Shown here: piece by piece, positions 1 to 64,000 of the stretch | Position numbering within the stretch: position 1 is the first letter of the stretch | How the letters are laid out: each line of letters starts with the position of its first letter | Origin: Acidimicrobiia bacterium UBA2766 | Lineage (GTDB): Bacteria > Actinomycetota > Acidimicrobiia > UBA2766 | Length of the DNA stretch: 64,000 bases | NCBI GenBank assembly: GCA_002352645.1 | Contig: DEIU01000010.1 | Location: 138,348-202,347 of the forward strand | Reading direction: 5' to 3' | Made by a program: the position numbers and the translations under genes | Notes under the pieces: generated by a model | Database searches by the model: none | Seen by the model: only the letters and a program-made list of their open reading frames with translations | Told to the model about the DNA's origin: nothing

Positions 1-555
1 TCGAAGAAAATTGACAAAAGGGAAAGAAAACGCGAAAAAATATCACGCTTTTCAGAAATGGTGTGCAATTCAACCTGGACGCCGGTCTTGTTTTCCGCCC
101 ACGCGGCATCCTGAGAGTCCCACTCTTGCTGTGAAGATTCTCGCGCTTGCGGCGCAGAGCCCCACCCCTCCAATCCTGTCTCGACCACTATCGACTCCTT
201 CCTGGCTTTTCTCTGGGCTGGAGTCAACAACCCAGAGGCCCCCCACAATACCACCCCAGAAGGTAATATTCTGACCATTCCACCCACAACTCCCAAGTCA
301 GTCAGAGAGCTCCGATCCCAAAGCCGAATGGATGCAAAAACCAATTTGAAAAGTTCAATGCATACATGTATCCTACGGATGTCTTTGACAAGAGATCAAC
401 ACCAGATCAAACGAGAACAACGGACTTGCGAGGGTTTCCCCACCCCCCTGGAGAAAGGGTCTCTGTCACCGGACCCTCCTCATTCCAGCACTACCCTCGC
501 ACCACCCACATGTATCCACGCTCCCCCGGCCCCGCGGGTTGAGCTCCGGTGGTAG

Positions 556-583
556 CCTCGGACTCTCAATCGGGAGTCCGAGG
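556..583. other. Perfect 10-bp stem-loop (cctcggactc / gagtccgagg, 8-nt loop) in a gene-free region
   Basis: Read directly from the sequence. There is no T-tract on either side, so its role (terminator, processing site or binding site) is unresolved. Confidence 0.3.
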
Positions 584-796
584 CAGTCCGTTCCCTCTCA
601 CTCCCTCATTCTGCAATTCTCGAAGACTTTTCCTCTTCTCCCCAACACATAAAATTAGCAGATAAGACATTGCCCAGGTTTTCTCCACTTGGATGCTCCC
701 AAGAGTGCAGCAAACCTGAAAAAGGCATTTTTTTCTCACCGATCACAACGTCGTCAATACGTTGTCAATATGCCCTTTGCTCTGCCTTTCTTACAT

Positions 797-1648
797 TCAC
801 GCCTCGTCCCGCAAAAAACGTTCAATTTCAGACGCGATTTCTTCACCGCTCGGCAGGGAATCTTCCTGCAATTGCGCAGCGCTTTCCGCCACCATCTCAA
901 AACGGTCGATCATGGAAGCAAGTTCCGGACGGCCCGACAACTGTTCTTCAACTTTTTCTCGGTACTCTTCCACATCTTTTGCCAAATGTGACAAGTCCAG
1001 CTGCAATCTCGTGAGATCCATCAAACGCTGCAGCAAAGCCCGCACCCCCGGTGCAGAGGAGACCGAGGCGAGGTAAGGAGGAATCTGTGCCCAAAGCCCA
1101 ATCGCAGGAATGCCACGACGGCCCAATTCATACTGAAGAACTGTCAAAATACCGGTAGGGCCAGAATAATCAGGACGTCGTGGCAGAACCTTTCCCGCCG
1201 GCACGCTTTCATTCACCGTTGCCAGCACCTGTACAGGATAACGATGGGTGACCATGCCCGGCATCCCGCCGAGAATGTACACTTCCGAGACTCCAAGATC
1301 GATCGCGGTGTCAACGAGTTTGCCCACCAAAGAATGCCATTCTCGGGCCGGTTCAGGCCCTTGCAGCAGCAAAACGTCCCTTTCTGGGGAGTGGGCACCA
1401 GAAAGCACAAGACAGGGCCATTCCACACGAAGGATCTGTCCTTCGGAGATCTCCACAACTGGTCGACTTTGTGAAAGATCTACTGCCTGGGAAATATCCA
1501 GGCACATGATTTCTTCTGCTTCCAGTAGTTGTTCCGTCAGATATGTGACAGCGTTCACACCCGCCATCCCCGCGTCCACCCATCCAGAACATGCGGCAAC
1601 TAAAATAGGATCACGTAGCTCTTTCGCCCATTTCTCAAGTCTGCTCAT
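797..1648 (-). CDS. PAC2 family protein (proteasome-assembly-chaperone-like, actinobacterial type)
   Basis: 283-aa ORF with ATG at 1648. The N-terminus 'DPILVAACSGWVDAGMAGVNAV' and the overall length match my memory of the PAC2/DUF75 family. Confidence 0.7.
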   Translation of the reverse strand: MSRLEKWAKELRDPILVAACSGWVDAGMAGVNAVTYLTEQLLEAEEIMCLDISQAVDLSQSRPVVEISEGQILRVEWPCLVLSGAHSPERDVLLLQGPEPAREWHSLVGKLVDTAIDLGVSEVYILGGMPGMVTHRYPVQVLATVNESVPAGKVLPRRPDYSGPTGILTVLQYELGRRGIPAIGLWAQIPPYLASVSSAPGVRALLQRLMDLTRLQLDLSHLAKDVEEYREKVEEQLSGRPELASMIDRFEMVAESAAQLQEDSLPSGEEIASEIERFLRDEA

Positions 1649-2253
1649 AATTTCTCAAGTCACCACAGGAAACTTCAACACCGTCTGTTCAGTGTCTACT
1701 CAGCTTTTAGGTCGCCTTATTAGCATGGGATTATCCCCTAATAAAGCTATCTACGCCATTATTACCGTCTCATCACCACAATGCCACGAAACACAGCAAC
1801 ACACTACGCATTCTGCCTTACTCAAACTGCAGGATTGACTCTCATCACGATACGATACTTTTTCTCCTCATCCCAATTGTCTCAAGATAGTTGTCTTTTC
1901 TGAGAGATACTTCTGAAAAAAACATCTTCTTTCTGAAAATCCAGAAAAAAAGCGATTTTCTCGCTGTTTTCTCCGTCAGTTCCTATTCTTCCCTTACATC
2001 CTCGTATTTCTCAGGAAAGACAGGATATGCCGAAAACGCAAAGACACACTCGACACAGTGTCGACAGGGACTCAACACAGAAACTCGACACAGATGTGTT
2101 GTCGCCCCCCTATAGGCATCCGGTAGCCTGAAAAGGGGTGGCAAGTCTGACACTGCTCTTGGACCTTCTTGGACTTTCGAGAAGTTCCAAGACCCTGTCA
2201 AAAAACGAGCACCTCCGCCTTTGTGTTCCCTGGCCCATTTGGAGACCGGATTT

Positions 2254-3348
2254 GTGAGCGGTGAAACCCCCGAAGCTAAAGCGCCAACCACTACAACGAC
2301 AGTTTCCGGCAAGAAAAAAGCGGCAACTATCGCTCGAATCGCAGGATACAAGCCTCTCGCAGCATCGCTTGAAGAAACAGAAGCGCGTCTCGCGCGAGCT
2401 GTCACTGCCCAACCCCGACTCCTTGGAGACGTCGCAGGCCATCTGCTCGCGGCGGGCGGCAAACGCGTACGCCCGGCACTTGCCCTGCTCTTCGCAGATC
2501 TTGTGCTCCCCGCACAGGCCACACCCGCCCAAGCCCAAGATATTCGCACACGTGCGGTTTCTGCGGGAGTATCCTGCGAACTCGTCCACCTCGGCAGTCT
2601 CTACCATGACGACGTGATCGACGAGGCCACGACACGACGTGGCGTTCCCACAGTCAATGTGAACTGGTCGAATACCGTAGCAGTCCTCGCAGGAGACTTT
2701 CTCCTTGCCCGAGCCTCAGAAATCTCGGCTCAACTCGGCGCTGACGTTGCGGACATGCTCGCATGGACCATCACCCAGCTTGTGATGGGAGAGTTGCTCG
2801 AGCTTGAACAACTTTTTGATCACACCACATCGGTCGAAACCTACTTCAAAGTTGTGGACGGCAAAACAGCATCACTCATGGGCACTTCCTGCCGTTTGGG
2901 CTCGCTTATGGCCGACCCCTCCAGCACAACAAAGAGTGATCTTGCCTTTGAGTTCGGCAGCCAACTCGGACGGGTCTTTCAAATCGTTGATGACATCTTG
3001 GACTTGGTGGCAGACGAATCTGCAACAGGCAAGCGCACCGGCATCGATCTTCTCGAAGGCGTCTACACTCTTCCTGTGCTGCTTGCAGTGCACAATGAAA
3101 AGGAAAAGAAGCAGAAAAACACACTCGCAAAACTGCTCGAAAACCAGGTTAACGATCAGGTACTCGACGAGACGACCAACCTCATACGAAAACTCGGAGG
3201 CATCGAAGATGCCAAACTCGTCGCAGCACATCACCTGACCCGTTGTGAAGAAATCCTGAGAAAATTTCCACAAAACACCGCGAATGAAGCCCTGAGCCGG
3301 CTTGCGCGCTACGTGCTCTCCCGTGCCCCGGAAGGCACTTCATCCTAA
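2254..3348 (+). CDS. Polyprenyl diphosphate synthase (trans-isoprenyl diphosphate synthase family)
   Basis: Both Asp-rich motifs are present ('LYHDDVIDE' and 'QIVDDILD'), as is 'GGKRVRPAL'. The ORF opens at 2221 (TTG), but GTG 2254 has GGAGAC 7 nt upstream. Confidence 0.85.
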   Translation: MSGETPEAKAPTTTTTVSGKKKAATIARIAGYKPLAASLEETEARLARAVTAQPRLLGDVAGHLLAAGGKRVRPALALLFADLVLPAQATPAQAQDIRTRAVSAGVSCELVHLGSLYHDDVIDEATTRRGVPTVNVNWSNTVAVLAGDFLLARASEISAQLGADVADMLAWTITQLVMGELLELEQLFDHTTSVETYFKVVDGKTASLMGTSCRLGSLMADPSSTTKSDLAFEFGSQLGRVFQIVDDILDLVADESATGKRTGIDLLEGVYTLPVLLAVHNEKEKKQKNTLAKLLENQVNDQVLDETTNLIRKLGGIEDAKLVAAHHLTRCEEILRKFPQNTANEALSRLARYVLSRAPEGTSS

Positions 3349-3468
3349 ATCCAGGGAAAGAACGTGCCGGCCCGCGATGTTTCATGGCACAAGAGAGCAT
3401 AAGAATAGATCTTTACGCCTTTTCGCCTTTTCGCCCAGCACTTTGTAGAGAAATCTCGGAACAAATAC

Positions 3469-3506
3469 AATCAGGATGAAGGGCGAATTCGCCCTTCATC
3501 CTGATT
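3469..3506. terminator. 38-nt perfect palindrome, probable bidirectional terminator between convergent genes
   Basis: aatcaggatgaagggcg-aatt-cgcccttcatcctgatt. T-containing tails follow on both strands. It lies between the stop at 3348 (+) and the stop at 3528 (-). Confidence 0.6.
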
Positions 3507-3527
3507 TGCAAAGAGAAAAGACGCGCC

Positions 3528-4751
3528 TCACACGCCTTTCGGGACGTCTTTCCATGCGACGTCTTTATCCACCCGTGGCTCACCAGGCAACTGAAGCACA
3601 CGCTCCCCGATGATATTTTTCATCACCTCATCTGTTCCACCACCAAGATGCATCCCAGGAGCACCGACCATCATGAGATGCCAATCGAAGCGATCGTTGA
3701 TCTCTGCTGTGCCTTCAGGGCCAAGCAAAGACATGGTGAGCGCCCCAATATCGGTCAATAGGGTGCTGCCAAACAGTTTTCCAATCGAACCTTCGGGTCC
3801 AGGGACAGTGCCCTGGGAAAGAGACGTCAGGCTGCGCATCCCATTGTATTTCATAATCCGGGAACGGATATGCAAGTCAGCAAGCTGCTGACGCACAAGA
3901 GGATCTGTCGCCTTGCCTGTTTTCTTGGCATACTCAATCAGAGGACGCAGCCCTCCGCTCATGCTCCCGCCTGACCCAATGGAAGCCCGCTCATTCATCA
4001 AAGTCGTGATGGCAACCGTCCAGCCTTTATTCACGTCTCCAAGTCGGTTCGAGTCCGGCACGCGCACTTCATCAAAAAATACTTCGTTGAAAGCTGCCCC
4101 GCCCGTCATCTGACGCAGGGGTTGTACAGTGACGCCCGGCGCTTTCATGTCGACAATGAAAGCGGTAATCCCACGGTGTTTCGGAGCATCCGGATCTGTC
4201 CGGCAAATGATCTCTCCAAAGTCACTGAATTGGGCGCCCGATGTCCAGACCTTCTGCCCGCTCAGGAGCCATTCGTCACCATCGCGCTGCGCGCTTGTGC
4301 TCAACGAGGCGACGTCAGATCCCGCACCAGGTTCTGAGAACAGCTGGCACCAAACCTCTTCTCCACGCACCAACTTCTTCAGGTAGCGCTCGCGCTGTGC
4401 ATCAGTGCCACAAGTACGAATGGTGGGAGCAACCATCCCCAGACCGATCATAAAAGGATCCGTCTGTACTTTGTATTTGCTCTCTTCTTGACCGAAGATG
4501 ACCTGCTGCATGGGGGTACCCCCGCAGCCTCCAAATTCCGGTTCCCAACTGATCTTGGCAAAGCCGGCATCAAACTTTTGGGCCTGCCAGGCTTTCGCAC
4601 TTGCCATGAGCCCGCTTGCATCCCGCTCGGCGGCAAACGGACCACGCAAATTCTCTGCGCCTGCCTCTTCGCGCCGATCGGCCCTCTCCTCAAGCCACTG
4701 CACACACTTCGCCCGCCACTCTGCTTCTTCCGGCGTATCATTGAAATCCAC
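3528..4751 (-). CDS. Acyl-CoA dehydrogenase family protein; paralog of 56135..57382 with Gly at the canonical catalytic-Glu position
   Basis: Strong colinear similarity to the 56135..57382 product (e.g. 'EVWCQLFSEPGAGSD', 'GQKVWTS', 'LRQMTGGAAFNEVFFD'). I prefer GTG 4751, which is preceded by GGAGAGGGGG and aligns with the paralog's N-terminus. ATG 4790 is an alternative. The track ORF running to 5105 is an over-extension. Confidence 0.85.
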   Translation of the reverse strand: MDFNDTPEEAEWRAKCVQWLEERADRREEAGAENLRGPFAAERDASGLMASAKAWQAQKFDAGFAKISWEPEFGGCGGTPMQQVIFGQEESKYKVQTDPFMIGLGMVAPTIRTCGTDAQRERYLKKLVRGEEVWCQLFSEPGAGSDVASLSTSAQRDGDEWLLSGQKVWTSGAQFSDFGEIICRTDPDAPKHRGITAFIVDMKAPGVTVQPLRQMTGGAAFNEVFFDEVRVPDSNRLGDVNKGWTVAITTLMNERASIGSGGSMSGGLRPLIEYAKKTGKATDPLVRQQLADLHIRSRIMKYNGMRSLTSLSQGTVPGPEGSIGKLFGSTLLTDIGALTMSLLGPEGTAEINDRFDWHLMMVGAPGMHLGGGTDEVMKNIIGERVLQLPGEPRVDKDVAWKDVPKGV

Positions 4752-5053
4752 TTGGCCGCCCCCTCTCCGTCTTTTCTCCGAACAGCTCATTGTAAACACC
4801 TGACCGCCACCTCTGAGAACGACAAGCCTCACAAAACTGAGAGAGAGCACAAGAACTGGGAATTCTGTGCTGGGAAAGAAGGGGGAAATGACAAAAGCCG
4901 GCCCTCTTTCGTTCTCGTCCTTCTTCTCCATCTGTCTGCCTGCTCTCCGCACACATTGCAGGGACGGCTCTCCAATTCCACACCCTCTTGTGGTATTGAC
5001 CCCTTGCATGGCTCCTTGGGTTGGCTGTGCGCACCGACAGCTTCTCCGACTTT

Positions 5054-6409
5054 TCAGGAAAGTCTTTCCGAGGCTCGACGCGCTGCAATTGCAACAGGGT
5101 CCCACACTGGGGAAAAAGGCGGAGCGTACGAGAGATCCATCTGGGCGATCTCCCCCACGGTCATTTCATTCCAAAGAGCCGTTGCAAACACGTCGATGCG
5201 TTTCCCAGAACCTGCACAGCCCACGATTTGTGCCCCGAGAAGACGCCCTGTTGGCTTCTCCGCCACCGTTTTCACAACAATCTCGTCTGCTCCCGGAAAA
5301 TATTCCGGACGTGAGCGAGAAATTGTCGTGAGCGCCGTATACGACAACCCCGCCTTGTCTGCCTCTCGCTCTGTCAGGCCGGTACGGGCAACTTCGACAG
5401 AACAGATACGCGAAATCGCAGTTCCAAGGACACCCGAAAACACAGCATCTCCACCAGAAATATTGATACCTGCCACCCGACCCTGCTTATTCGCATGCGT
5501 TCCCAGCCCAATTACAATTGGCCGGCCTGTGACCCGGTGGACAGATTGCACACAGTCTCCTGCCGCCCAGATCCCAGGCACACAAGTCTGCATGTGCGCG
5601 TCAACGACAATACCTCCGGTCTCACCCACTTCAATACCTGCCGCACGAGCGAGCCGGGTATTGGGACGGCTTCCCATTCCCAAGACCACAACATCAGCCG
5701 GAAAGCTTCCTGCAGAAGTCGTCACTTCCCGCACACAACCATCCTGCCCTAGCACGAATCCCTCCACAGAGGTATTTCGATGGAATTGCACCCCCACTCT
5801 TTCAAGAGCGGTCGCCACTCTGGCACCCATATCCGGATCAAGCGTGCCCATCGGCTGTTCCGCGGCCTCAATCAGCGTCACGTGACAGCCCTGTTCCACA
5901 TAGGCTTCAGCCATTTCAAGGCCGATATATCCACCTCCGACAACAACAACTTCGGCACCCTTGCCTGCGAACCGGCGCAAACGGTGTCCATCATCAAGCG
6001 TGTGCACTCCCAGAACGTTTTCCGCATCAATCCCCGGGATGGGGGGACGCACAGGACGGCTTCCTGTCGCAATAAGCAGCTGGTCAAAAGAAACACTGTT
6101 CTCTGTACCTTGGGACAGATCCCGTAACTTGATGACCTGAGCCGCGGTATCGATCTCGACCACTTCATGGGCAAGGTGCACCTGAATGTCACGCTTCGCA
6201 AAGTCTGCAGGCCGTCGCACCACAAGATCATCCACTTCAGGAATAAGGCCGGAAACATAGTAAGGAATACCGCAGCCCGAATAAGAGGTGTAGTGGCCGA
6301 GTTCGAAAACCAAAATCTCTTTCTCTGTTGCAGAACAGCGCCGGCGCACAACCGAAGCCGCACTCATTCCCCCCGCATTCGCCCCGATAACCACCAAACG
6401 ATCCGACAT
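5054..6409 (-). CDS. Pyridine nucleotide-disulfide oxidoreductase, CoA-disulfide reductase / NADH oxidase type
   Basis: N-terminal FAD fold 'VVIGANAGG', a single redox Cys in 'SYSGCGIPYY', and a second dinucleotide fold 'VVVVGGGYIGLE'. ATG 6409 has a GAGGAG RBS. Confidence 0.85.
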   Translation of the reverse strand: MSDRLVVIGANAGGMSAASVVRRRCSATEKEILVFELGHYTSYSGCGIPYYVSGLIPEVDDLVVRRPADFAKRDIQVHLAHEVVEIDTAAQVIKLRDLSQGTENSVSFDQLLIATGSRPVRPPIPGIDAENVLGVHTLDDGHRLRRFAGKGAEVVVVGGGYIGLEMAEAYVEQGCHVTLIEAAEQPMGTLDPDMGARVATALERVGVQFHRNTSVEGFVLGQDGCVREVTTSAGSFPADVVVLGMGSRPNTRLARAAGIEVGETGGIVVDAHMQTCVPGIWAAGDCVQSVHRVTGRPIVIGLGTHANKQGRVAGINISGGDAVFSGVLGTAISRICSVEVARTGLTEREADKAGLSYTALTTISRSRPEYFPGADEIVVKTVAEKPTGRLLGAQIVGCAGSGKRIDVFATALWNEMTVGEIAQMDLSYAPPFSPVWDPVAIAARRASERLS

Positions 6410-7139
6410 TTTTTCTCCTCATCCCGACACATTCGAACAGTCCTGAATGTACCAATATCCGGACAGGTTGCGCCGCTCCTCACCTGTATTGAGAGAAACA
6501 CGCCGGCAGTCCCGTTTCCCATCTTCGAGAGGCCAATTCCTATCGGATATCAAACAGTTCACAAAAGAGAACCTGAGAATGCCTTTTCCTTCCAGAAAAA
6601 CGTGCCACAGGGACATGGTCGAGTCGATTATCGGCAGGTTTGTCGACAAGTTTGTCGGCAAACCTCTTTGTCATCGCAGAAATCCGGCCCTCCACATGCC
6701 CCCCAAGCCACGAAAAAACCTGTCCCGTCTCACCTGGCATCTTTGCGCTTTTCTCAATGGTTCTCGCACCTCTCTCATCGTCCAACTCGGAAAAAGCAAA
6801 GAAGAAATGCCGCAAAAATTCTTGCGAGAAGACCGCGAGACAGAGAAAAGAAAAAGATCACACCAGAACCCTGCGGTTTTCTTGCTCGTAGAAGACATTT
6901 ACTGGGTAAACTATTGCGCACACCGTCTGTCGTCTCTGGGGTCCGCTCTTTCGTGCTGCCGCCACCAACAGGAACACACAGCACTGTCAGGATTGCCCTG
7001 TTCTCTGCACAGTACGAGAGAAGCAAAAACACAGACAACCAGACAACGACAAAGGGCGCGAGGTCGTTTCACCATGCCGCGAAAATACGTGGCATGTCCG
7101 ACCCCTCATTTTTCTGCCCCATCATCACCGGAGAAACCC

Positions 7140-7424
7140 ATGAAAAAAGACATCCACCCAAACTACCGGGAGGTCGTATTCCAAGATGCCTCCGCCGAAT
7201 TCTCCTTTTTGACCAGATCAACTGTCCCATCAGAGCACACGATTACATGGGAAGATGGTAATGAGTACCCACTGGTAAAAGTCGAGCTTTCTTCGGAAAG
7301 TCATCCCTTCTATACCGGGAAAATGAAACTCGTCGACACCGCAGGACGTATCGAAAAGTTCCGTCGCAAGTACCAAAGACTCTCACCACCAATGAGCGAA
7401 ACAAAGAACGAGTCTGATTCCTGA
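7140..7424 (+). CDS. rpmE2: 50S ribosomal protein L31, type B (no CxxC zinc motif)
   Basis: '[16 protein letters not shown]...[25 protein letters not shown]' matches the type B L31 pattern and contains no cysteine. A GGAGAA RBS lies ahead of ATG 7140. The frame happens to stay open back to 6447. Confidence 0.9.
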
Positions 7425-7674
7425 AAACCGGCAAGCAGACCGGGGCACACAGCGGCAAAAATCAAAGAAGACACTGTCTGTCGCAACCAGACCGGCGTGT
7501 ATCCCTGTTCTATTGATATTTTGACATTTCGCCTTTGCCGGCCTTCGAGTTTCTGCAAGAGAAAAACATCTCCCCCTACTGCAAAAAACAGAAGCCGCTC
7601 AGTTTCTCTCACCAGAGAATGACAAGCTCTTCCATCCTGCCTCCCCCGCCCGAGGTCACAACGAAAGTAACACA

Positions 7675-8208
7675 ATGCCGAGAATTGCTATTGTCGGATC
7701 TTTCAGCACAGGAAAAACCACTCTTGCCAGGCAACTTGCACAAGACCTCGATCTCCCTCTGCTCCCGGAAGTAGCACGTGAAATCGTAGATCTCGGTTTC
7801 AAACTGGACAAAGACGCGAATGCAGAAGTTGAGACGCTCATCTTTCTCCGGCAGTACTATTCCGAACTCGCCCATCCTGAATTCGTTGGTGATAGAAGCC
7901 TGCTTGACGTGATGACCTACGCGGGATGGGTCATGGAGAATCAGGACCATCGCAAAGAAAACGCGCTGTGGGAAGCCTGCCTCGACATCGCAACCTACCA
8001 TCTGCGATCACAGTATTCTCACGTTTATTATCTTCCGATCGAGTTTCCGATTGTGCTCGATGGGTTGCGACCGGATGACCCGGCATTTCAAGCAGACATC
8101 GACGAGCGCATGCGTAAACTCATGTACAATCAGGACATCTCCTATACCTCGCTCACGGGAAGCGTGGAAGAACGACTCATCCAAGTAACACAGGACCTGG
8201 AAAAATAA
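7675..8208 (+). CDS. P-loop ATPase (AAA_28 / NadR-C-terminal-like)
   Basis: 177 aa with Walker A 'GSFSTGKTTL' at the N-terminus. Size and layout match small NadR-type ATPases. Confidence 0.6.
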   Translation: MPRIAIVGSFSTGKTTLARQLAQDLDLPLLPEVAREIVDLGFKLDKDANAEVETLIFLRQYYSELAHPEFVGDRSLLDVMTYAGWVMENQDHRKENALWEACLDIATYHLRSQYSHVYYLPIEFPIVLDGLRPDDPAFQADIDERMRKLMYNQDISYTSLTGSVEERLIQVTQDLEK

Positions 8209-8372
8209 CTTGTTCGACAAGAAATCCCGTGATCTTCTAGAGTAAAATATACTGCTTTTGCTTTTGCGCCGGCCCACGCCAGAAGGCAGCCGCCATTCCG
8301 ACGCATTTCCGGTCTTGGTCAAGCGCATCCATTTACCGCGCAGCCCGCGCCCTGCAAAAAAAGGTGTTCCCG

Positions 8373-8537
8373 ATGGCGAAACAAGGCCCCCGCCAAAAAA
8401 TTACGCTCGAGTGCACAGAAACCGGTGACCGCAACTACGTCACCTACAAAAACAAACGCAACACCCCGGGACGTCTAGAGGTGAAAAAGTACTCGCCTCG
8501 CCTACGCCGTCACACCCTGCACCGAGAAACACGCTGA
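8373..8537 (+). CDS. rpmG: 50S ribosomal protein L33 (cysteine-poor form)
   Basis: Translated by hand because it is below the ORF-track cutoff: [54 protein letters not shown]. This is the L33 signature with a single Cys, where the zinc-ribbon form has four. Confidence 0.85.
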
Positions 8538-9101
8538 GTCCTCTCTCACAAGTTTCTTTTACATGCTTCGACAGTTTTCGCTCGCCCGTATTCGCGCGCA
8601 TCAGGGGCACAGCTGCCTACTTTTTTCGCACCTGCACACCCATCCCTGACGTGCGCACGACACCACAGCACTATCACGCCCACTATCACACCAAAAAAGA
8701 CAGGCTTCTACAACTCCCTCTCATCCGATCCTCCCCAAAGACGCAGGACCCTCTGACAGCCTCTCATTGGCTCTTGCCCAGAAGACCATTCAGGGAAATG
8801 CTCGTCCAGAGAGGGCGCAGCCGCACCTCGTCCTCGGAGATCCCCCACAGCTGCGCTCTGTCACATCATTCTTTGCGCGCGCTCAAACGCCGGACTTCCC
8901 TTTTTTGCATAGGCAGACCGCTCCTACGCCAAAGAAAATTCTGAGAAAGAAAGCAGGGCCGCAGAAACGACAGAGAAGCCGGCAAGGGTGAGATAACACA
9001 CAAGAGATTATCGAGACAATCGACGAGCAACGCTGCTTGCGCACGACACAGATTTCCAAGAGAACAAGAAACCCTGTTTTTTCTCTCTTTCTCCCCAAGT
9101 T

Positions 9102-10271
9102 TTAGACTCGGGCATAGCCTTTCTTGAGCGCAAGATCCTGGACTGCCGCTGCCACCCGCAGGACAACATCGTCATCAAAAACACTGGGAATGACATTCTC
9201 CGGGTTGAGTGCGGCTTCGGACACCACATCAGCAATCGCCTTGCCTGCGGCCAGTTTCATGTCCATGTCGACCTTACGGGCTCGCACATCAAGCAGACCA
9301 CGAAAGATCCCAGGGAAGGCGAGTACGTTGTTAATCTGATTCGGGTAGTCAGAGCGTCCAGTTGCGATTACTGCCACATTTGCGGGTACTTCTTCAGGCA
9401 TGATCTCGGGCACTGGATTCGCCAATGCAAACACAATGGCATCCTCGGCCATGTCTTCAATCCATTCTGGCTTTACCAGCCCAGGACCGGACACACCGAT
9501 AAAGACATCACTGTCTCGCAGCGCATACTCGATTCCACCAGTAATCCCGCGTGGGTTCGTTCTGTTGGCAAACCATTTTTTCTGGCCGTTCATATTCTGC
9601 TTACGGCCTTTATAGATCGCACCCATGCTGTCGACACCAACAATGTCACGTACGCCCATATGCATAAGCAGTTTGGCGCAGGCAACACCCGCTGCTCCAA
9701 TGCCCATGATCGCCACGCGTAAATCGGCAATGTTTTTTCCAGTGACCTTCAAAGAGTTCAAAAGGGCGGCCGCAACGACGATAGCAGTGCCATGCTGGTC
9801 ATCATGGAAAACAGGAATGTCGAGTTCTTCAGAGAGGCGTCCCTCGATTTCAAAGCAACGAGGAGCAGAGATGTCCTCCAAGTTGATGCCCCCGAAGCTG
9901 GGCGCAATCGCCTTTACTGCGGTAATAATTTCCATAGGTTCCGTGCAGTTCAACGCAATAGGAACAGCATCGACTCCAGCAAAATGCTTGAAAAGCACCG
10001 CTTTCCCCTCCATGACGGGGAGAGATGCTTCAGGGCCAAGGTTCCCGAGACCAAGTACAGCGGAACCATCTGTGACGACAGCCACAGTGTTGTGTTTGGC
10101 AGTGTACTGCCAAACAGCGGGGGGATCGTCTGCAATCTCCTCGCATACCATCCCGACTCCCGGGGTATAGGCGAGACTGAGATCACTTCGGCCAGAGATC
10201 GGCTTCGTAATCTCAGTGCCGATTTTTCCTCCCAGATGGAACGTAAATGCGGGGTGAGATCGATCGTGCAT
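9102..10271 (-). CDS. NAD(P)-dependent malic enzyme (small, single-module type)
   Basis: 'DLSLAYTPGVG', 'VVTDGSAVLGLGNLG' and the dinucleotide fold 'AIMGIGAAGVA'. ATG 10271 gives the usual N-terminus. The ORF opens at TTG 10304. Confidence 0.9.
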   Translation of the reverse strand: MHDRSHPAFTFHLGGKIGTEITKPISGRSDLSLAYTPGVGMVCEEIADDPPAVWQYTAKHNTVAVVTDGSAVLGLGNLGPEASLPVMEGKAVLFKHFAGVDAVPIALNCTEPMEIITAVKAIAPSFGGINLEDISAPRCFEIEGRLSEELDIPVFHDDQHGTAIVVAAALLNSLKVTGKNIADLRVAIMGIGAAGVACAKLLMHMGVRDIVGVDSMGAIYKGRKQNMNGQKKWFANRTNPRGITGGIEYALRDSDVFIGVSGPGLVKPEWIEDMAEDAIVFALANPVPEIMPEEVPANVAVIATGRSDYPNQINNVLAFPGIFRGLLDVRARKVDMDMKLAAGKAIADVVSEAALNPENVIPSVFDDDVVLRVAAAVQDLALKKGYARV

Positions 10272-10410
10272 AATGGGAGGTAGAGTAGCGCCTCGCTCCC
10301 CCAAAGAGAGAAGCAGTATTGAAAAAGTGGAGAAATCCCGTCTCTCCCTTCTCTCTCCGCGTCTCTCCCCGGATTACGTGTATTCAGCAAATATTTCTGG
10401 CCAACCAGAA

Positions 10411-10432
10411 TTCTTGACGCTAGCGTCAAGAA
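10411..10432. promoter_or_regulatory. 22-nt perfect palindrome TTCTTGACGC-TA-GCGTCAAGAA, candidate operator
   Basis: Read directly. It lies about 140 nt upstream of the malic enzyme start (minus strand) and about 375 nt downstream of the MaoC stop. Confidence 0.4.
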
Positions 10433-10807
10433 CATGAACGCATCGATGCTTCCATCGGAGCACACATTGAGAAATGGAGTGCCTACCGAAATGGCACTTC
10501 ACACGGCACGAGTCACGCGAGTGGCTTTTGAAACGGCTCTCGAATGCCTGCGCAATCACGGACAGGTCCATGTCAGGGGGGCAAATCACATCGACCTAGC
10601 GGAACGTGTCCGCTGTGTCGTCGAACCGGACATGGAACTCCACATGAGCTTCCAGAGACGCTCAGTGCTACTCTCCAGCCGGCCCACCCAGCGTGACACC
10701 GGCATCTGACGACACCTCTGACATCACCAGTTGAAACAACATCCTTGACGGCAACAAGGACAGCACGAAAGACCTAGTGAAGCGGCCGTCCTGGGCACAA
10801 AACCTGC

Positions 10808-11317
10808 TCAGGTAGGTCGCTTCGGCACAAGCACCTTGCGTACATATTCGCAGACATTCTCTCCGCGCTGATTCGTTGCAACCGTCCGCACTTTTACCAC
10901 GCCACGATCCGGCTTCGACTTCGACTCTCGTACTTCAAGCACTTCTGTCTGCGCGTAGATTGTGTCTCCGTGAAAAGTCGGCGCAGCGTGCTTCAAGCTC
11001 TCCACTTCAAGATTGGCAATCGCCTTACCCGAAACATCGGGCACAGTCATACCTAGCACAACCGAGTAGACAAGATTTCCCACCACAAGGTTTTTTCCGA
11101 ACTGGGTCGCGTGCTCGGCATAGTTCGCGTCTATATGCAGCGGATGGTGATTCATGGTAATCATGCAAAACAGATGATCATCGTATTCTGTGATTGTTTT
11201 GCCCGGCCAATGACGGTAGACGTCTCCCACAGTGAAGTCATCGAGATATCGACCAAACCTGCCGGAGGTTCCCTTGTCGCCATCCTGGGGCAAAGGAAGA
11301 TAGGTCTCATCAGTCAT
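10808..11317 (-). CDS. MaoC-like (R)-specific enoyl-CoA hydratase (hot-dog fold), mesaconyl/itaconyl-CoA hydratase-like
   Basis: 'MNHHPLHIDANYA' hydratase motif, single hot-dog length. ATG 11317 is preceded by a purine-rich gagagaaagag. GTG 11338 is an alternative start. Confidence 0.85.
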   Translation of the reverse strand: MTDETYLPLPQDGDKGTSGRFGRYLDDFTVGDVYRHWPGKTITEYDDHLFCMITMNHHPLHIDANYAEHATQFGKNLVVGNLVYSVVLGMTVPDVSGKAIANLEVESLKHAAPTFHGDTIYAQTEVLEVRESKSKPDRGVVKVRTVATNQRGENVCEYVRKVLVPKRPT

Positions 11318-11422
11318 TGCGCGCTCTTTCTCTCTCACAGTCTTCTTTTAACAGGCGAGAAATGCTCCGCTCGATCAGGAGGAGCGAGCATTCGCCTCTC
11401 GGCCCACATCCCGCCGAACTCG

Positions 11423-13078
11423 TCACACGGCCTGTTCGAGCAGGCGACGGATAATCACCCGTAAGGCAAGCGTTTCCTCGGCACCCTCAAAAATTGACAG
11501 CACGCGAGCATCGACGAAATAACGGCTGACATCATATTCTTCTGCATATCCCATGCCGCCATGTATCTGGAGGGCTTCGCGCGAAACCCATTCTGCCGCA
11601 CGACATGCATACATCTTCACCATGGACGCTTCAAGCTGGCCAGATTTTCCCCCCTGACTCAGTAAGCCCGCCACCTCATAGGTGTGCTGCCGGCAGGCCT
11701 GAATCAGCCAAGCCATACGCGCCAACTTCCAACGAGTCAGCGGGTACTCATAAATTGGTTTTCCGAAGACCACTCGTTCCCTGGCATACGACAGGGCCTT
11801 CTCAAAAGCTGCCTGCATAAGCCCCACGGCACGCGCCGCCGTCTGCGCACGTCCATTTGCAAAGGCATCCATCTGCATATAGAAGCCTTTGCCCTCTTCG
11901 GTGCCGATCATGTCGCCGACGGGAACAAACCAGTTGTCAAAACTGATCTCATAGCTATGCATCCCGCGATAACCAAGCGTGTCAATCGCCCGGCCTTCCA
12001 TCTTTCCAGTCCCAAAATCATGCACACGCTCTTCCACAAACGCATGGCCCGCGTGTCGAGTCTTGGGAATCACAAAAAGAGAAAGTCCGCGGTGTTTCTC
12101 CTCCGGAGCGCCAGTACGTGCCAAGAGCATGAGCAAATCAGCCCGACCGGCAAAAGTACACCAGGTTTTTACCCCCTGCACGAGATAGCCCGTGCCATCT
12201 GCCGTTCTGCCGGCACGCACCTTCAGAGAAGCGACATCGGAGCCGTAATCAGGCTCAGTCACCGCCACACCCACCATATTCTCGCCAGAGGCAATCTTGG
12301 GAAGCCAGCGGTTCTTTTGCTCTTCAGTCCCCGCACTCACAATCGCCTTCGAGAGAATCTCCGGTCGCGTAATAAGCGCACCGCCCACACCGAGACTCGC
12401 CCAGGAGAGTTGTTCTGTTGCAACAACCATGGCGATCGTGGGATCGATCTCGTCTCCGGCATACCCGCCGTATGCTTCGGGAATCGTCAGTCCGAAACAA
12501 CCAAGCTCTGCCACACCCTGAATAATGTCCTCAGGGATGTCGGTATTTTCCCTATGCACATGCTCCACAACCGGACAAATCCGATCTGCACCAAACTGCC
12601 GGAAGGTATGCGCCATCATGGCGAGATCTTCCGGCAGATGCACAGGACCACCTGGCACCGTACCCCCCAGGACAGCGGCGCCAACTTCATCAGCAAAAAC
12701 GCCCGACCGGCCCTGGGTAAGAAACGCTTCCACCTCACCAGAAGCCAGACGCTCCTGATAAAAAACCGGCTCCACACCAAACAGGTCAAGGCGTCCGTCA
12801 AGACGCTGACGCGTCTCGCTCACCACATCGGCAGCAAAACCGAGGGCAAGCAGGGATTCTGCCTGCCCTTTTTCGGCATAGTCGGTTAGCACACAGCGCG
12901 CGCTCTCCAAACCAGAGACGAGATAGGCAAGGTCATAACACGCAATCTGATGCTCATCCATCAGATTCAGATCAAGACGACCATCTTTCATTGATTGAGA
13001 GGCAAGCCGGCGAGCGCTTTCATCCAAGACTTCTCGCGCGGCACAAACAGCCGCTCGCCCTTGTGAAATATCGGCCAC
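11423..13078 (-). CDS. Long (551 aa) acyl-CoA dehydrogenase with an N-terminal extension of about 170 aa, methylsuccinyl-CoA dehydrogenase-like
   Basis: The ACAD core has 'TEPDYGSD' and C-terminal 'IFEGAEE' (catalytic Glu present), with an extra N-terminal domain. GTG 13078 has a GAGGA RBS at -7. Confidence 0.85.
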   Translation of the reverse strand: MADISQGRAAVCAAREVLDESARRLASQSMKDGRLDLNLMDEHQIACYDLAYLVSGLESARCVLTDYAEKGQAESLLALGFAADVVSETRQRLDGRLDLFGVEPVFYQERLASGEVEAFLTQGRSGVFADEVGAAVLGGTVPGGPVHLPEDLAMMAHTFRQFGADRICPVVEHVHRENTDIPEDIIQGVAELGCFGLTIPEAYGGYAGDEIDPTIAMVVATEQLSWASLGVGGALITRPEILSKAIVSAGTEEQKNRWLPKIASGENMVGVAVTEPDYGSDVASLKVRAGRTADGTGYLVQGVKTWCTFAGRADLLMLLARTGAPEEKHRGLSLFVIPKTRHAGHAFVEERVHDFGTGKMEGRAIDTLGYRGMHSYEISFDNWFVPVGDMIGTEEGKGFYMQMDAFANGRAQTAARAVGLMQAAFEKALSYARERVVFGKPIYEYPLTRWKLARMAWLIQACRQHTYEVAGLLSQGGKSGQLEASMVKMYACRAAEWVSREALQIHGGMGYAEEYDVSRYFVDARVLSIFEGAEETLALRVIIRRLLEQAV

Positions 13079-13224
13079 GGTCTTATCCTCATCTCACTTC
13101 GTAGTAATTGGTTGAAAGGCAAGCCGGCGAGCGCTTTCACGCAAGACTTCTCGCGCGGCACAAACAGCCGCTCGCCCTTGTGAAATAGCGCTCACGGTCT
13201 TCTCCTCTTCTCAGTTCGTGGCAG
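12991..13224. repeat. Tandem direct duplication, 2 copies, period 117 bp, spanning the lyase-stop/ACAD-start junction
   Basis: 12991-13101 aligns with 13108-13218 without indels and with about 10 mismatches by eye. Copy 1 holds the real ACAD start. Copy 2 holds the real lyase stop. Confidence 0.9.
13094..13195 (-). other. 33-codon relic ORF created by the duplication (VSAISQGRAAVCAAREVLRESARRLAFQPITTK)
   Basis: GTG 13195 keeps a GAGGAG RBS. The TGA at 13096-13094 sits just upstream of the Shine-Dalgarno (GAGGA, 13085-13089) of the real ACAD start. The first 26 codons are near-identical to the ACAD N-terminus. Confidence 0.4.
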
Positions 13225-14143
13225 ACGAGCGGACAAGGCCGGCAACGCGTCCCTGCTGAGCGATCTGCACTGCCATCTTCCGGCTCGCCTCATCGATCAT
13301 TTCGTCCCCGTACATCACCGCGCCAAGCCGGTCTTCTTCAGTGGCTTTGCGGTACGCGTCGAGAATGTCCTCGGCCCGGTCATACTCATCTTGGGATGGG
13401 GTAAAGACCTCATTCAACACACCAATTTGGGCGGGATTCAACGCCCATTTCCCGTCATACCCCAAGACACGTGCACGCGTAGAGACTTCACGGAAACCAT
13501 CAAGATCCCGGATTTGTGCGTATGGTCCGTCTACAGCCTGCAGACCGTTCGCGCGCGCCGCCATAAGAATGCGCATAAGCACATAGTGCCAATGGTCACC
13601 AGGATAATTATCTTGGACTGCACCCACAGTCAGACTTGGCATGCCAGTTGCAGCGGCAAAGTCACCGGGTCCAAAGATAATTGTCTCAAGACGGTCGCTT
13701 GCGGCTGCAATCTCATCCACAGCCACAAGACCCTTGGGGTTCTCAATCTGCGCTTCAATCCCAATACGTTTGCTCAGACCAAGACCCTTTTCAAGCTGCG
13801 TCAGCAAAAGGTCAAGCGCACACACTTCGGTGTGGGACTGCACTTTCGGGAGCATGATGAAGTCAATGTGCTCACCAGCACCCTCAACAACGGAGAGAAC
13901 GTCTTTCACTGTCCACTCTGTGTCCCAGGCATTGACACGCACACCAATTGTCTTTTTACTCCAGTCCTGCTCATTCAGCGCTTTTACCACGAGACTGCGC
14001 GCGGCCACCTTCTCAAGCGGCGCAACTGAATCCTCAAGATCCAAAAAAGACTGATCCTGGTTGAGAGTAGGGGCCTTGCCCAACATTTTCTCGCTCGAAC
14101 CGGGAACAGAAAGACAAGACCGGCGGGGGGAACCAAGAGCCAT
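13211..14143 (-). CDS. HpcH/CitE-family acyl-CoA lyase, malyl-CoA / beta-methylmalyl-CoA lyase-like
   Basis: 'RRSCLSVPG', 'LDLEDSVAP', 'IMLPKV', 'GPGDFAA', 'GKWALNPAQ' and 'NEVFTPS'. From memory, this pattern is closer to malyl-CoA lyases than to citrate lyase beta subunits. Confidence 0.8.
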   Translation of the reverse strand: MALGSPRRSCLSVPGSSEKMLGKAPTLNQDQSFLDLEDSVAPLEKVAARSLVVKALNEQDWSKKTIGVRVNAWDTEWTVKDVLSVVEGAGEHIDFIMLPKVQSHTEVCALDLLLTQLEKGLGLSKRIGIEAQIENPKGLVAVDEIAAASDRLETIIFGPGDFAAATGMPSLTVGAVQDNYPGDHWHYVLMRILMAARANGLQAVDGPYAQIRDLDGFREVSTRARVLGYDGKWALNPAQIGVLNEVFTPSQDEYDRAEDILDAYRKATEEDRLGAVMYGDEMIDEASRKMAVQIAQQGRVAGLVRSSATN

Positions 14144-14559
14144 TGCACCACTCCGAGAGAGTCTGCGAAAAGAAAGACCAATACAGCGTCTGCACCATCG
14201 AATGCGCGCGACGTCCGGGTCAATCTCATTACGCCAATGTAACCAAGGGAAAGTTCAAGGGGTCAAACCTCAGGTATCCTGAGAAATTTAGTTGAGAGAA
14301 AAAAGGCAGAAACGTGGGCACATACCATAGTAAAAGTGACCCAGAGAGCTACTCAGGATAGGACTGTTCTCCGTTCGACATACATTTTTTCCAGCTTCGC
14401 GATTATTTCGGCCAAAGCGAAAACGGCAGCAGGAAAAACCAAACAAGCGTGTCGAGGAGGACAAGCATCTACCTGGGACACAGCACAGCTCGTCCAGTTT
14501 CACACGGAACACGATGAAACGCCGAGTATGCAGTGCCTCCAGGGGGGAAAGAGTAAGGC

Positions 14560-15432
14560 GTGACCACACTCCAGGAATCTTATGACAATTGCGCCAAGCT
14601 CGCGAAAGATGACAGTCGAGTACTCGACCTGTTTCTACGCGTCCTACCCCGCTCAACAGCACGTCACCTACAAGCCCTTTGGGCTTTCTACTGGCTCACA
14701 CACCAGATTGTGCTCGACACCCAACAAGACCTCGACGACCGTCGCCGCTCCCTCGACACCATCCGCCAAAAACTCTTCGATGGCTTTCATCTCGGCGAAT
14801 CAGATCACCCCGAGTTGAAAGCCACAGTCCACACCACGCTCGAAAAAAACATTGACCAGGATCTTTTCAGCTTTTATCTCGATGCCGAAGAATCAGACCT
14901 TACGACAAAAGAGTACGGCACGTTTATCGAGCTTATGGACAGAATCGAGGGAATCGGCGCAGCACCAGGACTGATCGTTCTGCCGGTACTCGGGCTCTCT
15001 GGCGAGAAGATCACGCAAAGCGCTCGCAATCTTGGCATGGCAGTACAGTTCACAAGCATCCTGCGACACACGGGACGGGATCTCCAACGTGACCGGATCT
15101 ACATACCACAAGAAGACCGCGAACACTTTGGCGTCGACATTCACGCAGAACACGTCGACCAAAATTGGAAAAATCTCATGAAATTCGAGATTGACCGGGC
15201 AGAGAAGATGCACCAGGAAGCTGAACCGGGAATCTCCGCTCTACGCGGCCCAATACGCAAATGCGTAAGTGCAGGAACCACTTTGTCACATGCCCTACTC
15301 GGCACAATTAGCGAAGCCCAGTACGACGTTTTTCGCCAGGTTCCAAACCTACCAAATCGCCGAAAAGCAATGATCGTGACAAAAACTCTGGCTCGTCCAT
15401 CTTTCCTTTCGTCGTCGCGCGTACGCCGCTGA
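14560..15432 (+). CDS. Squalene/phytoene synthase family protein
   Basis: 290 aa. The first motif 'DTQQD' (DxxxD) is present. The second motif region 'SILRHTGRDLQRDRIYIP' aligns with the typical 'NILRDVGEDxxRGRVYLP'. Confidence 0.7.
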   Translation: MTTLQESYDNCAKLAKDDSRVLDLFLRVLPRSTARHLQALWAFYWLTHQIVLDTQQDLDDRRRSLDTIRQKLFDGFHLGESDHPELKATVHTTLEKNIDQDLFSFYLDAEESDLTTKEYGTFIELMDRIEGIGAAPGLIVLPVLGLSGEKITQSARNLGMAVQFTSILRHTGRDLQRDRIYIPQEDREHFGVDIHAEHVDQNWKNLMKFEIDRAEKMHQEAEPGISALRGPIRKCVSAGTTLSHALLGTISEAQYDVFRQVPNLPNRRKAMIVTKTLARPSFLSSSRVRR

Positions 15433-15456
15433 GATCGACTCGGGTCATTCTCAAGA

Positions 15457-16146
15457 TCAACTGGATGAGCGAGAAAAAGGCAACACTTTCGCCAGGTCTT
15501 CTCCTCTTCCGTTTTCTCCGGTTTCCCCTGACAAATCGCTCTCATTTTCAATGCCAGAGATTTTTTCCCGGTAGGCTTGAAACGCCGAAAAGCATGCCGC
15601 ATCAAGATGTGTTCCCACTTCTACTTGCATAAGAAGTAAGGCATCTTCTTCAGACAATGCCGACCGGTAGGGACGGGGAGTCGTAATGGCATCGTACATA
15701 TCTGCCACAGCAATAACTCGCGCTTCCAGCGGGATCTCATCCCCTTTCAAATTATCGGGATATCCGCTTCCATCCACCCATTCGTGATGGTACCGAATCG
15801 CGCCAGAGGCCTCTCTCATTTCAGAATCCCGCAGCGCAAACTCAAAACCCCATTCCGTATGAGTTTCCACAAGACGCCATTCCGCCTGAGTCAGAGTGGT
15901 GGGTTTATTCTCGATTTCAGGAGGGATAACATGCGCCCCGATATCGTGAAACAACGCACCGAGACAAATAATACGAGCTTGTTCTGAACCAAGCCCCATT
16001 TCGGACGCTATGCCTAACGAATAGCGCACCACACGGCTTGTGTGTTGCACTCGTTCCGCACTGTCCCCTGCAACAGTGCGCACCAGCATTTCCAAATTTT
16101 CACCAGATACCGCACGTAGCGGCCAGCCGAGCATTCCTTCCACCAC
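15457..16146 (-). CDS. Stand-alone HD-GYP domain protein (c-di-GMP phosphodiesterase family)
   Basis: 'LFHDIGA' and 'HHEWVDGSGYPD' motifs. 229 aa with no sensory domain. Confidence 0.85.
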   Translation of the reverse strand: MVEGMLGWPLRAVSGENLEMLVRTVAGDSAERVQHTSRVVRYSLGIASEMGLGSEQARIICLGALFHDIGAHVIPPEIENKPTTLTQAEWRLVETHTEWGFEFALRDSEMREASGAIRYHHEWVDGSGYPDNLKGDEIPLEARVIAVADMYDAITTPRPYRSALSEEDALLLMQVEVGTHLDAACFSAFQAYREKISGIENESDLSGETGENGRGEDLAKVLPFSRSSS

Positions 16147-16524
16147 ACCACCACTCTTTTCTCCGAAAAAAATCCATCAACAAAACCAACCCGAAAACCC
16201 AGTTGAATAATGCTCCCATCACGATATTCCGCTGTTGCATTCTTCTCTTGTCGATCGGAAGAAAGCTCAAAAAACCTGTAAAAAAAGCGCTTTCTGCAGA
16301 GAAATCAGAAAAATACTTCCCGCAGGATACTCGACACTTTTTCCGTAAAACCTCACTCTATCTTCAATACAAAAAAGTATTCACGGAAATAATCTCAGAC
16401 GAAAAAAAGCCACTTGCCCTCACCGACAAGCCCCTTGTTCTCGAAGAAAAGGCCAAACAAGAGAAACAGGAAAACTTGTTCACGCGAAATCGCCAAGGCG
16501 AAAAGAACAGGGAACGTTCGCGTG

Positions 16525-17595
16525 TCAACTCGTCAGGGAAAACATGCGTAATCCCTCATTACCGTTTTGGACCACGATTCGGGTCCCATCAGGATGAACA
16601 CTGAAAGCGGAGACATTCTCCATCACTTCTTCCCCCCCATTCACTATGAGGCGGAAACTCCCCCCATGCTCTTCTGGCTGCACAACAAGCGTCAAAAGGC
16701 CGGGGCGTCTTTCCCGTATCTCGAAGAAAAGGCTGGACACACTTTCTTCCAATAAACGGACATCACCCGCATCTTCTCCACCGGCAACAAGCACCATACG
16801 CTGCTTCGTCTGTTCGACGAAAGGAACAGACATCCATCGGGCAACAACCATCTGCCCAACAGGACCGGTTTCATACTGAAGACCCGGAACAATCCACTCC
16901 CCTGTTTCCAGGTCCATCCGTACAATCCGCGTGCGACCAGCCGCATCCAGAGATGGCAACAAAACGGTCTGTCCATCAGGAGCAACCATCATAGGAAGAC
17001 TTGTATCAAAAACTGGCACATCCACATCCGACAGAAAAAGCCCCCGGTAATCACCTTCCAGGTTCATCACGCCAAAACGCCGGCAGGTTGGAGCCAGCCA
17101 GTCATCAGCCATGCACACCAGCAGTCCTGTCGAATCAGGCAACCAGGCCATCCTCCCCACAGAGCCATGGCTGCCTCCTGTGAGAGATTCGGGTCTACGA
17201 TTCCGCAACAAAACCAGATCCCGTGTTGCCACGACATCACCTTGCCCCGTCAGGAGCCTCTTTACGGCATGAAAAGGCGTCGCGTCCTTGCGCTGCACAC
17301 CGAGCAGCGCAAGATGACGGCCATCTGGACTGAACTCGACTTCAACGACTCGGATACCAGGAGGTCGCCACGTATCACCCTGGGACACAGGACCATTCGT
17401 ATGATTGAAATCAATCACACGATTGGGAAAACGCCAGAGGGCAAAAAGGCTCACTCCCATGACGAGCGACAACACAATCGCGAGAGAACGAAACTTCGAA
17501 TAAAAACCTCTGTCAACATCTGAGGAAATCGAAGTTTCTCCTGCCTTCAGGCTGTTATTTTTGGGACCTTTACATCCGCTTTTTCGTCCAAACAT
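16525..17595 (-). CDS. Membrane-anchored protein with PD40/TolB-like beta-propeller repeats
   Basis: One N-terminal TM segment ('LAIVLSLVMGVSLFALW'). Recurrent 'SPDGRHLAL', 'APDGQTVLL' and 'HPDGTRIVV' blades. Confidence 0.5.
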   Translation of the reverse strand: MFGRKSGCKGPKNNSLKAGETSISSDVDRGFYSKFRSLAIVLSLVMGVSLFALWRFPNRVIDFNHTNGPVSQGDTWRPPGIRVVEVEFSPDGRHLALLGVQRKDATPFHAVKRLLTGQGDVVATRDLVLLRNRRPESLTGGSHGSVGRMAWLPDSTGLLVCMADDWLAPTCRRFGVMNLEGDYRGLFLSDVDVPVFDTSLPMMVAPDGQTVLLPSLDAAGRTRIVRMDLETGEWIVPGLQYETGPVGQMVVARWMSVPFVEQTKQRMVLVAGGEDAGDVRLLEESVSSLFFEIRERRPGLLTLVVQPEEHGGSFRLIVNGGEEVMENVSAFSVHPDGTRIVVQNGNEGLRMFSLTS

Positions 17596-17713
17596 CTTCG
17601 ATCAAACGCCCCAAGCATCCGCACGATACGAGAGATCTCGCACTTTAAAGAAGAAGGTCGCAACCTCCCTCAACCAATCTGCACAGCTCTGCACAACACA
17701 CCAACAACAAACA

Positions 17714-18391
17714 TCAAGAAAAACAGTGTTCCACAAGCTGCGAAGGAGTATCAATCACATGGTCCGCCCCCGCGGCTTGCAACTCACCCGCAGTACCAAT
17801 CCCCCACGTGACGCCAATAGTCGCACAGGAATTGGCACGACCTCCTTCAATATCATGGCTACGATCTCCCACCATTACGACATCCACGCCCCCAGTCATC
17901 TCAAGCGCCTCAAGCGCCCGCGCCACTGTGACCGTCTTCGATTCCGGGTCGGCATCTCCCGCTGTACCTACTACAACAACAAAAAGTGACGCAAAACCCA
18001 GTACCTCCACAAGAGGAAGCGCAAATTCGCGTGGTTTCGATGTCGCCACTGCTAAAACTGCCTGCTCTGCCAAAGCCTGCACAGCTGCAGACATCCCTGG
18101 AGGCGATACAGCCCAAGCCAGAAAACGCTTGCGATAATCCTCTCGGTACATCGCAATGTAGCGCGAAAGAAGCACGTCTACCGCCGCCTTCTCCAAGCCC
18201 AGTTCCTCCAGTAACGCTGTCACGCCAAGCTGGAGAGGAGGTCCAATCATCATGCGCAAACGCTCTTCCGTGACACAGGGAAGTCCGAGAAGACGCAATG
18301 CCTCTTTATGTGACCGCACAATTGCTGGAGTCGAATCTGACAGACAGCCATCCAGGTCGAAAAGCACAGCCCTGTAACGCAAAAACCTCAC
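17714..18391 (-). CDS. HAD-superfamily phosphatase (phosphoglycolate phosphatase-like)
   Basis: 'VLFDLDGCLSDS' motif I and 'VMVGDRSHDIEGG' motif IV. I prefer GTG 18391, which places motif I 9 residues from the N-terminus. The ORF is open to 18529. Confidence 0.7.
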   Translation of the reverse strand: MRFLRYRAVLFDLDGCLSDSTPAIVRSHKEALRLLGLPCVTEERLRMMIGPPLQLGVTALLEELGLEKAAVDVLLSRYIAMYREDYRKRFLAWAVSPPGMSAAVQALAEQAVLAVATSKPREFALPLVEVLGFASLFVVVVGTAGDADPESKTVTVARALEALEMTGGVDVVMVGDRSHDIEGGRANSCATIGVTWGIGTAGELQAAGADHVIDTPSQLVEHCFS

Positions 18392-18614
18392 TCCAAAAGA
18401 CGAAGATCGACAAGCCTGACAATACTGTGTCGTCCTACGCGTCATCCTACAAAGGTATTGTTCTATTGGGCCGGACAACAAGCCGGATGCACCTCTCCGG
18501 CAAACAGTCACACGTCTCATTTCCTGCAAAGGAAACCCGCGACATCACGACTTTCCCAGAGCCCGCCAGAGGACAAAGCGCTCTTGCGTCAGATGCCTCT
18601 GAGACGACAACCTC

Positions 18615-19382
18615 TCAGGAAACAGCATCCGGCAGGGATACCGGCATTTCCAAGGGAAAATCGATGCGCAGATGTGCAGGGTCCGCCTGTTCCGTCACCG
18701 CCGGACAATGCCGACCAGTTAACCCCACAAACCAGCTCATTGTGGCAGATTTGGCTTGATCATCAGCCCAGACCACACTCGTGACAGGGAGCAAAAGAGT
18801 ATCGCTGTCAGGCTCAACCGTCTCGTACCTCACATCATAGCTCTGCGCCTCCAGAGGCTGCCCCCCCCTCGCATTGAAAAACACCACATTCAAGGCAAGA
18901 GAGGCCTCTCCCATGTCAACAACAATGTCCGATGTTCCCGGCTTCACTCCGCTCTTCAAAAAGGGAGGAGCAATAAAATGAATCTGGTATTTCGGCAGCG
19001 CACCTATGCCATCAGGGACAGACTGAAACTCAAAAGTGACACGCTGAAATTTCTTCTGCGTTGTCACGGCGACTCTCTCGAGAGAACGAACCGTATCAAT
19101 AGATCCCCCTCCCACGGGAGCACACGGATAGAGTGACGGCGTTGCCGCATCCTCCGCATCCTCCGCACCCTCGATCTCATTCTCTCCCATCACAAGAGTC
19201 GTACCGCTACTCACGGCAACAGGCACATCGCGAGATTGTTCCGCGCAAGCCCCCAAAATCCCCAAAACGAGAAAAAAACACAGGCCCCATCGCAAGATTT
19301 TCTGCAACAGTTTCTCCCCGCCCCAGTCCGGCAACGGTTCTCCCCGCCCCAGCATTGATACCCTTCGCTTGCTACACAACAA
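18615..19382 (-). CDS. Putative lipoprotein, function unknown
   Basis: Signal peptide with lipobox 'LVLGILGAC'. I recognise no family. The exact start is uncertain. Confidence 0.5.
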   Translation of the reverse strand: MLCSKRRVSMLGRGEPLPDWGGEKLLQKILRWGLCFFLVLGILGACAEQSRDVPVAVSSGTTLVMGENEIEGAEDAEDAATPSLYPCAPVGGGSIDTVRSLERVAVTTQKKFQRVTFEFQSVPDGIGALPKYQIHFIAPPFLKSGVKPGTSDIVVDMGEASLALNVVFFNARGGQPLEAQSYDVRYETVEPDSDTLLLPVTSVVWADDQAKSATMSWFVGLTGRHCPAVTEQADPAHLRIDFPLEMPVSLPDAVS

Positions 19383-19761
19383 TAAATTTGTCAGACAAAC
19401 CCTGGAGACCAGTGTGTATTTCTCGGGAACACGCGCTCAACAAGGTTTCTCTTTACTTTTGCAATCCTGTTTTTATAATGACAGGAAGAGAAAGTACGAC
19501 AAGGATACTCCGCGAAACCTGAAAAATGCCGCTTTTCTCCTTCATTCTCTCTCACTCTCCACGCCCCCTCCCTTACTTCAAGCACTTTTCAGACGCTTTA
19601 TCCTTTTCGCGGTTTTCTCTTCTCGTTTTCTCTGCTTGGAAAGTCACAAGCTATTACATCGTTTTGCGTCGTTTCTCGACCCGTCCTCACGCAAGCTCAC
19701 TTCCCAACAAGCCCTGCAATACAAGCTCTCGCGCCACACTCCTCTACAAGAGGTAGAGGAG

Positions 19762-20727
19762 TTACGCACGCTCAAGCAAAAGCGCAAAATGCTTTTTTTC
19801 TGTGGCAACTTGCTGCGCGATACCTTCTTCAAAAGGGACTACAGCCGCAAAACCCGAAGCCTGCAGACGCGACGTATCGGCCACAGTGGCGGACACATCT
19901 CCCGCCTGACGAGCCGAATACACACGCTGCAACGGCTCGGGAAGTGCCGCGTCAATCACGTCCAGAATCTGGTGAAGTGAAACGACTTTCTCCCCTGCCA
20001 CGTTGTACACAGCAGGCGGGAGGGAAAGGCCGGCAATCGTGGCACGAACACAATCTTCCACAAAAGTCAACGCACGCTGCTGAGTCCCATCTCCATACAC
20101 AAATATTTTTTCTTTCCGCAGACCCGCCTGGATGAACTTTTGAATGGCCATATCGTTGCGTTGCCGCGGTCCGTAAATCGTGAAATACCGCAAGGCCACA
20201 ACATCAATACCAAAACAGTCTTGGTATGATAATAGCAATCGTTCTGCTGCGAGTTTTGTGACGCCATAGGGAGACAGCGGACGGGGTTCATCATGCTCAC
20301 CCGCTTTCACGCGATCTCCAAGCTCGCCATACACCGAAGAAGAAGAGGCAAAAACAATACGCGGAACGCCGAATTCCAGCATGCCCTCGGCAATTCTCTG
20401 TGTCACGAAAATATTGTCATGGAGATAGGAAGAAAAAGAAGATCCCCAAGAATCGCGCACTCCCGGTCGACCGGCCAGGTGAAACACTGCCGATGTTCCC
20501 TCCAACAAAGGTCCCAGGTCAGCCGTTGCAAGATCTTCCGTAAAAAAAGAAAAACGCTGTGCAGCAAACGGTGATTCCTGCACTTCCGCCAGATTATGCT
20601 GGCGTGCCTCAACATCATAATGGGGGCGAAAACAGTCCACACCCACCACATCATGACCATGCGCAAGTAGGAACTCGACAAGATGGGAACCAATGAAACC
20701 AGCCGCACCAGTGACAAGAACGCGCAC
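19762..20727 (-). CDS. NAD-dependent nucleotide-sugar epimerase/dehydratase (SDR family)
   Basis: 'VLVTGAAGFIGSHL' Rossmann motif and the 'YGVTK' catalytic YxxxK. GTG 20727 has GGAGG 5 nt upstream. The ORF opens at 20751. Confidence 0.85.
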   Translation of the reverse strand: MRVLVTGAAGFIGSHLVEFLLAHGHDVVGVDCFRPHYDVEARQHNLAEVQESPFAAQRFSFFTEDLATADLGPLLEGTSAVFHLAGRPGVRDSWGSSFSSYLHDNIFVTQRIAEGMLEFGVPRIVFASSSSVYGELGDRVKAGEHDEPRPLSPYGVTKLAAERLLLSYQDCFGIDVVALRYFTIYGPRQRNDMAIQKFIQAGLRKEKIFVYGDGTQQRALTFVEDCVRATIAGLSLPPAVYNVAGEKVVSLHQILDVIDAALPEPLQRVYSARQAGDVSATVADTSRLQASGFAAVVPFEEGIAQQVATEKKHFALLLERA

Positions 20728-20868
20728 AAAACCTCCACAAAGCAGCGTCACAACTTTCCGCGCAAATGTAGCGGCTCCAGAATCGCCAGAAGACGATGCT
20801 CTACCTGGAAAAACGACAAAACGAGCAGCACTCGAAAAAGCTTGGGAAAAATTCTCTCCGACAAACGC

Positions 20869-21645
20869 TTATTGCGCTCCCTCAGGCCTCCCGCCATTCA
20901 CCCCGGCACAAATATCGAGCACATCAGGCAGTGCAGTAATCACAAAATCGGGCGTGACTCCTTCGGCACGAAAGGCATGCGGAGTGTGTTTCCAGACTCC
21001 TCGCATCCCAACTCCCTGCGCCCCACGAATGTCATCATGTTGCCGGTCCCCTACAAATAATGTGCGCTCCGGCCGCACATCCAGCTCAGCGAGAACACGC
21101 TGAAAAATCCGCGGATGAGGTTTCATCTCCGGCTCATTACTCGAATAAACACAAATGTCTAAAAATTCGGCGAGACCGTCTCGCTGCAAAAAATGTTCAT
21201 GAAAATGTTCCGGCCAGTGCGTATTTGACAGCAGACCGGTGCGTATTCCGCGAGCTTTCAGAGACGCCAGCGTTGTTTTTGCCTCTGCATCGTGAACAAC
21301 ATGCTCTGTCCAACTATCCAGATGACGAAGAGCTGCTTCTTCCAGGACCGCTTCGGCCACGTCCACACCAAGTTCATCCGATGCCACTTTAAAAATATCC
21401 ACGAGACGAAAACTACGTGCCCCAGAGAATCCCACACATTCTTCCCATAACCGGTTCTCCACCAGGGCGAGTTGCATTTTAATGGCCTGGGGCTCGCCTC
21501 CGGTTTCCACAGCAATATGCTCGGCAGCCAGTTCCCACATATCCTCCATTTCGATCAGTACCCATTCAGAGAGTGTGCCACCCCAATCGAAAATCACCGC
21601 CTCCACAGGTTCGTCCAAACATCGTGCACTACCCTGTTCAATCAC
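20869..21645 (-). CDS. HAD-superfamily hydrolase
   Basis: 'VIFDWGGTL' motif I variant, 'LLSNT' motif II and 'FVGDRQHDDIRGA' motif IV. Confidence 0.7.
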   Translation of the reverse strand: MIEQGSARCLDEPVEAVIFDWGGTLSEWVLIEMEDMWELAAEHIAVETGGEPQAIKMQLALVENRLWEECVGFSGARSFRLVDIFKVASDELGVDVAEAVLEEAALRHLDSWTEHVVHDAEAKTTLASLKARGIRTGLLSNTHWPEHFHEHFLQRDGLAEFLDICVYSSNEPEMKPHPRIFQRVLAELDVRPERTLFVGDRQHDDIRGAQGVGMRGVWKHTPHAFRAEGVTPDFVITALPDVLDICAGVNGGRPEGAQ

Positions 21646-21824
21646 TTTGTTCTCACTTCCCGTCGGCCGGGCGTCCGGTTTTCCCGCCCTTGTCTTCTAC
21701 CCAAATCCCAACCCATTTTCGGCAATCGCCTGTTTCATCCTATAGCGAAGAAAAGTCGCGCAGAAGCATTCTCCCCGGAGACTCTTCCGTAAGATCGTTC
21801 CACCCCCACTGAAGGAGCTGTCCC

Positions 21825-22709
21825 ATGTCTGAAGACACAAATCTGTCAACTCCTCCCCCTTTTCGCCCAGCTGCCGATCTCTCGATCGACACTGCAGTCA
21901 CCCAGCTTGCCAAAGCTCCCGGTTGGTACTCCGCGGACCTCTCTCCCTCCTGGAATTTTCGTACACCCAACGGTGGTGTGCTCATGACAATCGCCTTGCG
22001 CGCCATGCAGGCTGAACTCAACGATCCCGAGTTCCGGCCTCGTTCTGCCGGCACTTTATTTCTCTCACCTGTTCCCCATGGTCCCATGGAAATCCGGGTA
22101 GAGGTTCTACGAAAAGGAGGAATAGCAGCACAGCTCCGCGCTGCTCTTTCTTCTACAGCCGTGCCTGGACCTGGCCTCGAAGTCAGCGCCGTCTTTACAC
22201 GCGATCACCACGGACCCGAATTCACCTGGGCCACCCCACCAAAAGTCACAGATCCCCAGCCTGACATTCGTGCACGAGAACACAAGATTGGCGGCCAATG
22301 CCCAAATTTCGCCCATAACTTCGATCAGGCCATTGGATGCGGACCTGACATTTGGACACCAGGATTCGCCCCCACAGGAGAAGCTCTTTCAGGACGCTGG
22401 TTTCGCTACATCATTCCTCAGCAACTTGCCGGCAAAGAACTCGACCCGCTGGCCCTCCCCCCCATCATGGACCATATGCCTTCTGCCATTTGGGCATACG
22501 ACGGGCATGATCCCGCATCATACGCACCAAGCCTCGACTTAACCGTACATTTCTTAGCGGACACAACTGCCGATTGGCTGCTTCTCTTGAACTCTTCGCG
22601 TCGCGCCCACGCCGGATATGCCACTGCCGATGTAGAAGTCTGGGGAGATAATGAACTTGTTGCCTATGGCACACAAACAATGATGTTTCGCAAAGCACCA
22701 ACAGAGTAA
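21825..22709 (+). CDS. Thioesterase-like protein (double hot-dog, TesB/4HBT_3-like)
   Basis: 294 aa. 'NGGVLMTIALRA' resembles the N-terminal acyl-CoA thioesterase motif. A GAAGGAG RBS lies ahead of ATG 21825. Confidence 0.5.
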   Translation: MSEDTNLSTPPPFRPAADLSIDTAVTQLAKAPGWYSADLSPSWNFRTPNGGVLMTIALRAMQAELNDPEFRPRSAGTLFLSPVPHGPMEIRVEVLRKGGIAAQLRAALSSTAVPGPGLEVSAVFTRDHHGPEFTWATPPKVTDPQPDIRAREHKIGGQCPNFAHNFDQAIGCGPDIWTPGFAPTGEALSGRWFRYIIPQQLAGKELDPLALPPIMDHMPSAIWAYDGHDPASYAPSLDLTVHFLADTTADWLLLLNSSRRAHAGYATADVEVWGDNELVAYGTQTMMFRKAPTE

Positions 22710-23018
22710 GGGCACTCCCGGCTTTTCCTGGTTTTTCCTGCCCTTTCCCGGCTTCTCGGTCTCCTGCAAAAAACCCTGAACAGTAACATCTTGCGTGTGA
22801 GAACCCCTCATGTCAGAACCGCTCGAGCAACGGAACAGGCAGACAACACAAGACCACGACAAGAAAATCGAAAAACTCTTTTTCAAGAGAAAGAGTGCCC
22901 ATACGCAAAGAACAAGAAAAGTCCTTCAACCAAAATATTTCCCGCAATAACAGCAAAACACAGCGCGCGCACAAAACAAACCAGTTTCACGCCTCAGGCA
23001 CACACACGACACAGGTTT

Positions 23019-23876
23019 TCATTCTCCCCGTCGCGGACCTGTCCAACAGCTACTCGCAAGATTGCGTAACAACCAAAAAGCATCAACCCGCCCCGTACGA
23101 CGGAAGTGTTTCCATTGAGCACGCGCAGAATGCCAGGCTTGACGGCGACGTTTCACACGCAATTCCTGACCTACGGGAGGGTGTCGAATATATCCAATCT
23201 GGGGAAGCATCACGACTTCCCCCTTTTCAGTGAGACGCAGCCAGAGATCATAATCTTGGGCCACAGGAAAAGACTCGTCATATCCACCAACAGCAAGCAC
23301 AGCTTCCCGACGGAACATCACCGTCCCATGCACAATAGGGTTACGACGCAGCAAAACCCGCCGCAACTCCTTCCCATCGGTTGGGGGAAAAAGAAAACGC
23401 CCGGACTCTGACACAGGGACAAGACCCTGCCCAGAAAAGTCATCGACAGCGCTTGCGACGCCAGAAGGAGAATCCCCTCGCGTCTCCCGGCAAGCCGTAA
23501 CGCAGAGCACCGCAGCGGGATTATCCTGCAATAAAGAGGCCTGGTCACTGAAACGGTCCCCCACCAGCTCGTCATCCACATCGATACGCGCCACGAAAGG
23601 TTCCTGCACTGCCTGCAAACCGGCGTTCAAGGCATGCGCCAACCCTCGTCGCGGGCACGAGAGCAGGAACACGTCTGGAAAGAAACGTCGTACCAAAGAA
23701 GAAGTCGCGTCGATACTTCCGTCGTCCACAACCACTACACGGGCGCCCGCAGACCGCTCGCGCAACCGGTCCAAAGCCGGCACAATCTCTCGCTCGCCAT
23801 CTCTCACGGGCAGAAGAACCGCCACAAGACCGGACAAAGGCCCGACAGGCTTCTCCGCACTCATCAGCATGTCCAT
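23019..23876 (-). CDS. Family 2 glycosyltransferase
   Basis: 'VAVLLPVRDGE' and 'VVVVDDGSIDAT' GT-A motifs. ATG 23876 is preceded by GAGGAG. TTG 23891 opens the ORF. Confidence 0.8.
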   Translation of the reverse strand: MDMLMSAEKPVGPLSGLVAVLLPVRDGEREIVPALDRLRERSAGARVVVVDDGSIDATSSLVRRFFPDVFLLSCPRRGLAHALNAGLQAVQEPFVARIDVDDELVGDRFSDQASLLQDNPAAVLCVTACRETRGDSPSGVASAVDDFSGQGLVPVSESGRFLFPPTDGKELRRVLLRRNPIVHGTVMFRREAVLAVGGYDESFPVAQDYDLWLRLTEKGEVVMLPQIGYIRHPPVGQELRVKRRRQAWHSARAQWKHFRRTGRVDAFWLLRNLASSCWTGPRRGE

Positions 23877-24086
23877 CAAATCTCCTCTCAAGGCCAGAAT
23901 CTCCGTCCTTCCTGTCTCTTCGCTTTCTTTCGGAGCTCACAGTTGGGACTCACGCAAGGTTCTGGAATCTCTCTGCACCTTCCGTAAAGGCTTTTCTCGT
24001 TTCTGCCTTCTCCCCACGCAAAAAACGTTTCCCACACTGCATCAATCAGCACACACACTCACTTTCCATACCTTCCATCGGAAAGC

Positions 24087-26696
24087 TTACGAACCGTCCT
24101 TGAGGAGACTGCACGCAAGATCAACCTCTTGTTCCATAAGAAGGCGCAAGTCGAGTTGGGAACACGCCAAGTTGTATCCCGCTACGGACAACTTTTTGTG
24201 CGCAATATCATCGGAAACGAGGCTGCATACCGCACTTGTGGCTGCCGCAATATCTCCTAACGGATACGCAGCCACGACTGCAGGATCTTGCGCGATAAAC
24301 CAATCAAAACGTTCCAAAGTTGGAATAATCGCCGGCGTCCCACGCGAAAACGCTTCGACCACCGTTTTTTGCATACCCTCAGTCACTGAAGTAGAAAGCA
24401 GTGCAATCGCGCTATCCATGTGGGAAAGCATCTCGCTATGCGGCAAAACACCCAGAAAACGGCCTCCCGTTTCTGCAAGACGCTCACGCTGCGCAACAGA
24501 AAGCGAACCTGCCCCAATCACTGTTAAAGCACAACCGCTGCGCGCTGCAATCTCGATCGCGTCATCGACCCGCTTCTCCGCAGAGATCCTGCCTACCCAG
24601 AGAAGCCCTGTCCGGGCAGATCGAAGAAGCGGAGCAGGCGCTACTTCAGCTCCATTCGGAATAACCACAAGAGCAGCATCCCGCGCGCCAAACTCCGCGG
24701 CATCGGCCCGCAGCCTCTCGGTCGTCACAATGACACGTTCCATCTGCGCCAGGCCCACACTGAACAAAGAGGAGAGCAGCTTCGCGCGCAATGTATGACC
24801 GTGCAACTGCGACAATCCCACATAGTCATACCCATACGTCACGACCGTGTGCGCGCCTTGCAATTTTTTTCCCAGATACAAACTTCCTACAGCGGTTGCC
24901 TGCATACCCCGCCACACAGGAAAATTTCCTTGTCGCGCCAGTACTATCCCAGCAAGAAACGACCAGACCCATCCCCAATACTCAGCAAGCACAACACGCG
25001 GAGCACAAAGAAAATCCACACCTCGCGCAGTCAGTAATTCTTCTTCGCGCGCACGCGCCCCACACGACAAAATGCCGACGCTGAATCCTCGATCGCGATA
25101 ATATCCCACCCAATACCTGAAAAAACGCTCAAGCTGACCATTACGCCAAAGAGATTCCAGACTCCCTCCCGGAGGAAGCACGAAGAGGACAGCCGGAGAA
25201 AGAGTCTGAAGTTTTTTGTCTCCCCGCCGGGTTTTCGGGCTTTTCCCTGGTTTTCGCGATTTATTCACCAACCTTGCGAACTTCGATGCCCCTTGTGATG
25301 CCTCGTCCTCCATTACGGCAACCCCCGCGCCAGTCACTTGGTGGGCACCCGCCCCTACCGACTTCCCCTGTGCGCGTAGTGCAGTCAAAAACCGGTCGGC
25401 AACAGCCGCAGGAGCGAACTGTGTGTCCACCCAAGCCCGCGCCGCAGCCATATCGAATTCCCCGGCAACAAGCTTGCGCCGCGCCTCTTCAAGTCCCTTT
25501 GCAAAGTCACCGGGGGAACAGGAGGAAACGACGATCCCGCCAGTGGGGGCAACAGCTTCCCTGGTCCCGCCACGGTTCGTCGTGACCACTGGAGTGCCCA
25601 CCAACTGCGCCTCAAAAGCCGTACGAGGCAGAGCTTCAAGGGAAACAGAGGGGACAACAACAAGATCAGCGCGGGACATCACCGCAAGGGCTTCCCGGTG
25701 CGACACACGTGGACGGCGATCCAACAAAGGGGACTCTTGCGTGTCGCCCAGGGCACCATATGCCGAGAACTTCCACCCAGCCTCAGCGGGCAGTAGTCGC
25801 ATGGTCTCGCACAAAAGACCAGCACCCTTGCCTGGACTGCCACGTCCCATAAATACCACCCGGCATTCGTCCACAGAGGGACGGGAAGCAAGATGCCCCA
25901 CTCCATCCAAAGACGGAACAGGATTCCCAATCGCCACAGCCTCTTTTCCGGTCCGTTCCTGCCATGCGTTTGCCAGGTCCTGACTCACGCTCAACACCTG
26001 ATCGACAGCCCGCAATCCAGAACGCAACAAACCTGCATAAAGCCATCGTTGAAAAAGACCTATTCGGTAGGCCCCTCCCTGGCGGGAACTGGCATAACGC
26101 TCCATATACTCACCCGAGCACGTCTCAAGGAAACGTCGAGTACCACAATCGGAATAGGGCGTGCCTCTCGTAAGACGGCAGGTATGGATGGGACACCACC
26201 ACCCATGATCTCGCATCACAGCGGCAACACGGGGACGTTTGCCAGGAAAAGCGAGCCGCGCTCCAGCCACAGCCCAGGGGACAGCGTCGGAAGAGCTCGC
26301 AATGACCCAGTCTGGCGAAAAGGCCCGGACATGCTGCCCAACGGCGCGAACCGCAGCAGGGAGCAAACGAATGCGATCAGCATAAGAACGTCCGGTGCGC
26401 CCTCCTGCACCAAAGAAAAAACTCTCGCCCGGACCTTCGGAATCTACCGATTCATTCGTCGAATCTTCTGAGGAAGATCCCGACCAAACACCTTTCTCAG
26501 GCGGAGAGCGCCAAGCCGGAGCAAGGCGACGCACCTGGGCGCTGCGCGCCAAAGTATCGGCCAGAATGCCCCCGCTCACCTCCGCCCCTCCAATTGGTGC
26601 CGAAGGAGAAAACGCGAAGATCACAAGGAGGCGAAGAGACGAGGAAGATTGGCCTGTGCGAACCTTGACGGACACAGGAGTCAGGTCATGCGACAC
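24087..26696 (-). CDS. Double glycosyltransferase: two GT4 (GT-B) modules in one 869-aa polypeptide
   Basis: Two separate E-x7-E regions ('SLEALPRTAFEAQLVGTPVV' and 'VTEGMQKTVVEAFSRGTPAI'), joined by a basic linker 'NKSRKPGKSPKTRRGDKK'. Confidence 0.8.
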   Translation of the reverse strand: MSHDLTPVSVKVRTGQSSSSLRLLVIFAFSPSAPIGGAEVSGGILADTLARSAQVRRLAPAWRSPPEKGVWSGSSSEDSTNESVDSEGPGESFFFGAGGRTGRSYADRIRLLPAAVRAVGQHVRAFSPDWVIASSSDAVPWAVAGARLAFPGKRPRVAAVMRDHGWWCPIHTCRLTRGTPYSDCGTRRFLETCSGEYMERYASSRQGGAYRIGLFQRWLYAGLLRSGLRAVDQVLSVSQDLANAWQERTGKEAVAIGNPVPSLDGVGHLASRPSVDECRVVFMGRGSPGKGAGLLCETMRLLPAEAGWKFSAYGALGDTQESPLLDRRPRVSHREALAVMSRADLVVVPSVSLEALPRTAFEAQLVGTPVVTTNRGGTREAVAPTGGIVVSSCSPGDFAKGLEEARRKLVAGEFDMAAARAWVDTQFAPAAVADRFLTALRAQGKSVGAGAHQVTGAGVAVMEDEASQGASKFARLVNKSRKPGKSPKTRRGDKKLQTLSPAVLFVLPPGGSLESLWRNGQLERFFRYWVGYYRDRGFSVGILSCGARAREEELLTARGVDFLCAPRVVLAEYWGWVWSFLAGIVLARQGNFPVWRGMQATAVGSLYLGKKLQGAHTVVTYGYDYVGLSQLHGHTLRAKLLSSLFSVGLAQMERVIVTTERLRADAAEFGARDAALVVIPNGAEVAPAPLLRSARTGLLWVGRISAEKRVDDAIEIAARSGCALTVIGAGSLSVAQRERLAETGGRFLGVLPHSEMLSHMDSAIALLSTSVTEGMQKTVVEAFSRGTPAIIPTLERFDWFIAQDPAVVAAYPLGDIAAATSAVCSLVSDDIAHKKLSVAGYNLACSQLDLRLLMEQEVDLACSLLKDGS

Positions 26697-26879
26697 GCGT
26701 CACACCTTTGCCGAAGGTTTGAAAACAGCGAGCAAACAAAAGCGGATTGCGCAACAGAGTTCACGAAATCCAACAAACAAGACATTCCAGGAAACGGCAA
26801 AAAACTATCTTTCCCCATATTCTCCTTCTTCAGTATCATTCTTCTCTTAGGACATATAAAAGTGACATAAAAAACTGTT

Positions 26880-28364
26880 TTAAACGGAAATATCTCGCAA
26901 AATATGCTGCGAATTTGCCGAAGTGTCTACGACATTATCCAAGGACATTGTCGCAACATAGTCGTCTGTCACAATCCCAAAAATCCGCGCGAATGTCCGC
27001 ACTACAATACGGAAGTCAAGAAAAATAGTCTGATACTTAATATACCAAAGATCACGCTCGAACTTCGCCACGTTTGTCTTTAGATCATGCGCATATGGAG
27101 CAGTAATCTGCGCCCATCCAGTAATCCCAGGCCGTACCATATGGCGCATGTTATAGAAGGGGATCTTCTCTGTAAGATCTTCAACAAACTTTGGTTGCTC
27201 TGGCCTTGGACCTACCAAAGACATTTCCCCACGGAGCAGGTTCAGAAATTGCGGAAGCTCATCTATATGAGAAAGACGTAGAAACTTTCCCACCCGTGTC
27301 ACACGAGAATCACCAGGCTTCCACACGCGCTGTTCCTGCACATCCTCCACATACATACTACGAAATTTCCACAACAAAAATCTCTCCCCACCAGCTCCAA
27401 TGCGCCATTGTTGGTACAGTACGGGGCCAGAAGAGTCCAACTTCACAAGTAGGCCAAGGGGAAGATACAAAAGCAAAAAAACGCACGTTCCAAGAAACCC
27501 AAAAAGAAAGTCGACCACTCTCTTTTGCACTCGGAATATCCTTTTGTGTATTTCACAAATATCCAGCAAAAACCACTGATACGACAAACTGGACTGGGTG
27601 ATTTTACAAAAAACTTTCTCATATACATCCGCGGCCATACGTACAGCAACACCTGACATATTGACCATCACGATAGCGTGCAAAAGTTTTGAATCTCCCA
27701 GCACGCCCTCATCAATAATGACCAAAGATGGCATCTCCATAAGTAGATAACGCGCAATAATTTTCGCATTATCATGCACAAATAAATCAGTATCGATAAA
27801 TGAGAAATTTTCCAGACGAGGGTCACTCATAGAAGCAAATTGTGCCCGCATATCCTCCGCAACAGCAGATGAGCCAAGAAAAAGTATACGACAGTTTTCA
27901 TGTTTTCTCCGCGCGAAACAAAGCACAAAAAAACGAAGAGTGGCCATACCGGAAATAAGAGGAAAGCCTGCACCAAGAAGAAGAGATCTCGGTAATACTT
28001 GCACCCCAAACATCACCTGAAGCAAGGAAAGAATCCCGAGAGCAGTTGCGTAACCAATAGTGGCTCGTCCAAACGCTTCAGTCACAGAACTCCCACGATA
28101 GGCATCGAGTCCATAAGAAACTGATGCCAGCCCCCACGCCAATATCCCCAAGAAAACAGCAGCACCATAATTCATCAGACTCGGAGTCTGCTCATGCACA
28201 TTCCCATGCACCCATAGCCAGAAACAGGGGACGACAAGACTCCAGATTCCGGCGACAAAAGTCGCGATCCTGCCCAAGCGTTTCCCTTCATTGCGTTCAT
28301 TGCGACAGACAACAACAGACTGACCGGAAACCTCATCGAAAACCTTCGGGTCATTTCCAATCAC
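26880..28364 (-). CDS. Priming polyprenyl-phosphate glycosyl-phosphotransferase (WbaP/EpsL-type, Bac_transf domain)
   Basis: N-terminal TM bundle. C-terminal 'KRVVDFLFGFLG...', 'LWKFRSM' and 'DELPQFLNLLRGEMSLVGPRP'. Confidence 0.9.
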   Translation of the reverse strand: MIGNDPKVFDEVSGQSVVVCRNERNEGKRLGRIATFVAGIWSLVVPCFWLWVHGNVHEQTPSLMNYGAAVFLGILAWGLASVSYGLDAYRGSSVTEAFGRATIGYATALGILSLLQVMFGVQVLPRSLLLGAGFPLISGMATLRFFVLCFARRKHENCRILFLGSSAVAEDMRAQFASMSDPRLENFSFIDTDLFVHDNAKIIARYLLMEMPSLVIIDEGVLGDSKLLHAIVMVNMSGVAVRMAADVYEKVFCKITQSSLSYQWFLLDICEIHKRIFRVQKRVVDFLFGFLGTCVFLLLYLPLGLLVKLDSSGPVLYQQWRIGAGGERFLLWKFRSMYVEDVQEQRVWKPGDSRVTRVGKFLRLSHIDELPQFLNLLRGEMSLVGPRPEQPKFVEDLTEKIPFYNMRHMVRPGITGWAQITAPYAHDLKTNVAKFERDLWYIKYQTIFLDFRIVVRTFARIFGIVTDDYVATMSLDNVVDTSANSQHILRDISV

Positions 28365-28660
28365 CCCGTTGGAAAGAGAGCGTAGCAGTCAAAAAACACA
28401 CTGAGTGACCAATTCTCACACAGGATGACTTTGCAAAGAGAGAACCCGGACGAGCCAGAGAGCCCCACACAGAGACGAAAGACAAATACGCATGGGCAAA
28501 GAGCATGAAAAGACCTAAAAATCAAGAAATGCCCGAGGACACAGACGAAAAGCGCCAAACACCAGCCAGAAGGATCCAGTGAAGGAAGAAAAGAAAAAAC
28601 CCGATACAACAGACAACAGCAACATAAAACACGGGCATAAAGGGCAAAACGGGAGGAAAA

Positions 28661-29764
28661 ATGCAAGAAGCACGTCAGGCAACAGACAAGAAAATCGGGC
28701 TTGCGATCGGCAAACCGATCCGCGGAGGCTTCACTGCCCTGCTCGAAGAATGCCGTGATCTTGCAAAGTTAGGGTGTTCTCTCGCAGTCCTATCGCAAGA
28801 AGGCCCGCGGCTCGCCGAGCTGCCCGACGAAACAAGCGTCACGATCGTCAATGCCCCACGTCAGGCTGTTGGCTCCTGGATGCAGGCGATTCGACAATGG
28901 CACCGCAAAGAAAATCCCGGCCTCGTGCATTTCCACGGTCGCCAACTGGGTATATATGGCAGAATCGCTCTCGCAACCAAAAAAAGCCATATCGCCTATA
29001 CAGCCCACGGCGGGTTCCCCCCTGTCACCCCCGTCGCACGCCACACCGAACAAGTCATCCAAAAACTCCTTCGCCACTCCACCAGCATTTACGCGATGGT
29101 AGGCGAGGGTGAAACACAAGAATGGGAACACGAATACGGGTACGGCTCAACCCCCCACATCTTGCTCCCACACCTCATTGCCCCGGAGGCAGTACGCGCG
29201 GAGGCGAAAAAACTCTTCCCACTCCCCTCATTATCGGAAGCGACAGTTCTCGCACCTGGAGCGTACCATCCTCAAAAGAATTTTGCTGCCTGCCTGAAAG
29301 CACTCGCTCTTCTCGGCGACAATGCCCCTTCTCTGGTTTTTCTCGGCAACTCCTCCTGGGACCGGGGAAAACACCGAGCATCCCTGATCCTGCTCGCTCG
29401 CTCCTTGGGCATCACGAAAAAAGTACACTTCGGCGAAGAAATAGCCTGCCTGCCCGCATGCCTGCAGAGAGCAGAACTCGTCTTACTTCCCTCCTCTCAG
29501 GAAGGCCGCCCCATTGTGGGACTCGAAACCTGCGCTCTCTCCTCCCCTGTTGCCTGGTCCGATATTCCCGGTCACCGAGAAATTTTCGCTCCCTACGGCA
29601 AGGCATTTCCTCCGCAGAACCCAGAAGCCATTGCCGCGATCCTCGACTCGCCCACAAGCTGGCCATCTCTCGCTCCACCCCCAGCACACGCCGAGAGCAT
29701 GCACCAAAAAGCGACCGCGCAACGCGAAACCAGCCTCCGCTCTCTTTGCACGCTCGCAAGCTAG
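28661..29764 (+). CDS. GT4 glycosyltransferase
   Basis: 'LLPSSQEGRPIVGLETCALSSPV' E-x7-E region. A GGGAGG RBS lies ahead of ATG 28661. Divergent from the priming transferase. Confidence 0.8.
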   Translation: MQEARQATDKKIGLAIGKPIRGGFTALLEECRDLAKLGCSLAVLSQEGPRLAELPDETSVTIVNAPRQAVGSWMQAIRQWHRKENPGLVHFHGRQLGIYGRIALATKKSHIAYTAHGGFPPVTPVARHTEQVIQKLLRHSTSIYAMVGEGETQEWEHEYGYGSTPHILLPHLIAPEAVRAEAKKLFPLPSLSEATVLAPGAYHPQKNFAACLKALALLGDNAPSLVFLGNSSWDRGKHRASLILLARSLGITKKVHFGEEIACLPACLQRAELVLLPSSQEGRPIVGLETCALSSPVAWSDIPGHREIFAPYGKAFPPQNPEAIAAILDSPTSWPSLAPPPAHAESMHQKATAQRETSLRSLCTLAS

Positions 29765-29839
29765 GCGCAAAATCGCCGAGAGGCATTCTCGTGCAGCCTT
29801 CACTGGCAACATCGGGTTGGCCGCGTCCTATTGGCAACG

Positions 29840-32248
29840 TCAGGAATGATCTGTATCCGACTTCCCTACCGACAAAGCAGCCCAGAGATTCTCCGTAAAA
29901 GCCTCTGTCGAAAAATCTCCAGCACGAGAAAGGCCGGCAGCACTCCACCGCCGTGCTGCCGCATCATCCCATTCGGCTAAAAGCTCAAGCATCGCGTGCA
30001 CATCCCCCTGATCCACCAACGCCCCGGCCTGTCCGTCGAGAAAAAGCTCAGACACCCCAGGTACGCGAAAAGCCACAACAGGAAGACCACGCTGCATGGC
30101 CTCCAATCCCACAAGAAAAAAACCCTCCACCAGAGAAGTGCACACCAGCACATCAGCCTCATCAAAACAGGGCGCGAGGTCGGGTACCCGCGCGCGCACT
30201 TTCACTCCAGCCGCAAGCGCTTCAGCCCGCACCACTTGCTCGCAGGGACCAGCCCCGATCATCAATGCCCGACAGGGCCTGCGGGCACGCAACTTGCGAA
30301 AGAGTTCAAGAAAAATAGCAGGACGCTTACGTTCAATAAACTGTCCCACAAACAAAAGACGCAGCTCCTCCCCATGTATACGTTCCCGAGGGGAAAGAGC
30401 GGACAGCACGGAGGGAACCGCGTTCGGCACTACAAAGATCTTGCTCTCATTGCATCCCGTTTCCCGCGCCAAAGCACTTCGGGTGCTAAAACTCGGAACA
30501 ATCACGCGATCCACTCGCTCCAGCACGCGATGATCCAGGTTTTTTCTCCAACGGGGACGAGAAGTGTCCAAGGCACCATCGGCTTCCACATGATGCACAT
30601 GGAGGACGGTACGCACTGGAGTTCCCGTCCAAGCTGCAAAATAGGCTGCGAGTATGCCCGGAACGCCAAGATGGCTCAAGCTGTGCAAGCGGAGCACGTC
30701 AATCTGGTAACGCTTGATATCCCAGAAAAGCTGTAAAGGCAAATAGAGCGCAAGCAATGCAGGCCGGTTGCCTTTCGGGGCCCAAAGCCTGCCAATAGCA
30801 GCCCGCTCCCATGCCGCGCGAGAAACCCCCACAGGACACCGGTCGGGAACACAAAGTTGCTCTCCCCCACGGGCAGTCAGCCGCTTCTGCCCCCAGGGCA
30901 ACAGGACCCGCGCTTTCCCCCCTTGCAGCAGTGCAGCCACCCCAATCTGTTCATACCGCATCCCACCCGTCACAGGGGGAACAAACCATCCTAGTTCTGG
31001 TGACAAAACCTGAAGATTAATGCCCTTTTCACTGTGTTTTTCAGAGGATTGCAGCGCAAGCGCCCGCGGAGGTGAGGAAACCTCGCGCGCAAAAAGTGTG
31101 CGTGCCAGACGTCCGCCACGGTTCGCGCCTGCTTGCACGAGCTGCATCCCCGCCGAACGCAAAAACGCAGACTTTCCATGGCGCAGACGCCTCCCGTACG
31201 GCAACTGCGCAGAAAAAACACGATCGAACAAGTCTGCAGAACCTGACCCAAGAGAACGCCAGTCACGCACGTAACCATCAGAAAAATCCCGTACCGTGTC
31301 GTCAAAGTCAGTGAGATCAAGACGGAACGCGCCCCAAGCTTCGGCACGCGGGGCAGGAAGGCAAGCCGCCAAGTGCAAAATAGCCGCCATTCCCGTAAAA
31401 AGGTCTTCGGAACAGCCAACAAGAGCGGACATACCGGCAGCAGTAAGTTCTTCAAGAAGCCGCAAAGCCCGCAAAGGGCCACCGAGACGCGCAAGCTTGA
31501 CATTCACCCCATCAAGACAGCCCACGGCGAGCGCAGCCGCGAGCTCCTGTGGCCGAGCCAAACTTTCATCACCGACAATTCGTATACCGGTCTCACGTCG
31601 TAAACGCTCCCAAGTAGTGGGGCGAGCACAGGGTTCCTCAATCCACTCACCTCCCAGGTCTCGGAGCAAGCGGCAGAAGGAAAGCGCGCTGTCTTCGTCA
31701 GCATAGGCACGGTTCGCGTCGACTCGGACTGCCCCGGGCGGAAAGAGCGGAGATACCGCACGCAACAGAGCCGCATCAGCAGCAAAGTTTCCGCTCACTT
31801 TTACTTTCACTGCGCAAGCCCCGAGAGCGGCAAGTCGTGCAGCTTCGCGTGCTCCTGTTGCCGGATCAGTAAACCAAATGAGGCATTCTGCTTCAACCGG
31901 TCGCACAGGCCAGGATTCTTCCTGCGCCTGCACAAGATCGAGCAAAGCCAAAGTCACCGCGCCGGTGATGGTGACATCGTCAGGAAGCCGATCGAGTGAA
32001 ACGGAACGCCCGTTCTGGGCATCAGCCCAGGCCAGCCGGCCGGCCGGCCATCCATGATAAGAGGGGACAACACCGATACCGAGAGAATCCCGGCTTACAA
32101 AAGCAACAGCAAAATGCCACGACCATAAGGCAGTTTGGCGACCGTAGCGGAAACGAACAGGAAAACACAGCGCTGCGGCGTCCACAAGGCGGGCGTTCTT
32201 CGCAGCGATCTCGAGACGATCCGTCAGCTCATCAGCAACAAAGACCAC
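29840..32248 (-). CDS. Fusion protein: enolase-superfamily (MLE-subgroup-like) barrel plus C-terminal GT4 glycosyltransferase
   Basis: N-terminal half: 'AVKVKV' (KxK), 'VDAN', 'IEEP', 'GDES' and 'VNVKLARLGG', in the canonical order of enolase-superfamily ligands and bases. C-terminal half: 'CTSLVEGFFLVGLEAMQRGLPVV'. The ORF runs 802 codons without interruption. Confidence 0.75.
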   Translation of the reverse strand: MVFVADELTDRLEIAAKNARLVDAAALCFPVRFRYGRQTALWSWHFAVAFVSRDSLGIGVVPSYHGWPAGRLAWADAQNGRSVSLDRLPDDVTITGAVTLALLDLVQAQEESWPVRPVEAECLIWFTDPATGAREAARLAALGACAVKVKVSGNFAADAALLRAVSPLFPPGAVRVDANRAYADEDSALSFCRLLRDLGGEWIEEPCARPTTWERLRRETGIRIVGDESLARPQELAAALAVGCLDGVNVKLARLGGPLRALRLLEELTAAGMSALVGCSEDLFTGMAAILHLAACLPAPRAEAWGAFRLDLTDFDDTVRDFSDGYVRDWRSLGSGSADLFDRVFSAQLPYGRRLRHGKSAFLRSAGMQLVQAGANRGGRLARTLFAREVSSPPRALALQSSEKHSEKGINLQVLSPELGWFVPPVTGGMRYEQIGVAALLQGGKARVLLPWGQKRLTARGGEQLCVPDRCPVGVSRAAWERAAIGRLWAPKGNRPALLALYLPLQLFWDIKRYQIDVLRLHSLSHLGVPGILAAYFAAWTGTPVRTVLHVHHVEADGALDTSRPRWRKNLDHRVLERVDRVIVPSFSTRSALARETGCNESKIFVVPNAVPSVLSALSPRERIHGEELRLLFVGQFIERKRPAIFLELFRKLRARRPCRALMIGAGPCEQVVRAEALAAGVKVRARVPDLAPCFDEADVLVCTSLVEGFFLVGLEAMQRGLPVVAFRVPGVSELFLDGQAGALVDQGDVHAMLELLAEWDDAAARRWSAAGLSRAGDFSTEAFTENLWAALSVGKSDTDHS

Positions 32249-32314
32249 AGCAGTTCTCTCTCACATCTGTTGGGCAGTTTCTCTTCTGGGTTTTTCGCGC
32301 AAGAGATCACATCC

Positions 32315-34315
32315 TCATCGCGGCACGGCGTAGAAGCACCAGCCGGTTGTATCTTGTGGTCGGCTTTCGACCATGTGTTGTTTCCATCGACGCGCGAGCA
32401 GTTCATAAGCGCAAAGTGATAGGCCGCCAATGATATCTATCAGGCCGGCAAAAGCTGTGTCATACGTAATCGTGCAAACTTTTTTCACATTAAATCCCCC
32501 CTTTTCAACCTCTGCTATCGCCTCTTCAAAGGAGTATTCAATCTTATGATCTGGATCTATTTCGCTTGGAAGATCATAAGACCGAAGAAGCCGCCTCCAG
32601 CGCGTCTCAGCGTTGGGCAAAGTTAAAAGAAGCGATCCATCAGGACGCAAAAGACGGGAGCATTCATCGAGGAGTTCTTGACGTAAGAAAATGTGTTCAA
32701 GCACATCAATAAGCAAAATAACATCAACAGAGTTATCAGAAAACGGAAGTTTATTCTCAAAGTCCGCACATATCACGGGAATAGTAGAAACAGCGTGTCG
32801 TAGATCCTTTTCTGATCTATCGGCGCCAAAAACACGGCAATCCAAGCTCTGTGCGATTCTTGCATGTGCACCCTGGGAGCACCCTAGATCCAGCACTTCC
32901 TGATTGGGTCGGAGCAATTCCTCATACCATTGGCCGCCTTCTCGGCCTACAAGATGTTTTGGATGGATCGGGATAGGGTTCTTACCCGTCCAGTGCGTAA
33001 GACGTACTGCGCCCGATTTCGCGTGACGGTTCACAAACTGAAAGCACCGTAGTCCCTCTCTTTTCAGGAGTTGCACGCTTCCTCTGCGCAGTTCTCCTTC
33101 TGCTCTGCCTGCCTTTTGTCCCTCCACATCCGCATCCACAGGTGGGGTCATCGCACGCGCGGGAACCTTGCGCGCGCGTGAAAGGGAGAAGGGGGAAAGC
33201 ACGAAAGAAGGGGACGTACTTTTTTTCCGCGCCAGTAAACTGGCGTAAATCTCCTGGGTACGTTCAGCCATAATGGCAGTGCTCGAACGAGAACGGGCAA
33301 ACCCTATCGCACGATCACGTATCTCAATGAGTTCTTCTTGGTCTTCACACAGGCGTAGCACACCATCCGCGAGGGCACGTGCCGAACGGGGCGCCACCAC
33401 AACACCGCACCTTTCCAAGGTGTAGAGGAAGGCATCCCCCGCATCCGAGACGACAGGAACAAGTCCCTGCGACATCGCTTCCAAGGTCGCCATCGTGCAT
33501 CCTCCTTCTGCCCGTGTGGCAAGCAGGAAAATACTGCAACGAGATTGCAATTCCGAGAGGTCAGGCACAAAGCCATGCACGGTGATCTGCTCCCTCGCCG
33601 GAGAGGCAGCCACTCGTTTTCGGACACGGCCGGCGAGAGGCCCCGTCCCACAAATATGCAGTTCAGCATGGGGAATACGGGCAACCACATGCCGCCAAGC
33701 GTCCACGGCCAAAAGCGGTTCTTTCGGATAGGCAAGGCGCGCCACCCAAAGAACGGAGCAAGTCGGAACTGCCGGCGAAATCGGAGCAGTAGATACGGGA
33801 ACAGCATTGGGCACAGTGAATACAGGCACACCGCGAGCCAACTTGGCGAGCAGGGGAACATCACGGGCCCCAACCGTGAGCACACCATCAAGACAGCTCA
33901 GGCTCAACTGCTCCACAGGACGGGCCAAAAGGCGATGCGACATTTTCCGTCCAGGACCGAACGCGGCATGATGGCAGGTAAAAACAGTGATCCGCCGATC
34001 GCTCCCAGGAAGGCCCCGCCCCAGGACACCAGCCTTTGTCGTGTGCAGATGCAGCACGTCAGGAGCGAACTTCTCCACATATCCGGCCAGTTGGCCACGC
34101 GCTTTCCAGTCTTGCAAAGGGCGAGGAGAACTCACGAGACCAGGCCAGTCGAAAATTTCTACGCCTTCGTCTTGGAGACGCTCTGCAAGCGGGGAAGCAG
34201 CATCTACTGCGAGGCCAACTTCCCAACCTCTTTCAAGTAGTCCCCGCGACAAAAGGGCCACATGTTCCTGCGCCCCTCCAACTTCACCCTTTGCAATGGC
34301 GAACAAAACTCTCAT
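32315..34315 (-). CDS. Fusion protein: N-terminal GT4 glycosyltransferase plus C-terminal class I SAM-dependent methyltransferase
   Basis: 'MRVLFAIAKGEVGGAQEHV' and 'ATRAEGGCTMATLEAMSQGLVPV' (GT4). 'VLDLGCSQG' motif I and 'DVILLIDVLEHI' (methyltransferase). Confidence 0.8.
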   Translation of the reverse strand: MRVLFAIAKGEVGGAQEHVALLSRGLLERGWEVGLAVDAASPLAERLQDEGVEIFDWPGLVSSPRPLQDWKARGQLAGYVEKFAPDVLHLHTTKAGVLGRGLPGSDRRITVFTCHHAAFGPGRKMSHRLLARPVEQLSLSCLDGVLTVGARDVPLLAKLARGVPVFTVPNAVPVSTAPISPAVPTCSVLWVARLAYPKEPLLAVDAWRHVVARIPHAELHICGTGPLAGRVRKRVAASPAREQITVHGFVPDLSELQSRCSIFLLATRAEGGCTMATLEAMSQGLVPVVSDAGDAFLYTLERCGVVVAPRSARALADGVLRLCEDQEELIEIRDRAIGFARSRSSTAIMAERTQEIYASLLARKKSTSPSFVLSPFSLSRARKVPARAMTPPVDADVEGQKAGRAEGELRRGSVQLLKREGLRCFQFVNRHAKSGAVRLTHWTGKNPIPIHPKHLVGREGGQWYEELLRPNQEVLDLGCSQGAHARIAQSLDCRVFGADRSEKDLRHAVSTIPVICADFENKLPFSDNSVDVILLIDVLEHIFLRQELLDECSRLLRPDGSLLLTLPNAETRWRRLLRSYDLPSEIDPDHKIEYSFEEAIAEVEKGGFNVKKVCTITYDTAFAGLIDIIGGLSLCAYELLARRWKQHMVESRPQDTTGWCFYAVPR

Positions 34316-34606
34316 GCCGGCCTCTTTACTTTCTTCTCGGCCCGGCTCCCATTGAGTAAAGTAAAAAACCCGGTGAAACTACATTGAAGTCTTTTTTTAC
34401 CGTTTCGCTCTTCCTTAACTCAGGGAACTGCTTCGGTCCTCCGAACACATTCAAAGTAACGATAAAACAGTTGTTCCCCTCTCCTTTTCAAAAAGTATGC
34501 ATTCCTCTCTGGTGCGAGAGAGATTGCTGAGAGATGTCATACTCTAGCGAGAAAATGACGAAAGAAATACACAAAGAAAGTGTCCGGTTTTCACGTGTTT
34601 TGCTCC

Positions 34607-36754
34607 ATGAAAAGGAGAAAAAAAGATCAAGAACCCAAAGAAAAACCCATACATTTTTCTTGTGTGACGATTCCGGGTGCAGCTTCTGCGGCTTCCTTCC
34701 CCTCATCTGCACCCTCGTCCTCCCCGCCCGACCCCTTGCAGCAAGGACAGGAGCAGGACGAGCAGCAAAATGAGGAGCAGCAAAACACGAAAAAGACAAG
34801 ATTTCTCTGCACCTCCCAACGAAAAAGACGAGTCTGTGCTTTTCTCGCTGTCTGCATCGTGCTTGGCATCGGGGGCAGAAGTGGCGAGCGACTCCTCTTT
34901 GCCCACACGGCACTCTTGCGCGCAAAAGCAGGCTTGGACAGCTTGCGGCAGCAGGGGCCTGAACTTCTGACATCAGACGCACAGAGCGCGCAAGCGAAAA
35001 CCCGCCTCCATACCGCAGAAAAAGATTTACGTGCGGCACAAGATGCCCTTTCTACTTCGACTGGGATCTGGATCTTGCGGCGTCTTCCCGTCCTCAAGCA
35101 GAACTTTCGTGCGCTCGACCAAATGATTGAAATGGCTGCGGTCACTGCAAACGCCGGGGAAAAGGCACTGGGAGCGATCGAAAAAGCCCGCTTGGCAACC
35201 GAAGGTGACATGCTTGCAATGCGAGAGGGAGCAGTTGACATGAGCCCACTCTCCACTGCACTACCAGGTCTACAAGACGCTCTGTTCCTTCTCGAAACCG
35301 TCGCTCCCGCGGCGACCGCACTCACGCAAAACCCTCCGGTTGGCCCTGTCGGAGACGCGGCAACTCAAGCGGCCCGCGCTTTTTCTTCTCTGCAAGAAGA
35401 CATGCGCCGGGCCGTCGCAAGTATTACCTTGCTGCCTGCAATGCTCGGCATAAGTGTGGAAGAGACTGCGCAGCAGCAGAAGGGATCAGGTGGCAGGGAG
35501 AGTCCCAGCGAAGAAGACAGGGGACGCCGTTATCTGCTCGCTCTGCGAAATAATGCGGAGCTACGCGCAGACGGCGGGATGGTTCTCTCCACTGCCACAC
35601 TCACTGCAGTCAATGGCAAGATCAGCATTACCGATGCGAAAAGCGTGGGCGATACTTCCCAAGAAAAAGAAGATATAAATATCGACGTTCCATCATGGTA
35701 TCGCCTTGCCTACGCGCCTTACGGTGCGCTGCAAATCTTTCAAAATGCCACAATGACTGCCCATTTCCCCACTGCAGCCTCAGTCATGGCAGCCCTACAC
35801 GAACGTCATACAGGTATGCCCGTCGACGGAGTGATCACTATTGACCCTGTAGGACTGCGACCTTTACTCGCGGTAACCGGCCCAGTCCAGGCCCAAGGGT
35901 ATGAATTCACTGCAGAAAATGTGACAGATCTCGCTTTGAACAAGCTCTATCTCTTGAATGACCGTTCCAAAGTGCGTCGACGCGACCTCATTGCCGAAGT
36001 CACCGCGACGATTTTCACGCAGCTCACAACGGAAGTCTGGGACGAAAGAGCCATGGCACACGCGGTCACGACTGCAGTGGCAGGCGGGAACATGCAAATT
36101 TGGATGAAAAATCCACAGGAACAAGCTCTTGTCGCCCAACTTGGGGCCGCCGGTAATTTTGCCGAAAGTAGTGGAGGTTTTCTCCAAGTAGCTGTGCAAA
36201 ACACGGGTGGCAACAAGCTTGATTATTTTTTGCAACGATCAATCTCGCACCAGATCGATCTCCACCTCGACGGAAGTGCTACTTTCTCCACCACTGTAGA
36301 AATCAAGAATCCCGTTATACCTGCACAACCCGACTATGTAGTAAGCCCCAAAGCACTCACACACTTCGGGATTCACCCCGGTACACACCAGGCCATATCT
36401 GGCATTTACGTCCCGGAAAACGCCCGGCTCACAGGATGGGAAACTCCAGGAAGTACCCCACGCGTGACACGCGAAGCAGGCGCCCTCTCCCTCTCTTCTT
36501 GGGTACTCATCGCTCCAGGCGAAAAAGTGTCTGTCACATTCCACTATGCAGTCGATACTTTTCCTCAGGATTGGCGGCAATCCCTCGCGTTTGAACTGGT
36601 CTTTCAACCGCAAGCAACGATCACCCCAGATGTGATTGACATCTTGCTCCGGGCACCAGAGAAGTGGAAAGTCACCGGCAACCGGACATGGCATGGGCGC
36701 GTCCATATGCACAAGACTCGCACAGTTCAGATCCCTCTCACCCCTCCCTGGTAG
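34607..36754 (+). CDS. DUF4012-like membrane-anchored protein
   Basis: Basic N-terminus, acidic/Gln-rich segment, one TM ('VCAFLAVCIVLGIGG'). 'LLALRNNAELRADGGMV' matches the DUF4012 hallmark as I remember it. I prefer ATG 34607 over the ORF opening at 34580. Confidence 0.6.
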   Translation: MKRRKKDQEPKEKPIHFSCVTIPGAASAASFPSSAPSSSPPDPLQQGQEQDEQQNEEQQNTKKTRFLCTSQRKRRVCAFLAVCIVLGIGGRSGERLLFAHTALLRAKAGLDSLRQQGPELLTSDAQSAQAKTRLHTAEKDLRAAQDALSTSTGIWILRRLPVLKQNFRALDQMIEMAAVTANAGEKALGAIEKARLATEGDMLAMREGAVDMSPLSTALPGLQDALFLLETVAPAATALTQNPPVGPVGDAATQAARAFSSLQEDMRRAVASITLLPAMLGISVEETAQQQKGSGGRESPSEEDRGRRYLLALRNNAELRADGGMVLSTATLTAVNGKISITDAKSVGDTSQEKEDINIDVPSWYRLAYAPYGALQIFQNATMTAHFPTAASVMAALHERHTGMPVDGVITIDPVGLRPLLAVTGPVQAQGYEFTAENVTDLALNKLYLLNDRSKVRRRDLIAEVTATIFTQLTTEVWDERAMAHAVTTAVAGGNMQIWMKNPQEQALVAQLGAAGNFAESSGGFLQVAVQNTGGNKLDYFLQRSISHQIDLHLDGSATFSTTVEIKNPVIPAQPDYVVSPKALTHFGIHPGTHQAISGIYVPENARLTGWETPGSTPRVTREAGALSLSSWVLIAPGEKVSVTFHYAVDTFPQDWRQSLAFELVFQPQATITPDVIDILLRAPEKWKVTGNRTWHGRVHMHKTRTVQIPLTPPW

Positions 36755-37164
36755 GGCATGGAGCACACGCCAATCGAAGGGGTCCTTGCCTCAACATTTT
36801 TCGGCGACACGAGACATGCACGGTTTTCCCCGCACACACTTTTCCCTCACGAGACTCGTCATACCCGCAACATTCAGGGAACAAGTGACACGAGAAAAGT
36901 CCTTCACCAGGATGTTTCCATCTGGCAGGCCAGTGAAACCAGCCGGCAAACCACACAGATCCAACTTGAAAAATTTTCGAAAAGCACTGTGAACATATCC
37001 GAACAAAGACTCTACGGTATTTCGCTCATCCCCATGCCCAAAATTGCCGATACGTCTTTTTAGATGGAATCGGCTCACCACTACTCCCATTCTTTTCTGC
37101 CCAAGCCGAGCGAGCACAAACAGTTGTCCAGGTCCGGGCCACTCCGGGCAGCACAGGAGAAAAG

Positions 37165-37698
37165 ATGCCCGTGAAACGTTTCATTCTTGCACTACTAGGA
37201 GGAGTCGGTCTATTTCTCCTCTTCTTCGTTCCATCTGCACAAGCGGAAACTTGCGAGCCTTACAGCAATTCCTGTGGGACCCCCATCACACCAAGTAACA
37301 CCGAACCTGCAGCTGGTGAGGCAGTCAACGTGAACACAGCACCAGGAACTTTTAAGGGGGGAGACCAAGTCTCCTGGAATTTCAATGGCCTGTCCGTAGG
37401 GGCAAGCGTGGCTGCAGCAGACGGTTCCACAAGCTTCACCTTTGCTATTCCCCCAGGCACCGCGCCTGGTTGTTACAACCTCGTCGGTAGCGACGCATCC
37501 GGTCACCAGATTTCCAGCCTCATTTGTGTCCCCGATCCGCACACTTCCAACACTTCACACAGACGCCTGCCTTTCACTGGGAACCGAGACGGACTCGGTA
37601 GCCAAGTTGCCATTGCCTTTGGTTTGCTCACAGCAGGAGCAAGTGCATTGCTTCTGGGAAGACGGCACCGTCGCACACACCTCCCCATCTCTGACTGA
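37165..37698 (+). CDS. Secreted LPXTG-motif cell-wall-anchored protein
   Basis: Signal peptide ending 'VPSAQA'. C-terminal 'LPFTG' (37567-37581), then a hydrophobic stretch and an 'RRHRR' tail. An AGGAGA RBS is present. Confidence 0.8.
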   Translation: MPVKRFILALLGGVGLFLLFFVPSAQAETCEPYSNSCGTPITPSNTEPAAGEAVNVNTAPGTFKGGDQVSWNFNGLSVGASVAAADGSTSFTFAIPPGTAPGCYNLVGSDASGHQISSLICVPDPHTSNTSHRRLPFTGNRDGLGSQVAIAFGLLTAGASALLLGRRHRRTHLPISD

Positions 37699-37814
37699 GC
37701 AGCAAGGACACATCGCAAGCCTCTGACAACGCTCTCACAGCGCTCTCCCACAAGTCACCACACCACATCACAGACATAAAGCGCCATACGTACTGGAAGA
37801 GAACCAAAAAAGAT

Positions 37815-37850
37815 GTCAGCGCCGGATTCAGTTGAGAATCCGGCGCTGAC
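37815..37850 (+). terminator. 15-bp perfect stem-loop downstream of the LPXTG gene
   Basis: gtcagcgccggattc-agttga-gaatccggcgctgac. No T-tract follows. It ends 2 nt before the first in-frame GTG of the next ORF. Confidence 0.5.
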
Positions 37851-37897
37851 GCGTGAATTCAAACCTCGTGCTACCTCTGTTTTCTAAGGACATTATT

Positions 37898-39679
37898 GTG
37901 AAAGAAGCCGAAAACGCGAATGAGCTTCTCACCTATTTCCAGACAGTCCTCCACCACAAACTGCTCGTCGCTCAGACTTTTATCATGACTGTTCTCGCCG
38001 TTTTCCTCTTCTCCACTCTGCAGACTCCTCTCTACGCAGCCTCGGCGGCTCTCGTGGCAAGTCCACCCGACTATTCCGGCATATTCACGAACGCGCCGCT
38101 GCGCGGTATCTCTCGTGATCCCATGCGACGTATAGCCACCCAAATTGAAATGTTCTCCAGCCTGGAAGTGGCAAATACCGCGGCCAAGCTGCTACAAGAA
38201 GACCAAAAAACTGTGCAAGACCTCCTTCACAACACAAAGGTCTCACAAGTTGGACAAACAGACGTGCTGAAAATACAGGCGATCGACCCAGACCCGGAAA
38301 GAGCTGCGGTACTCGCGAACGCGATGGCTGATGCCTTTGCAACCTTCCAAGCAAACCGGTCTGTACAAACTATTACGCAGCTCACTGCAGAAATTTCCAG
38401 CAAACTGGAAGAAGCACGCAACCATTTAAGCGAACTAGACGGGTCCCTCGCAGCAGCACTCGCAGCCCGTAATGCACAAGAAGCGGAACGGCTCATGGCC
38501 GAACGCGACGCGATCGTACGAAAAACACATGACCTCGATGGGCAGGTAGACTCCCTGCAAATTCAAGCAAGTCTGCAGCAACAGCAACTCTCCATCATCG
38601 AGAGAGCTGCTGCACCCGATAGCCCTTCCTCACCGCGCACCAAACGAAATCTGTTCTTGGGCGGTATCGCAGGCGTGATCATCGGCGTGGGACTTGCCCT
38701 TCTCAAAGACTTCCTTGATGACAGCGTACGCGACCTTGCATCCTTGGAAGAGCTCGGCGGAATTCCTGCCGTTGGCGTGATTCCGAACATCTTCCCGGAT
38801 CAAAAGAAAAAGCACGCCAGCACAGCTCCCGCGATCGCGCAAATGCAAACACCTGCAGCAGAGGCGTTTCGTCGCTTGCGTACAAACCTGCAGTTTCTTG
38901 GGTTGGACCAGCCCATTCGCGCACTGGGCATTACGTCAGCGCGCGCGAATGAAGGAAAAAGCACTGTGATCGTCAACTTGGCAGCGTCGCTCGCGCACGC
39001 AGGCCTCCGTGTAATCATTGTCGGTGCCGACCTGCGAAAACCTTCCCTGCATAAAGTGTTCCACACACAAAACAAACAGGGACTTTCCACTCTGCTCACA
39101 GGAAAAATCAGAGTAGAAGACGTCCTCATTCCTGTCACCGTGGACGGGACACGCACACAGCTCTGGTTCCTCCCTTCAGGGCCAATTCCTCCGAACCCTG
39201 CCGAGCTGCTTGGATCAAAACGCATGGGAGAAATCATTACGGACCTCACGAATCGCTGCGATCTCCTTTTGTGCGACATGACGCCAACCCTACCAGTATC
39301 AGACGCATGCGTACTCGCACCAAAGCTCGATGGCGTGTTACTCCTCGCAAAAGCAGGGGTGACAAAACACAACGAGGTCACCACAACACGGGACTCCCTG
39401 ACAAAGGTCGGAACCCGACTACTCGGCGTCATCCTGAACCAAGTCGATGCCCACAGCACCAATAATAAGTATTCGTACTATTACGATTATGCCTACAAAA
39501 CAGAAGAAGAGGACAAAGACTCAACAACCACACCTACCACAGACTTCTCAAGCCCATTCCAGACCTCTTCCTCGCCGCTCTTCCCCCTTCCACAAGGCCA
39601 GACAAACCCAGCCAAACACTCCAAAACCACCACACCCTCGCTCTCCAAAGACCCCTCCTCCTCTATCCATCTCCCCTAA
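37898..39679 (+). CDS. Polysaccharide co-polymerase (Wzz-like) fused to a BY-type tyrosine autokinase
   Basis: Two TM segments flank a coiled periplasmic-type domain. Walker A 'SARANEGKST' and tyrosine cluster 'YSYYYDYAY'. I prefer GTG 37898 (AAGGA 7 nt upstream) over GTG 37853, which abuts the hairpin. Confidence 0.85.
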   Translation: MKEAENANELLTYFQTVLHHKLLVAQTFIMTVLAVFLFSTLQTPLYAASAALVASPPDYSGIFTNAPLRGISRDPMRRIATQIEMFSSLEVANTAAKLLQEDQKTVQDLLHNTKVSQVGQTDVLKIQAIDPDPERAAVLANAMADAFATFQANRSVQTITQLTAEISSKLEEARNHLSELDGSLAAALAARNAQEAERLMAERDAIVRKTHDLDGQVDSLQIQASLQQQQLSIIERAAAPDSPSSPRTKRNLFLGGIAGVIIGVGLALLKDFLDDSVRDLASLEELGGIPAVGVIPNIFPDQKKKHASTAPAIAQMQTPAAEAFRRLRTNLQFLGLDQPIRALGITSARANEGKSTVIVNLAASLAHAGLRVIIVGADLRKPSLHKVFHTQNKQGLSTLLTGKIRVEDVLIPVTVDGTRTQLWFLPSGPIPPNPAELLGSKRMGEIITDLTNRCDLLLCDMTPTLPVSDACVLAPKLDGVLLLAKAGVTKHNEVTTTRDSLTKVGTRLLGVILNQVDAHSTNNKYSYYYDYAYKTEEEDKDSTTTPTTDFSSPFQTSSSPLFPLPQGQTNPAKHSKTTTPSLSKDPSSSIHLP

Positions 39680-39913
39680 GCCCGCATCTCCTCATCCACT
39701 CCTGCAACTCCCCCGAAAGCCGAAAAGTCGTCCGAAATCCGGCTTTCTCGCTTCCTGACCATCCCGACCATGCCGTTCCCTCGCGATAGAGAAGCAGGAA
39801 CAGCCCAGCGTTCGGCAGAAAAGTCAGAGCTTTTCTGCCGAACTGCAACAATCCAGGCTTTCAAGCCCTTCCCGTTTCTCTGATTCTCAAGCACAGTTCT
39901 TTCCACGCGCAAG

Positions 39914-39961
39914 CAATGAGTTCTCTGTCGCGAAAAGTCTGACGTTCCCAACAACGCAATG
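39914..39961. repeat. 48-nt exact copy of an internal segment of the GT2 gene at 43874..44608 (copy A, intergenic)
   Basis: caatgagttctctgtcgcgaaaagtctgacgttcccaacaacgcaatg is identical base for base to 44497-44544, in the same orientation. Confidence 0.95.
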
Positions 39962-40187
39962 AAAACAAGACAAGACCGGGAAGCACCAGAAGCAAAGTGC
40001 CGGCAGACGCTACTCTGAAAGAGCATAAGGCGCGACGTGTCGTGGCCGATTTATTCAGGGGGCGGACACTCCCACCACCAAGACACGTGAGAAAACACAT
40101 TATGCAACGCCGACAGAAGACAATCCCGCCCTACTTGCAAACAGCTGTCTTCTTTGCTGGGATCAAGGTGCAAAACCAAGGAGCTTC

Positions 40188-42911
40188 ATGGTAACCGCCA
40201 ACACAAACCCTCTTGGCTCTCGGGCAACCCTCACCACCTCACACGGACCCCTGGACTATTTGTCGCTGGCACGACTCGAAGAGCTCGGACACACTGATCT
40301 CGGAAAAATCCCAAGAACAGTAAAAATCCTGCTCGAAAACGTCCTGCGTCAAGTTGGTTCGCCTCACGCGACAGAAGAAGATGTCATCGGTCTGGCAAAC
40401 TGGAGCGCCACAAACAACACAAACCACGAATTTCCCTATATGCCCGCGCGAGTCCTGCTGCAGGACTTCACGGGAGTTCCCGCGGTCGTCGACCTTGCAG
40501 CCGTGCGTTCCGCGCTCGCCAAAGCCGGTGCTGACCCCCTGCCGGCCGAGCCACTCATCCCGGTTGATCTTGTCATTGACCATTCTGTACAGATCGACAG
40601 CTATGGGAATCCCCAAGCCCTCACAATCAATCAAAAAATTGAGTATGAGCGCAACAAAGAACGCTATGCACTTTTGCGCTGGGCACAACAGGCTTTTCAG
40701 AGTTTTCGCGTTGTTCCACCAGGTATGGGCATCGTACACCAGGTGAATCTTGAACATCTTGCACGCGTTGTAATGGTGGTCACAGACGCGCAGGGAGAGC
40801 TCGCAATCCCCGATACGCTTGTTGGCACAGACTCCCACACTCCTATGGTAAATGGACTAGGTGTGCTCGGATGGGGCGTGGGTGGCATCGAGGCAGAAGC
40901 AGCCATGCTTGGCCAGCCCATGCCACAACTCACTCCGAAAGTCGTGGGCGTGAAGCTCACCGGAGCACTCCACCCTTGGATCAATGCCACTGACCTCGTT
41001 CTCACCATTACAGAACTCCTGCGCCGGCACGGTGTCGTCGGGAAGTTTGTCGAGTTCTACGGGGAAGGCCTTCTCAACCTGAATGTTCCCGATCGCGCCA
41101 CCCTCTCGAATATGACGCCAGAGTATGGCGCCACCGCTTGCCTCTGGCCGATCGATGGAAAAACCCTGGAATACATGCGTCTGACAGGGCGACCAGAGAG
41201 CCTGATCGAACTGACCGAGGTGTATGCCAAAACCCAAGGCCTGTGGGAGTCTCCTGATACCACTCCCGAGTACACCGAAAAACTCACACTCAATCTCGAA
41301 ACGGTTGTCGGTTCGCTTGCAGGCCCATCACGTCCACAAGATCGCACAAACCTGCCTGAGGTACCGGACAATTTCCAGAGGGCCTTCTCTGACCGGCTCT
41401 CTTCCCCATCTCATGCAACAATCACTGTGCAAAGTGACGCGGTCACAGTACGTCCCGAACCAGTGATATTGGAGCACGGCTCTGTTGTAATCGCCGCCAT
41501 CACAAGCTGCACAAACACATCGAACCCCTCGGTGATGATGGCAGCAGGGCTCCTCGCAAAAAAGGCTGTGGAAAAGGGGCTCCACACACAGCCCTGGGTG
41601 AAAACTTCCCTGGCTCCTGGTTCCCAAGTCGTGACAGACTACTTGGACACTGCGGGCCTCACGCCTTACCTCGACAAGCTTGGTTTTCAAACTGTCGGGT
41701 ATGGCTGTACAACCTGCATTGGAAACTCTGGGCCGCTTCCCGCAGCAGTAGAAACAGCCATCAAAGAGAATGACCTCGTCGTCGCGTCGGTTCTCTCTGG
41801 CAACCGAAACTTCGAGGGACGTATTCACGCCTTGGTCCGCGCGAGCTATCTCGCGTCTCCGCCGCTCGTCGTGGCCTATGCACTGCTCGGAAAAATCGAT
41901 GCAGACATCACGACAACACCGCTCGGGAAAGACCAGGACGGCAAAGACGTCATGCTCTCTGATCTTTGGCCTCTCTCCGAGGAAATCGAGGCGGCACTCA
42001 CTTCTGTGACGCGCAACCAATTCGAGAAACGTTATGCTTGCGTCTTCGAGGGTGACGAAGCCTGGCAGTCTCTTCCCTCCCCAACTGGCGCAGTTTTCGC
42101 ATGGGATACAAACTCCACCTATGTGCAGGAGCCTCCGTTCTTTCAGAACCTCGAGCAGACTCCCCCTCATACAATCAAAGATGCGCGTGTTTTCGCATTG
42201 CTCGGGGACTCCATCACCACAGACCATATCTCCCCAGCCGGAACGATCCCGGAAAATAGTCCGTCAGGGATTTATCTCACAGAACACGGCGTACCAAAAG
42301 CAGAGTTCAACAGCTTCGGTTCACGCCGAGGAAATCATGAAGTCATGATCCGCGGCACCTTTGGGAATATCCGTTTACGCAATGCCCTCGCCGAAGGAAA
42401 AGAAGGCGGCTACACGAAGTACCTGCCCACCGGGGAAATTCTTCCAATCTTTGACGCGTCAGAACGCTATTTTGCCGATGGCACGCCACTTATCATCTTG
42501 GGAGGCAAAGAATACGGCTCTGGTTCATCGCGGGACTGGGCCGCAAAAGGCACTTGTCTACTCGGCGTACAGGCCGTCATTGCCGAGAGCTACGAGCGCA
42601 TTCACCGTTCCAACTTGATCGGAATGGGAGTGCTGCCTCTGCAATTCAAAACGGGTGAGTCGGCGTCTTCTCTTGGCCTCGACGGAAGCGAATCGTTCAC
42701 CATTGGGGGCCTTGGGAGTGAACTCTCCACACAAAAAGAACTCAAAATAACAGCGACGCACCCTAGTGGGAAGAGCAGCAGTTTCCACGTACATTGCCGC
42801 GTTGATTCAGACGTGGAATTGTCCTACTACCAAAAGGGTGGGGTTTTGCAGATGATAACCGGACAGTTCATCGAACGCGCTCGACTTTCCTCGCAAGAAA
42901 GCGAACTCTAA
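40188..42911 (+). CDS. acnA: Aconitate hydratase A
   Basis: 907 aa. It carries the typical aconitase/IRP blocks ('DSHT', 'SCTNTSNP', 'CTTCIGNSG', 'NRNFEGR' and 'GSSRDWAAKG'). An AAGGAG RBS is present. Confidence 0.95.
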   Translation: MVTANTNPLGSRATLTTSHGPLDYLSLARLEELGHTDLGKIPRTVKILLENVLRQVGSPHATEEDVIGLANWSATNNTNHEFPYMPARVLLQDFTGVPAVVDLAAVRSALAKAGADPLPAEPLIPVDLVIDHSVQIDSYGNPQALTINQKIEYERNKERYALLRWAQQAFQSFRVVPPGMGIVHQVNLEHLARVVMVVTDAQGELAIPDTLVGTDSHTPMVNGLGVLGWGVGGIEAEAAMLGQPMPQLTPKVVGVKLTGALHPWINATDLVLTITELLRRHGVVGKFVEFYGEGLLNLNVPDRATLSNMTPEYGATACLWPIDGKTLEYMRLTGRPESLIELTEVYAKTQGLWESPDTTPEYTEKLTLNLETVVGSLAGPSRPQDRTNLPEVPDNFQRAFSDRLSSPSHATITVQSDAVTVRPEPVILEHGSVVIAAITSCTNTSNPSVMMAAGLLAKKAVEKGLHTQPWVKTSLAPGSQVVTDYLDTAGLTPYLDKLGFQTVGYGCTTCIGNSGPLPAAVETAIKENDLVVASVLSGNRNFEGRIHALVRASYLASPPLVVAYALLGKIDADITTTPLGKDQDGKDVMLSDLWPLSEEIEAALTSVTRNQFEKRYACVFEGDEAWQSLPSPTGAVFAWDTNSTYVQEPPFFQNLEQTPPHTIKDARVFALLGDSITTDHISPAGTIPENSPSGIYLTEHGVPKAEFNSFGSRRGNHEVMIRGTFGNIRLRNALAEGKEGGYTKYLPTGEILPIFDASERYFADGTPLIILGGKEYGSGSSRDWAAKGTCLLGVQAVIAESYERIHRSNLIGMGVLPLQFKTGESASSLGLDGSESFTIGGLGSELSTQKELKITATHPSGKSSSFHVHCRVDSDVELSYYQKGGVLQMITGQFIERARLSSQESEL

Positions 42912-42952
42912 AAAGCAGCGCTCCTGTTTACGCGGAGAACCTCCCCACAACG

Positions 42953-43021
42953 GCGCATGAGCGTCGCTCATGCGCAAGAGAGAAAGCGAGAAATGATATA
43001 TATCATTTCTCGCTTTCTCTC
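42953..43021. terminator. Two adjacent hairpins between convergent genes: an 11-bp stem (42953-42975) and a 44-nt perfect palindrome (42978-43021)
   Basis: gcgcatgagcg-t-cgctcatgcgc, followed by gagagaaagcgagaaatgatatatatcatttctcgctttctctc. The second overlaps the stop codon of the J-domain gene. Confidence 0.65.
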
Positions 43022-43697
43022 ACCCTGTGACATATTGCCGGGTTTCTGCCTTTTGCTCTGTTCGTCGAAGCATCTCCGCTGTATCCGCATGCGGCGAACC
43101 AGGAAGTGCCAGCAGATCAAGTCCTCGCGGTGCCGGAATCAAAGAATCCCATTTCTGACGAGAAACACGATTCATAATGAGGATGATAACGGTCGCCACC
43201 ATAGGCAACGGTCCCCACCAACCCTTTTTCAGGGTATGGGATTGATACTCATCTGCGATCTCAGTTCCACAATAATGGCAATAGATGCCAGTCTGTTTCG
43301 AGATCCGGGGAACAATCCCCCATTTTGAGGTAACAGACCATACAGTTGCTTCACGTGTCGGGACAGCATCACACTCTTCGCACGCGACCGGAGGCAGGTA
43401 CACACCTTCACCGTCGACATTCCCGAGAGCCGCTGTTTCCCACTCAAGCAGAGTTGTCAGCTGACCATCATAGCGACGGCGACGCTGCAGGTCTCCCAGA
43501 ACATCCCAGGCAGCATTCACTCTCGCCATGCCATTCGCCGCTTCAAGCCGCTGTGCATGCGAGGCTTCGGCATACCGGTCAGGATGCAACTGACTCGCCT
43601 GACGCCGATAAGCGTTTCTTACCTCTTCCGGTGTTGCTTCTCTCCCGACTCCTAAAACGTCGTAATACGTTGTCGTAGTTGAGCCGACTTTTTGCAC
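43020..43697 (-). CDS. J-domain protein with a putative zinc ribbon and a C-terminal TM segment
   Basis: 'YYDVLGV...LHPDR' (HPD motif), cysteine pairs 'CEECD' and 'CHYCG', hydrophobic 'LPMVATVIILIM'. Confidence 0.8.
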   Translation of the reverse strand: MQKVGSTTTTYYDVLGVGREATPEEVRNAYRRQASQLHPDRYAEASHAQRLEAANGMARVNAAWDVLGDLQRRRRYDGQLTTLLEWETAALGNVDGEGVYLPPVACEECDAVPTREATVWSVTSKWGIVPRISKQTGIYCHYCGTEIADEYQSHTLKKGWWGPLPMVATVIILIMNRVSRQKWDSLIPAPRGLDLLALPGSPHADTAEMLRRTEQKAETRQYVTG

Positions 43698-43761
43698 TGA
43701 AATTTTCCGTTCCGTTCCCGCACCCAGACTTCCTCGACTGACCCACTATGCGGCCAGGTGG

Positions 43762-43793
43762 CTCTTAGGCGCGTATTCTTCTTAGGCGCGTAT
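43762..43793. promoter_or_regulatory. Exact 15-nt direct repeat tcttaggcgcgtatt x2 (period 17) upstream of the J-domain gene
   Basis: Read directly. It lies 65-95 nt upstream of GTG 43697 (minus strand). Confidence 0.3.
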
Positions 43794-43873
43794 TGGACAG
43801 CTTCCTGCTTCGGCATGAAAGGTTCTTACGTTTTTTGGAGAAGCTTGCCAAAAAATTCCCCTTCCACGAAACA

Positions 43874-44608
43874 TCAGGACGAGAGATCTCCAGATACCAG
43901 CCAATCTTGTACACTTTTTGTGAGAGACTGGTAAAAAACCACATCCTCAGGTGCCATGAAAACTGAAAGAGGCCGATCGTATTGCACGAGATGTTCCTCT
44001 ATGTAACCATCGACATCTGTTCCCCAATACTCCTTCCACGTATTGCGCTTGTGACGCACAAGCATGAGCATTTCTGCACCCCGAACAGGAACATAATCAG
44101 GATGATCTCCAATGAAAAAGGAGTCAACCGCGTGAGGAATTTCACGAAAAGGACTCTCTTCCCAGATCGCTTTATCAAAGCAGAGAGAGGGACCTGCTTT
44201 ATGACCTAATCCTGTGTAGTGGACAGTTCCTCTCCAGGAGAGGAACACGAGGTATTCTTCCCAGAGAACGAACCCGCGCGCGACAGGACACCCACGTAAC
44301 GCACGAAGAGCACAAGAAAGGAAATCTGGCGCATAGTAATCGTCATCATCCCATTTCTGGATGACATCTCCTCTGGCTCGTTCAATACCAATATTAAGTT
44401 TTGTTCCCAATAATGTCGGCGGAACATGAAGGTAGGTCACCGCGTCACGTCCCGCGCACAAATCCGCAACCGGACCAGGAACACCATCGTCAACAACAAT
44501 GAGTTCTCTGTCGCGAAAAGTCTGACGTTCCCAACAACGCAATGCCTGAGCCACAAACCCCGGTCTATCTTTTGTTGGGAGAATACAGGAAACAAAATCA
44601 CGCGTCAT
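43874..44608 (-). CDS. Family 2 glycosyltransferase
   Basis: 'VSCILPTKDRPGFV' and 'ELIVVDDG' GT-A motifs. ATG 44608 gives the usual N-terminus. TTG 44620 opens the ORF. Confidence 0.8.
   Translation of the reverse strand: MTRDFVSCILPTKDRPGFVAQALRCWERQTFRDRELIVVDDGVPGPVADLCAGRDAVTYLHVPPTLLGTKLNIGIERARGDVIQKWDDDDYYAPDFLSCALRALRGCPVARGFVLWEEYLVFLSWRGTVHYTGLGHKAGPSLCFDKAIWEESPFREIPHAVDSFFIGDHPDYVPVRGAEMLMLVRHKRNTWKEYWGTDVDGYIEEHLVQYDRPLSVFMAPEDVVFYQSLTKSVQDWLVSGDLSS
44497..44544. repeat. 48-nt repeat, copy B (inside the GT2 coding sequence, encodes ...RCWERQTFRDRELIV...)
   Basis: Identical to 39914-39961. Confidence 0.95.
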
Positions 44609-44801
44609 GTGTCTTGCCAAGGAGATACGAACCAGATCTTCACTTTTTTATTCTGCCACATCGCAAAAAAAAGACAGAACAGGGAAGGCAAGTGCATCCT
44701 TTTCACTGAGAAGACAAAACAGGCTTCCCTGCAAAGAAGAAGTCCTTCCTCCCCTTATATTCTGCACGTCTTTCACATCGTACACAAAACCCGACTACGC
44801 C

Positions 44802-45002
44802 TTACCTTGGTGCCCGCACAACGCTCTTGAACTCAGCTTTCTCATGAGAACCATCGCAAAATGGTTTGTCGGCAGAAGCACCACACCGACAGAGATAGAT
44901 TTCCCCATCAGTTTGGAACTCAGCGCCTTTCGCGTCTTTTACTATGCACTCTCCGGTCACCATAAGAGGACCGTTTTTGCAGACCACTACAACAGCTTCC
45001 AT
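44802..45002 (-). CDS. CDGSH-type iron-sulfur domain protein (66 aa)
   Basis: 'CRCGASADKPFCDGSH' is the CDGSH [2Fe-2S] signature. An AAGGGA RBS lies ahead of ATG 45002. Confidence 0.85.
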   Translation of the reverse strand: MEAVVVVCKNGPLMVTGECIVKDAKGAEFQTDGEIYLCRCGASADKPFCDGSHEKAEFKSVVRAPR

Positions 45003-45076
45003 CTTGATCCCTTTTCCGTTTCACGAGACCTTCCCCTATATCTCAGGGTCCCGCAAAGAATCAGTATACAAAGATC

Positions 45077-46309
45077 TTAATTTTTCTTCGCCAGTTGTCG
45101 TAGATCAGTCTCAGGATCACGCAAATCAGGAGCGTTCACCAGAGTTCCCTGCCGGATCAGCCGCATCGCGGCCTTGTTTTTTCGCGGCTGATTCGCTGAC
45201 AGCGCTCCCACTATCCTGCTATTTTTCAGATAGAAAACAGTGAAGGATCGAGTCTTTGGGACTCCTGACCATACAACTTCGTCCCACTCGTCAGGATGCC
45301 CAGCATACTGGAAATTTACATCATACTGATCCGACCAAAACCAGGGAACTTCCTCGTGCCGAGATTCCTGCCCCAAGATATTTCGTGCGACAATATCACC
45401 CTGATTCGTGGCATTACGCAGGTGTTCAAGCCGTACACGACGGCCTAGTACACTATTTGGATGTTCCGCGACATCTCCCGCGGCATACACGTTGGGCAGA
45501 CTCGTCCGCCCAAATTCGTCAACACAAATCCCATTGGCACACTTCATACCGGCCTCGACTGCAAGTTCCATCGCGGGGTCAATCCCCACACCCACAATCA
45601 CAAAATTCGCCAGATACATTGTGCCCGACATTCCCTCAACCGCCTCCACCTTCTTCATGCCACGGAACGCAACTGCTGTCTCATTGCAGACAACCTGCAC
45701 CCCTTCTGCCGTATGGAGCTGAGCAAAAAACTGGCCGACTTCTGCGCCCAACACACGCGCGAAAGGCACCTCATCCATTTCGAGCATCACGATTTGCAGG
45801 CCCAACGAGCGCAGAGAAGCCGCGACTTCTGCCCCAATAAAACCTGCCCCAATAACCACCGCATGCGTTGCGGAACCCACATCAGCCTGGATCGCAGCTA
45901 CATCCTCGAGCGTGCGAAGCACGTGCACACCGGTGAGATCTGCACCGGGAATAGAAAGACGGCGCGGCCTGCCACCTGTCACGAGCACCAGCGAGTCATA
46001 GGAGAGAAGAGTTCCATTATCCAAGGAGACTGTGCAGGCCAGAGGATCGATCGCCTTCGCCTTTACGCCTCGATGCAAGGTCACATCGCGCTCCGCATAC
46101 CATTCTTCATTCTGGTAGAGCGTTTTCGCAGGAGACCATTCATGACGCAGGACCTCTTTTGAAAGAGGAGGTCTATCGTATGGCAAAACATCTTCCGCGC
46201 ACACAAGATGGATGTCTCCCTGCCAAGAAGAGCCATCCACTCCAGCCCGCAGACGGTGCACAACCGAATAGCCTGCGACACCTCCACCGATCACAACAGC
46301 ACTGGGCAT
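45077..46309 (-). CDS. FAD-dependent NAD(P)H:ferredoxin/rubredoxin reductase-type oxidoreductase
   Basis: 'VVIGGGVAGYS' and 'VVIGAGFIGAEVA' dinucleotide folds, 'AAGDVA', and a C-terminal reductase domain. 410 aa. Confidence 0.85.
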   Translation of the reverse strand: MPSAVVIGGGVAGYSVVHRLRAGVDGSSWQGDIHLVCAEDVLPYDRPPLSKEVLRHEWSPAKTLYQNEEWYAERDVTLHRGVKAKAIDPLACTVSLDNGTLLSYDSLVLVTGGRPRRLSIPGADLTGVHVLRTLEDVAAIQADVGSATHAVVIGAGFIGAEVAASLRSLGLQIVMLEMDEVPFARVLGAEVGQFFAQLHTAEGVQVVCNETAVAFRGMKKVEAVEGMSGTMYLANFVIVGVGIDPAMELAVEAGMKCANGICVDEFGRTSLPNVYAAGDVAEHPNSVLGRRVRLEHLRNATNQGDIVARNILGQESRHEEVPWFWSDQYDVNFQYAGHPDEWDEVVWSGVPKTRSFTVFYLKNSRIVGALSANQPRKNKAAMRLIRQGTLVNAPDLRDPETDLRQLAKKN

Positions 46310-46830
46310 CTCACACTGTCCCTTGCTCTCGGCTCATACCACTTGATTCATCATACAAATCCGCGATTTTTGGGGCATTTTTCTCCCCGTAGCCGCCTCT
46401 TCAGGCTTTCCTCCCATTCGCAAGGAAAGCCTTCACCATATTCCCAACGAAAGAGGAATCGGGAGCAAGGTTACTCGAAGAAATATTGCTTGCGGGAACA
46501 AGGATACTCGTCTTCCAGTGACAAAATAGTGCGGGCATGAGTAGCCCCAGCTTCGCTCACTATGTCTCCCAGACCACTCGACGTGCCTGCTCTCTCTGTA
46601 CGTTCAAACTCATTGTCCTTGGAAAACACAAACATCTGCCGAATACCAACAATAGACGCGCAGATTACAGATCACAGGCACATTCGCAGCAAGCCTCTGT
46701 TTTTCAACTTTTTCTGCGAAAACCAAGAGAAAAATTGTTTCTTCCCGGAGGGAGGCTTTTCCCCACACTTTTGCGACATGGGGAACAGTGCAGAAAAAGC
46801 ACACGGGCCAAGATTGGGTATGGGAAAAAG

Positions 46831-46916
46831 TGCGGGCGGTGGGATTCGAACCCACACGAAGCGTCTGCTTCCAACCATTTTAAGTGGTCGACTGTCTACC
46901 ATTCCAGCACGCCCGC
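46831..46916 (-). tRNA. tRNA-Leu (anticodon UAA), type II with long variable arm, no encoded CCA
   Basis: Folded by hand. The acceptor is GCGGGCG/CGCCCGC and the D-arm is CTG..CAG. The anticodon loop is CUUAAAA and the variable stem is GAAGC/GCTTC. The T-arm is GTGGG-TTCGAAT-CCCAC. The anticodon stem can form an extra sixth pair. Confidence 0.9.
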
Positions 46917-47215
46917 ATACAACCATTTTTCACACCGCACACCCCATCGGCGCTTTTTCAACTCTCGCGTGACCGTTCCCCACCCTCCCACCACAGAGGA
47001 GCGAGTTCAAAAAGAAAACCCTTTGTGGTATCCACGCTGATTATATGAGATCAGCAAGATTCAATGGATTTTGTAGGTTTTTCAATACCTCGCTCATGAT
47101 TTTGCACGAAGAAAATGACAATAACAAAAGATATGCCGGTCAGGCTTCTTCTTCGTCTCGTCCTCTCAACACGCGCCCGACAGCCTAACCCATCTCGCTC
47201 TGACAAGGAGACACA

Positions 47216-48844
47216 TCAGAGCAGGCATTTCAAAACAATAAGTGCAACATCATCACCAAGATTGCCACAATGCGCGACAGCCCGATTATAAAGAGAATCC
47301 GCAATTTCACCGACTGGATACTCGGCGATTCCTTCCAAAGTACGCAACAAGGGACGGATACCAAGCATTTCCCCACCAGAACGGCGTGCTTCCGTCAGGC
47401 CATCAGTGAAAAGAACGAACACGTCACCCGGAGCAAACTTCATACGGTCGAGACGCAAATCGGCATGTTTACTAATGCCCAAGGCCAAGCCTGATGAACC
47501 AAGCTGTTGGGCCGCTTCGCCACGCCGCCAGAGTAAAGGCCGGGGATGCCCGGCGTTGGCCCAACGCAGCAGACGGGTATCGAGATCAATCACTCCAAAC
47601 AACATGGTGATGAAGCCCTCCAGCGAACCCTGCTCATACACCGCACGGTTCAGCTCTGCCACTATTGGTCCCGGGTGCACCTGATTACACGCCAATCCAC
47701 GTGCCATATGCCGAACAAGAGAAGTTTGCGCCGCTGCCCCAGGCCCCTTCCCCGACACATCCCCCAGGAGGAGCGCATAGGACTCCTCCTGAAAACGCAT
47801 TTCAAACACATCATAGAAGTCACCCCCAACCGACCCTGAAGCTCCTGCAGGCCGATACAAAGTAGCCAGTTCAAAACCGGGAATGACAGGAACCGGCCCA
47901 GGCAACAAGGCTTCTTGCAAGGTCGTGGCAACACGGCATTGCTCGGAGAACAGTCTGGCATTCTCCACGGCCAAAGCTGCCTCCGCCGCAAAAACTTCTG
48001 CAAGCTCCAAATCGTGCCCTGTAAAACCATCGGCCTTATCAAGCACAATCAGAATCGAGATAGTCTGCCCACGCAAACGCATCGGAATTGCCGCACCATT
48101 CTGCGCACCCAAACAGCGAAAAAGTCTGCCAAAATCTGACTCGTCAGCCTCACTCGAAACGTCTTCCGTCGCGAAAATGGTGCCCTCCATAATCACTTTC
48201 CACGACCATGTTCCCGCTTCCATATCAAGCAGAAAGTCAGAAAAATCCGTTTCCAAACCGTACGCCGGATCTAGCATCTGTAGGACACGCTGGCGAGGAT
48301 TCCTCGTCGCCGAACGTTCAAGCGCCAAAATGGCGCAGGCGCGACACTCCAGCATCCTGCCAATATCAGCGGTGAGGATGCCTGAAACAGCACTCCCCTC
48401 TTCTGCTGTCGACACTCGTTTCGACAAAGAGACAAGACCCTCCAGCATCTCGATACGTTTCGCAGTCTCAAGCACGTTGTTGACATCAGTGGCAACCAAC
48501 AGCATGGCGCAGACTTTTCCCGCACTGTCACAGACAGGAGTGGCAGACCATTCGCAGATAACCGAGGCTCCGGCCCGCCGAAAACGATCCTGGGAAGAAA
48601 AAATCGCACAGGAAAACTCACACGCAGACCCCACACCGTTTGCAGCGCTATCCAGAAGGGCAATGAGGTCGCCCGCATGAGCATAGGCATCCGCCAGGAA
48701 TACTCCGGCCAAAGGACGGCTCGCCATAGATTCAAACGCGGGTGACGCGGCAATAACTTCATACTGTTCGGGCAGCACGACCCCCATGGGAACTCTGGCA
48801 TTCTCAGCAAGACGGCAAAAAGACGCGAGCAAGTTTCCTTTCAT
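47216..48844 (-). CDS. Sensor (PAS/GAF-like) domain protein with a C-terminal PP2C/SpoIIE serine phosphatase
   Basis: 'GGDFYDVFE', 'LLLGDVSGKGPGAA' and 'VFVLFTDGLTE' SpoIIE motifs. The start ATG overlaps the ppx stop (ATGA at 48841-48844). Confidence 0.85.
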   Translation of the reverse strand: MKGNLLASFCRLAENARVPMGVVLPEQYEVIAASPAFESMASRPLAGVFLADAYAHAGDLIALLDSAANGVGSACEFSCAIFSSQDRFRRAGASVICEWSATPVCDSAGKVCAMLLVATDVNNVLETAKRIEMLEGLVSLSKRVSTAEEGSAVSGILTADIGRMLECRACAILALERSATRNPRQRVLQMLDPAYGLETDFSDFLLDMEAGTWSWKVIMEGTIFATEDVSSEADESDFGRLFRCLGAQNGAAIPMRLRGQTISILIVLDKADGFTGHDLELAEVFAAEAALAVENARLFSEQCRVATTLQEALLPGPVPVIPGFELATLYRPAGASGSVGGDFYDVFEMRFQEESYALLLGDVSGKGPGAAAQTSLVRHMARGLACNQVHPGPIVAELNRAVYEQGSLEGFITMLFGVIDLDTRLLRWANAGHPRPLLWRRGEAAQQLGSSGLALGISKHADLRLDRMKFAPGDVFVLFTDGLTEARRSGGEMLGIRPLLRTLEGIAEYPVGEIADSLYNRAVAHCGNLGDDVALIVLKCLL

Positions 48845-49902
48845 AACCCATCGCTTTCCGTATGTACCTCTCGAAAATCTTTTTTGGTTTCTCCCTCTTC
48901 AACACATAAAGATGCCGCAAGGCCATCCAAAATATCTTTCTCAGATACAAGAAGACGATCGAAATCGAATTTTTCCATGATCCGCAGGAGCACAAGCCCA
49001 CCTGCCACAATAACATCGGCGCGCATAGGTTCTATGAGCATCCCACGGCGCTCTTGCGGCATCGCTCCGGCAAGCTTGTCAACAATCTCAGCGACTTGTG
49101 TTTGCGACAGTATCAGGCCATGTGTGCGGGAAGCGTCGTGCGCATTCAAGCCAAGAGCAACAGCAGCAACAGAGGTGACCGTTCCCGCCACCCCAATCAA
49201 AACAGCTGTTGTGCGCACAGGAACCACAGGGGGAACTGTCCCAAGGAGCGCGTCAATATCGGCAATCGCGCGTGCACGCTCCTCAGGAGTTGAAGGATCA
49301 GACCGGAAGTGGCGCTCTGTCATGCGCACACAACCCATATCAATCGAGACAAGTGATTCGGGCATGTTCCGCCCGAGCACAAACTCTGTCGACCCACCAC
49401 CAATATCGACAACCAAAAAAGAAGATCCGTTCTTTGCCCCTGTTTTCTTGTCTCCCGTTCCGGTTCTCGCCCCCGCTGTCCGGCCGGCACTTGTCTGCTC
49501 AAGCGGAGAAGAGAGCTCTGCTTCATCCGTGAGCCAGGCGGAGAAATCCCGCGTTGCTCCTGCAAACGTCAGAGCCGCTTCCTCTTCTCCGCTCAGTAGT
49601 TCGGGGAGGACGCCAACGCTGCGTTCCACCTGCGAAAAAAATTCTTCGCGATTGGTAGCGTCGCGCGCAGCGCTCGTTGCCGCAACACGCACCTTCGACA
49701 CTTGGTGCTGGGCGAACGCGTCACTGTACGTCTCGAGCACGGAGAGAGTGCGCGAAATTGCCTGTTCGGCCAAAACACCGGTGGCATCAACTCCCTGTCC
49801 AAGACGGGTGATACGCATACGACGGTCCAACTCTCGGCCCTGCGCGTCGGCCACAAGCAGACGAATGGAATTCGTTCCAATATCAATCGCTGCCACACTC
49901 AC
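48841..49902 (-). CDS. ppx: Exopolyphosphatase / pppGpp phosphohydrolase (Ppx/GppA family)
   Basis: 'AAIDIGTNSIRLLVAD' and 'VVDIGGGSTEF' ASKHA-fold motifs. A low-complexity insert 'TSAGRTAGARTGTGDKKTGAKNG' is present. Confidence 0.9.
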   Translation of the reverse strand: MSVAAIDIGTNSIRLLVADAQGRELDRRMRITRLGQGVDATGVLAEQAISRTLSVLETYSDAFAQHQVSKVRVAATSAARDATNREEFFSQVERSVGVLPELLSGEEEAALTFAGATRDFSAWLTDEAELSSPLEQTSAGRTAGARTGTGDKKTGAKNGSSFLVVDIGGGSTEFVLGRNMPESLVSIDMGCVRMTERHFRSDPSTPEERARAIADIDALLGTVPPVVPVRTTAVLIGVAGTVTSVAAVALGLNAHDASRTHGLILSQTQVAEIVDKLAGAMPQERRGMLIEPMRADVIVAGGLVLLRIMEKFDFDRLLVSEKDILDGLAASLCVEEGETKKDFREVHTESDGL

Positions 49903-49914
49903 AACGTTTCTCCC

Positions 49915-50661
49915 TCATTCTTCTTCCTGGGCATGAGAGGGATCTCCCGCTCCTTCTTCCACATGCCCGATCCTCTCTTGTGCGTGCAGTGGAGATGCGC
50001 GAACAAGAGAGGAAAACACTCCTCCCCGACGCACAGAGACCGGGGAACGCAGATCACTTCCATTCTGGGATTTTGGCCAGACTCCCCGCCCCTTTCGGGT
50101 GATCTCCACATCAGCACTTGTAAGATCATCAGGAAGGCAAGGCCGCTCACAATCAAGAAAACCCACAAATTCAGCCACACGCGCCCCTGCAGGATCTTCC
50201 CCGCCAACAAGCCAGTAACCGTAGCGCGCATGCAAGCATTTCACACCGCCATGCGCACCCCCCACTCCCCCAACAGGGAAGTACTCTGCCCCAACAAGAT
50301 CACCCATTTCTCGCATCTGCACAAGAAGATTCTCACGTTCGGTCGCATACGCGACATCGGCTTCTCCCGTGTCCACCAGGCCCTCAAGGGCTTTCACCAG
50401 TCCCTCCGATTCGAGGGCAGACACACGTTTCACCGCCAAAGGACACGTTAACCAGTAGAGAGTCGGAAAAGGAACTCCGTCCGGCAGTACAGGGGGCACA
50501 CGAATCACTACGGGAAGCCCAAAATGACAGCGCCTCGCGACAAACACTTCCCCACGCGGAGACCGCCCCAACATCAGACCAACAGCATCTGTATCAAACA
50601 GAATATCCTGTTCACTGGGCTTCCTACTTGGCAGATCCCCCTTCCCCTGACTTTGCACCAT
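49915..50661 (-). CDS. DUF501 domain protein
   Basis: 'GLPVVIRVPPVLPDGVPFPTLYWLTCP' is the DUF501 core as I remember it. It sits directly upstream of ppx, as in other actinobacteria. I prefer ATG 50661. The ORF opens at 50706. Confidence 0.7.
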   Translation of the reverse strand: MVQSQGKGDLPSRKPSEQDILFDTDAVGLMLGRSPRGEVFVARRCHFGLPVVIRVPPVLPDGVPFPTLYWLTCPLAVKRVSALESEGLVKALEGLVDTGEADVAYATERENLLVQMREMGDLVGAEYFPVGGVGGAHGGVKCLHARYGYWLVGGEDPAGARVAEFVGFLDCERPCLPDDLTSADVEITRKGRGVWPKSQNGSDLRSPVSVRRGGVFSSLVRASPLHAQERIGHVEEGAGDPSHAQEEE

Positions 50662-51319
50662 GCGATCATGTCCTTTCCCGTTATATCCAGTGTAGAGTTG
50701 AACCACCGCCTGCGAGCCGTCCCGTCAACGGGTCTTGCAGTCCCCGCAACGAGCCTCTCCAACGGGACTTCCCGGAGTTCTTCCGAACGGGCCTTCCGGG
50801 AGTTCTTCCCAAACGACTTTCTCACGAATGTTTCCGGCATTCCCCTCGACGATGGGCTCCTCTCCCGCCAATCCTGCAACACAGGCTTTCCTGAGAGATC
50901 ATCAGAGATCCTCCTGGACAAGGGGGTAATAGCACCGTCAGGCCCTTCTCCAAGAAAACACATGTTCTGGGGGAATCCTTCTTCCCCTTATCCTTCTTCC
51001 CGTGCGTATCATCGTTCGAAGAAAATTTCACAACCTTCCCGCCATACCGCACGGCTCATTCGCCTGCACTGGCACAGGAGCATGCTCCGGCTCGCCCCTG
51101 CCATCCTCCTCTCTCTCCATTCCCACAGAAGAACCGGCCACAGGACATTCAGGCCCTACGAAACATTTAGCTCCTGCCGAACAGTGCTGGTCTGAAAACC
51201 TCGACATTATCGGAACTATCCATTACAGCGTGCGACCTGCAGGCCGGCATTTCCAAGGAGAAGCCCGAGCAGAACTGCACCTCCCCTTTCTTGGCTTTTT
51301 TCTTTGGCCAATCTTTGCG

Positions 51320-52609
51320 ATGACACTGCGCTCGCGCCTCAAACACGCCCAACTGGAAAAGCCGGTAACCGCCCCCTGGTGGGCCCCACCGGCACCTTTT
51401 TCCCCACAAGACGCCGCGGCTGCTGCGGCACTCTGCGCTGCACTTTCCCTGCTCGACTACACGGGAACTCTTTTCACGCAAACAGCTGGTTATTTTTCTG
51501 CCTCATTCCAGGCCGAAAACGCGGATCTCGCGGCAGCCGCGGCGATTACCCGGGTTGGCGCGCTTTTCGCCCTTGCTGGAGCGGTGTTTGCAGACCGGCG
51601 CGGAAGACGCAAAATCCTGATGATTTCTCTGACAGTCGTGACCGTGTGCACTATTTTCTCCGCTGTCGCGCCCGATCTCAAGACGTTTACTCTGCTCCAG
51701 GTTGGGGTGCGCTCAGGGGTAAATTTGGGTATCAGCCTCATCGGCATTGGCCTCATAGAAAACGCTCCAGAAGGATGTCGCCCTTACATTCTGGCTGTCA
51801 CGACAATGATCAGCGGAGCCAGTAAGGCGATCGCCGTGATTTTGCTTGTGATTGCGGATTTCCATCCGGAGGCATGGCGTTTCTTATTTGCGCTTGCCAC
51901 ACCATTGCTGTTTTTTCTCCCAAAATTATTTGGCGTTCTGCCAGAATCCCGGCGATTTCTGGAGCTTGCCGCCCAGGGAGTGAAAATGGGCCGTTTGCGT
52001 GCACTATTTTCTCCACGCTACAGCAAACGCCTGCTTATTCTTGTGCTCTCGATTTTCCTTCTCCAGCTCGGAGCCGCTCCTGCCGCACAGCTGAAAAACG
52101 ACTATTTACGAGATGAACATGCCTATTCAGCTTTCTCCATTCTCATAATGAGCGCAGTCACCCAAGGCCCGCTGCCGCTCATGGCTGTCTTTCTCGGCGG
52201 ACGTCTTGCAGAAACCGCCGGACGCAAGCCGCTCACTATTTTCGGCACGCTTCTTGCGATGGGCAGCATGGCCTTGTTCTACCTTGGCGAAGGGGCTGTC
52301 TTGTGGATCACCCTCGCCATTGCAACCACTTTTACTGGTTTGAGTGCTCCTGCCTGGGGAACAATGACCACAGAAATGTTCCCCACCGAAACACGTGGGA
52401 GTAGTAATGGAACTCTTCTCGTCGCAGGAATTTTCGGTTCGGTCACAGGACTCGCACTCACAGGAATGCTGGAAGGACCACTCGGCTCTTTTGGGACGGC
52501 TATTGCCGCAGTCAGTGCAGCACCCATCTTTGCCTGCTGTTTTCTGCTTCCCTTTCTGCCGGAATCAAAAAACAAAAAACTCGACGAGATTAGCCCACCC
52601 ACAGCCTGA
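51320..52609 (+). CDS. MFS transporter
   Basis: About 12 hydrophobic segments and the 'FADRRGRRKIL' loop 2-3 motif. ATG 51320. The upstream in-frame 106 codons look non-coding. Confidence 0.7.
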   Translation: MTLRSRLKHAQLEKPVTAPWWAPPAPFSPQDAAAAAALCAALSLLDYTGTLFTQTAGYFSASFQAENADLAAAAAITRVGALFALAGAVFADRRGRRKILMISLTVVTVCTIFSAVAPDLKTFTLLQVGVRSGVNLGISLIGIGLIENAPEGCRPYILAVTTMISGASKAIAVILLVIADFHPEAWRFLFALATPLLFFLPKLFGVLPESRRFLELAAQGVKMGRLRALFSPRYSKRLLILVLSIFLLQLGAAPAAQLKNDYLRDEHAYSAFSILIMSAVTQGPLPLMAVFLGGRLAETAGRKPLTIFGTLLAMGSMALFYLGEGAVLWITLAIATTFTGLSAPAWGTMTTEMFPTETRGSSNGTLLVAGIFGSVTGLALTGMLEGPLGSFGTAIAAVSAAPIFACCFLLPFLPESKNKKLDEISPPTA

Positions 52610-52743
52610 CTGGAGGATGACCCCGTATCCCCATTTCCAAAATGCTCTTTTCGAGAAGGTTTTCCGGGGCATCTTCCGGCAAACAAGAAAAGACGCGGCT
52701 CCTGAAACATGAGGAAGAAAACTGATTTGTCAGAGAAGACCCG

Positions 52744-55242
52744 TTAAGAAGGCACACACCACTCTTCCAGCAGAGTCGCCAATTGCGCAAAGGTATAGGG
52801 TTTTGCAAGATGGTCATTCATCCCGGCCTCTACGCACCGTTGGGCATCCTCATCAAAGGCGTTTGCAGTAAGCGCGACAATCGGGATCTTCTCCCACTTT
52901 CCGCCTTTATTCCGAATCGCCCTAGAAGCCTGAAAACCATCCATAAGCGGCATCTGGCAATCCATCAGGATCATGTCGAAAGCGCAAGATTCTTCCTCGA
53001 GTACCTCAAGCGCCTCAAGGCCATTCACCGCGTGCTCCGGCGCAGTCCCCATCCTTTTCAAAAAGGTCATCGCGATCCTTGTATTCACGGGATTATCCTC
53101 AACAACAAGCACTTTCAGGCCCTTCACGTGCTGAAGCACCTTCTCCGTCGAAGAATCTTGCGCTTCTCGCGCGTGGTCTTGCCGCACAGGAGGCACAGGC
53201 GAAGCGCTCTTCCCGACATTATCAGTAATAAACAATACCGCTTCTCGCAATTGCCCCTTCCGCACAGGCTTCGGAAGCGACAGCACAATCCCGTTCCTGT
53301 CACACACCTTTGGCTCCACGTCCTCCATAGTTGTGCGAATAGGGGAAAGTAACAGGACGGGAAGCAGCGACAGGGCATCTACAGACCCCTGTGATTTCGA
53401 GGAGAGTGCCGCGGCACGCGTTTCTTGAAGACGTTCCGAAATAATCACCCCGTCGTCGTCGCCAAGTAAACGGTCGATCAAAAAAAAGTCAAACGCCGCC
53501 GGAGTCGAACGCAGCGCCGCCTGGGCAAGAGCCGCACTCGTTGCCCCCACTGTTTCTATTCCCCAGAGACGAAGTTGCGAGCGCAGCGCCTCCAGGCACG
53601 TCGCATTGTCATCTATGACAAGAGCCTGCAGACCCTCTCTCGTGCGCATCCCACTCTGCACAGCACCAGGCCCGGAGACATTTTCCCCTGACGCAGCAAG
53701 AGGGAAAGGAAGTCGTATCCAAAACTCGGACCCAATTCCCATTCTGCTCCGCAAACCGATTTCCCCGCCCATCAACTCTGCAAGCTGCTTACAAATGGCC
53801 AAGCCAAGACCTGTCCCGCCATAGCGTCGTGCCATGGATCCATCAGCTTGTTCAAAAGCGCGAAAAAGCCGGCGCTGCGCGGCCTCAGGAATGCCAAGAC
53901 CGGTATCCCCCACAGAAATACGCACGCACTCATCGTCGGCTACCACAACAACGAGCACTTCTCCTTCGGAAGTAAATTTCATCGCGTTACTGAGAAGATT
54001 CGTCAGGATCTGACGCAACCGTACTGGGTCACCATACACTTCATCGGGAATGTCCTCATCGATGAAGCTCACGAGTTCAAGACCCTTTTCTTGGGCTTGA
54101 TCAGCAAAAAGCCAAACAGTGTTTTCTACCGTATGGTGCAAAGAAAAAGGCACTTTCTCAATGGTCATTTTGCCGGCCTCGATCTTCGAAAAATCAAGGA
54201 TGTCATTGATGATGGCGAGCAGGCTTTCCCCAGAAGAACGGATCATCCCGACATAGTCACGCTCTTGTGGACGCAGCGTCTGACTCGCCGCCAAAAGGTC
54301 CGCCATGCCCAACACGCCATTCATAGGAGTACGGATCTCATGGCTCATGTTCGCCAGAAACTCAGACTTGAGACGCGCCGCCTCAAGCGCCTGGTTACGT
54401 GCTGCTTTCAACTCGTGAGACTGAGCGGAAAGCTGTTCTGCTTGCTGCACAACCTGGTGTTCCCGCCCCTGTAATTCGGCAAAATCCCACTCGGCAATCC
54501 ACCGAGCCAGCAGGAGATACCCCGCGACTCCCCACAATCCGAGAACTTGCAGAAAAATCAGGAGTTTCCTGTCTTCTCCCCAATCGTGTTGCAGCACTTC
54601 CGGGACCAGAGCAAAGGCACTTTCACTCTGAACACTCACCATCAAAAAACCGAGCGCGAGCAGCCAAAGGAATATTTCAAGAGGTGGGAAAAAACCCTGC
54701 TGCCAGGTATGGAGCAGTAGAAACAGCACGAAAACATACCCTACGAAAAAAGGGCTGCGCTCTCCGCCTGTGGCAATCACAAAAAACGACAGTACTCCTG
54801 TGAAAAAAACGAGAGTAAGCGTTCTCGCAAAAGAAAAACGCCGGAGCGTATCCACCACACTCCATCGCCACAAAAGCCCAAGCACAAAAACAGCAGCAAG
54901 CGCGAGAAACCCCAACAAGGACGCACCCACAAAAGTGACGCCAATCGCGGTAAAAATACCGATACACCCGGAAATCAGAATAAAGACGTTATAACGAGAG
55001 ACTGCAGCGATCAAAGACGGGTTCTCTCGGACGACGCCATACTCGATAAACCGTCCGACCGCATCCTTTAGGGCTGCATACAACACGTAACGGTCTACCT
55101 GTTCACTCCACAACCGCACCTTCCAACTCCCAATCGGCGCTAATCGACAAAAAGTAAGACGCGATTGCAGGTAATGGAGTACATGAAGACCGTTTTCCGT
55201 CTGTAGTCGGCAAGCCTTTGAGCAGGGAAAACAACATATCAC
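52744..55242 (-). CDS. Hybrid sensor histidine kinase with a polytopic N-terminal domain and two receiver domains
   Basis: H-box 'SHEIRTPMNGV', HATPase 'DTGLGI' and 'GGTGLGLAI'. REC1 'LVIDDN...FFLIDRLL'. REC2 'VLVVEDN...ILMDCQMP...ALTANA'. The start is uncertain (GTG 55242 is the ORF opening). Confidence 0.9.
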   Translation of the reverse strand: MICCFPCSKACRLQTENGLHVLHYLQSRLTFCRLAPIGSWKVRLWSEQVDRYVLYAALKDAVGRFIEYGVVRENPSLIAAVSRYNVFILISGCIGIFTAIGVTFVGASLLGFLALAAVFVLGLLWRWSVVDTLRRFSFARTLTLVFFTGVLSFFVIATGGERSPFFVGYVFVLFLLLHTWQQGFFPPLEIFLWLLALGFLMVSVQSESAFALVPEVLQHDWGEDRKLLIFLQVLGLWGVAGYLLLARWIAEWDFAELQGREHQVVQQAEQLSAQSHELKAARNQALEAARLKSEFLANMSHEIRTPMNGVLGMADLLAASQTLRPQERDYVGMIRSSGESLLAIINDILDFSKIEAGKMTIEKVPFSLHHTVENTVWLFADQAQEKGLELVSFIDEDIPDEVYGDPVRLRQILTNLLSNAMKFTSEGEVLVVVVADDECVRISVGDTGLGIPEAAQRRLFRAFEQADGSMARRYGGTGLGLAICKQLAELMGGEIGLRSRMGIGSEFWIRLPFPLAASGENVSGPGAVQSGMRTREGLQALVIDDNATCLEALRSQLRLWGIETVGATSAALAQAALRSTPAAFDFFLIDRLLGDDDGVIISERLQETRAAALSSKSQGSVDALSLLPVLLLSPIRTTMEDVEPKVCDRNGIVLSLPKPVRKGQLREAVLFITDNVGKSASPVPPVRQDHAREAQDSSTEKVLQHVKGLKVLVVEDNPVNTRIAMTFLKRMGTAPEHAVNGLEALEVLEEESCAFDMILMDCQMPLMDGFQASRAIRNKGGKWEKIPIVALTANAFDEDAQRCVEAGMNDHLAKPYTFAQLATLLEEWCVPS

Positions 55243-55409
55243 AAGAAACCGTCTGGAAAGGAAAGACGGGTACGATTATATGATGAAGCCATATCGAAAA
55301 GACAGCATGCTCATATCCATATCGTCACGGGAGCAGTTGGAAATCCCAACGACTCATCCGTGCCGCCTCCACCATTAGCACCCTGGGAAAATCGGGGAAG
55401 GAAATTACC

Positions 55410-55892
55410 ATGCCAGAACAGACAGAGGCCATGGAGAAAATTGGTCTCGCCTGGAGACAAATACGCAGACAATCTAATTCTAAAACTTTCCGCGATCTTG
55501 TGTACGGCCAGGGTCCGACAGCATTGGATGCGCTCCAAGCCGACATGCTCACGCGTCTTACGGGCGAAAAAACCTGGCGCATGGGAGACCTCGCCAATGC
55601 GCTCAGTATTGATGCGTCGACCGCCACCCGCACAGCCGACAAACTCGTGCGAGCAAGACTTGCCGTGCGCTACCCTGCCCAAAACGACGGACGAGGAGTA
55701 CTGATTAGTGCCACACAATTAGGATTTGAACGTATTGCTGACATCCAGGAAAAACGTATGGACATCCTGACCAGTATGCTCTCCCATTGGAACGAAGACG
55801 ACATCGCACGATTCGCAGTCCTTTTTTCACGAGCCGCGGAAGATATCGAAGACACTGTCATTCCATGTCCAGCAAGCTGCTCTGCAGGTTAA
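55410..55892 (+). CDS. MarR family transcriptional regulator
   Basis: 160 aa. Winged-helix region 'WRMGDLANALSIDASTATRTADKLVRARL..RYPAQNDGRGV'. A GGAAGGA RBS is present. Confidence 0.85.
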   Translation: MPEQTEAMEKIGLAWRQIRRQSNSKTFRDLVYGQGPTALDALQADMLTRLTGEKTWRMGDLANALSIDASTATRTADKLVRARLAVRYPAQNDGRGVLISATQLGFERIADIQEKRMDILTSMLSHWNEDDIARFAVLFSRAAEDIEDTVIPCPASCSAG

Positions 55893-56090
55893 TGACGCCG
55901 CCTTCTCACACCTGTTCCTCTTCTCTCTGTTGGGGAACAATTCCCATTTCCCAGCAGCTTCTTTTTCCCGCGACGGGCACAGCGCCATCCTCGCATACGC
56001 CCCCTCTTACAATCTCGACGCACCATACCGGCATTTTCCGCAATCTGCCCGGAACAATATCGAAATTACAACGGATAAAAGACGAAGGGA

Positions 56091-56127
56091 AGCCTACAAG
56101 CAGTTGTCTGACAACTGCTTGTAGGCT
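56091..56127. terminator. 37-nt near-perfect palindrome (18-nt arms) between convergent genes
   Basis: agcctacaagcagttgtc-t-gacaactgcttgtaggct, between the MarR stop (55892) and the ACAD stop (56135). Confidence 0.6.
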
Positions 56128-56134
56128 ATTCAGC

Positions 56135-57382
56135 TTAGTTCCGTACTACTTCTTGCCAAGCGACATCCTTATCAACCGCAACATCGCGCGGAAGACCTAG
56201 GATGCGTTCCGCAATCTGATTGCGCAACACTTCCGACGTCCCGCCTTCGATGGTGTTCGCCCGTGCGCGCAAAAAAGCAGTCGCCCGGCGCTCGGCATCC
56301 TGATCTCCAGACACCCAAGCCACACCATTCGGCCCCGCGGCATTGACGGCAAAACTGGTGCGTCTCTGTTGGAACTCAGCGTTCATCACCTTGTTGACAG
56401 AGCCTTCCGGGCCAGGTTGGTCACCTCGCAAGCGAGCAGACAGCGCACGAAAAGCGGTGACTTCTTTGAGTTCTTGCACCGAGTAATACTGCGCAATCTT
56501 TTGCCGTATCACAGGATCAGAAGTGTCGCGGAAACTCCCGACCCACTCACTCCAAGGATCTTTTTTCACGCCACCCATCATGGAAGCTGGATCAATTGAC
56601 AATCCAGACAATGTGACACGTTCATTCATCAGCGTGGTACGCGCCACGCGCCACCCCTGTCCGATCTCTCCCACTCTGTTTTCATCAGGTATACGCACAT
56701 TGTCAAAAAACACTTCGTTGAATTCCGCAGAACCCGTCATTTGCCGCAACGGACGAACTTCAACCCCTGGACTCTTCATATCCACGATAAAGTAGGAAAG
56801 ACCTTCATGCTTCGGCTTTGATGGGTCTGTCCGCGCGAGCAGCATGCCAAACTGGGCAAATTGCCCAATAGATGTCCAGACCTTCTGCCCATTCACTACC
56901 CACTCATCACCATCCCGCTCGGCCCGAGTCGAAACAGACGCCAGGTCAGACCCTGAACCAGGCTCGCTAAAAAGCTGACACCACACTTCTTCTGCTGTGA
57001 GAATCTTTTTCAAATAACGCGCACGTTGAGCGTCCGTCCCATGCTCCACAATGGTTGGCCCCGCGAGCCCCACCCCAAGAATATTGATACTGAAAAGCGG
57101 CAAACGGAAACGCTGTAGTTCTTCGCGCGTTATCTGTTGCATCCAGGATTCGCCTGAAAGCCCCCCGTATTCTCGTGGCCACAAAGGGGCACCAAACCCA
57201 GACGCCCCAATCACAGACGTCCACCCCATCCAGTTCCAACCCTTTTTAATCGCTCCCAGCGCCTCATCATCCCCATTTTCCACCGCTTCAACCCAACCAT
57301 CAGGCAAAACGGTACTAAGCCATTCGATAAATTCGGAGCGGAAAGCCGCCCGTTCCGGAGTGTCCTCAATTCGCCATTTCAT
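56135..57382 (-). CDS. Acyl-CoA dehydrogenase
   Basis: 415 aa. 'LFSEPGSGSD', 'GQKVWTS', and C-terminal 'TIEGGTSEVLRN' with the catalytic Glu. ATG 57382. Confidence 0.9.
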   Translation of the reverse strand: MKWRIEDTPERAAFRSEFIEWLSTVLPDGWVEAVENGDDEALGAIKKGWNWMGWTSVIGASGFGAPLWPREYGGLSGESWMQQITREELQRFRLPLFSINILGVGLAGPTIVEHGTDAQRARYLKKILTAEEVWCQLFSEPGSGSDLASVSTRAERDGDEWVVNGQKVWTSIGQFAQFGMLLARTDPSKPKHEGLSYFIVDMKSPGVEVRPLRQMTGSAEFNEVFFDNVRIPDENRVGEIGQGWRVARTTLMNERVTLSGLSIDPASMMGGVKKDPWSEWVGSFRDTSDPVIRQKIAQYYSVQELKEVTAFRALSARLRGDQPGPEGSVNKVMNAEFQQRRTSFAVNAAGPNGVAWVSGDQDAERRATAFLRARANTIEGGTSEVLRNQIAERILGLPRDVAVDKDVAWQEVVRN

Positions 57383-57640
57383 TGTTCTTTTTCCTTGCTC
57401 TTATCAGCCACTACATACGACTAACACACGGGAAAAGGGCTCAGCAGTGCGCACAGAACAGGGCGACACCGCCCATCCAAAGACAACTAAGCAGACAAGA
57501 AACTCACCTTCCAGAGCAATTTCATGCGACAAGGAGAGCCGAAAGGGTCCCCTCCCTTGCCTTTTCCACACAACCGGTAACTGGAAGATTTTTCCATCTT
57601 CCAGTGGCTAGCGTGTAACCAAACTACGCCGTCGCCGCAT

Positions 57641-60232
57641 TTGCATCGCACGCTCACCACACTCTCGCAGCGTGGCTACCGCGCCGTCGTAAGAAAGGTG
57701 GTTTCCGTGACCGTTCCAGGAATTCTCGTCACAATAGTCCTGACGTTCACGACCCTCAGCACGCTGGCATTCTTCTTCTCTCGCCTGAAAAATCGCGAAA
57801 GAAACAATACTCTTCACACTGAAACACAGCATGCCGGCAATCCTGAAAACAGGAAACAAGCAAGCGACAAACATTCCTCTTTTACCCCTATTTATACCGA
57901 CGCATTGCTTCCAGCTGCTCTCGCCTCGCCAGTCGCCGTTCCATCGGCCATACAAGAAAAGCACGTCAGGAGAAACTACCCTTCTTCCGATCTCCCTACC
58001 GACCCCCCGCCCTCTTCTTCTCCGACTCCTTCGGAGAGCTCCTCCTTTCGCCCCTCACTTTCCGCAAGAAGCGGCGCATGGCCTTTTCCGACCTCAGACT
58101 CCGGAGAAAACACTGCCGTTCTTACATCCGTCCCAACATTGACAAACGTCCATTCTGACACCTCTAGAGAGAAAAGAAATGCTCCCCCTGTCTTTTCCTC
58201 CCCCCTTTCTCCTCATCCTTACCCTCCTTCGCTACCAGAACCTTTTTCGCTTCCCGATTCTCTCCTCGAACAGGAAGACCGGATCTGGAACATCCCCCCT
58301 CCCTGCCCACGTTTTACAGGACGCGAAGCCCACCTTGCTCAGCTACTCCTGCCCCCAAGCGCCGGACGCATCAGCGTTATTATTCCCCGTCTCACCACCA
58401 TGCACGAACAAGGAGGCATCGGAAAAACACAGCTCGCCCTCGCCTACGCCGCACGCGTCAAAAAAGATATGCACTGGGGATGGCGGCTCCGCGCGCACAA
58501 TCGCACAGTTCTCCTCGCTGACTACATCGACCTCGGCGAAGAACTTGGCCTTCCGATCGCTCCGAACAACGACCATCTCGCCACTCTGGCCCTGGTTCGT
58601 TCCACCCTGGCAGAACGAACCCCGCCTTGGCTCTTAATTTTTGACGACGTCGTACAATCAGACGACATTGTGGATCTCCTTCCCCCATCCCACCAAGGAA
58701 GAATCATCATCACTTCGCGTGATCCCCTTGGATGGGTGGGCATCGCGGAACCACACGAACTTCCCGTCTTCCCCCGGAAACAATCAACCGATTACCTGCA
58801 ACGCAACAGTCAAAACCAACAACAAGACAGGAAAAAAGACCCTGAAGCAGAGAATACGGTACACGCCCTGGCGGAACTGCTCGGAGACCTTCCGCTCGCG
58901 CTGGAGCACGCGAGATCCTATATGGAGAGTACAGGGACTTCCCTCAGTGCTTGCCTTGAAGCACTCCTCTCTGGCTCCCCTCCTCTTACCTTTCCTGGAC
59001 CAGGTGTGCCACGCCACAGCAAAATCGTGCACTGCACAACCCGGCTCTCTGCCAAATCTGCAGCCCGGCATTCCACTGCGGCATGGGATCTGCTCGAAAC
59101 AATGGCCTGGCTCGCTCCCGACGATATTCCCGACACGGTCTTCGCCACATTCAGTCACCGTTTAGGCGAGGAAGGCATCCCTGACACCACTGCTTTTGAT
59201 CAACTCGCCGGCACAGTAGAAAGATTTGGACTCACGCAACGCTCTCCTGTCACAGGCACTTCTTCTCTCCATCCCCTCACACAAAATGCCCTGCGGGCAG
59301 GACAGAAAAAAAAGGCCATGTCCAGGCTCTCCAACGCGATCGACCTCATTGCCGACGCGTATCCCGACGAGTCATGGACACCTGCCACCTGGGCGGTTTG
59401 CTCCCTCCTCACACCACACGCCCTCACCCTCGCCTCCCACGCTTTTGCCCATGGCATCAGCAGCGTCAACCTGGCAGAACTGCTCCACAATACTGGAGTC
59501 TATCTTTTCTCACGCTATACAGATTGCAACACAGCCCTGCACTGTCTTGACCAAACTCTCACCTTGGAAGAGCAGGTGCACGAGCCAAACCACCCTGAAA
59601 TTGGTGTGACGCTCGGAAACCTCAGCCGTATTGCACACCGCCAAGGACAATTCGAACGTGCGCTTGCCTATCAAGAACGAGCCTTGCAGGTGAACGAAAC
59701 AGCCTACGGCCATCATCATCTCGAAGTCGCCATTGCGCTCGGCAACCTTGGGGTCATTGAAGACCAGCTCGGTCTGCTCGACAGAGCACGAGCGCATCAT
59801 CGACGCGCTCTTACCATTCTGGAGCACACACGAGGTGCCGAACATCCGGACATCGCCATTGCAATCGGCAATCTCGGCATTGTCGAACACCGACTCGGCC
59901 TCTTCGAGGAAGCAAAAACCCATATTCGATTGTCTTATACACTAAACATGAAAGTGTATGGAGAACACCATCCCGAAGTCGCGATTTCCCTCATCAACCT
60001 CGGCTTGACCGAACGAGCCACTGGAAACACAGAAAATGCAGCGTCTTGCTTTCATCGCGCCAATGAGCTTTTGACAGAAGCCTACGGACCGAATCACCCA
60101 GACACCCGCAAAACAGCACAACTCGTTGCAAATCTTGACCGACAACGAGGAAACCCTGCAGCAGATGTACTCCTATCGCACACAAGCCCGACGAGTGCTC
60201 CCTCTCCCGCGAGTTCTCCTACACACCCTTGA
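57641..60232 (+). CDS. Membrane-anchored STAND NTPase: TM helix, Pro/Ser-rich linker, NB-ARC domain, C-terminal TPR array
   Basis: TM 'VPGILVTIVLTFTTLSTLAFFF'. P-loop 'EQGGIGKTQLA' (58412-58429). 'LLIFDDV' Walker B. At least five 42-aa TPR_10/12-like repeats ('HPEIGVTLGNLSRIAHRQGQFERALAYQERAL...'). The TTG start at 57641 is uncertain. Confidence 0.8.
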   Translation: MHRTLTTLSQRGYRAVVRKVVSVTVPGILVTIVLTFTTLSTLAFFFSRLKNRERNNTLHTETQHAGNPENRKQASDKHSSFTPIYTDALLPAALASPVAVPSAIQEKHVRRNYPSSDLPTDPPPSSSPTPSESSSFRPSLSARSGAWPFPTSDSGENTAVLTSVPTLTNVHSDTSREKRNAPPVFSSPLSPHPYPPSLPEPFSLPDSLLEQEDRIWNIPPPCPRFTGREAHLAQLLLPPSAGRISVIIPRLTTMHEQGGIGKTQLALAYAARVKKDMHWGWRLRAHNRTVLLADYIDLGEELGLPIAPNNDHLATLALVRSTLAERTPPWLLIFDDVVQSDDIVDLLPPSHQGRIIITSRDPLGWVGIAEPHELPVFPRKQSTDYLQRNSQNQQQDRKKDPEAENTVHALAELLGDLPLALEHARSYMESTGTSLSACLEALLSGSPPLTFPGPGVPRHSKIVHCTTRLSAKSAARHSTAAWDLLETMAWLAPDDIPDTVFATFSHRLGEEGIPDTTAFDQLAGTVERFGLTQRSPVTGTSSLHPLTQNALRAGQKKKAMSRLSNAIDLIADAYPDESWTPATWAVCSLLTPHALTLASHAFAHGISSVNLAELLHNTGVYLFSRYTDCNTALHCLDQTLTLEEQVHEPNHPEIGVTLGNLSRIAHRQGQFERALAYQERALQVNETAYGHHHLEVAIALGNLGVIEDQLGLLDRARAHHRRALTILEHTRGAEHPDIAIAIGNLGIVEHRLGLFEEAKTHIRLSYTLNMKVYGEHHPEVAISLINLGLTERATGNTENAASCFHRANELLTEAYGPNHPDTRKTAQLVANLDRQRGNPAADVLLSHTSPTSAPSPASSPTHP

Positions 60233-60769
60233 GCACACAAAATCCGCACCCAAGACAAAGATCCTCGGCGCATGCCCTGAACAGACATTTTCCGCTATCT
60301 CCCCAGAGTCTCCGGCAGGGTCTCACAAACGCCGGACACTCGAGAAGAATCTCAGCCAAAAGGAAAAAACGCAGAGGAAGACCGGATTTTTGCAAAAGAT
60401 GGAACACATGTTTTTTCTTTTCTTTCAGGCCTCCTCAAGACAAAAATTGCATTCCGAAAAGCCTAATGTCGGAAAAACACGCGTCCGCGCAAGATCTGGC
60501 AATAGGCTGTCAGATGCCCGCTTGTCGTAGAACCAGCACTCTTCGTGCCGGCCCCCCGTGCAAGCCCAAGGTCCTCGGTCATGCAATGAATTCCCGGAAT
60601 CCCTCCGGAAAACCTTGACAGCATGCAGCAGTGGACTCACCGCAAGCCGGGAGGCCAAAACAGACAAGCATCAAGCCCTCAATCTCGCGGGCAATACGCA
60701 GCACCCGCTTCCGGGTACGCTCTACTCGCGAGAAAAAATTGTAAAAAATTTCCAAGACGAGCAGGTGAA

Positions 60770-63223
60770 ATGGCGATCCCATTCCCTGGAGATCACCAAC
60801 CCAATTCTCCGGACAGGTTGGCATCAAATCACACGGTCGCAATAGGGACCGAAAGCCAAAACCCCCTCTTCAGGGTACGTACACGCGTGATGATCTGCAG
60901 CCTCGACGAACATGGGCGCATCCTCTCTTTGAACGACGAAGCCCCACAAGTCCTCGCCCTTTTTACCACTTCCGACAACCCAGACGACAACACGCCCGAC
61001 AGCACAGACAGTGCCAATCACAATGGCAACAAGAACAACATCATTGGCACAGTCCTCTCTGATCTTTCTCCCGCTCTCGCCGAAATCGCCGAACGCACTT
61101 TGACAACACAACACGAAGTGCATACGTGCATCTCCCTCGAACAGACAAACAAACAAGTCTGTGTTTCGGCGTCCTGTCTTCCCATCGGATCTCCACACAC
61201 GCCAGAAACCCATATTCTCTTTGTCTCCACTGATATCTCCCTCAATACGAAGCCGCTGCCCTGTAGGACAAACACAAGCAATAACAGCAATATCCATGAC
61301 CCCTTGCGTTCGATCGCCGAACACACCCCAGACATCATTTACCGCTACAGCCTGCGTCCCATTCCAAAACTGGACTATCTCAATCCCGCAACAACAGCTC
61401 TGCTCGGATACACACCGGAGGACTACTATGCAGATCCCTGGCTTGTCTTCCGCACCCTGCACCCGGATGACTGGCTCCATGTCAGCAAAGCAATGGCAAG
61501 TATCACTGGTTCCCAGGCGGTTCCCTCTCCACAGAATTTCACCCTGCGTCTCGTCTGCAAAGACGGCAACATTCTGTGGACAGAGCATCATGTCTGCCTG
61601 CAAACAAACAGAACAGGTGTCATTACTGCAGTGGAAGGCATCGCGCGTGACGTCACCGAACCACACCGGCACCGCGAAGAACTCGAGCACAATGCCCTGC
61701 ACGACATGTTGACGGGGCTCCCGAACCGCCGCCTCTTCTTGGAGCATCTCACCCACGCGCTCACACGACTCCGCCGGCGCCCAAGTTGGGTTGCACTGCT
61801 CTTTCTCGACCTCGACGGTTTCAAAACGGTGAACGACACCCTGGGCCACGCGGCAGGTGACCGTCTCTTAACTGATACCGCGAACCGCCTGCAGTCAGTC
61901 GTGCGTCCAGACGACACCGTCGCCCGGATCGGCGGCGATGAGTTCACAGTCTTGATGGAAGGCATCGAGGGCCCCGAAGACGCCCGCTATGCCGCAGAAC
62001 GCTTACGTCGCGCGCTCACGTCCTCTTTCGAGGCTGCAGGCGAAGAATGCACGACAACAGTGAGTATCGGCATCGCGTTGACAACTGATCCTGAAGATTC
62101 CCCGGAAGAGCTCTTACGCAAAGCCGACCTCGCAATGTATGACGCGAAACAACGCGGAAGAAACCAGGTCGGAATCTTTGATGCCCGTCTTCGTTCTTCT
62201 GTCTCTCATCAGCGTGAGAAAAAACGTTCGCTTCGACGGGCATGGGAACAGCGCGAGTTCACTGTGCGCTACCAACCAGTGGTAAAAGTGCACAATGGCG
62301 AGATCTGCGCCGTCGAAGCCACCGTTCTCTGGGCTCCGCCGGGAGACAAAGTCGAAAAAGCAGAGGCCTTTCTCAATCTCGCAGAAGAAACCGGCTTAAT
62401 CGTTCCCATTGCCAATTGGGCACTTGAAGAAGCCTGTCAACAGGCACAGAAGTGGAGTAGCACATGGGAAGGAGGAAAACCGATCCCCATGCAGATTAAC
62501 GTCTCTGCTCGACAGCTCGCCCATACAGATTTCGTGAAAAACCTCGAAAAAACACTCGAGAGGACGAAAATCGATCCCCCCTCAGTTTGTCTCGAACTCG
62601 CAGAGACAGCACTCATGAGCGACCCTGAAACCATTCTTGCCGCGCTGCGCGCAGCACAAAACTTTGGGATTCGCATGAGTATCGACAATTTTGGCCTCGG
62701 CTATTCTTCTGTCCATCGGTTAAAACAATTCCCGATTGACGCGGTCAAAATCGACATCTCGCTTATCTCTCAGCTGATTGAAGACGGAAACGCTCCTCTC
62801 ATCGAAGCGGTCTTCGACCTATCCCATGCGCTCGGGTCTGCAGTGGTCGTCAAGAACGTCCGACAACCCCAACATCTACGCCAGCTGCTTCAGCTCAAGT
62901 GTGACTGTGTACAAGGAGAACTTGTGGCCAATCCTCTTCCTGGCCAGAGGTTTCTTCCCTGGTTGCAACAGCGTCAACAACACGCTCCCCTCACGAATAA
63001 CACGTCAGGCAGCAAAGCCGATCATCTACAACAGAAAAAAGCAACCGGAGAACACGAAGAAGAGAAAAAACCAGGCTGGGCGCGTCTTCTCTTGCCATCT
63101 ACTCTTTCAGTAGAAGACAACGGAGAAGACAACGGTGGAGACAGCCTGCAGCAAAGGAATCCCGAGACACATTCACAAAACCCAGAAAACTCCCTTTTTT
63201 CCCGAAAAACGGCGCTAGGCTAG
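60770..63223 (+). CDS. PAS-PAS-GGDEF-EAL protein (GGDEF intact with I-site; EAL degenerate)
   Basis: 'RPDDTVARIGGDEF' (61931-61945 = GGDEF). EAL-domain blocks 'EAT', 'QINVS', 'LELAE', 'DNFGLGYSS', 'KID', 'VKNVR' and 'QGEL'. The start is ambiguous: ATG 60770 is preferred, the ORF opens at 60623, and ATG 60890 is also possible. Confidence 0.85.
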   Translation: MAIPFPGDHQPNSPDRLASNHTVAIGTESQNPLFRVRTRVMICSLDEHGRILSLNDEAPQVLALFTTSDNPDDNTPDSTDSANHNGNKNNIIGTVLSDLSPALAEIAERTLTTQHEVHTCISLEQTNKQVCVSASCLPIGSPHTPETHILFVSTDISLNTKPLPCRTNTSNNSNIHDPLRSIAEHTPDIIYRYSLRPIPKLDYLNPATTALLGYTPEDYYADPWLVFRTLHPDDWLHVSKAMASITGSQAVPSPQNFTLRLVCKDGNILWTEHHVCLQTNRTGVITAVEGIARDVTEPHRHREELEHNALHDMLTGLPNRRLFLEHLTHALTRLRRRPSWVALLFLDLDGFKTVNDTLGHAAGDRLLTDTANRLQSVVRPDDTVARIGGDEFTVLMEGIEGPEDARYAAERLRRALTSSFEAAGEECTTTVSIGIALTTDPEDSPEELLRKADLAMYDAKQRGRNQVGIFDARLRSSVSHQREKKRSLRRAWEQREFTVRYQPVVKVHNGEICAVEATVLWAPPGDKVEKAEAFLNLAEETGLIVPIANWALEEACQQAQKWSSTWEGGKPIPMQINVSARQLAHTDFVKNLEKTLERTKIDPPSVCLELAETALMSDPETILAALRAAQNFGIRMSIDNFGLGYSSVHRLKQFPIDAVKIDISLISQLIEDGNAPLIEAVFDLSHALGSAVVVKNVRQPQHLRQLLQLKCDCVQGELVANPLPGQRFLPWLQQRQQHAPLTNNTSGSKADHLQQKKATGEHEEEKKPGWARLLLPSTLSVEDNGEDNGGDSLQQRNPETHSQNPENSLFSRKTALG

Positions 63224-63434
63224 CACACCACGCGGCACTTTTTTTCTCCTTCCAACTCAATATGGTGTGACAACGAGAAGCCTCCCGCGCGCACAGAATA
63301 ATACCGCCTCATGCCATATCGCAGATCGCTCACCTATATGACTCGTGTGCGCTACTCGCGCATATAACCGGAACTTTTTCTTGTTGGAGTGCAAAAAACC
63401 CCAACAAACACAACAGAAAGAACGAGAGATCAAT

Positions 63435-64000
63435 ATGCGACTGCTCATCGCAAAATGCGAAGTGGTGTACCAAGGAAGGCTCGGAGCGCATCTTCCCCCC
63501 GCAATCCGCCTTGTGCTTCTGAAAGCAGACGGTTCTATTGCAGTGCATAGCGACACAAAAGCCTACAAGCCCTTGAACTGGATGTCTCCCCCTTGCGAGA
63601 TCATTGAAACTGAAGAAAAAATCACCGTCACAAAAGCAAAGGGGGAACGGCTCGACATCACCCTGCACGAAGTGTTGTCCGACTACCGGATCGATATGGG
63701 CGAAGATCCCGGTCTCGCAAAAGACGGGGTAGAAGCCGAACTCCAAGCGCTCTTGCGCGATCGGCTCAACATGATGGAAGACGGTCTCACCCTGATCCGG
63801 CGAGAGTATCCCACCGACATTGGGCCAGTTGACTTTCTCTGCCGGGATACCGCAGGAGAAACTGTGGTCATTGAAGTAAAACGCATCGGAGAAATCTCCG
63901 GCGTCGAACAACTTGTACGCTACAGAGATCGTCTTTCGCTCGATCCTCTCTTGGCCCCACTACGCGCACTCTATGTCGCCACCAAGATCAAACCCCAAGC
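63435..64000 (+). CDS. nucS: Endonuclease NucS/EndoMS (3' end outside the window)
   Basis: '[16 protein letters not shown]...[13 protein letters not shown]...KPLNWM' and '[26 protein letters not shown]' match NucS. It runs off the window end without a stop. Confidence 0.9.

Follow-up and report, generated by a model that had tools for sequence, protein, structure and literature searches.

The enolase superfamily serves as a textbook example in enzyme-function prediction. Its members remove a proton from the carbon alpha to a carboxylate; in a uronate, H5 is in this position. To our knowledge, the known members act on small soluble acids, and the fold has never been linked to glycans. The characterised enzymes closest to the protein described below are the N-succinyl-Arg/Lys racemase of Bacillus cereus (NSAR/OSBS; 2p88), the o-succinylbenzoate synthase (OSBS) of Thermobifida fusca (2opj/2qvh), and the dipeptide epimerases. 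The enzymes that invert the carbon next to the carboxylate of a uronate have other folds: GlcE is an (alpha/alpha)-toroid, and AlgG and AlgE are beta-helices. Agl32, a uronate C5-epimerase encoded within a glycosylation gene cluster, has alpha-helical enzymes of the AGE superfamily as its closest structural homologues (PMC13308652).

We describe here a gene in which an enolase-superfamily barrel is joined to a GT4 glycosyltransferase. It occupies positions 29840..32248, on the minus strand, of the 64-kb stretch of DNA that was analysed (the window), and encodes 802 aa in a single open reading frame with a GTG start. The in-frame fusion claimed in a preliminary description of this DNA is thus borne out, and the strand can now be added. 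Other features of the window (PAC2, DUF4012, DUF501 and an LPFTG protein), together with the best aconitase hits, suggest an Actinomycetota-like lineage; the closest aconitase is 63% identical, and neither this gene nor the fusion protein matched a genome of the same genus in the contig collection searched. That description knew of no glycan pathway with such a joining; in agreement with it, our literature search found no published description of an enolase-superfamily domain combined with a glycosyltransferase, and no NCBIfam model reaches its cutoff for the fusion protein.

Architecture of the fusion protein

All features of the fusion gene given below lie on the minus strand. The GTG start matches the N-termini of the orthologues in an alignment, and the purine-rich sequence GAGAGAGAA is located 5-13 nt upstream of it. 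A scan for promoters and terminators around the gene gave nothing above chance. In the protein, residues 1-335 make up a complete enolase-superfamily fold of the muconate-lactonizing enzyme (MLE) subgroup, and residues 410-802 an intact GT4. The fold begins with the capping (alpha+beta) domain (residues 1-117; 31898..32248), which is delineated by the secondary structure of the AlphaFold2 (AF2) model and by Foldseek alignments that span whole chains of the MLE subgroup. This domain carries a clade-specific motif, FRYGRQxALWSWH (residues 33-45; 32114-32152), that is invariant in the five fusions. It is followed by the (beta/alpha)7beta barrel (residues 118-335; 31244..31897), with a Pfam MR_MLE_C match of 1.9e-31 over residues 133-328 and pLDDT values mostly >90. 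The two halves are connected by a basic linker (residues 336-409; 31022..31243) of low pLDDT, in which a long helix is predicted at 359-389. The linker is the least conserved part of the fusions, with 26-39% identity, and the alignment reveals a tail resembling it in the free-standing barrel P0018.

The barrel half and its subfamily

The N-terminal half belongs to the MLE subgroup of the enolase superfamily and has the full KxK/D/E/D/K set. The motifs AVKVKV (146-151), VDAN (176-179), IEEP (203-206), GDES (226-229) and VNVKLARLGG (248-257) match the catalytic positions of the T. fusca OSBS 2opj one for one (E 2e-19), well beyond what chance would give. Both the presence and the order of the motifs noted earlier are upheld, and they fall on true catalytic positions. 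The catalytic and metal residues span 31496..31807: K148 (31805-31807) and K150 (31799-31801) of the K148-V-K150 motif on strand 2, D177 (31718-31720), E204 (31637-31639), D227 (31568-31570), and K251 (31496-31498) on strand 6. The three lysines align with those of characterised MLE-subgroup enzymes, and D177, E204 and D227, at the ends of strands 3, 4 and 5, with the metal-ligand motifs of 2opj, 3rit and 3jva. The structure prediction suggested in the preliminary description gave an AF2 model of residues 1-347 with a pLDDT of 88.7 and a pTM of 0.88; Foldseek matched it to full-length MLE, AEE and NSAR structures at TM 0.70-0.80, the best being 2p88 at 0.80. Pfam, the PDB alignment, AF2 and Foldseek agree on the MLE subgroup that had been named before, with the addition that the barrel is not an OSBS orthologue. 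Judged by these residues, the barrel is probably catalytically competent.

The fusions make up one clade within a broader barrel subfamily, as yet without a name, that is tied to glycan clusters. The subfamily, of about 40 clusters in size, was sampled with 41 representatives, each at most 50% identical to the others. Wherever a representative covers the position, K148, K150, D177, E204, D227 and K251 are retained, and N249 and R254 are further active-site residues that are invariant across the subfamily. There is also a signature of its own at 31319..31420, made of V-G278-C279-S-E281-D282 on strand 7 and E303-x-x-G306-x-x-R309-L310 on strand 8 in the subfamily alignment. G278, C279 and G306 are found in 41/41 representatives and E281, E303 and R309 in 40/41, while position 282 is D or E in all 41. 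This signature (G-C-x-E-[DE] and E303...G306...R309) is missing from the bona fide OSBS in the same alignment. The conservation of both the catalytic set and the signature across the 41 representatives indicates purifying selection on the active site. Seven tryptophans (W42, W44, W125, W202, W213, W305 and W330) are invariant in the fusion clade, but not subfamily-wide. In a tree, the subfamily forms a clade separate from the OSBS outgroups with a modest bootstrap of 64/100. The nearest characterised proteins in a profile search were the racemase 2p88 (226 bits), the dipeptide epimerase 3jva (196 bits) and 1jpm (181 bits); muconate cycloisomerases also rank near the top by fold and by profile.

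The glycosyltransferase half

The C-terminal half is, by its sequence, assigned to GT4, a retaining family of GT-B fold. Its N-terminal Rossmann domain (residues 410-615; 30404..31021) matches Glyco_transf_4 at 5e-14 over residues 482-611 (53.1 against a gathering score of 28.5) and contains the GG loop at 428-429 and HVHH at 550-553; a lineage-specific insertion of low pLDDT is seen in the alignment within residues 452-494 (30767-30895). The C-terminal Rossmann domain (residues 616-802; 29843..30403) matches Glycos_transf_1 at 1.4e-22 over residues 622-760 (80.5 against 26.4). Here are located the R640/K641 pair and the E-x7-E motif, EGFFLVGLE, at residues 708-716, the coordinates of which (30101-30127) were verified. 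The G428-G429 loop, R640/K641 and E708-x7-E716 are invariant in 5/5 fusions, and the description of this half as a normal GT4 with its E-x7-E region holds.

The best glycosyltransferase matches are the BshA and MshA structures. Neither identity can be adopted: the scores are 68.8 against a cutoff of 273.7 for BshA and 50.4 against 462.5 for MshA, and the context is a polymer cluster, probably of the Wzy type, not a thiol pathway. The GT half forms a narrow clade. Its only free-standing orthologues are P0283 and P0284, and the next scores are at most 96 bits. P0283 shares 48-52% identity with the GT halves of four fusions; no free-standing barrel was found upstream of it on its 4-kb contig, where the upstream partial ORF is another GT4. 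The closest non-fused relatives among those tested are the partner GT4 of locus L093 (32%) and a 373-aa GT4 of the L089 cluster (31%).

Occurrence and origin of the fusion

The same 802-aa product was recovered as eight variants, at least 99% identical, from NCBI, ENA, JGI, Logan and GEM assemblies. The architecture recurs, in a continuous frame, in four more fusion lineages, with 40-47% identity in each half. In all, the architecture is found in 5 clusters among 1.84 billion (1.84e9) representative proteins; it is neither common nor already characterised. The possibility that neighbouring genes were merged artificially, through misassembly or a frameshift, can be given a negligible probability. 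Nothing was found in its favor; the linker is the least conserved stretch and has low model confidence. Against it stand the eight independent assemblies, the unbroken frame in four diverged orthologues, with no stop or frameshift between the halves in either, and the identities of the two halves, which co-vary with r = 0.89. The fusions together with P0018 form a clade with a bootstrap of 90/100. The fusion arose once, and its halves have co-evolved.

It is worth pointing out that the covalent linkage is not required, since each half also has a free-standing descendant, P0018 for the barrel and P0283 for the GT half. When the full-length protein was modelled with AF2 using the five fusions, each domain was folded but their packing was not (pTM 0.49); the inter-domain geometry is not predicted, and channelling between the two sites is thus unsupported.

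Gene neighborhood in the window and related loci

The fusion gene is surrounded by genes for polysaccharide assembly. Directly upstream, after a 66-nt gap, a 666-aa fusion of a GT4 with a Methyltransf_11 SAM methyltransferase is encoded at 32315..34315 (minus), the methyltransferase half of which is orthologous to a separate methyltransferase of L094 (34% over 251 aa, E 9e-37). The convergent neighbor is a 367-aa GT4 at 28661..29764 (plus) with full-length orthologues in L006 and L089 (tblastn 38-39%). Farther along the minus strand are the priming polyprenyl-phosphate glycosylphosphotransferase (Bac_transf, 26880..28364; Pfam 1.7e-56; 290 bits with TIGR03025, just below the cutoff of 295.55), an 869-aa double GT4 fusion (24087..26696), whose two halves are encoded separately in L005 and L006 (tblastn 37-43%), and a 290-aa GT2 (23019..23891) with an orthologue in 4/4 compared loci (L005, L006, L089 and L090; tblastn 40-46%). 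On the plus strand, a 724-aa DUF4012 protein (34580..36754; Pfam 2.8e-33) marks the cluster edge, and a chain-length regulator or tyrosine-kinase-like protein with GNVR and P-loop domains is encoded at 37853..39679; these assignments, like those of the glycosyltransferases and the methyltransferase, are from Pfam. The window thus contains Bac_transf, at least seven GT domains, DUF4012 and a Wzz/kinase-like gene. Nearby SDR genes are assigned no further than epimerase/dehydratase.

The 64-kb window has no detectable homologue of Wzx or Wzy. In each of the other four fusion loci a Wzy can be recognised, together with a flippase or a flippase-like multi-TM gene; the flippase-like gene of L005 has no Pfam match. 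The priming Bac_transf and the orthologous GT2 and GT4 genes are common to the clusters of all five fusions. Four of these are Wzy-type polysaccharide clusters, and that of the window, the one without detectable Wzx/Wzy, is probably of this type too.

The free-standing members of the barrel subfamily are found in similar company. A GT4 is adjacent to the free-standing barrel in seven of the eight informative loci, and on this ground the fusion is considered the joined form of a conserved barrel-GT4 gene pair. In five of the eight (L093, L095, L096, L098 and L099) the GT4 directly follows the barrel on the same strand, and a divergent GT4 is found beside the barrel in L089 and on the P0019 contig. 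In L096, genes for a FemAB/FemX-like aminoacyl transferase and for a CE4 deacetylase come after the pair. In the window and in L005, L089, L094, L098 and L099, a methyltransferase gene is no more than a few genes away from the barrel or the fused GT4, or forms part of the upstream GT4 protein; one is also near the free-standing GT4 orthologue in L097. We considered the methyltransferase as an obligatory third partner and rejected it: there is none in L006, L091 and L096, and the orthology is only partial, which makes this an association and not a rule.

No men genes were found in the window or in the related loci, where the partners are glycosyltransferases and methyltransferases. Genes for a UDP-sugar 6-dehydrogenase (ugd), a pyruvyl transferase, an enolpyruvyl transferase, a MurA/MurB-like protein or an amide ligase were likewise missing from every locus seen. 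Since these would be the carboxylate-forming genes, there is no local evidence for a carboxylate on the glycan.

Possible functions of the barrel

The reading we favor, with slightly less than even confidence, is that the protein is a cytoplasmic, bifunctional enzyme of a Wzy-type pathway, in which a Mg2+-dependent epimerase, working on a carbon beside a carboxylate, is coupled to the GT4. The nature of the reaction, its substrate and which step comes first are inferred, as is the activity of the barrel. The GT4 half would add one sugar to a lipid-linked (polyprenyl-phosphate) repeat unit. In the barrel, D177, E204 and D227 would hold Mg2+, which in turn would bind the carboxylate of a building block; the favored candidate site is C5 of a hexuronic acid, carried on a nucleotide sugar or a lipid-linked oligosaccharide. 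Of the opposed lysines K150 and K251, one would take the proton next to the carboxylate, and the other would return it on the opposite face, amounting to epimerisation by 1,1-proton transfer. The GT4 step, immediately before or after, would then lock the epimer into the glycan. Such coupling would account for the constant adjacency or fusion of the two activities. Epimerisation is preferred because the nearest characterised profile relatives, 2p88 and 3jva, are 1,1-proton-transfer enzymes. It should be noted that the two-lysine set is also kept in non-epimerising OSBS and cycloisomerases, and these residues alone cannot separate epimerisation from elimination. A bolder and rather doubtful proposal is that the barrel is the founding member of a new class acting on glycoconjugate building blocks, for example a cytoplasmic hexuronate C5-epimerase, whose substrate would be a UDP-uronic acid or an undecaprenyl-diphosphate-linked oligosaccharide and whose reversible product the GT4 would trap. 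The preliminary guess of an epimerised or dehydrated carboxylate being channelled into the polymer can be kept as far as the link to glycan assembly goes, which the subfamily-wide pairing of barrel and GT4 supports; its chemistry is still conjecture.

The substrate could also be a non-sugar carboxylate, with the barrel as its racemase or epimerase and the GT4 handling the carrier sugar. Candidates would be an N-acyl amino acid with a free carboxylate, for instance an amino acid amide-linked to an acyl or uronyl group of the glycan, or a hydroxy-acid aglycone. The nearest profile relatives (2p88, 3jva and 1jpm, at the scores given above) do use N-acyl amino acids or dipeptides, E303 is at the position of the first Asp in the D-x-D ammonium-binding motif of the dipeptide epimerase 3jva, and there are the FemAB/FemX-like transferase and the CE4 deacetylase after the pair in L096. 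However, the D-x-D motif itself is absent, all named racemase and epimerase NCBIfam models are far below cutoff, no fusion locus has an amide ligase or ATP-grasp gene, and FemX-type enzymes use up the carboxylate of the amino acid, leaving none free for the barrel; we regard this substrate as unlikely. Less likely still is a beta-elimination, dehydration or cycloisomerisation, for which OSBS, MLE and cis-3-hydroxyproline dehydratase are the precedents, and which would give the GT4 an unsaturated or deoxy-keto acid sugar to use or accept. The KxK/D/E/D/K set also supports reactions of the OSBS, MLE and dehydratase types, OSBS gives the best single-sequence matches in the PDB and NCBIfam (2opj, 2e-19; PRK02901, 71.5 bits), and the muconate cycloisomerases rank high in fold and profile. 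Yet the OSBS and cycloisomerase models are far below cutoff (71.5 against 288, 63 against 130.55 and 37-137 against 335), the strand-7 and strand-8 residues of the subfamily are not those of OSBS, and we know of no precedent for 4,5-unsaturated uronates built biosynthetically into glycans.

The same OSBS matches could be taken to mean a true o-succinylbenzoate synthase of the menaquinone pathway, fused to a glycosyltransferase by chance. This is hardly credible: the scores of 71.5 against 288 for NF002782, 63 against 130.55 for TIGR01927, 44.5 against 236 for NF003473 and 33.6 against 200.65 for TIGR01928, the lack of men genes in the window and related loci, and the modestly supported separation from the OSBS outgroups (64/100) all speak against it. 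A barrel that has fallen silent, serving to bind a carboxylate or sugar, or as a scaffold that places the GT4 acceptor or assembles a glycosyltransferase complex, appears very unlikely, though less so than a chance OSBS. Pseudo-enzyme domains do occur in multi-domain glycosyltransferases, and the many invariant aromatics could indicate carbohydrate binding, but these aromatics are limited to the fusion clade, and the conservation of the six catalytic and metal residues and about ten active-site residues in the 41 representatives is hard to explain without catalysis.

What the favored epimerase reading builds on is a subfamily with a conserved active site that has a genomic tie, covalent in five lineages, to a specific GT4 in polysaccharide clusters; this pairing points to chemistry beside a carboxylate during glycan assembly. 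The fused and split forms together identify both partner proteins, the barrel and the GT4. If confirmed, the activity could explain where certain rare stereoisomers of acidic sugars or substituents in bacterial surface polymers come from, and would provide a new enzyme type for glycoengineering.

Comparison with known systems

The B. cereus racemase 2p88 has the same MLE fold along its full length (TM 0.80) and gives the best profile match (226 bits); its KxK/D/E/D/K residues occupy identical positions, and on strand 8 it has a Glu where the fusion has E303. It differs in being only about 19% identical, in lacking the G-C-x-E-[DE] and R309 signature, and in being a free-standing metabolic enzyme with no GT partner that is not found in glycan clusters. 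The T. fusca OSBS (2opj/2qvh; NF002782) is the best single-sequence match (E 2e-19), and all five catalytic motifs align. In strands 7 and 8, however, it has S-S-A-x-D/E-T-S-V-G and C/Q-G-L-G in place of the G-C-S-E-D and E-x-W-G of the fusion, for which the score is 71.5 against a family cutoff of 288 and the menaquinone gene context is missing.

The L-Ala-D/L-Glu and related dipeptide epimerases (3jva, 1jpm/1tkk and 3rit; 150-196 bits) are alike in fold, in the catalytic set and in the 'GC..E' motif of strand 7. Their D-x-D ammonium-binding motif is replaced by E303-A-W305 in the fusion and by E-x-[WVLI] in the subfamily. With this motif absent and a score of 41 against the cutoff of 343 for NF011708, the barrel was not accepted as a dipeptide epimerase; these enzymes serve murein-peptide recycling, unlike a barrel of glycan clusters. 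On the glycosyltransferase side, BshA, MshA, PimA and the GT4s of EPS clusters share with it the two Rossmann-type domains, the GG loop, the R/K pair and the E-x7-E motif. The fusion is set apart from them by its N-terminal enolase-superfamily domain, and the named GT4 models are far below cutoff.

The proposed chemistry, an inversion next to the carboxylate of a uronate, is that of heparosan GlcE, archaeal Agl32 and alginate AlgG/AlgE. These enzymes have unrelated folds outside the enolase superfamily and none is fused to a glycosyltransferase, and the likeness is one of functional hypothesis, not of homology. Should the barrel be a C5-epimerase, it would be a third independent solution to uronate C5-epimerisation, after the GlcE/Agl32 type and the AlgG type, and would connect the enolase superfamily with glycan assembly for the first time.

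A single barrel-glycosyltransferase gene product

The fusion gene is one open reading frame of 802 residues (29840-32248, minus strand) with a GTG start, which is preceded at 5-13 nt by a purine-rich stretch, GAGAGAGAA. As the preliminary description had it, an MR_MLE-type barrel and a GT4 glycosyltransferase are joined in-frame: Pfam found MR_MLE_C (residues 133-328, 1.9e-31), Glyco_transf_4 (482-611, 5e-14) and Glycos_transf_1 (622-760, 1.4e-22) in this one frame, and no signal peptide or membrane segment was found in the fusion protein. The barrel motifs quoted there were all located, AVKVKV at residues 146-151, VDAN at 176-179, IEEP at 203-206, GDES at 226-229 and VNVKLARLGG at 248-257, as was the E-x7-E motif of the GT4 half (EGFFLVGLE, 708-716). 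The top PDB match of the protein in phmmer is the Thermobifida fusca o-succinylbenzoate synthase (OSBS) 2opj (E 2e-19), and all five barrel motifs align with its catalytic motifs, which bears out their reading as catalytic positions.

A frameshift or stop between the two halves had been a concern, and no frame break was seen. The 90%-identity cluster of the protein has eight members, drawn from NCBI, ENA, JGI/IMG, Logan and GEM assemblies; each is 802 residues long, and they are at least 99% identical, differing by a few substitutions with the frame unbroken. The uninterrupted two-domain frame is also present in four diverged orthologues, P0002 (788 residues), P0003 (752), P0138 (756) and P0140 (730). 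Over the ten pairs of fusions, identity is 41-53% in the barrel and 40-52% in the glycosyltransferase, the two values being correlated (r = 0.89), and is lower in the linker, at 26-39%. The chance that the fusion is an artefact is close to nil.

Structure prediction agreed with the assignment of the barrel half to the muconate-lactonizing (MLE) subgroup of the enolase superfamily. The AlphaFold2 model of residues 1-347, built from a 108-sequence alignment, is confident (mean pLDDT 88.7, pTM 0.88) and shows a barrel of eight strands with a capping domain. Its Foldseek matches in the PDB are MLE-subgroup enzymes only, aligned from end to end with TM 0.70-0.80 and a sequence identity of about 20%; among them are chloromuconate and muconate cycloisomerases, dipeptide epimerases and the N-succinyl-Arg/Lys racemase 2p88. 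In a full-length model from a five-sequence alignment (pLDDT 73.9, pTM 0.49), both domains are folded and a long helix is predicted at residues 359-389; the model is unreliable for the linker, for the packing of the domains and for an insertion specific to this lineage within residues 452-494. The insertion, seen against the other fusions, falls in a stretch of the GT4 N-domain (window 30767-30895, minus strand), is rich in Cys and Arg (…CVPDRCPVGVSRAAWERAA…) and has low model confidence.

All five fusions keep, in the GT4 half, an invariant GG loop (428-429), HVHH (550-553), R640/K641 and E708-x7-E716. A profile search for its free-standing orthologues returned only P0283 (473 bits) and P0284 (312 bits), after which the scores fall to 96 bits or less, those of generic GT4s. 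Four of the fusions have GT halves that share 48-52% identity with P0283, which matches the level among these halves themselves.

A rare and unnamed barrel subfamily

An HMMER search with a profile of the barrel half covered 1.84 billion representatives of clusters made at 50% identity. Good full-length scores, above roughly 150 bits, were reached by about 40 clusters, and below this the matches grade into proteins that resemble OSBS or epimerases in general. No more than five clusters are of fusion length, so the architecture is not a common one; two of them, newly found, were confirmed by Pfam to carry MR_MLE_C and GT4. The remaining clusters are free-standing proteins of 344-427 residues, for which the relatives with named genomes are Chloroflexota/Anaerolineae MAGs and Thermoleophilia (Gaiella; Conexibacter is only distantly related).

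Both domains are from known superfamilies. No NCBIfam model approaches its cutoff with the window protein or five other members: the window protein scores 71.5 against OSBS model NF002782 (cutoff 288) and 63 against TIGR01927 (cutoff 130.55), and the muconate cycloisomerase model gives the five others at most 137 (cutoff 335). NCBIfam therefore has no name for the fusion or, more widely, for the barrel subfamily that is tied to glycan clusters.

The alignment of 41 subfamily representatives gives a signature. K148, K150, D177, E204, D227 and K251 are kept in each representative covering the position; G256, G257, G278, C279 and G306 are present in all 41, and N179, N249, R254, E281, E303 and R309 in 40, with residue 282 being Asp or Glu throughout. 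When the subfamily profile was searched against the PDB, the racemase 2p88 ranked first (226 bits), followed by dipeptide epimerase 3jva (196 bits) and chloromuconate cycloisomerase 1nu5 (186 bits).

Split and fused forms

The free-standing barrels often have a GT4 next to them. It lies directly downstream on the same strand in L093 (barrel P0139), L095 (P0141), L096 (P0143), L098 (a Chloroflexota MAG) and L099 (an Anaerolineae MAG), and adjoins the barrel divergently in L089 (P0018) and on the P0019 contig; at L100, from a Gaiella MAG, no adjacent GT4 was seen. Of the unfused proteins tested, the partner GT4 of L093 (32%) and a 373-residue GT4 of L089 (31%) come nearest to the fused GT half.

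In a neighbour-joining tree the five fusions and P0018 form one clade with a bootstrap of 90/100; monophyly of the fusions alone has a bootstrap of 0/100. This indicates that the fusion arose once and that P0018, on which a linker-like tail is still present, later lost its GT half. The window protein is the first branch in the unbootstrapped tree, a placement with a bootstrap of only 46/100.

At L096 (1583-4570), of the Chloroflexota-type branch, the genes after the barrel-GT4 pair encode a FemX-like aminoacyl transferase (127 bits against NF047883, cutoff 500), a CE4 polysaccharide deacetylase and another GT4. This order of GT4, deacetylase and amino-acid adder calls to mind how mycothiol and bacillithiol are made. 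Of this set only the partner GT4 and a second GT4 were confirmed at L099 (6665-9428). At L100 (5239-6912), an SDR epimerase/dehydratase and a PF12708 protein lie downstream of the barrel homologue, the latter domain being the pectate-lyase-like "rhamnogalacturonase A/epimerase"; lyases and epimerases of uronate polymers are among the members of this fold family.

The glycan gene cluster and its relatives

Around the fusion gene, the window encodes an SDR epimerase/dehydratase (19762-20751), a GT2 (23019-23891), an 869-residue GT4-GT4 fusion (24087-26696), a Bac_transf priming enzyme (26880-28364) and a 666-residue GT4-Methyltransf_11 fusion (32315-34315), all on the minus strand, and a 367-residue GT4 (28661-29764), a DUF4012 protein (34580-36754) and a Wzz/tyrosine-kinase-like protein (37853-39679) on the plus strand. 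With the barrel-GT4 gene, the cluster thus carries three fusion genes. Unfused halves are found in related loci, GT4 and Methyltransf_11 in L094 and GT4 and GT4 in L005/L006, and the window lineage seems prone to fuse consecutive glycan-assembly enzymes. Two unannotated ORFs (16525-17595, 356 residues; 18615-19382, 255 residues) match no family, and each has one hydrophobic segment, at the N-terminus. Between the DUF4012 and Wzz/kinase-like genes lies a 177-residue protein (37165-37698, plus strand) with a signal-peptide-like N-terminus and a C-terminal LPFTG, hydrophobic stretch and basic tail, that is, a sortase-type anchor. Together with PAC2, DUF4012 and DUF501, this anchored protein suggests a monoderm, Actinomycetota-like organism. 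The aconitase has no more than 63% identity to that of any species representative.

The loci of the other four fusions (L005, L006, L091/L092 and L094) each have Bac_transf, Wzy_C, a flippase or flippase-like multi-TM gene and many GTs. Within the 64-kb window, neither Pfam nor tblastn with the L005 Wzy and the L006 flippase gave a Wzx flippase or Wzy polymerase homologue. Three window GT genes have tblastn orthologues in L005, L006 or L089, the GT2 at 40-46% identity, the 367-residue GT4 at 38-39%, and the double GT4 in both of its halves; related repeat units are therefore built. A Methyltransf_11-type gene is often near: in L005, L089, L094, L098 and L099 it is only a few genes away from the barrel or fused GT4, in L097 one lies near the free-standing GT4 orthologue, and in the window it is fused to the upstream GT4; none was seen nearby in L006, L091 or L096. 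Conserved proteins of about 710 residues, 43-51% mutually identical, occur in L089 (5981-8122), L091 (4045-6177) and L094 (2133-4271). They have an N-terminal GT4 and a C-terminal region of about 330 residues with no confident Pfam match, which is a stand-alone 343-residue gene in L005 (13559-14590); no counterpart of this region was found in the window.

The window has 53.6% G+C, against 65-68% in the other fusion loci. Every 2-kb bin has a negative GC skew (-0.05 to -0.26), the AT skew is mostly positive and the long genes are mostly on the minus strand, which places the window within one replichore or points to a strong gene-strand bias. A single tRNA-Leu (anticodon TAA; 46830-46916, minus strand) was the only RNA family at gathering score. 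The 325-residue ORF at 6447-7424 (plus strand) matches ribosomal protein L31 in its last 80 or so residues only (232-310); the true start is probably downstream of the one called.

Possible roles of the barrel

In the enolase superfamily, a base takes a proton from the carbon adjacent to a carboxylate, and a Mg2+ ion held by the D/E/D residues stabilises the enediolate that arises. Two lysines serve as bases in the MLE subgroup, the second one of KxK on one face and that of strand 6 on the other. All these residues are invariant here, the characterised enzymes closest by profile are racemases and epimerases of the two-base kind, and the barrel is locked to a GT4 inside lipid-linked glycan pathways. 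We tentatively propose, as a reading that may well prove wrong, that the barrel is a cytoplasmic epimerase for a building block that bears a carboxylate and that the adjoining GT4 step would fix the product. C5 of a hexuronic acid would be the chemically most natural target, and epimerisation may take place at the level of the nucleotide sugar or of the lipid-linked oligosaccharide. Counting against an epimerase, no UDP-sugar 6-dehydrogenase or other carboxylate-making enzyme is encoded in any of the loci, and the nearby SDR genes are not assignable to a function.

A non-sugar substrate, of the amino-acid or hydroxy-acid type, is favoured by the NSAR and AEE relatives and by the FemX-like and CE4 deacetylase genes of L096, and is still unlikely in our judgement. 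We would give elimination, dehydration or cycloisomerisation a small chance. The catalytic and metal set (KxK, D/E/D and strand-6 Lys) is invariant in the subfamily; a barrel kept as a silent binding module is quite improbable. Bona fide OSBS differ, in the 41-representative alignment, by lacking the strand-7 G-C-x-E-[DE] and strand-8 E..G..R motifs of the subfamily, and that the barrel is a true OSBS is scarcely credible.

Comparison with known systems

The preliminary description knew of no glycan pathway in which an enolase-superfamily barrel is joined to a glycosyltransferase, and a full-text literature search likewise found neither the fusion nor the glycan-cluster-tied barrel subfamily. 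The two together are a concrete, testable lead for enzyme discovery. To our knowledge, none of the uronate epimerases Agl32, GlcE and AlgG is in the enolase superfamily, and the folds of GlcE and AlgG are unrelated to its barrel. Agl32, a characterised uronate C5-epimerase of a glycan pathway, is likewise of another kind, its structural homologues being AGE-superfamily-like and alpha-helical (PMC13308652).
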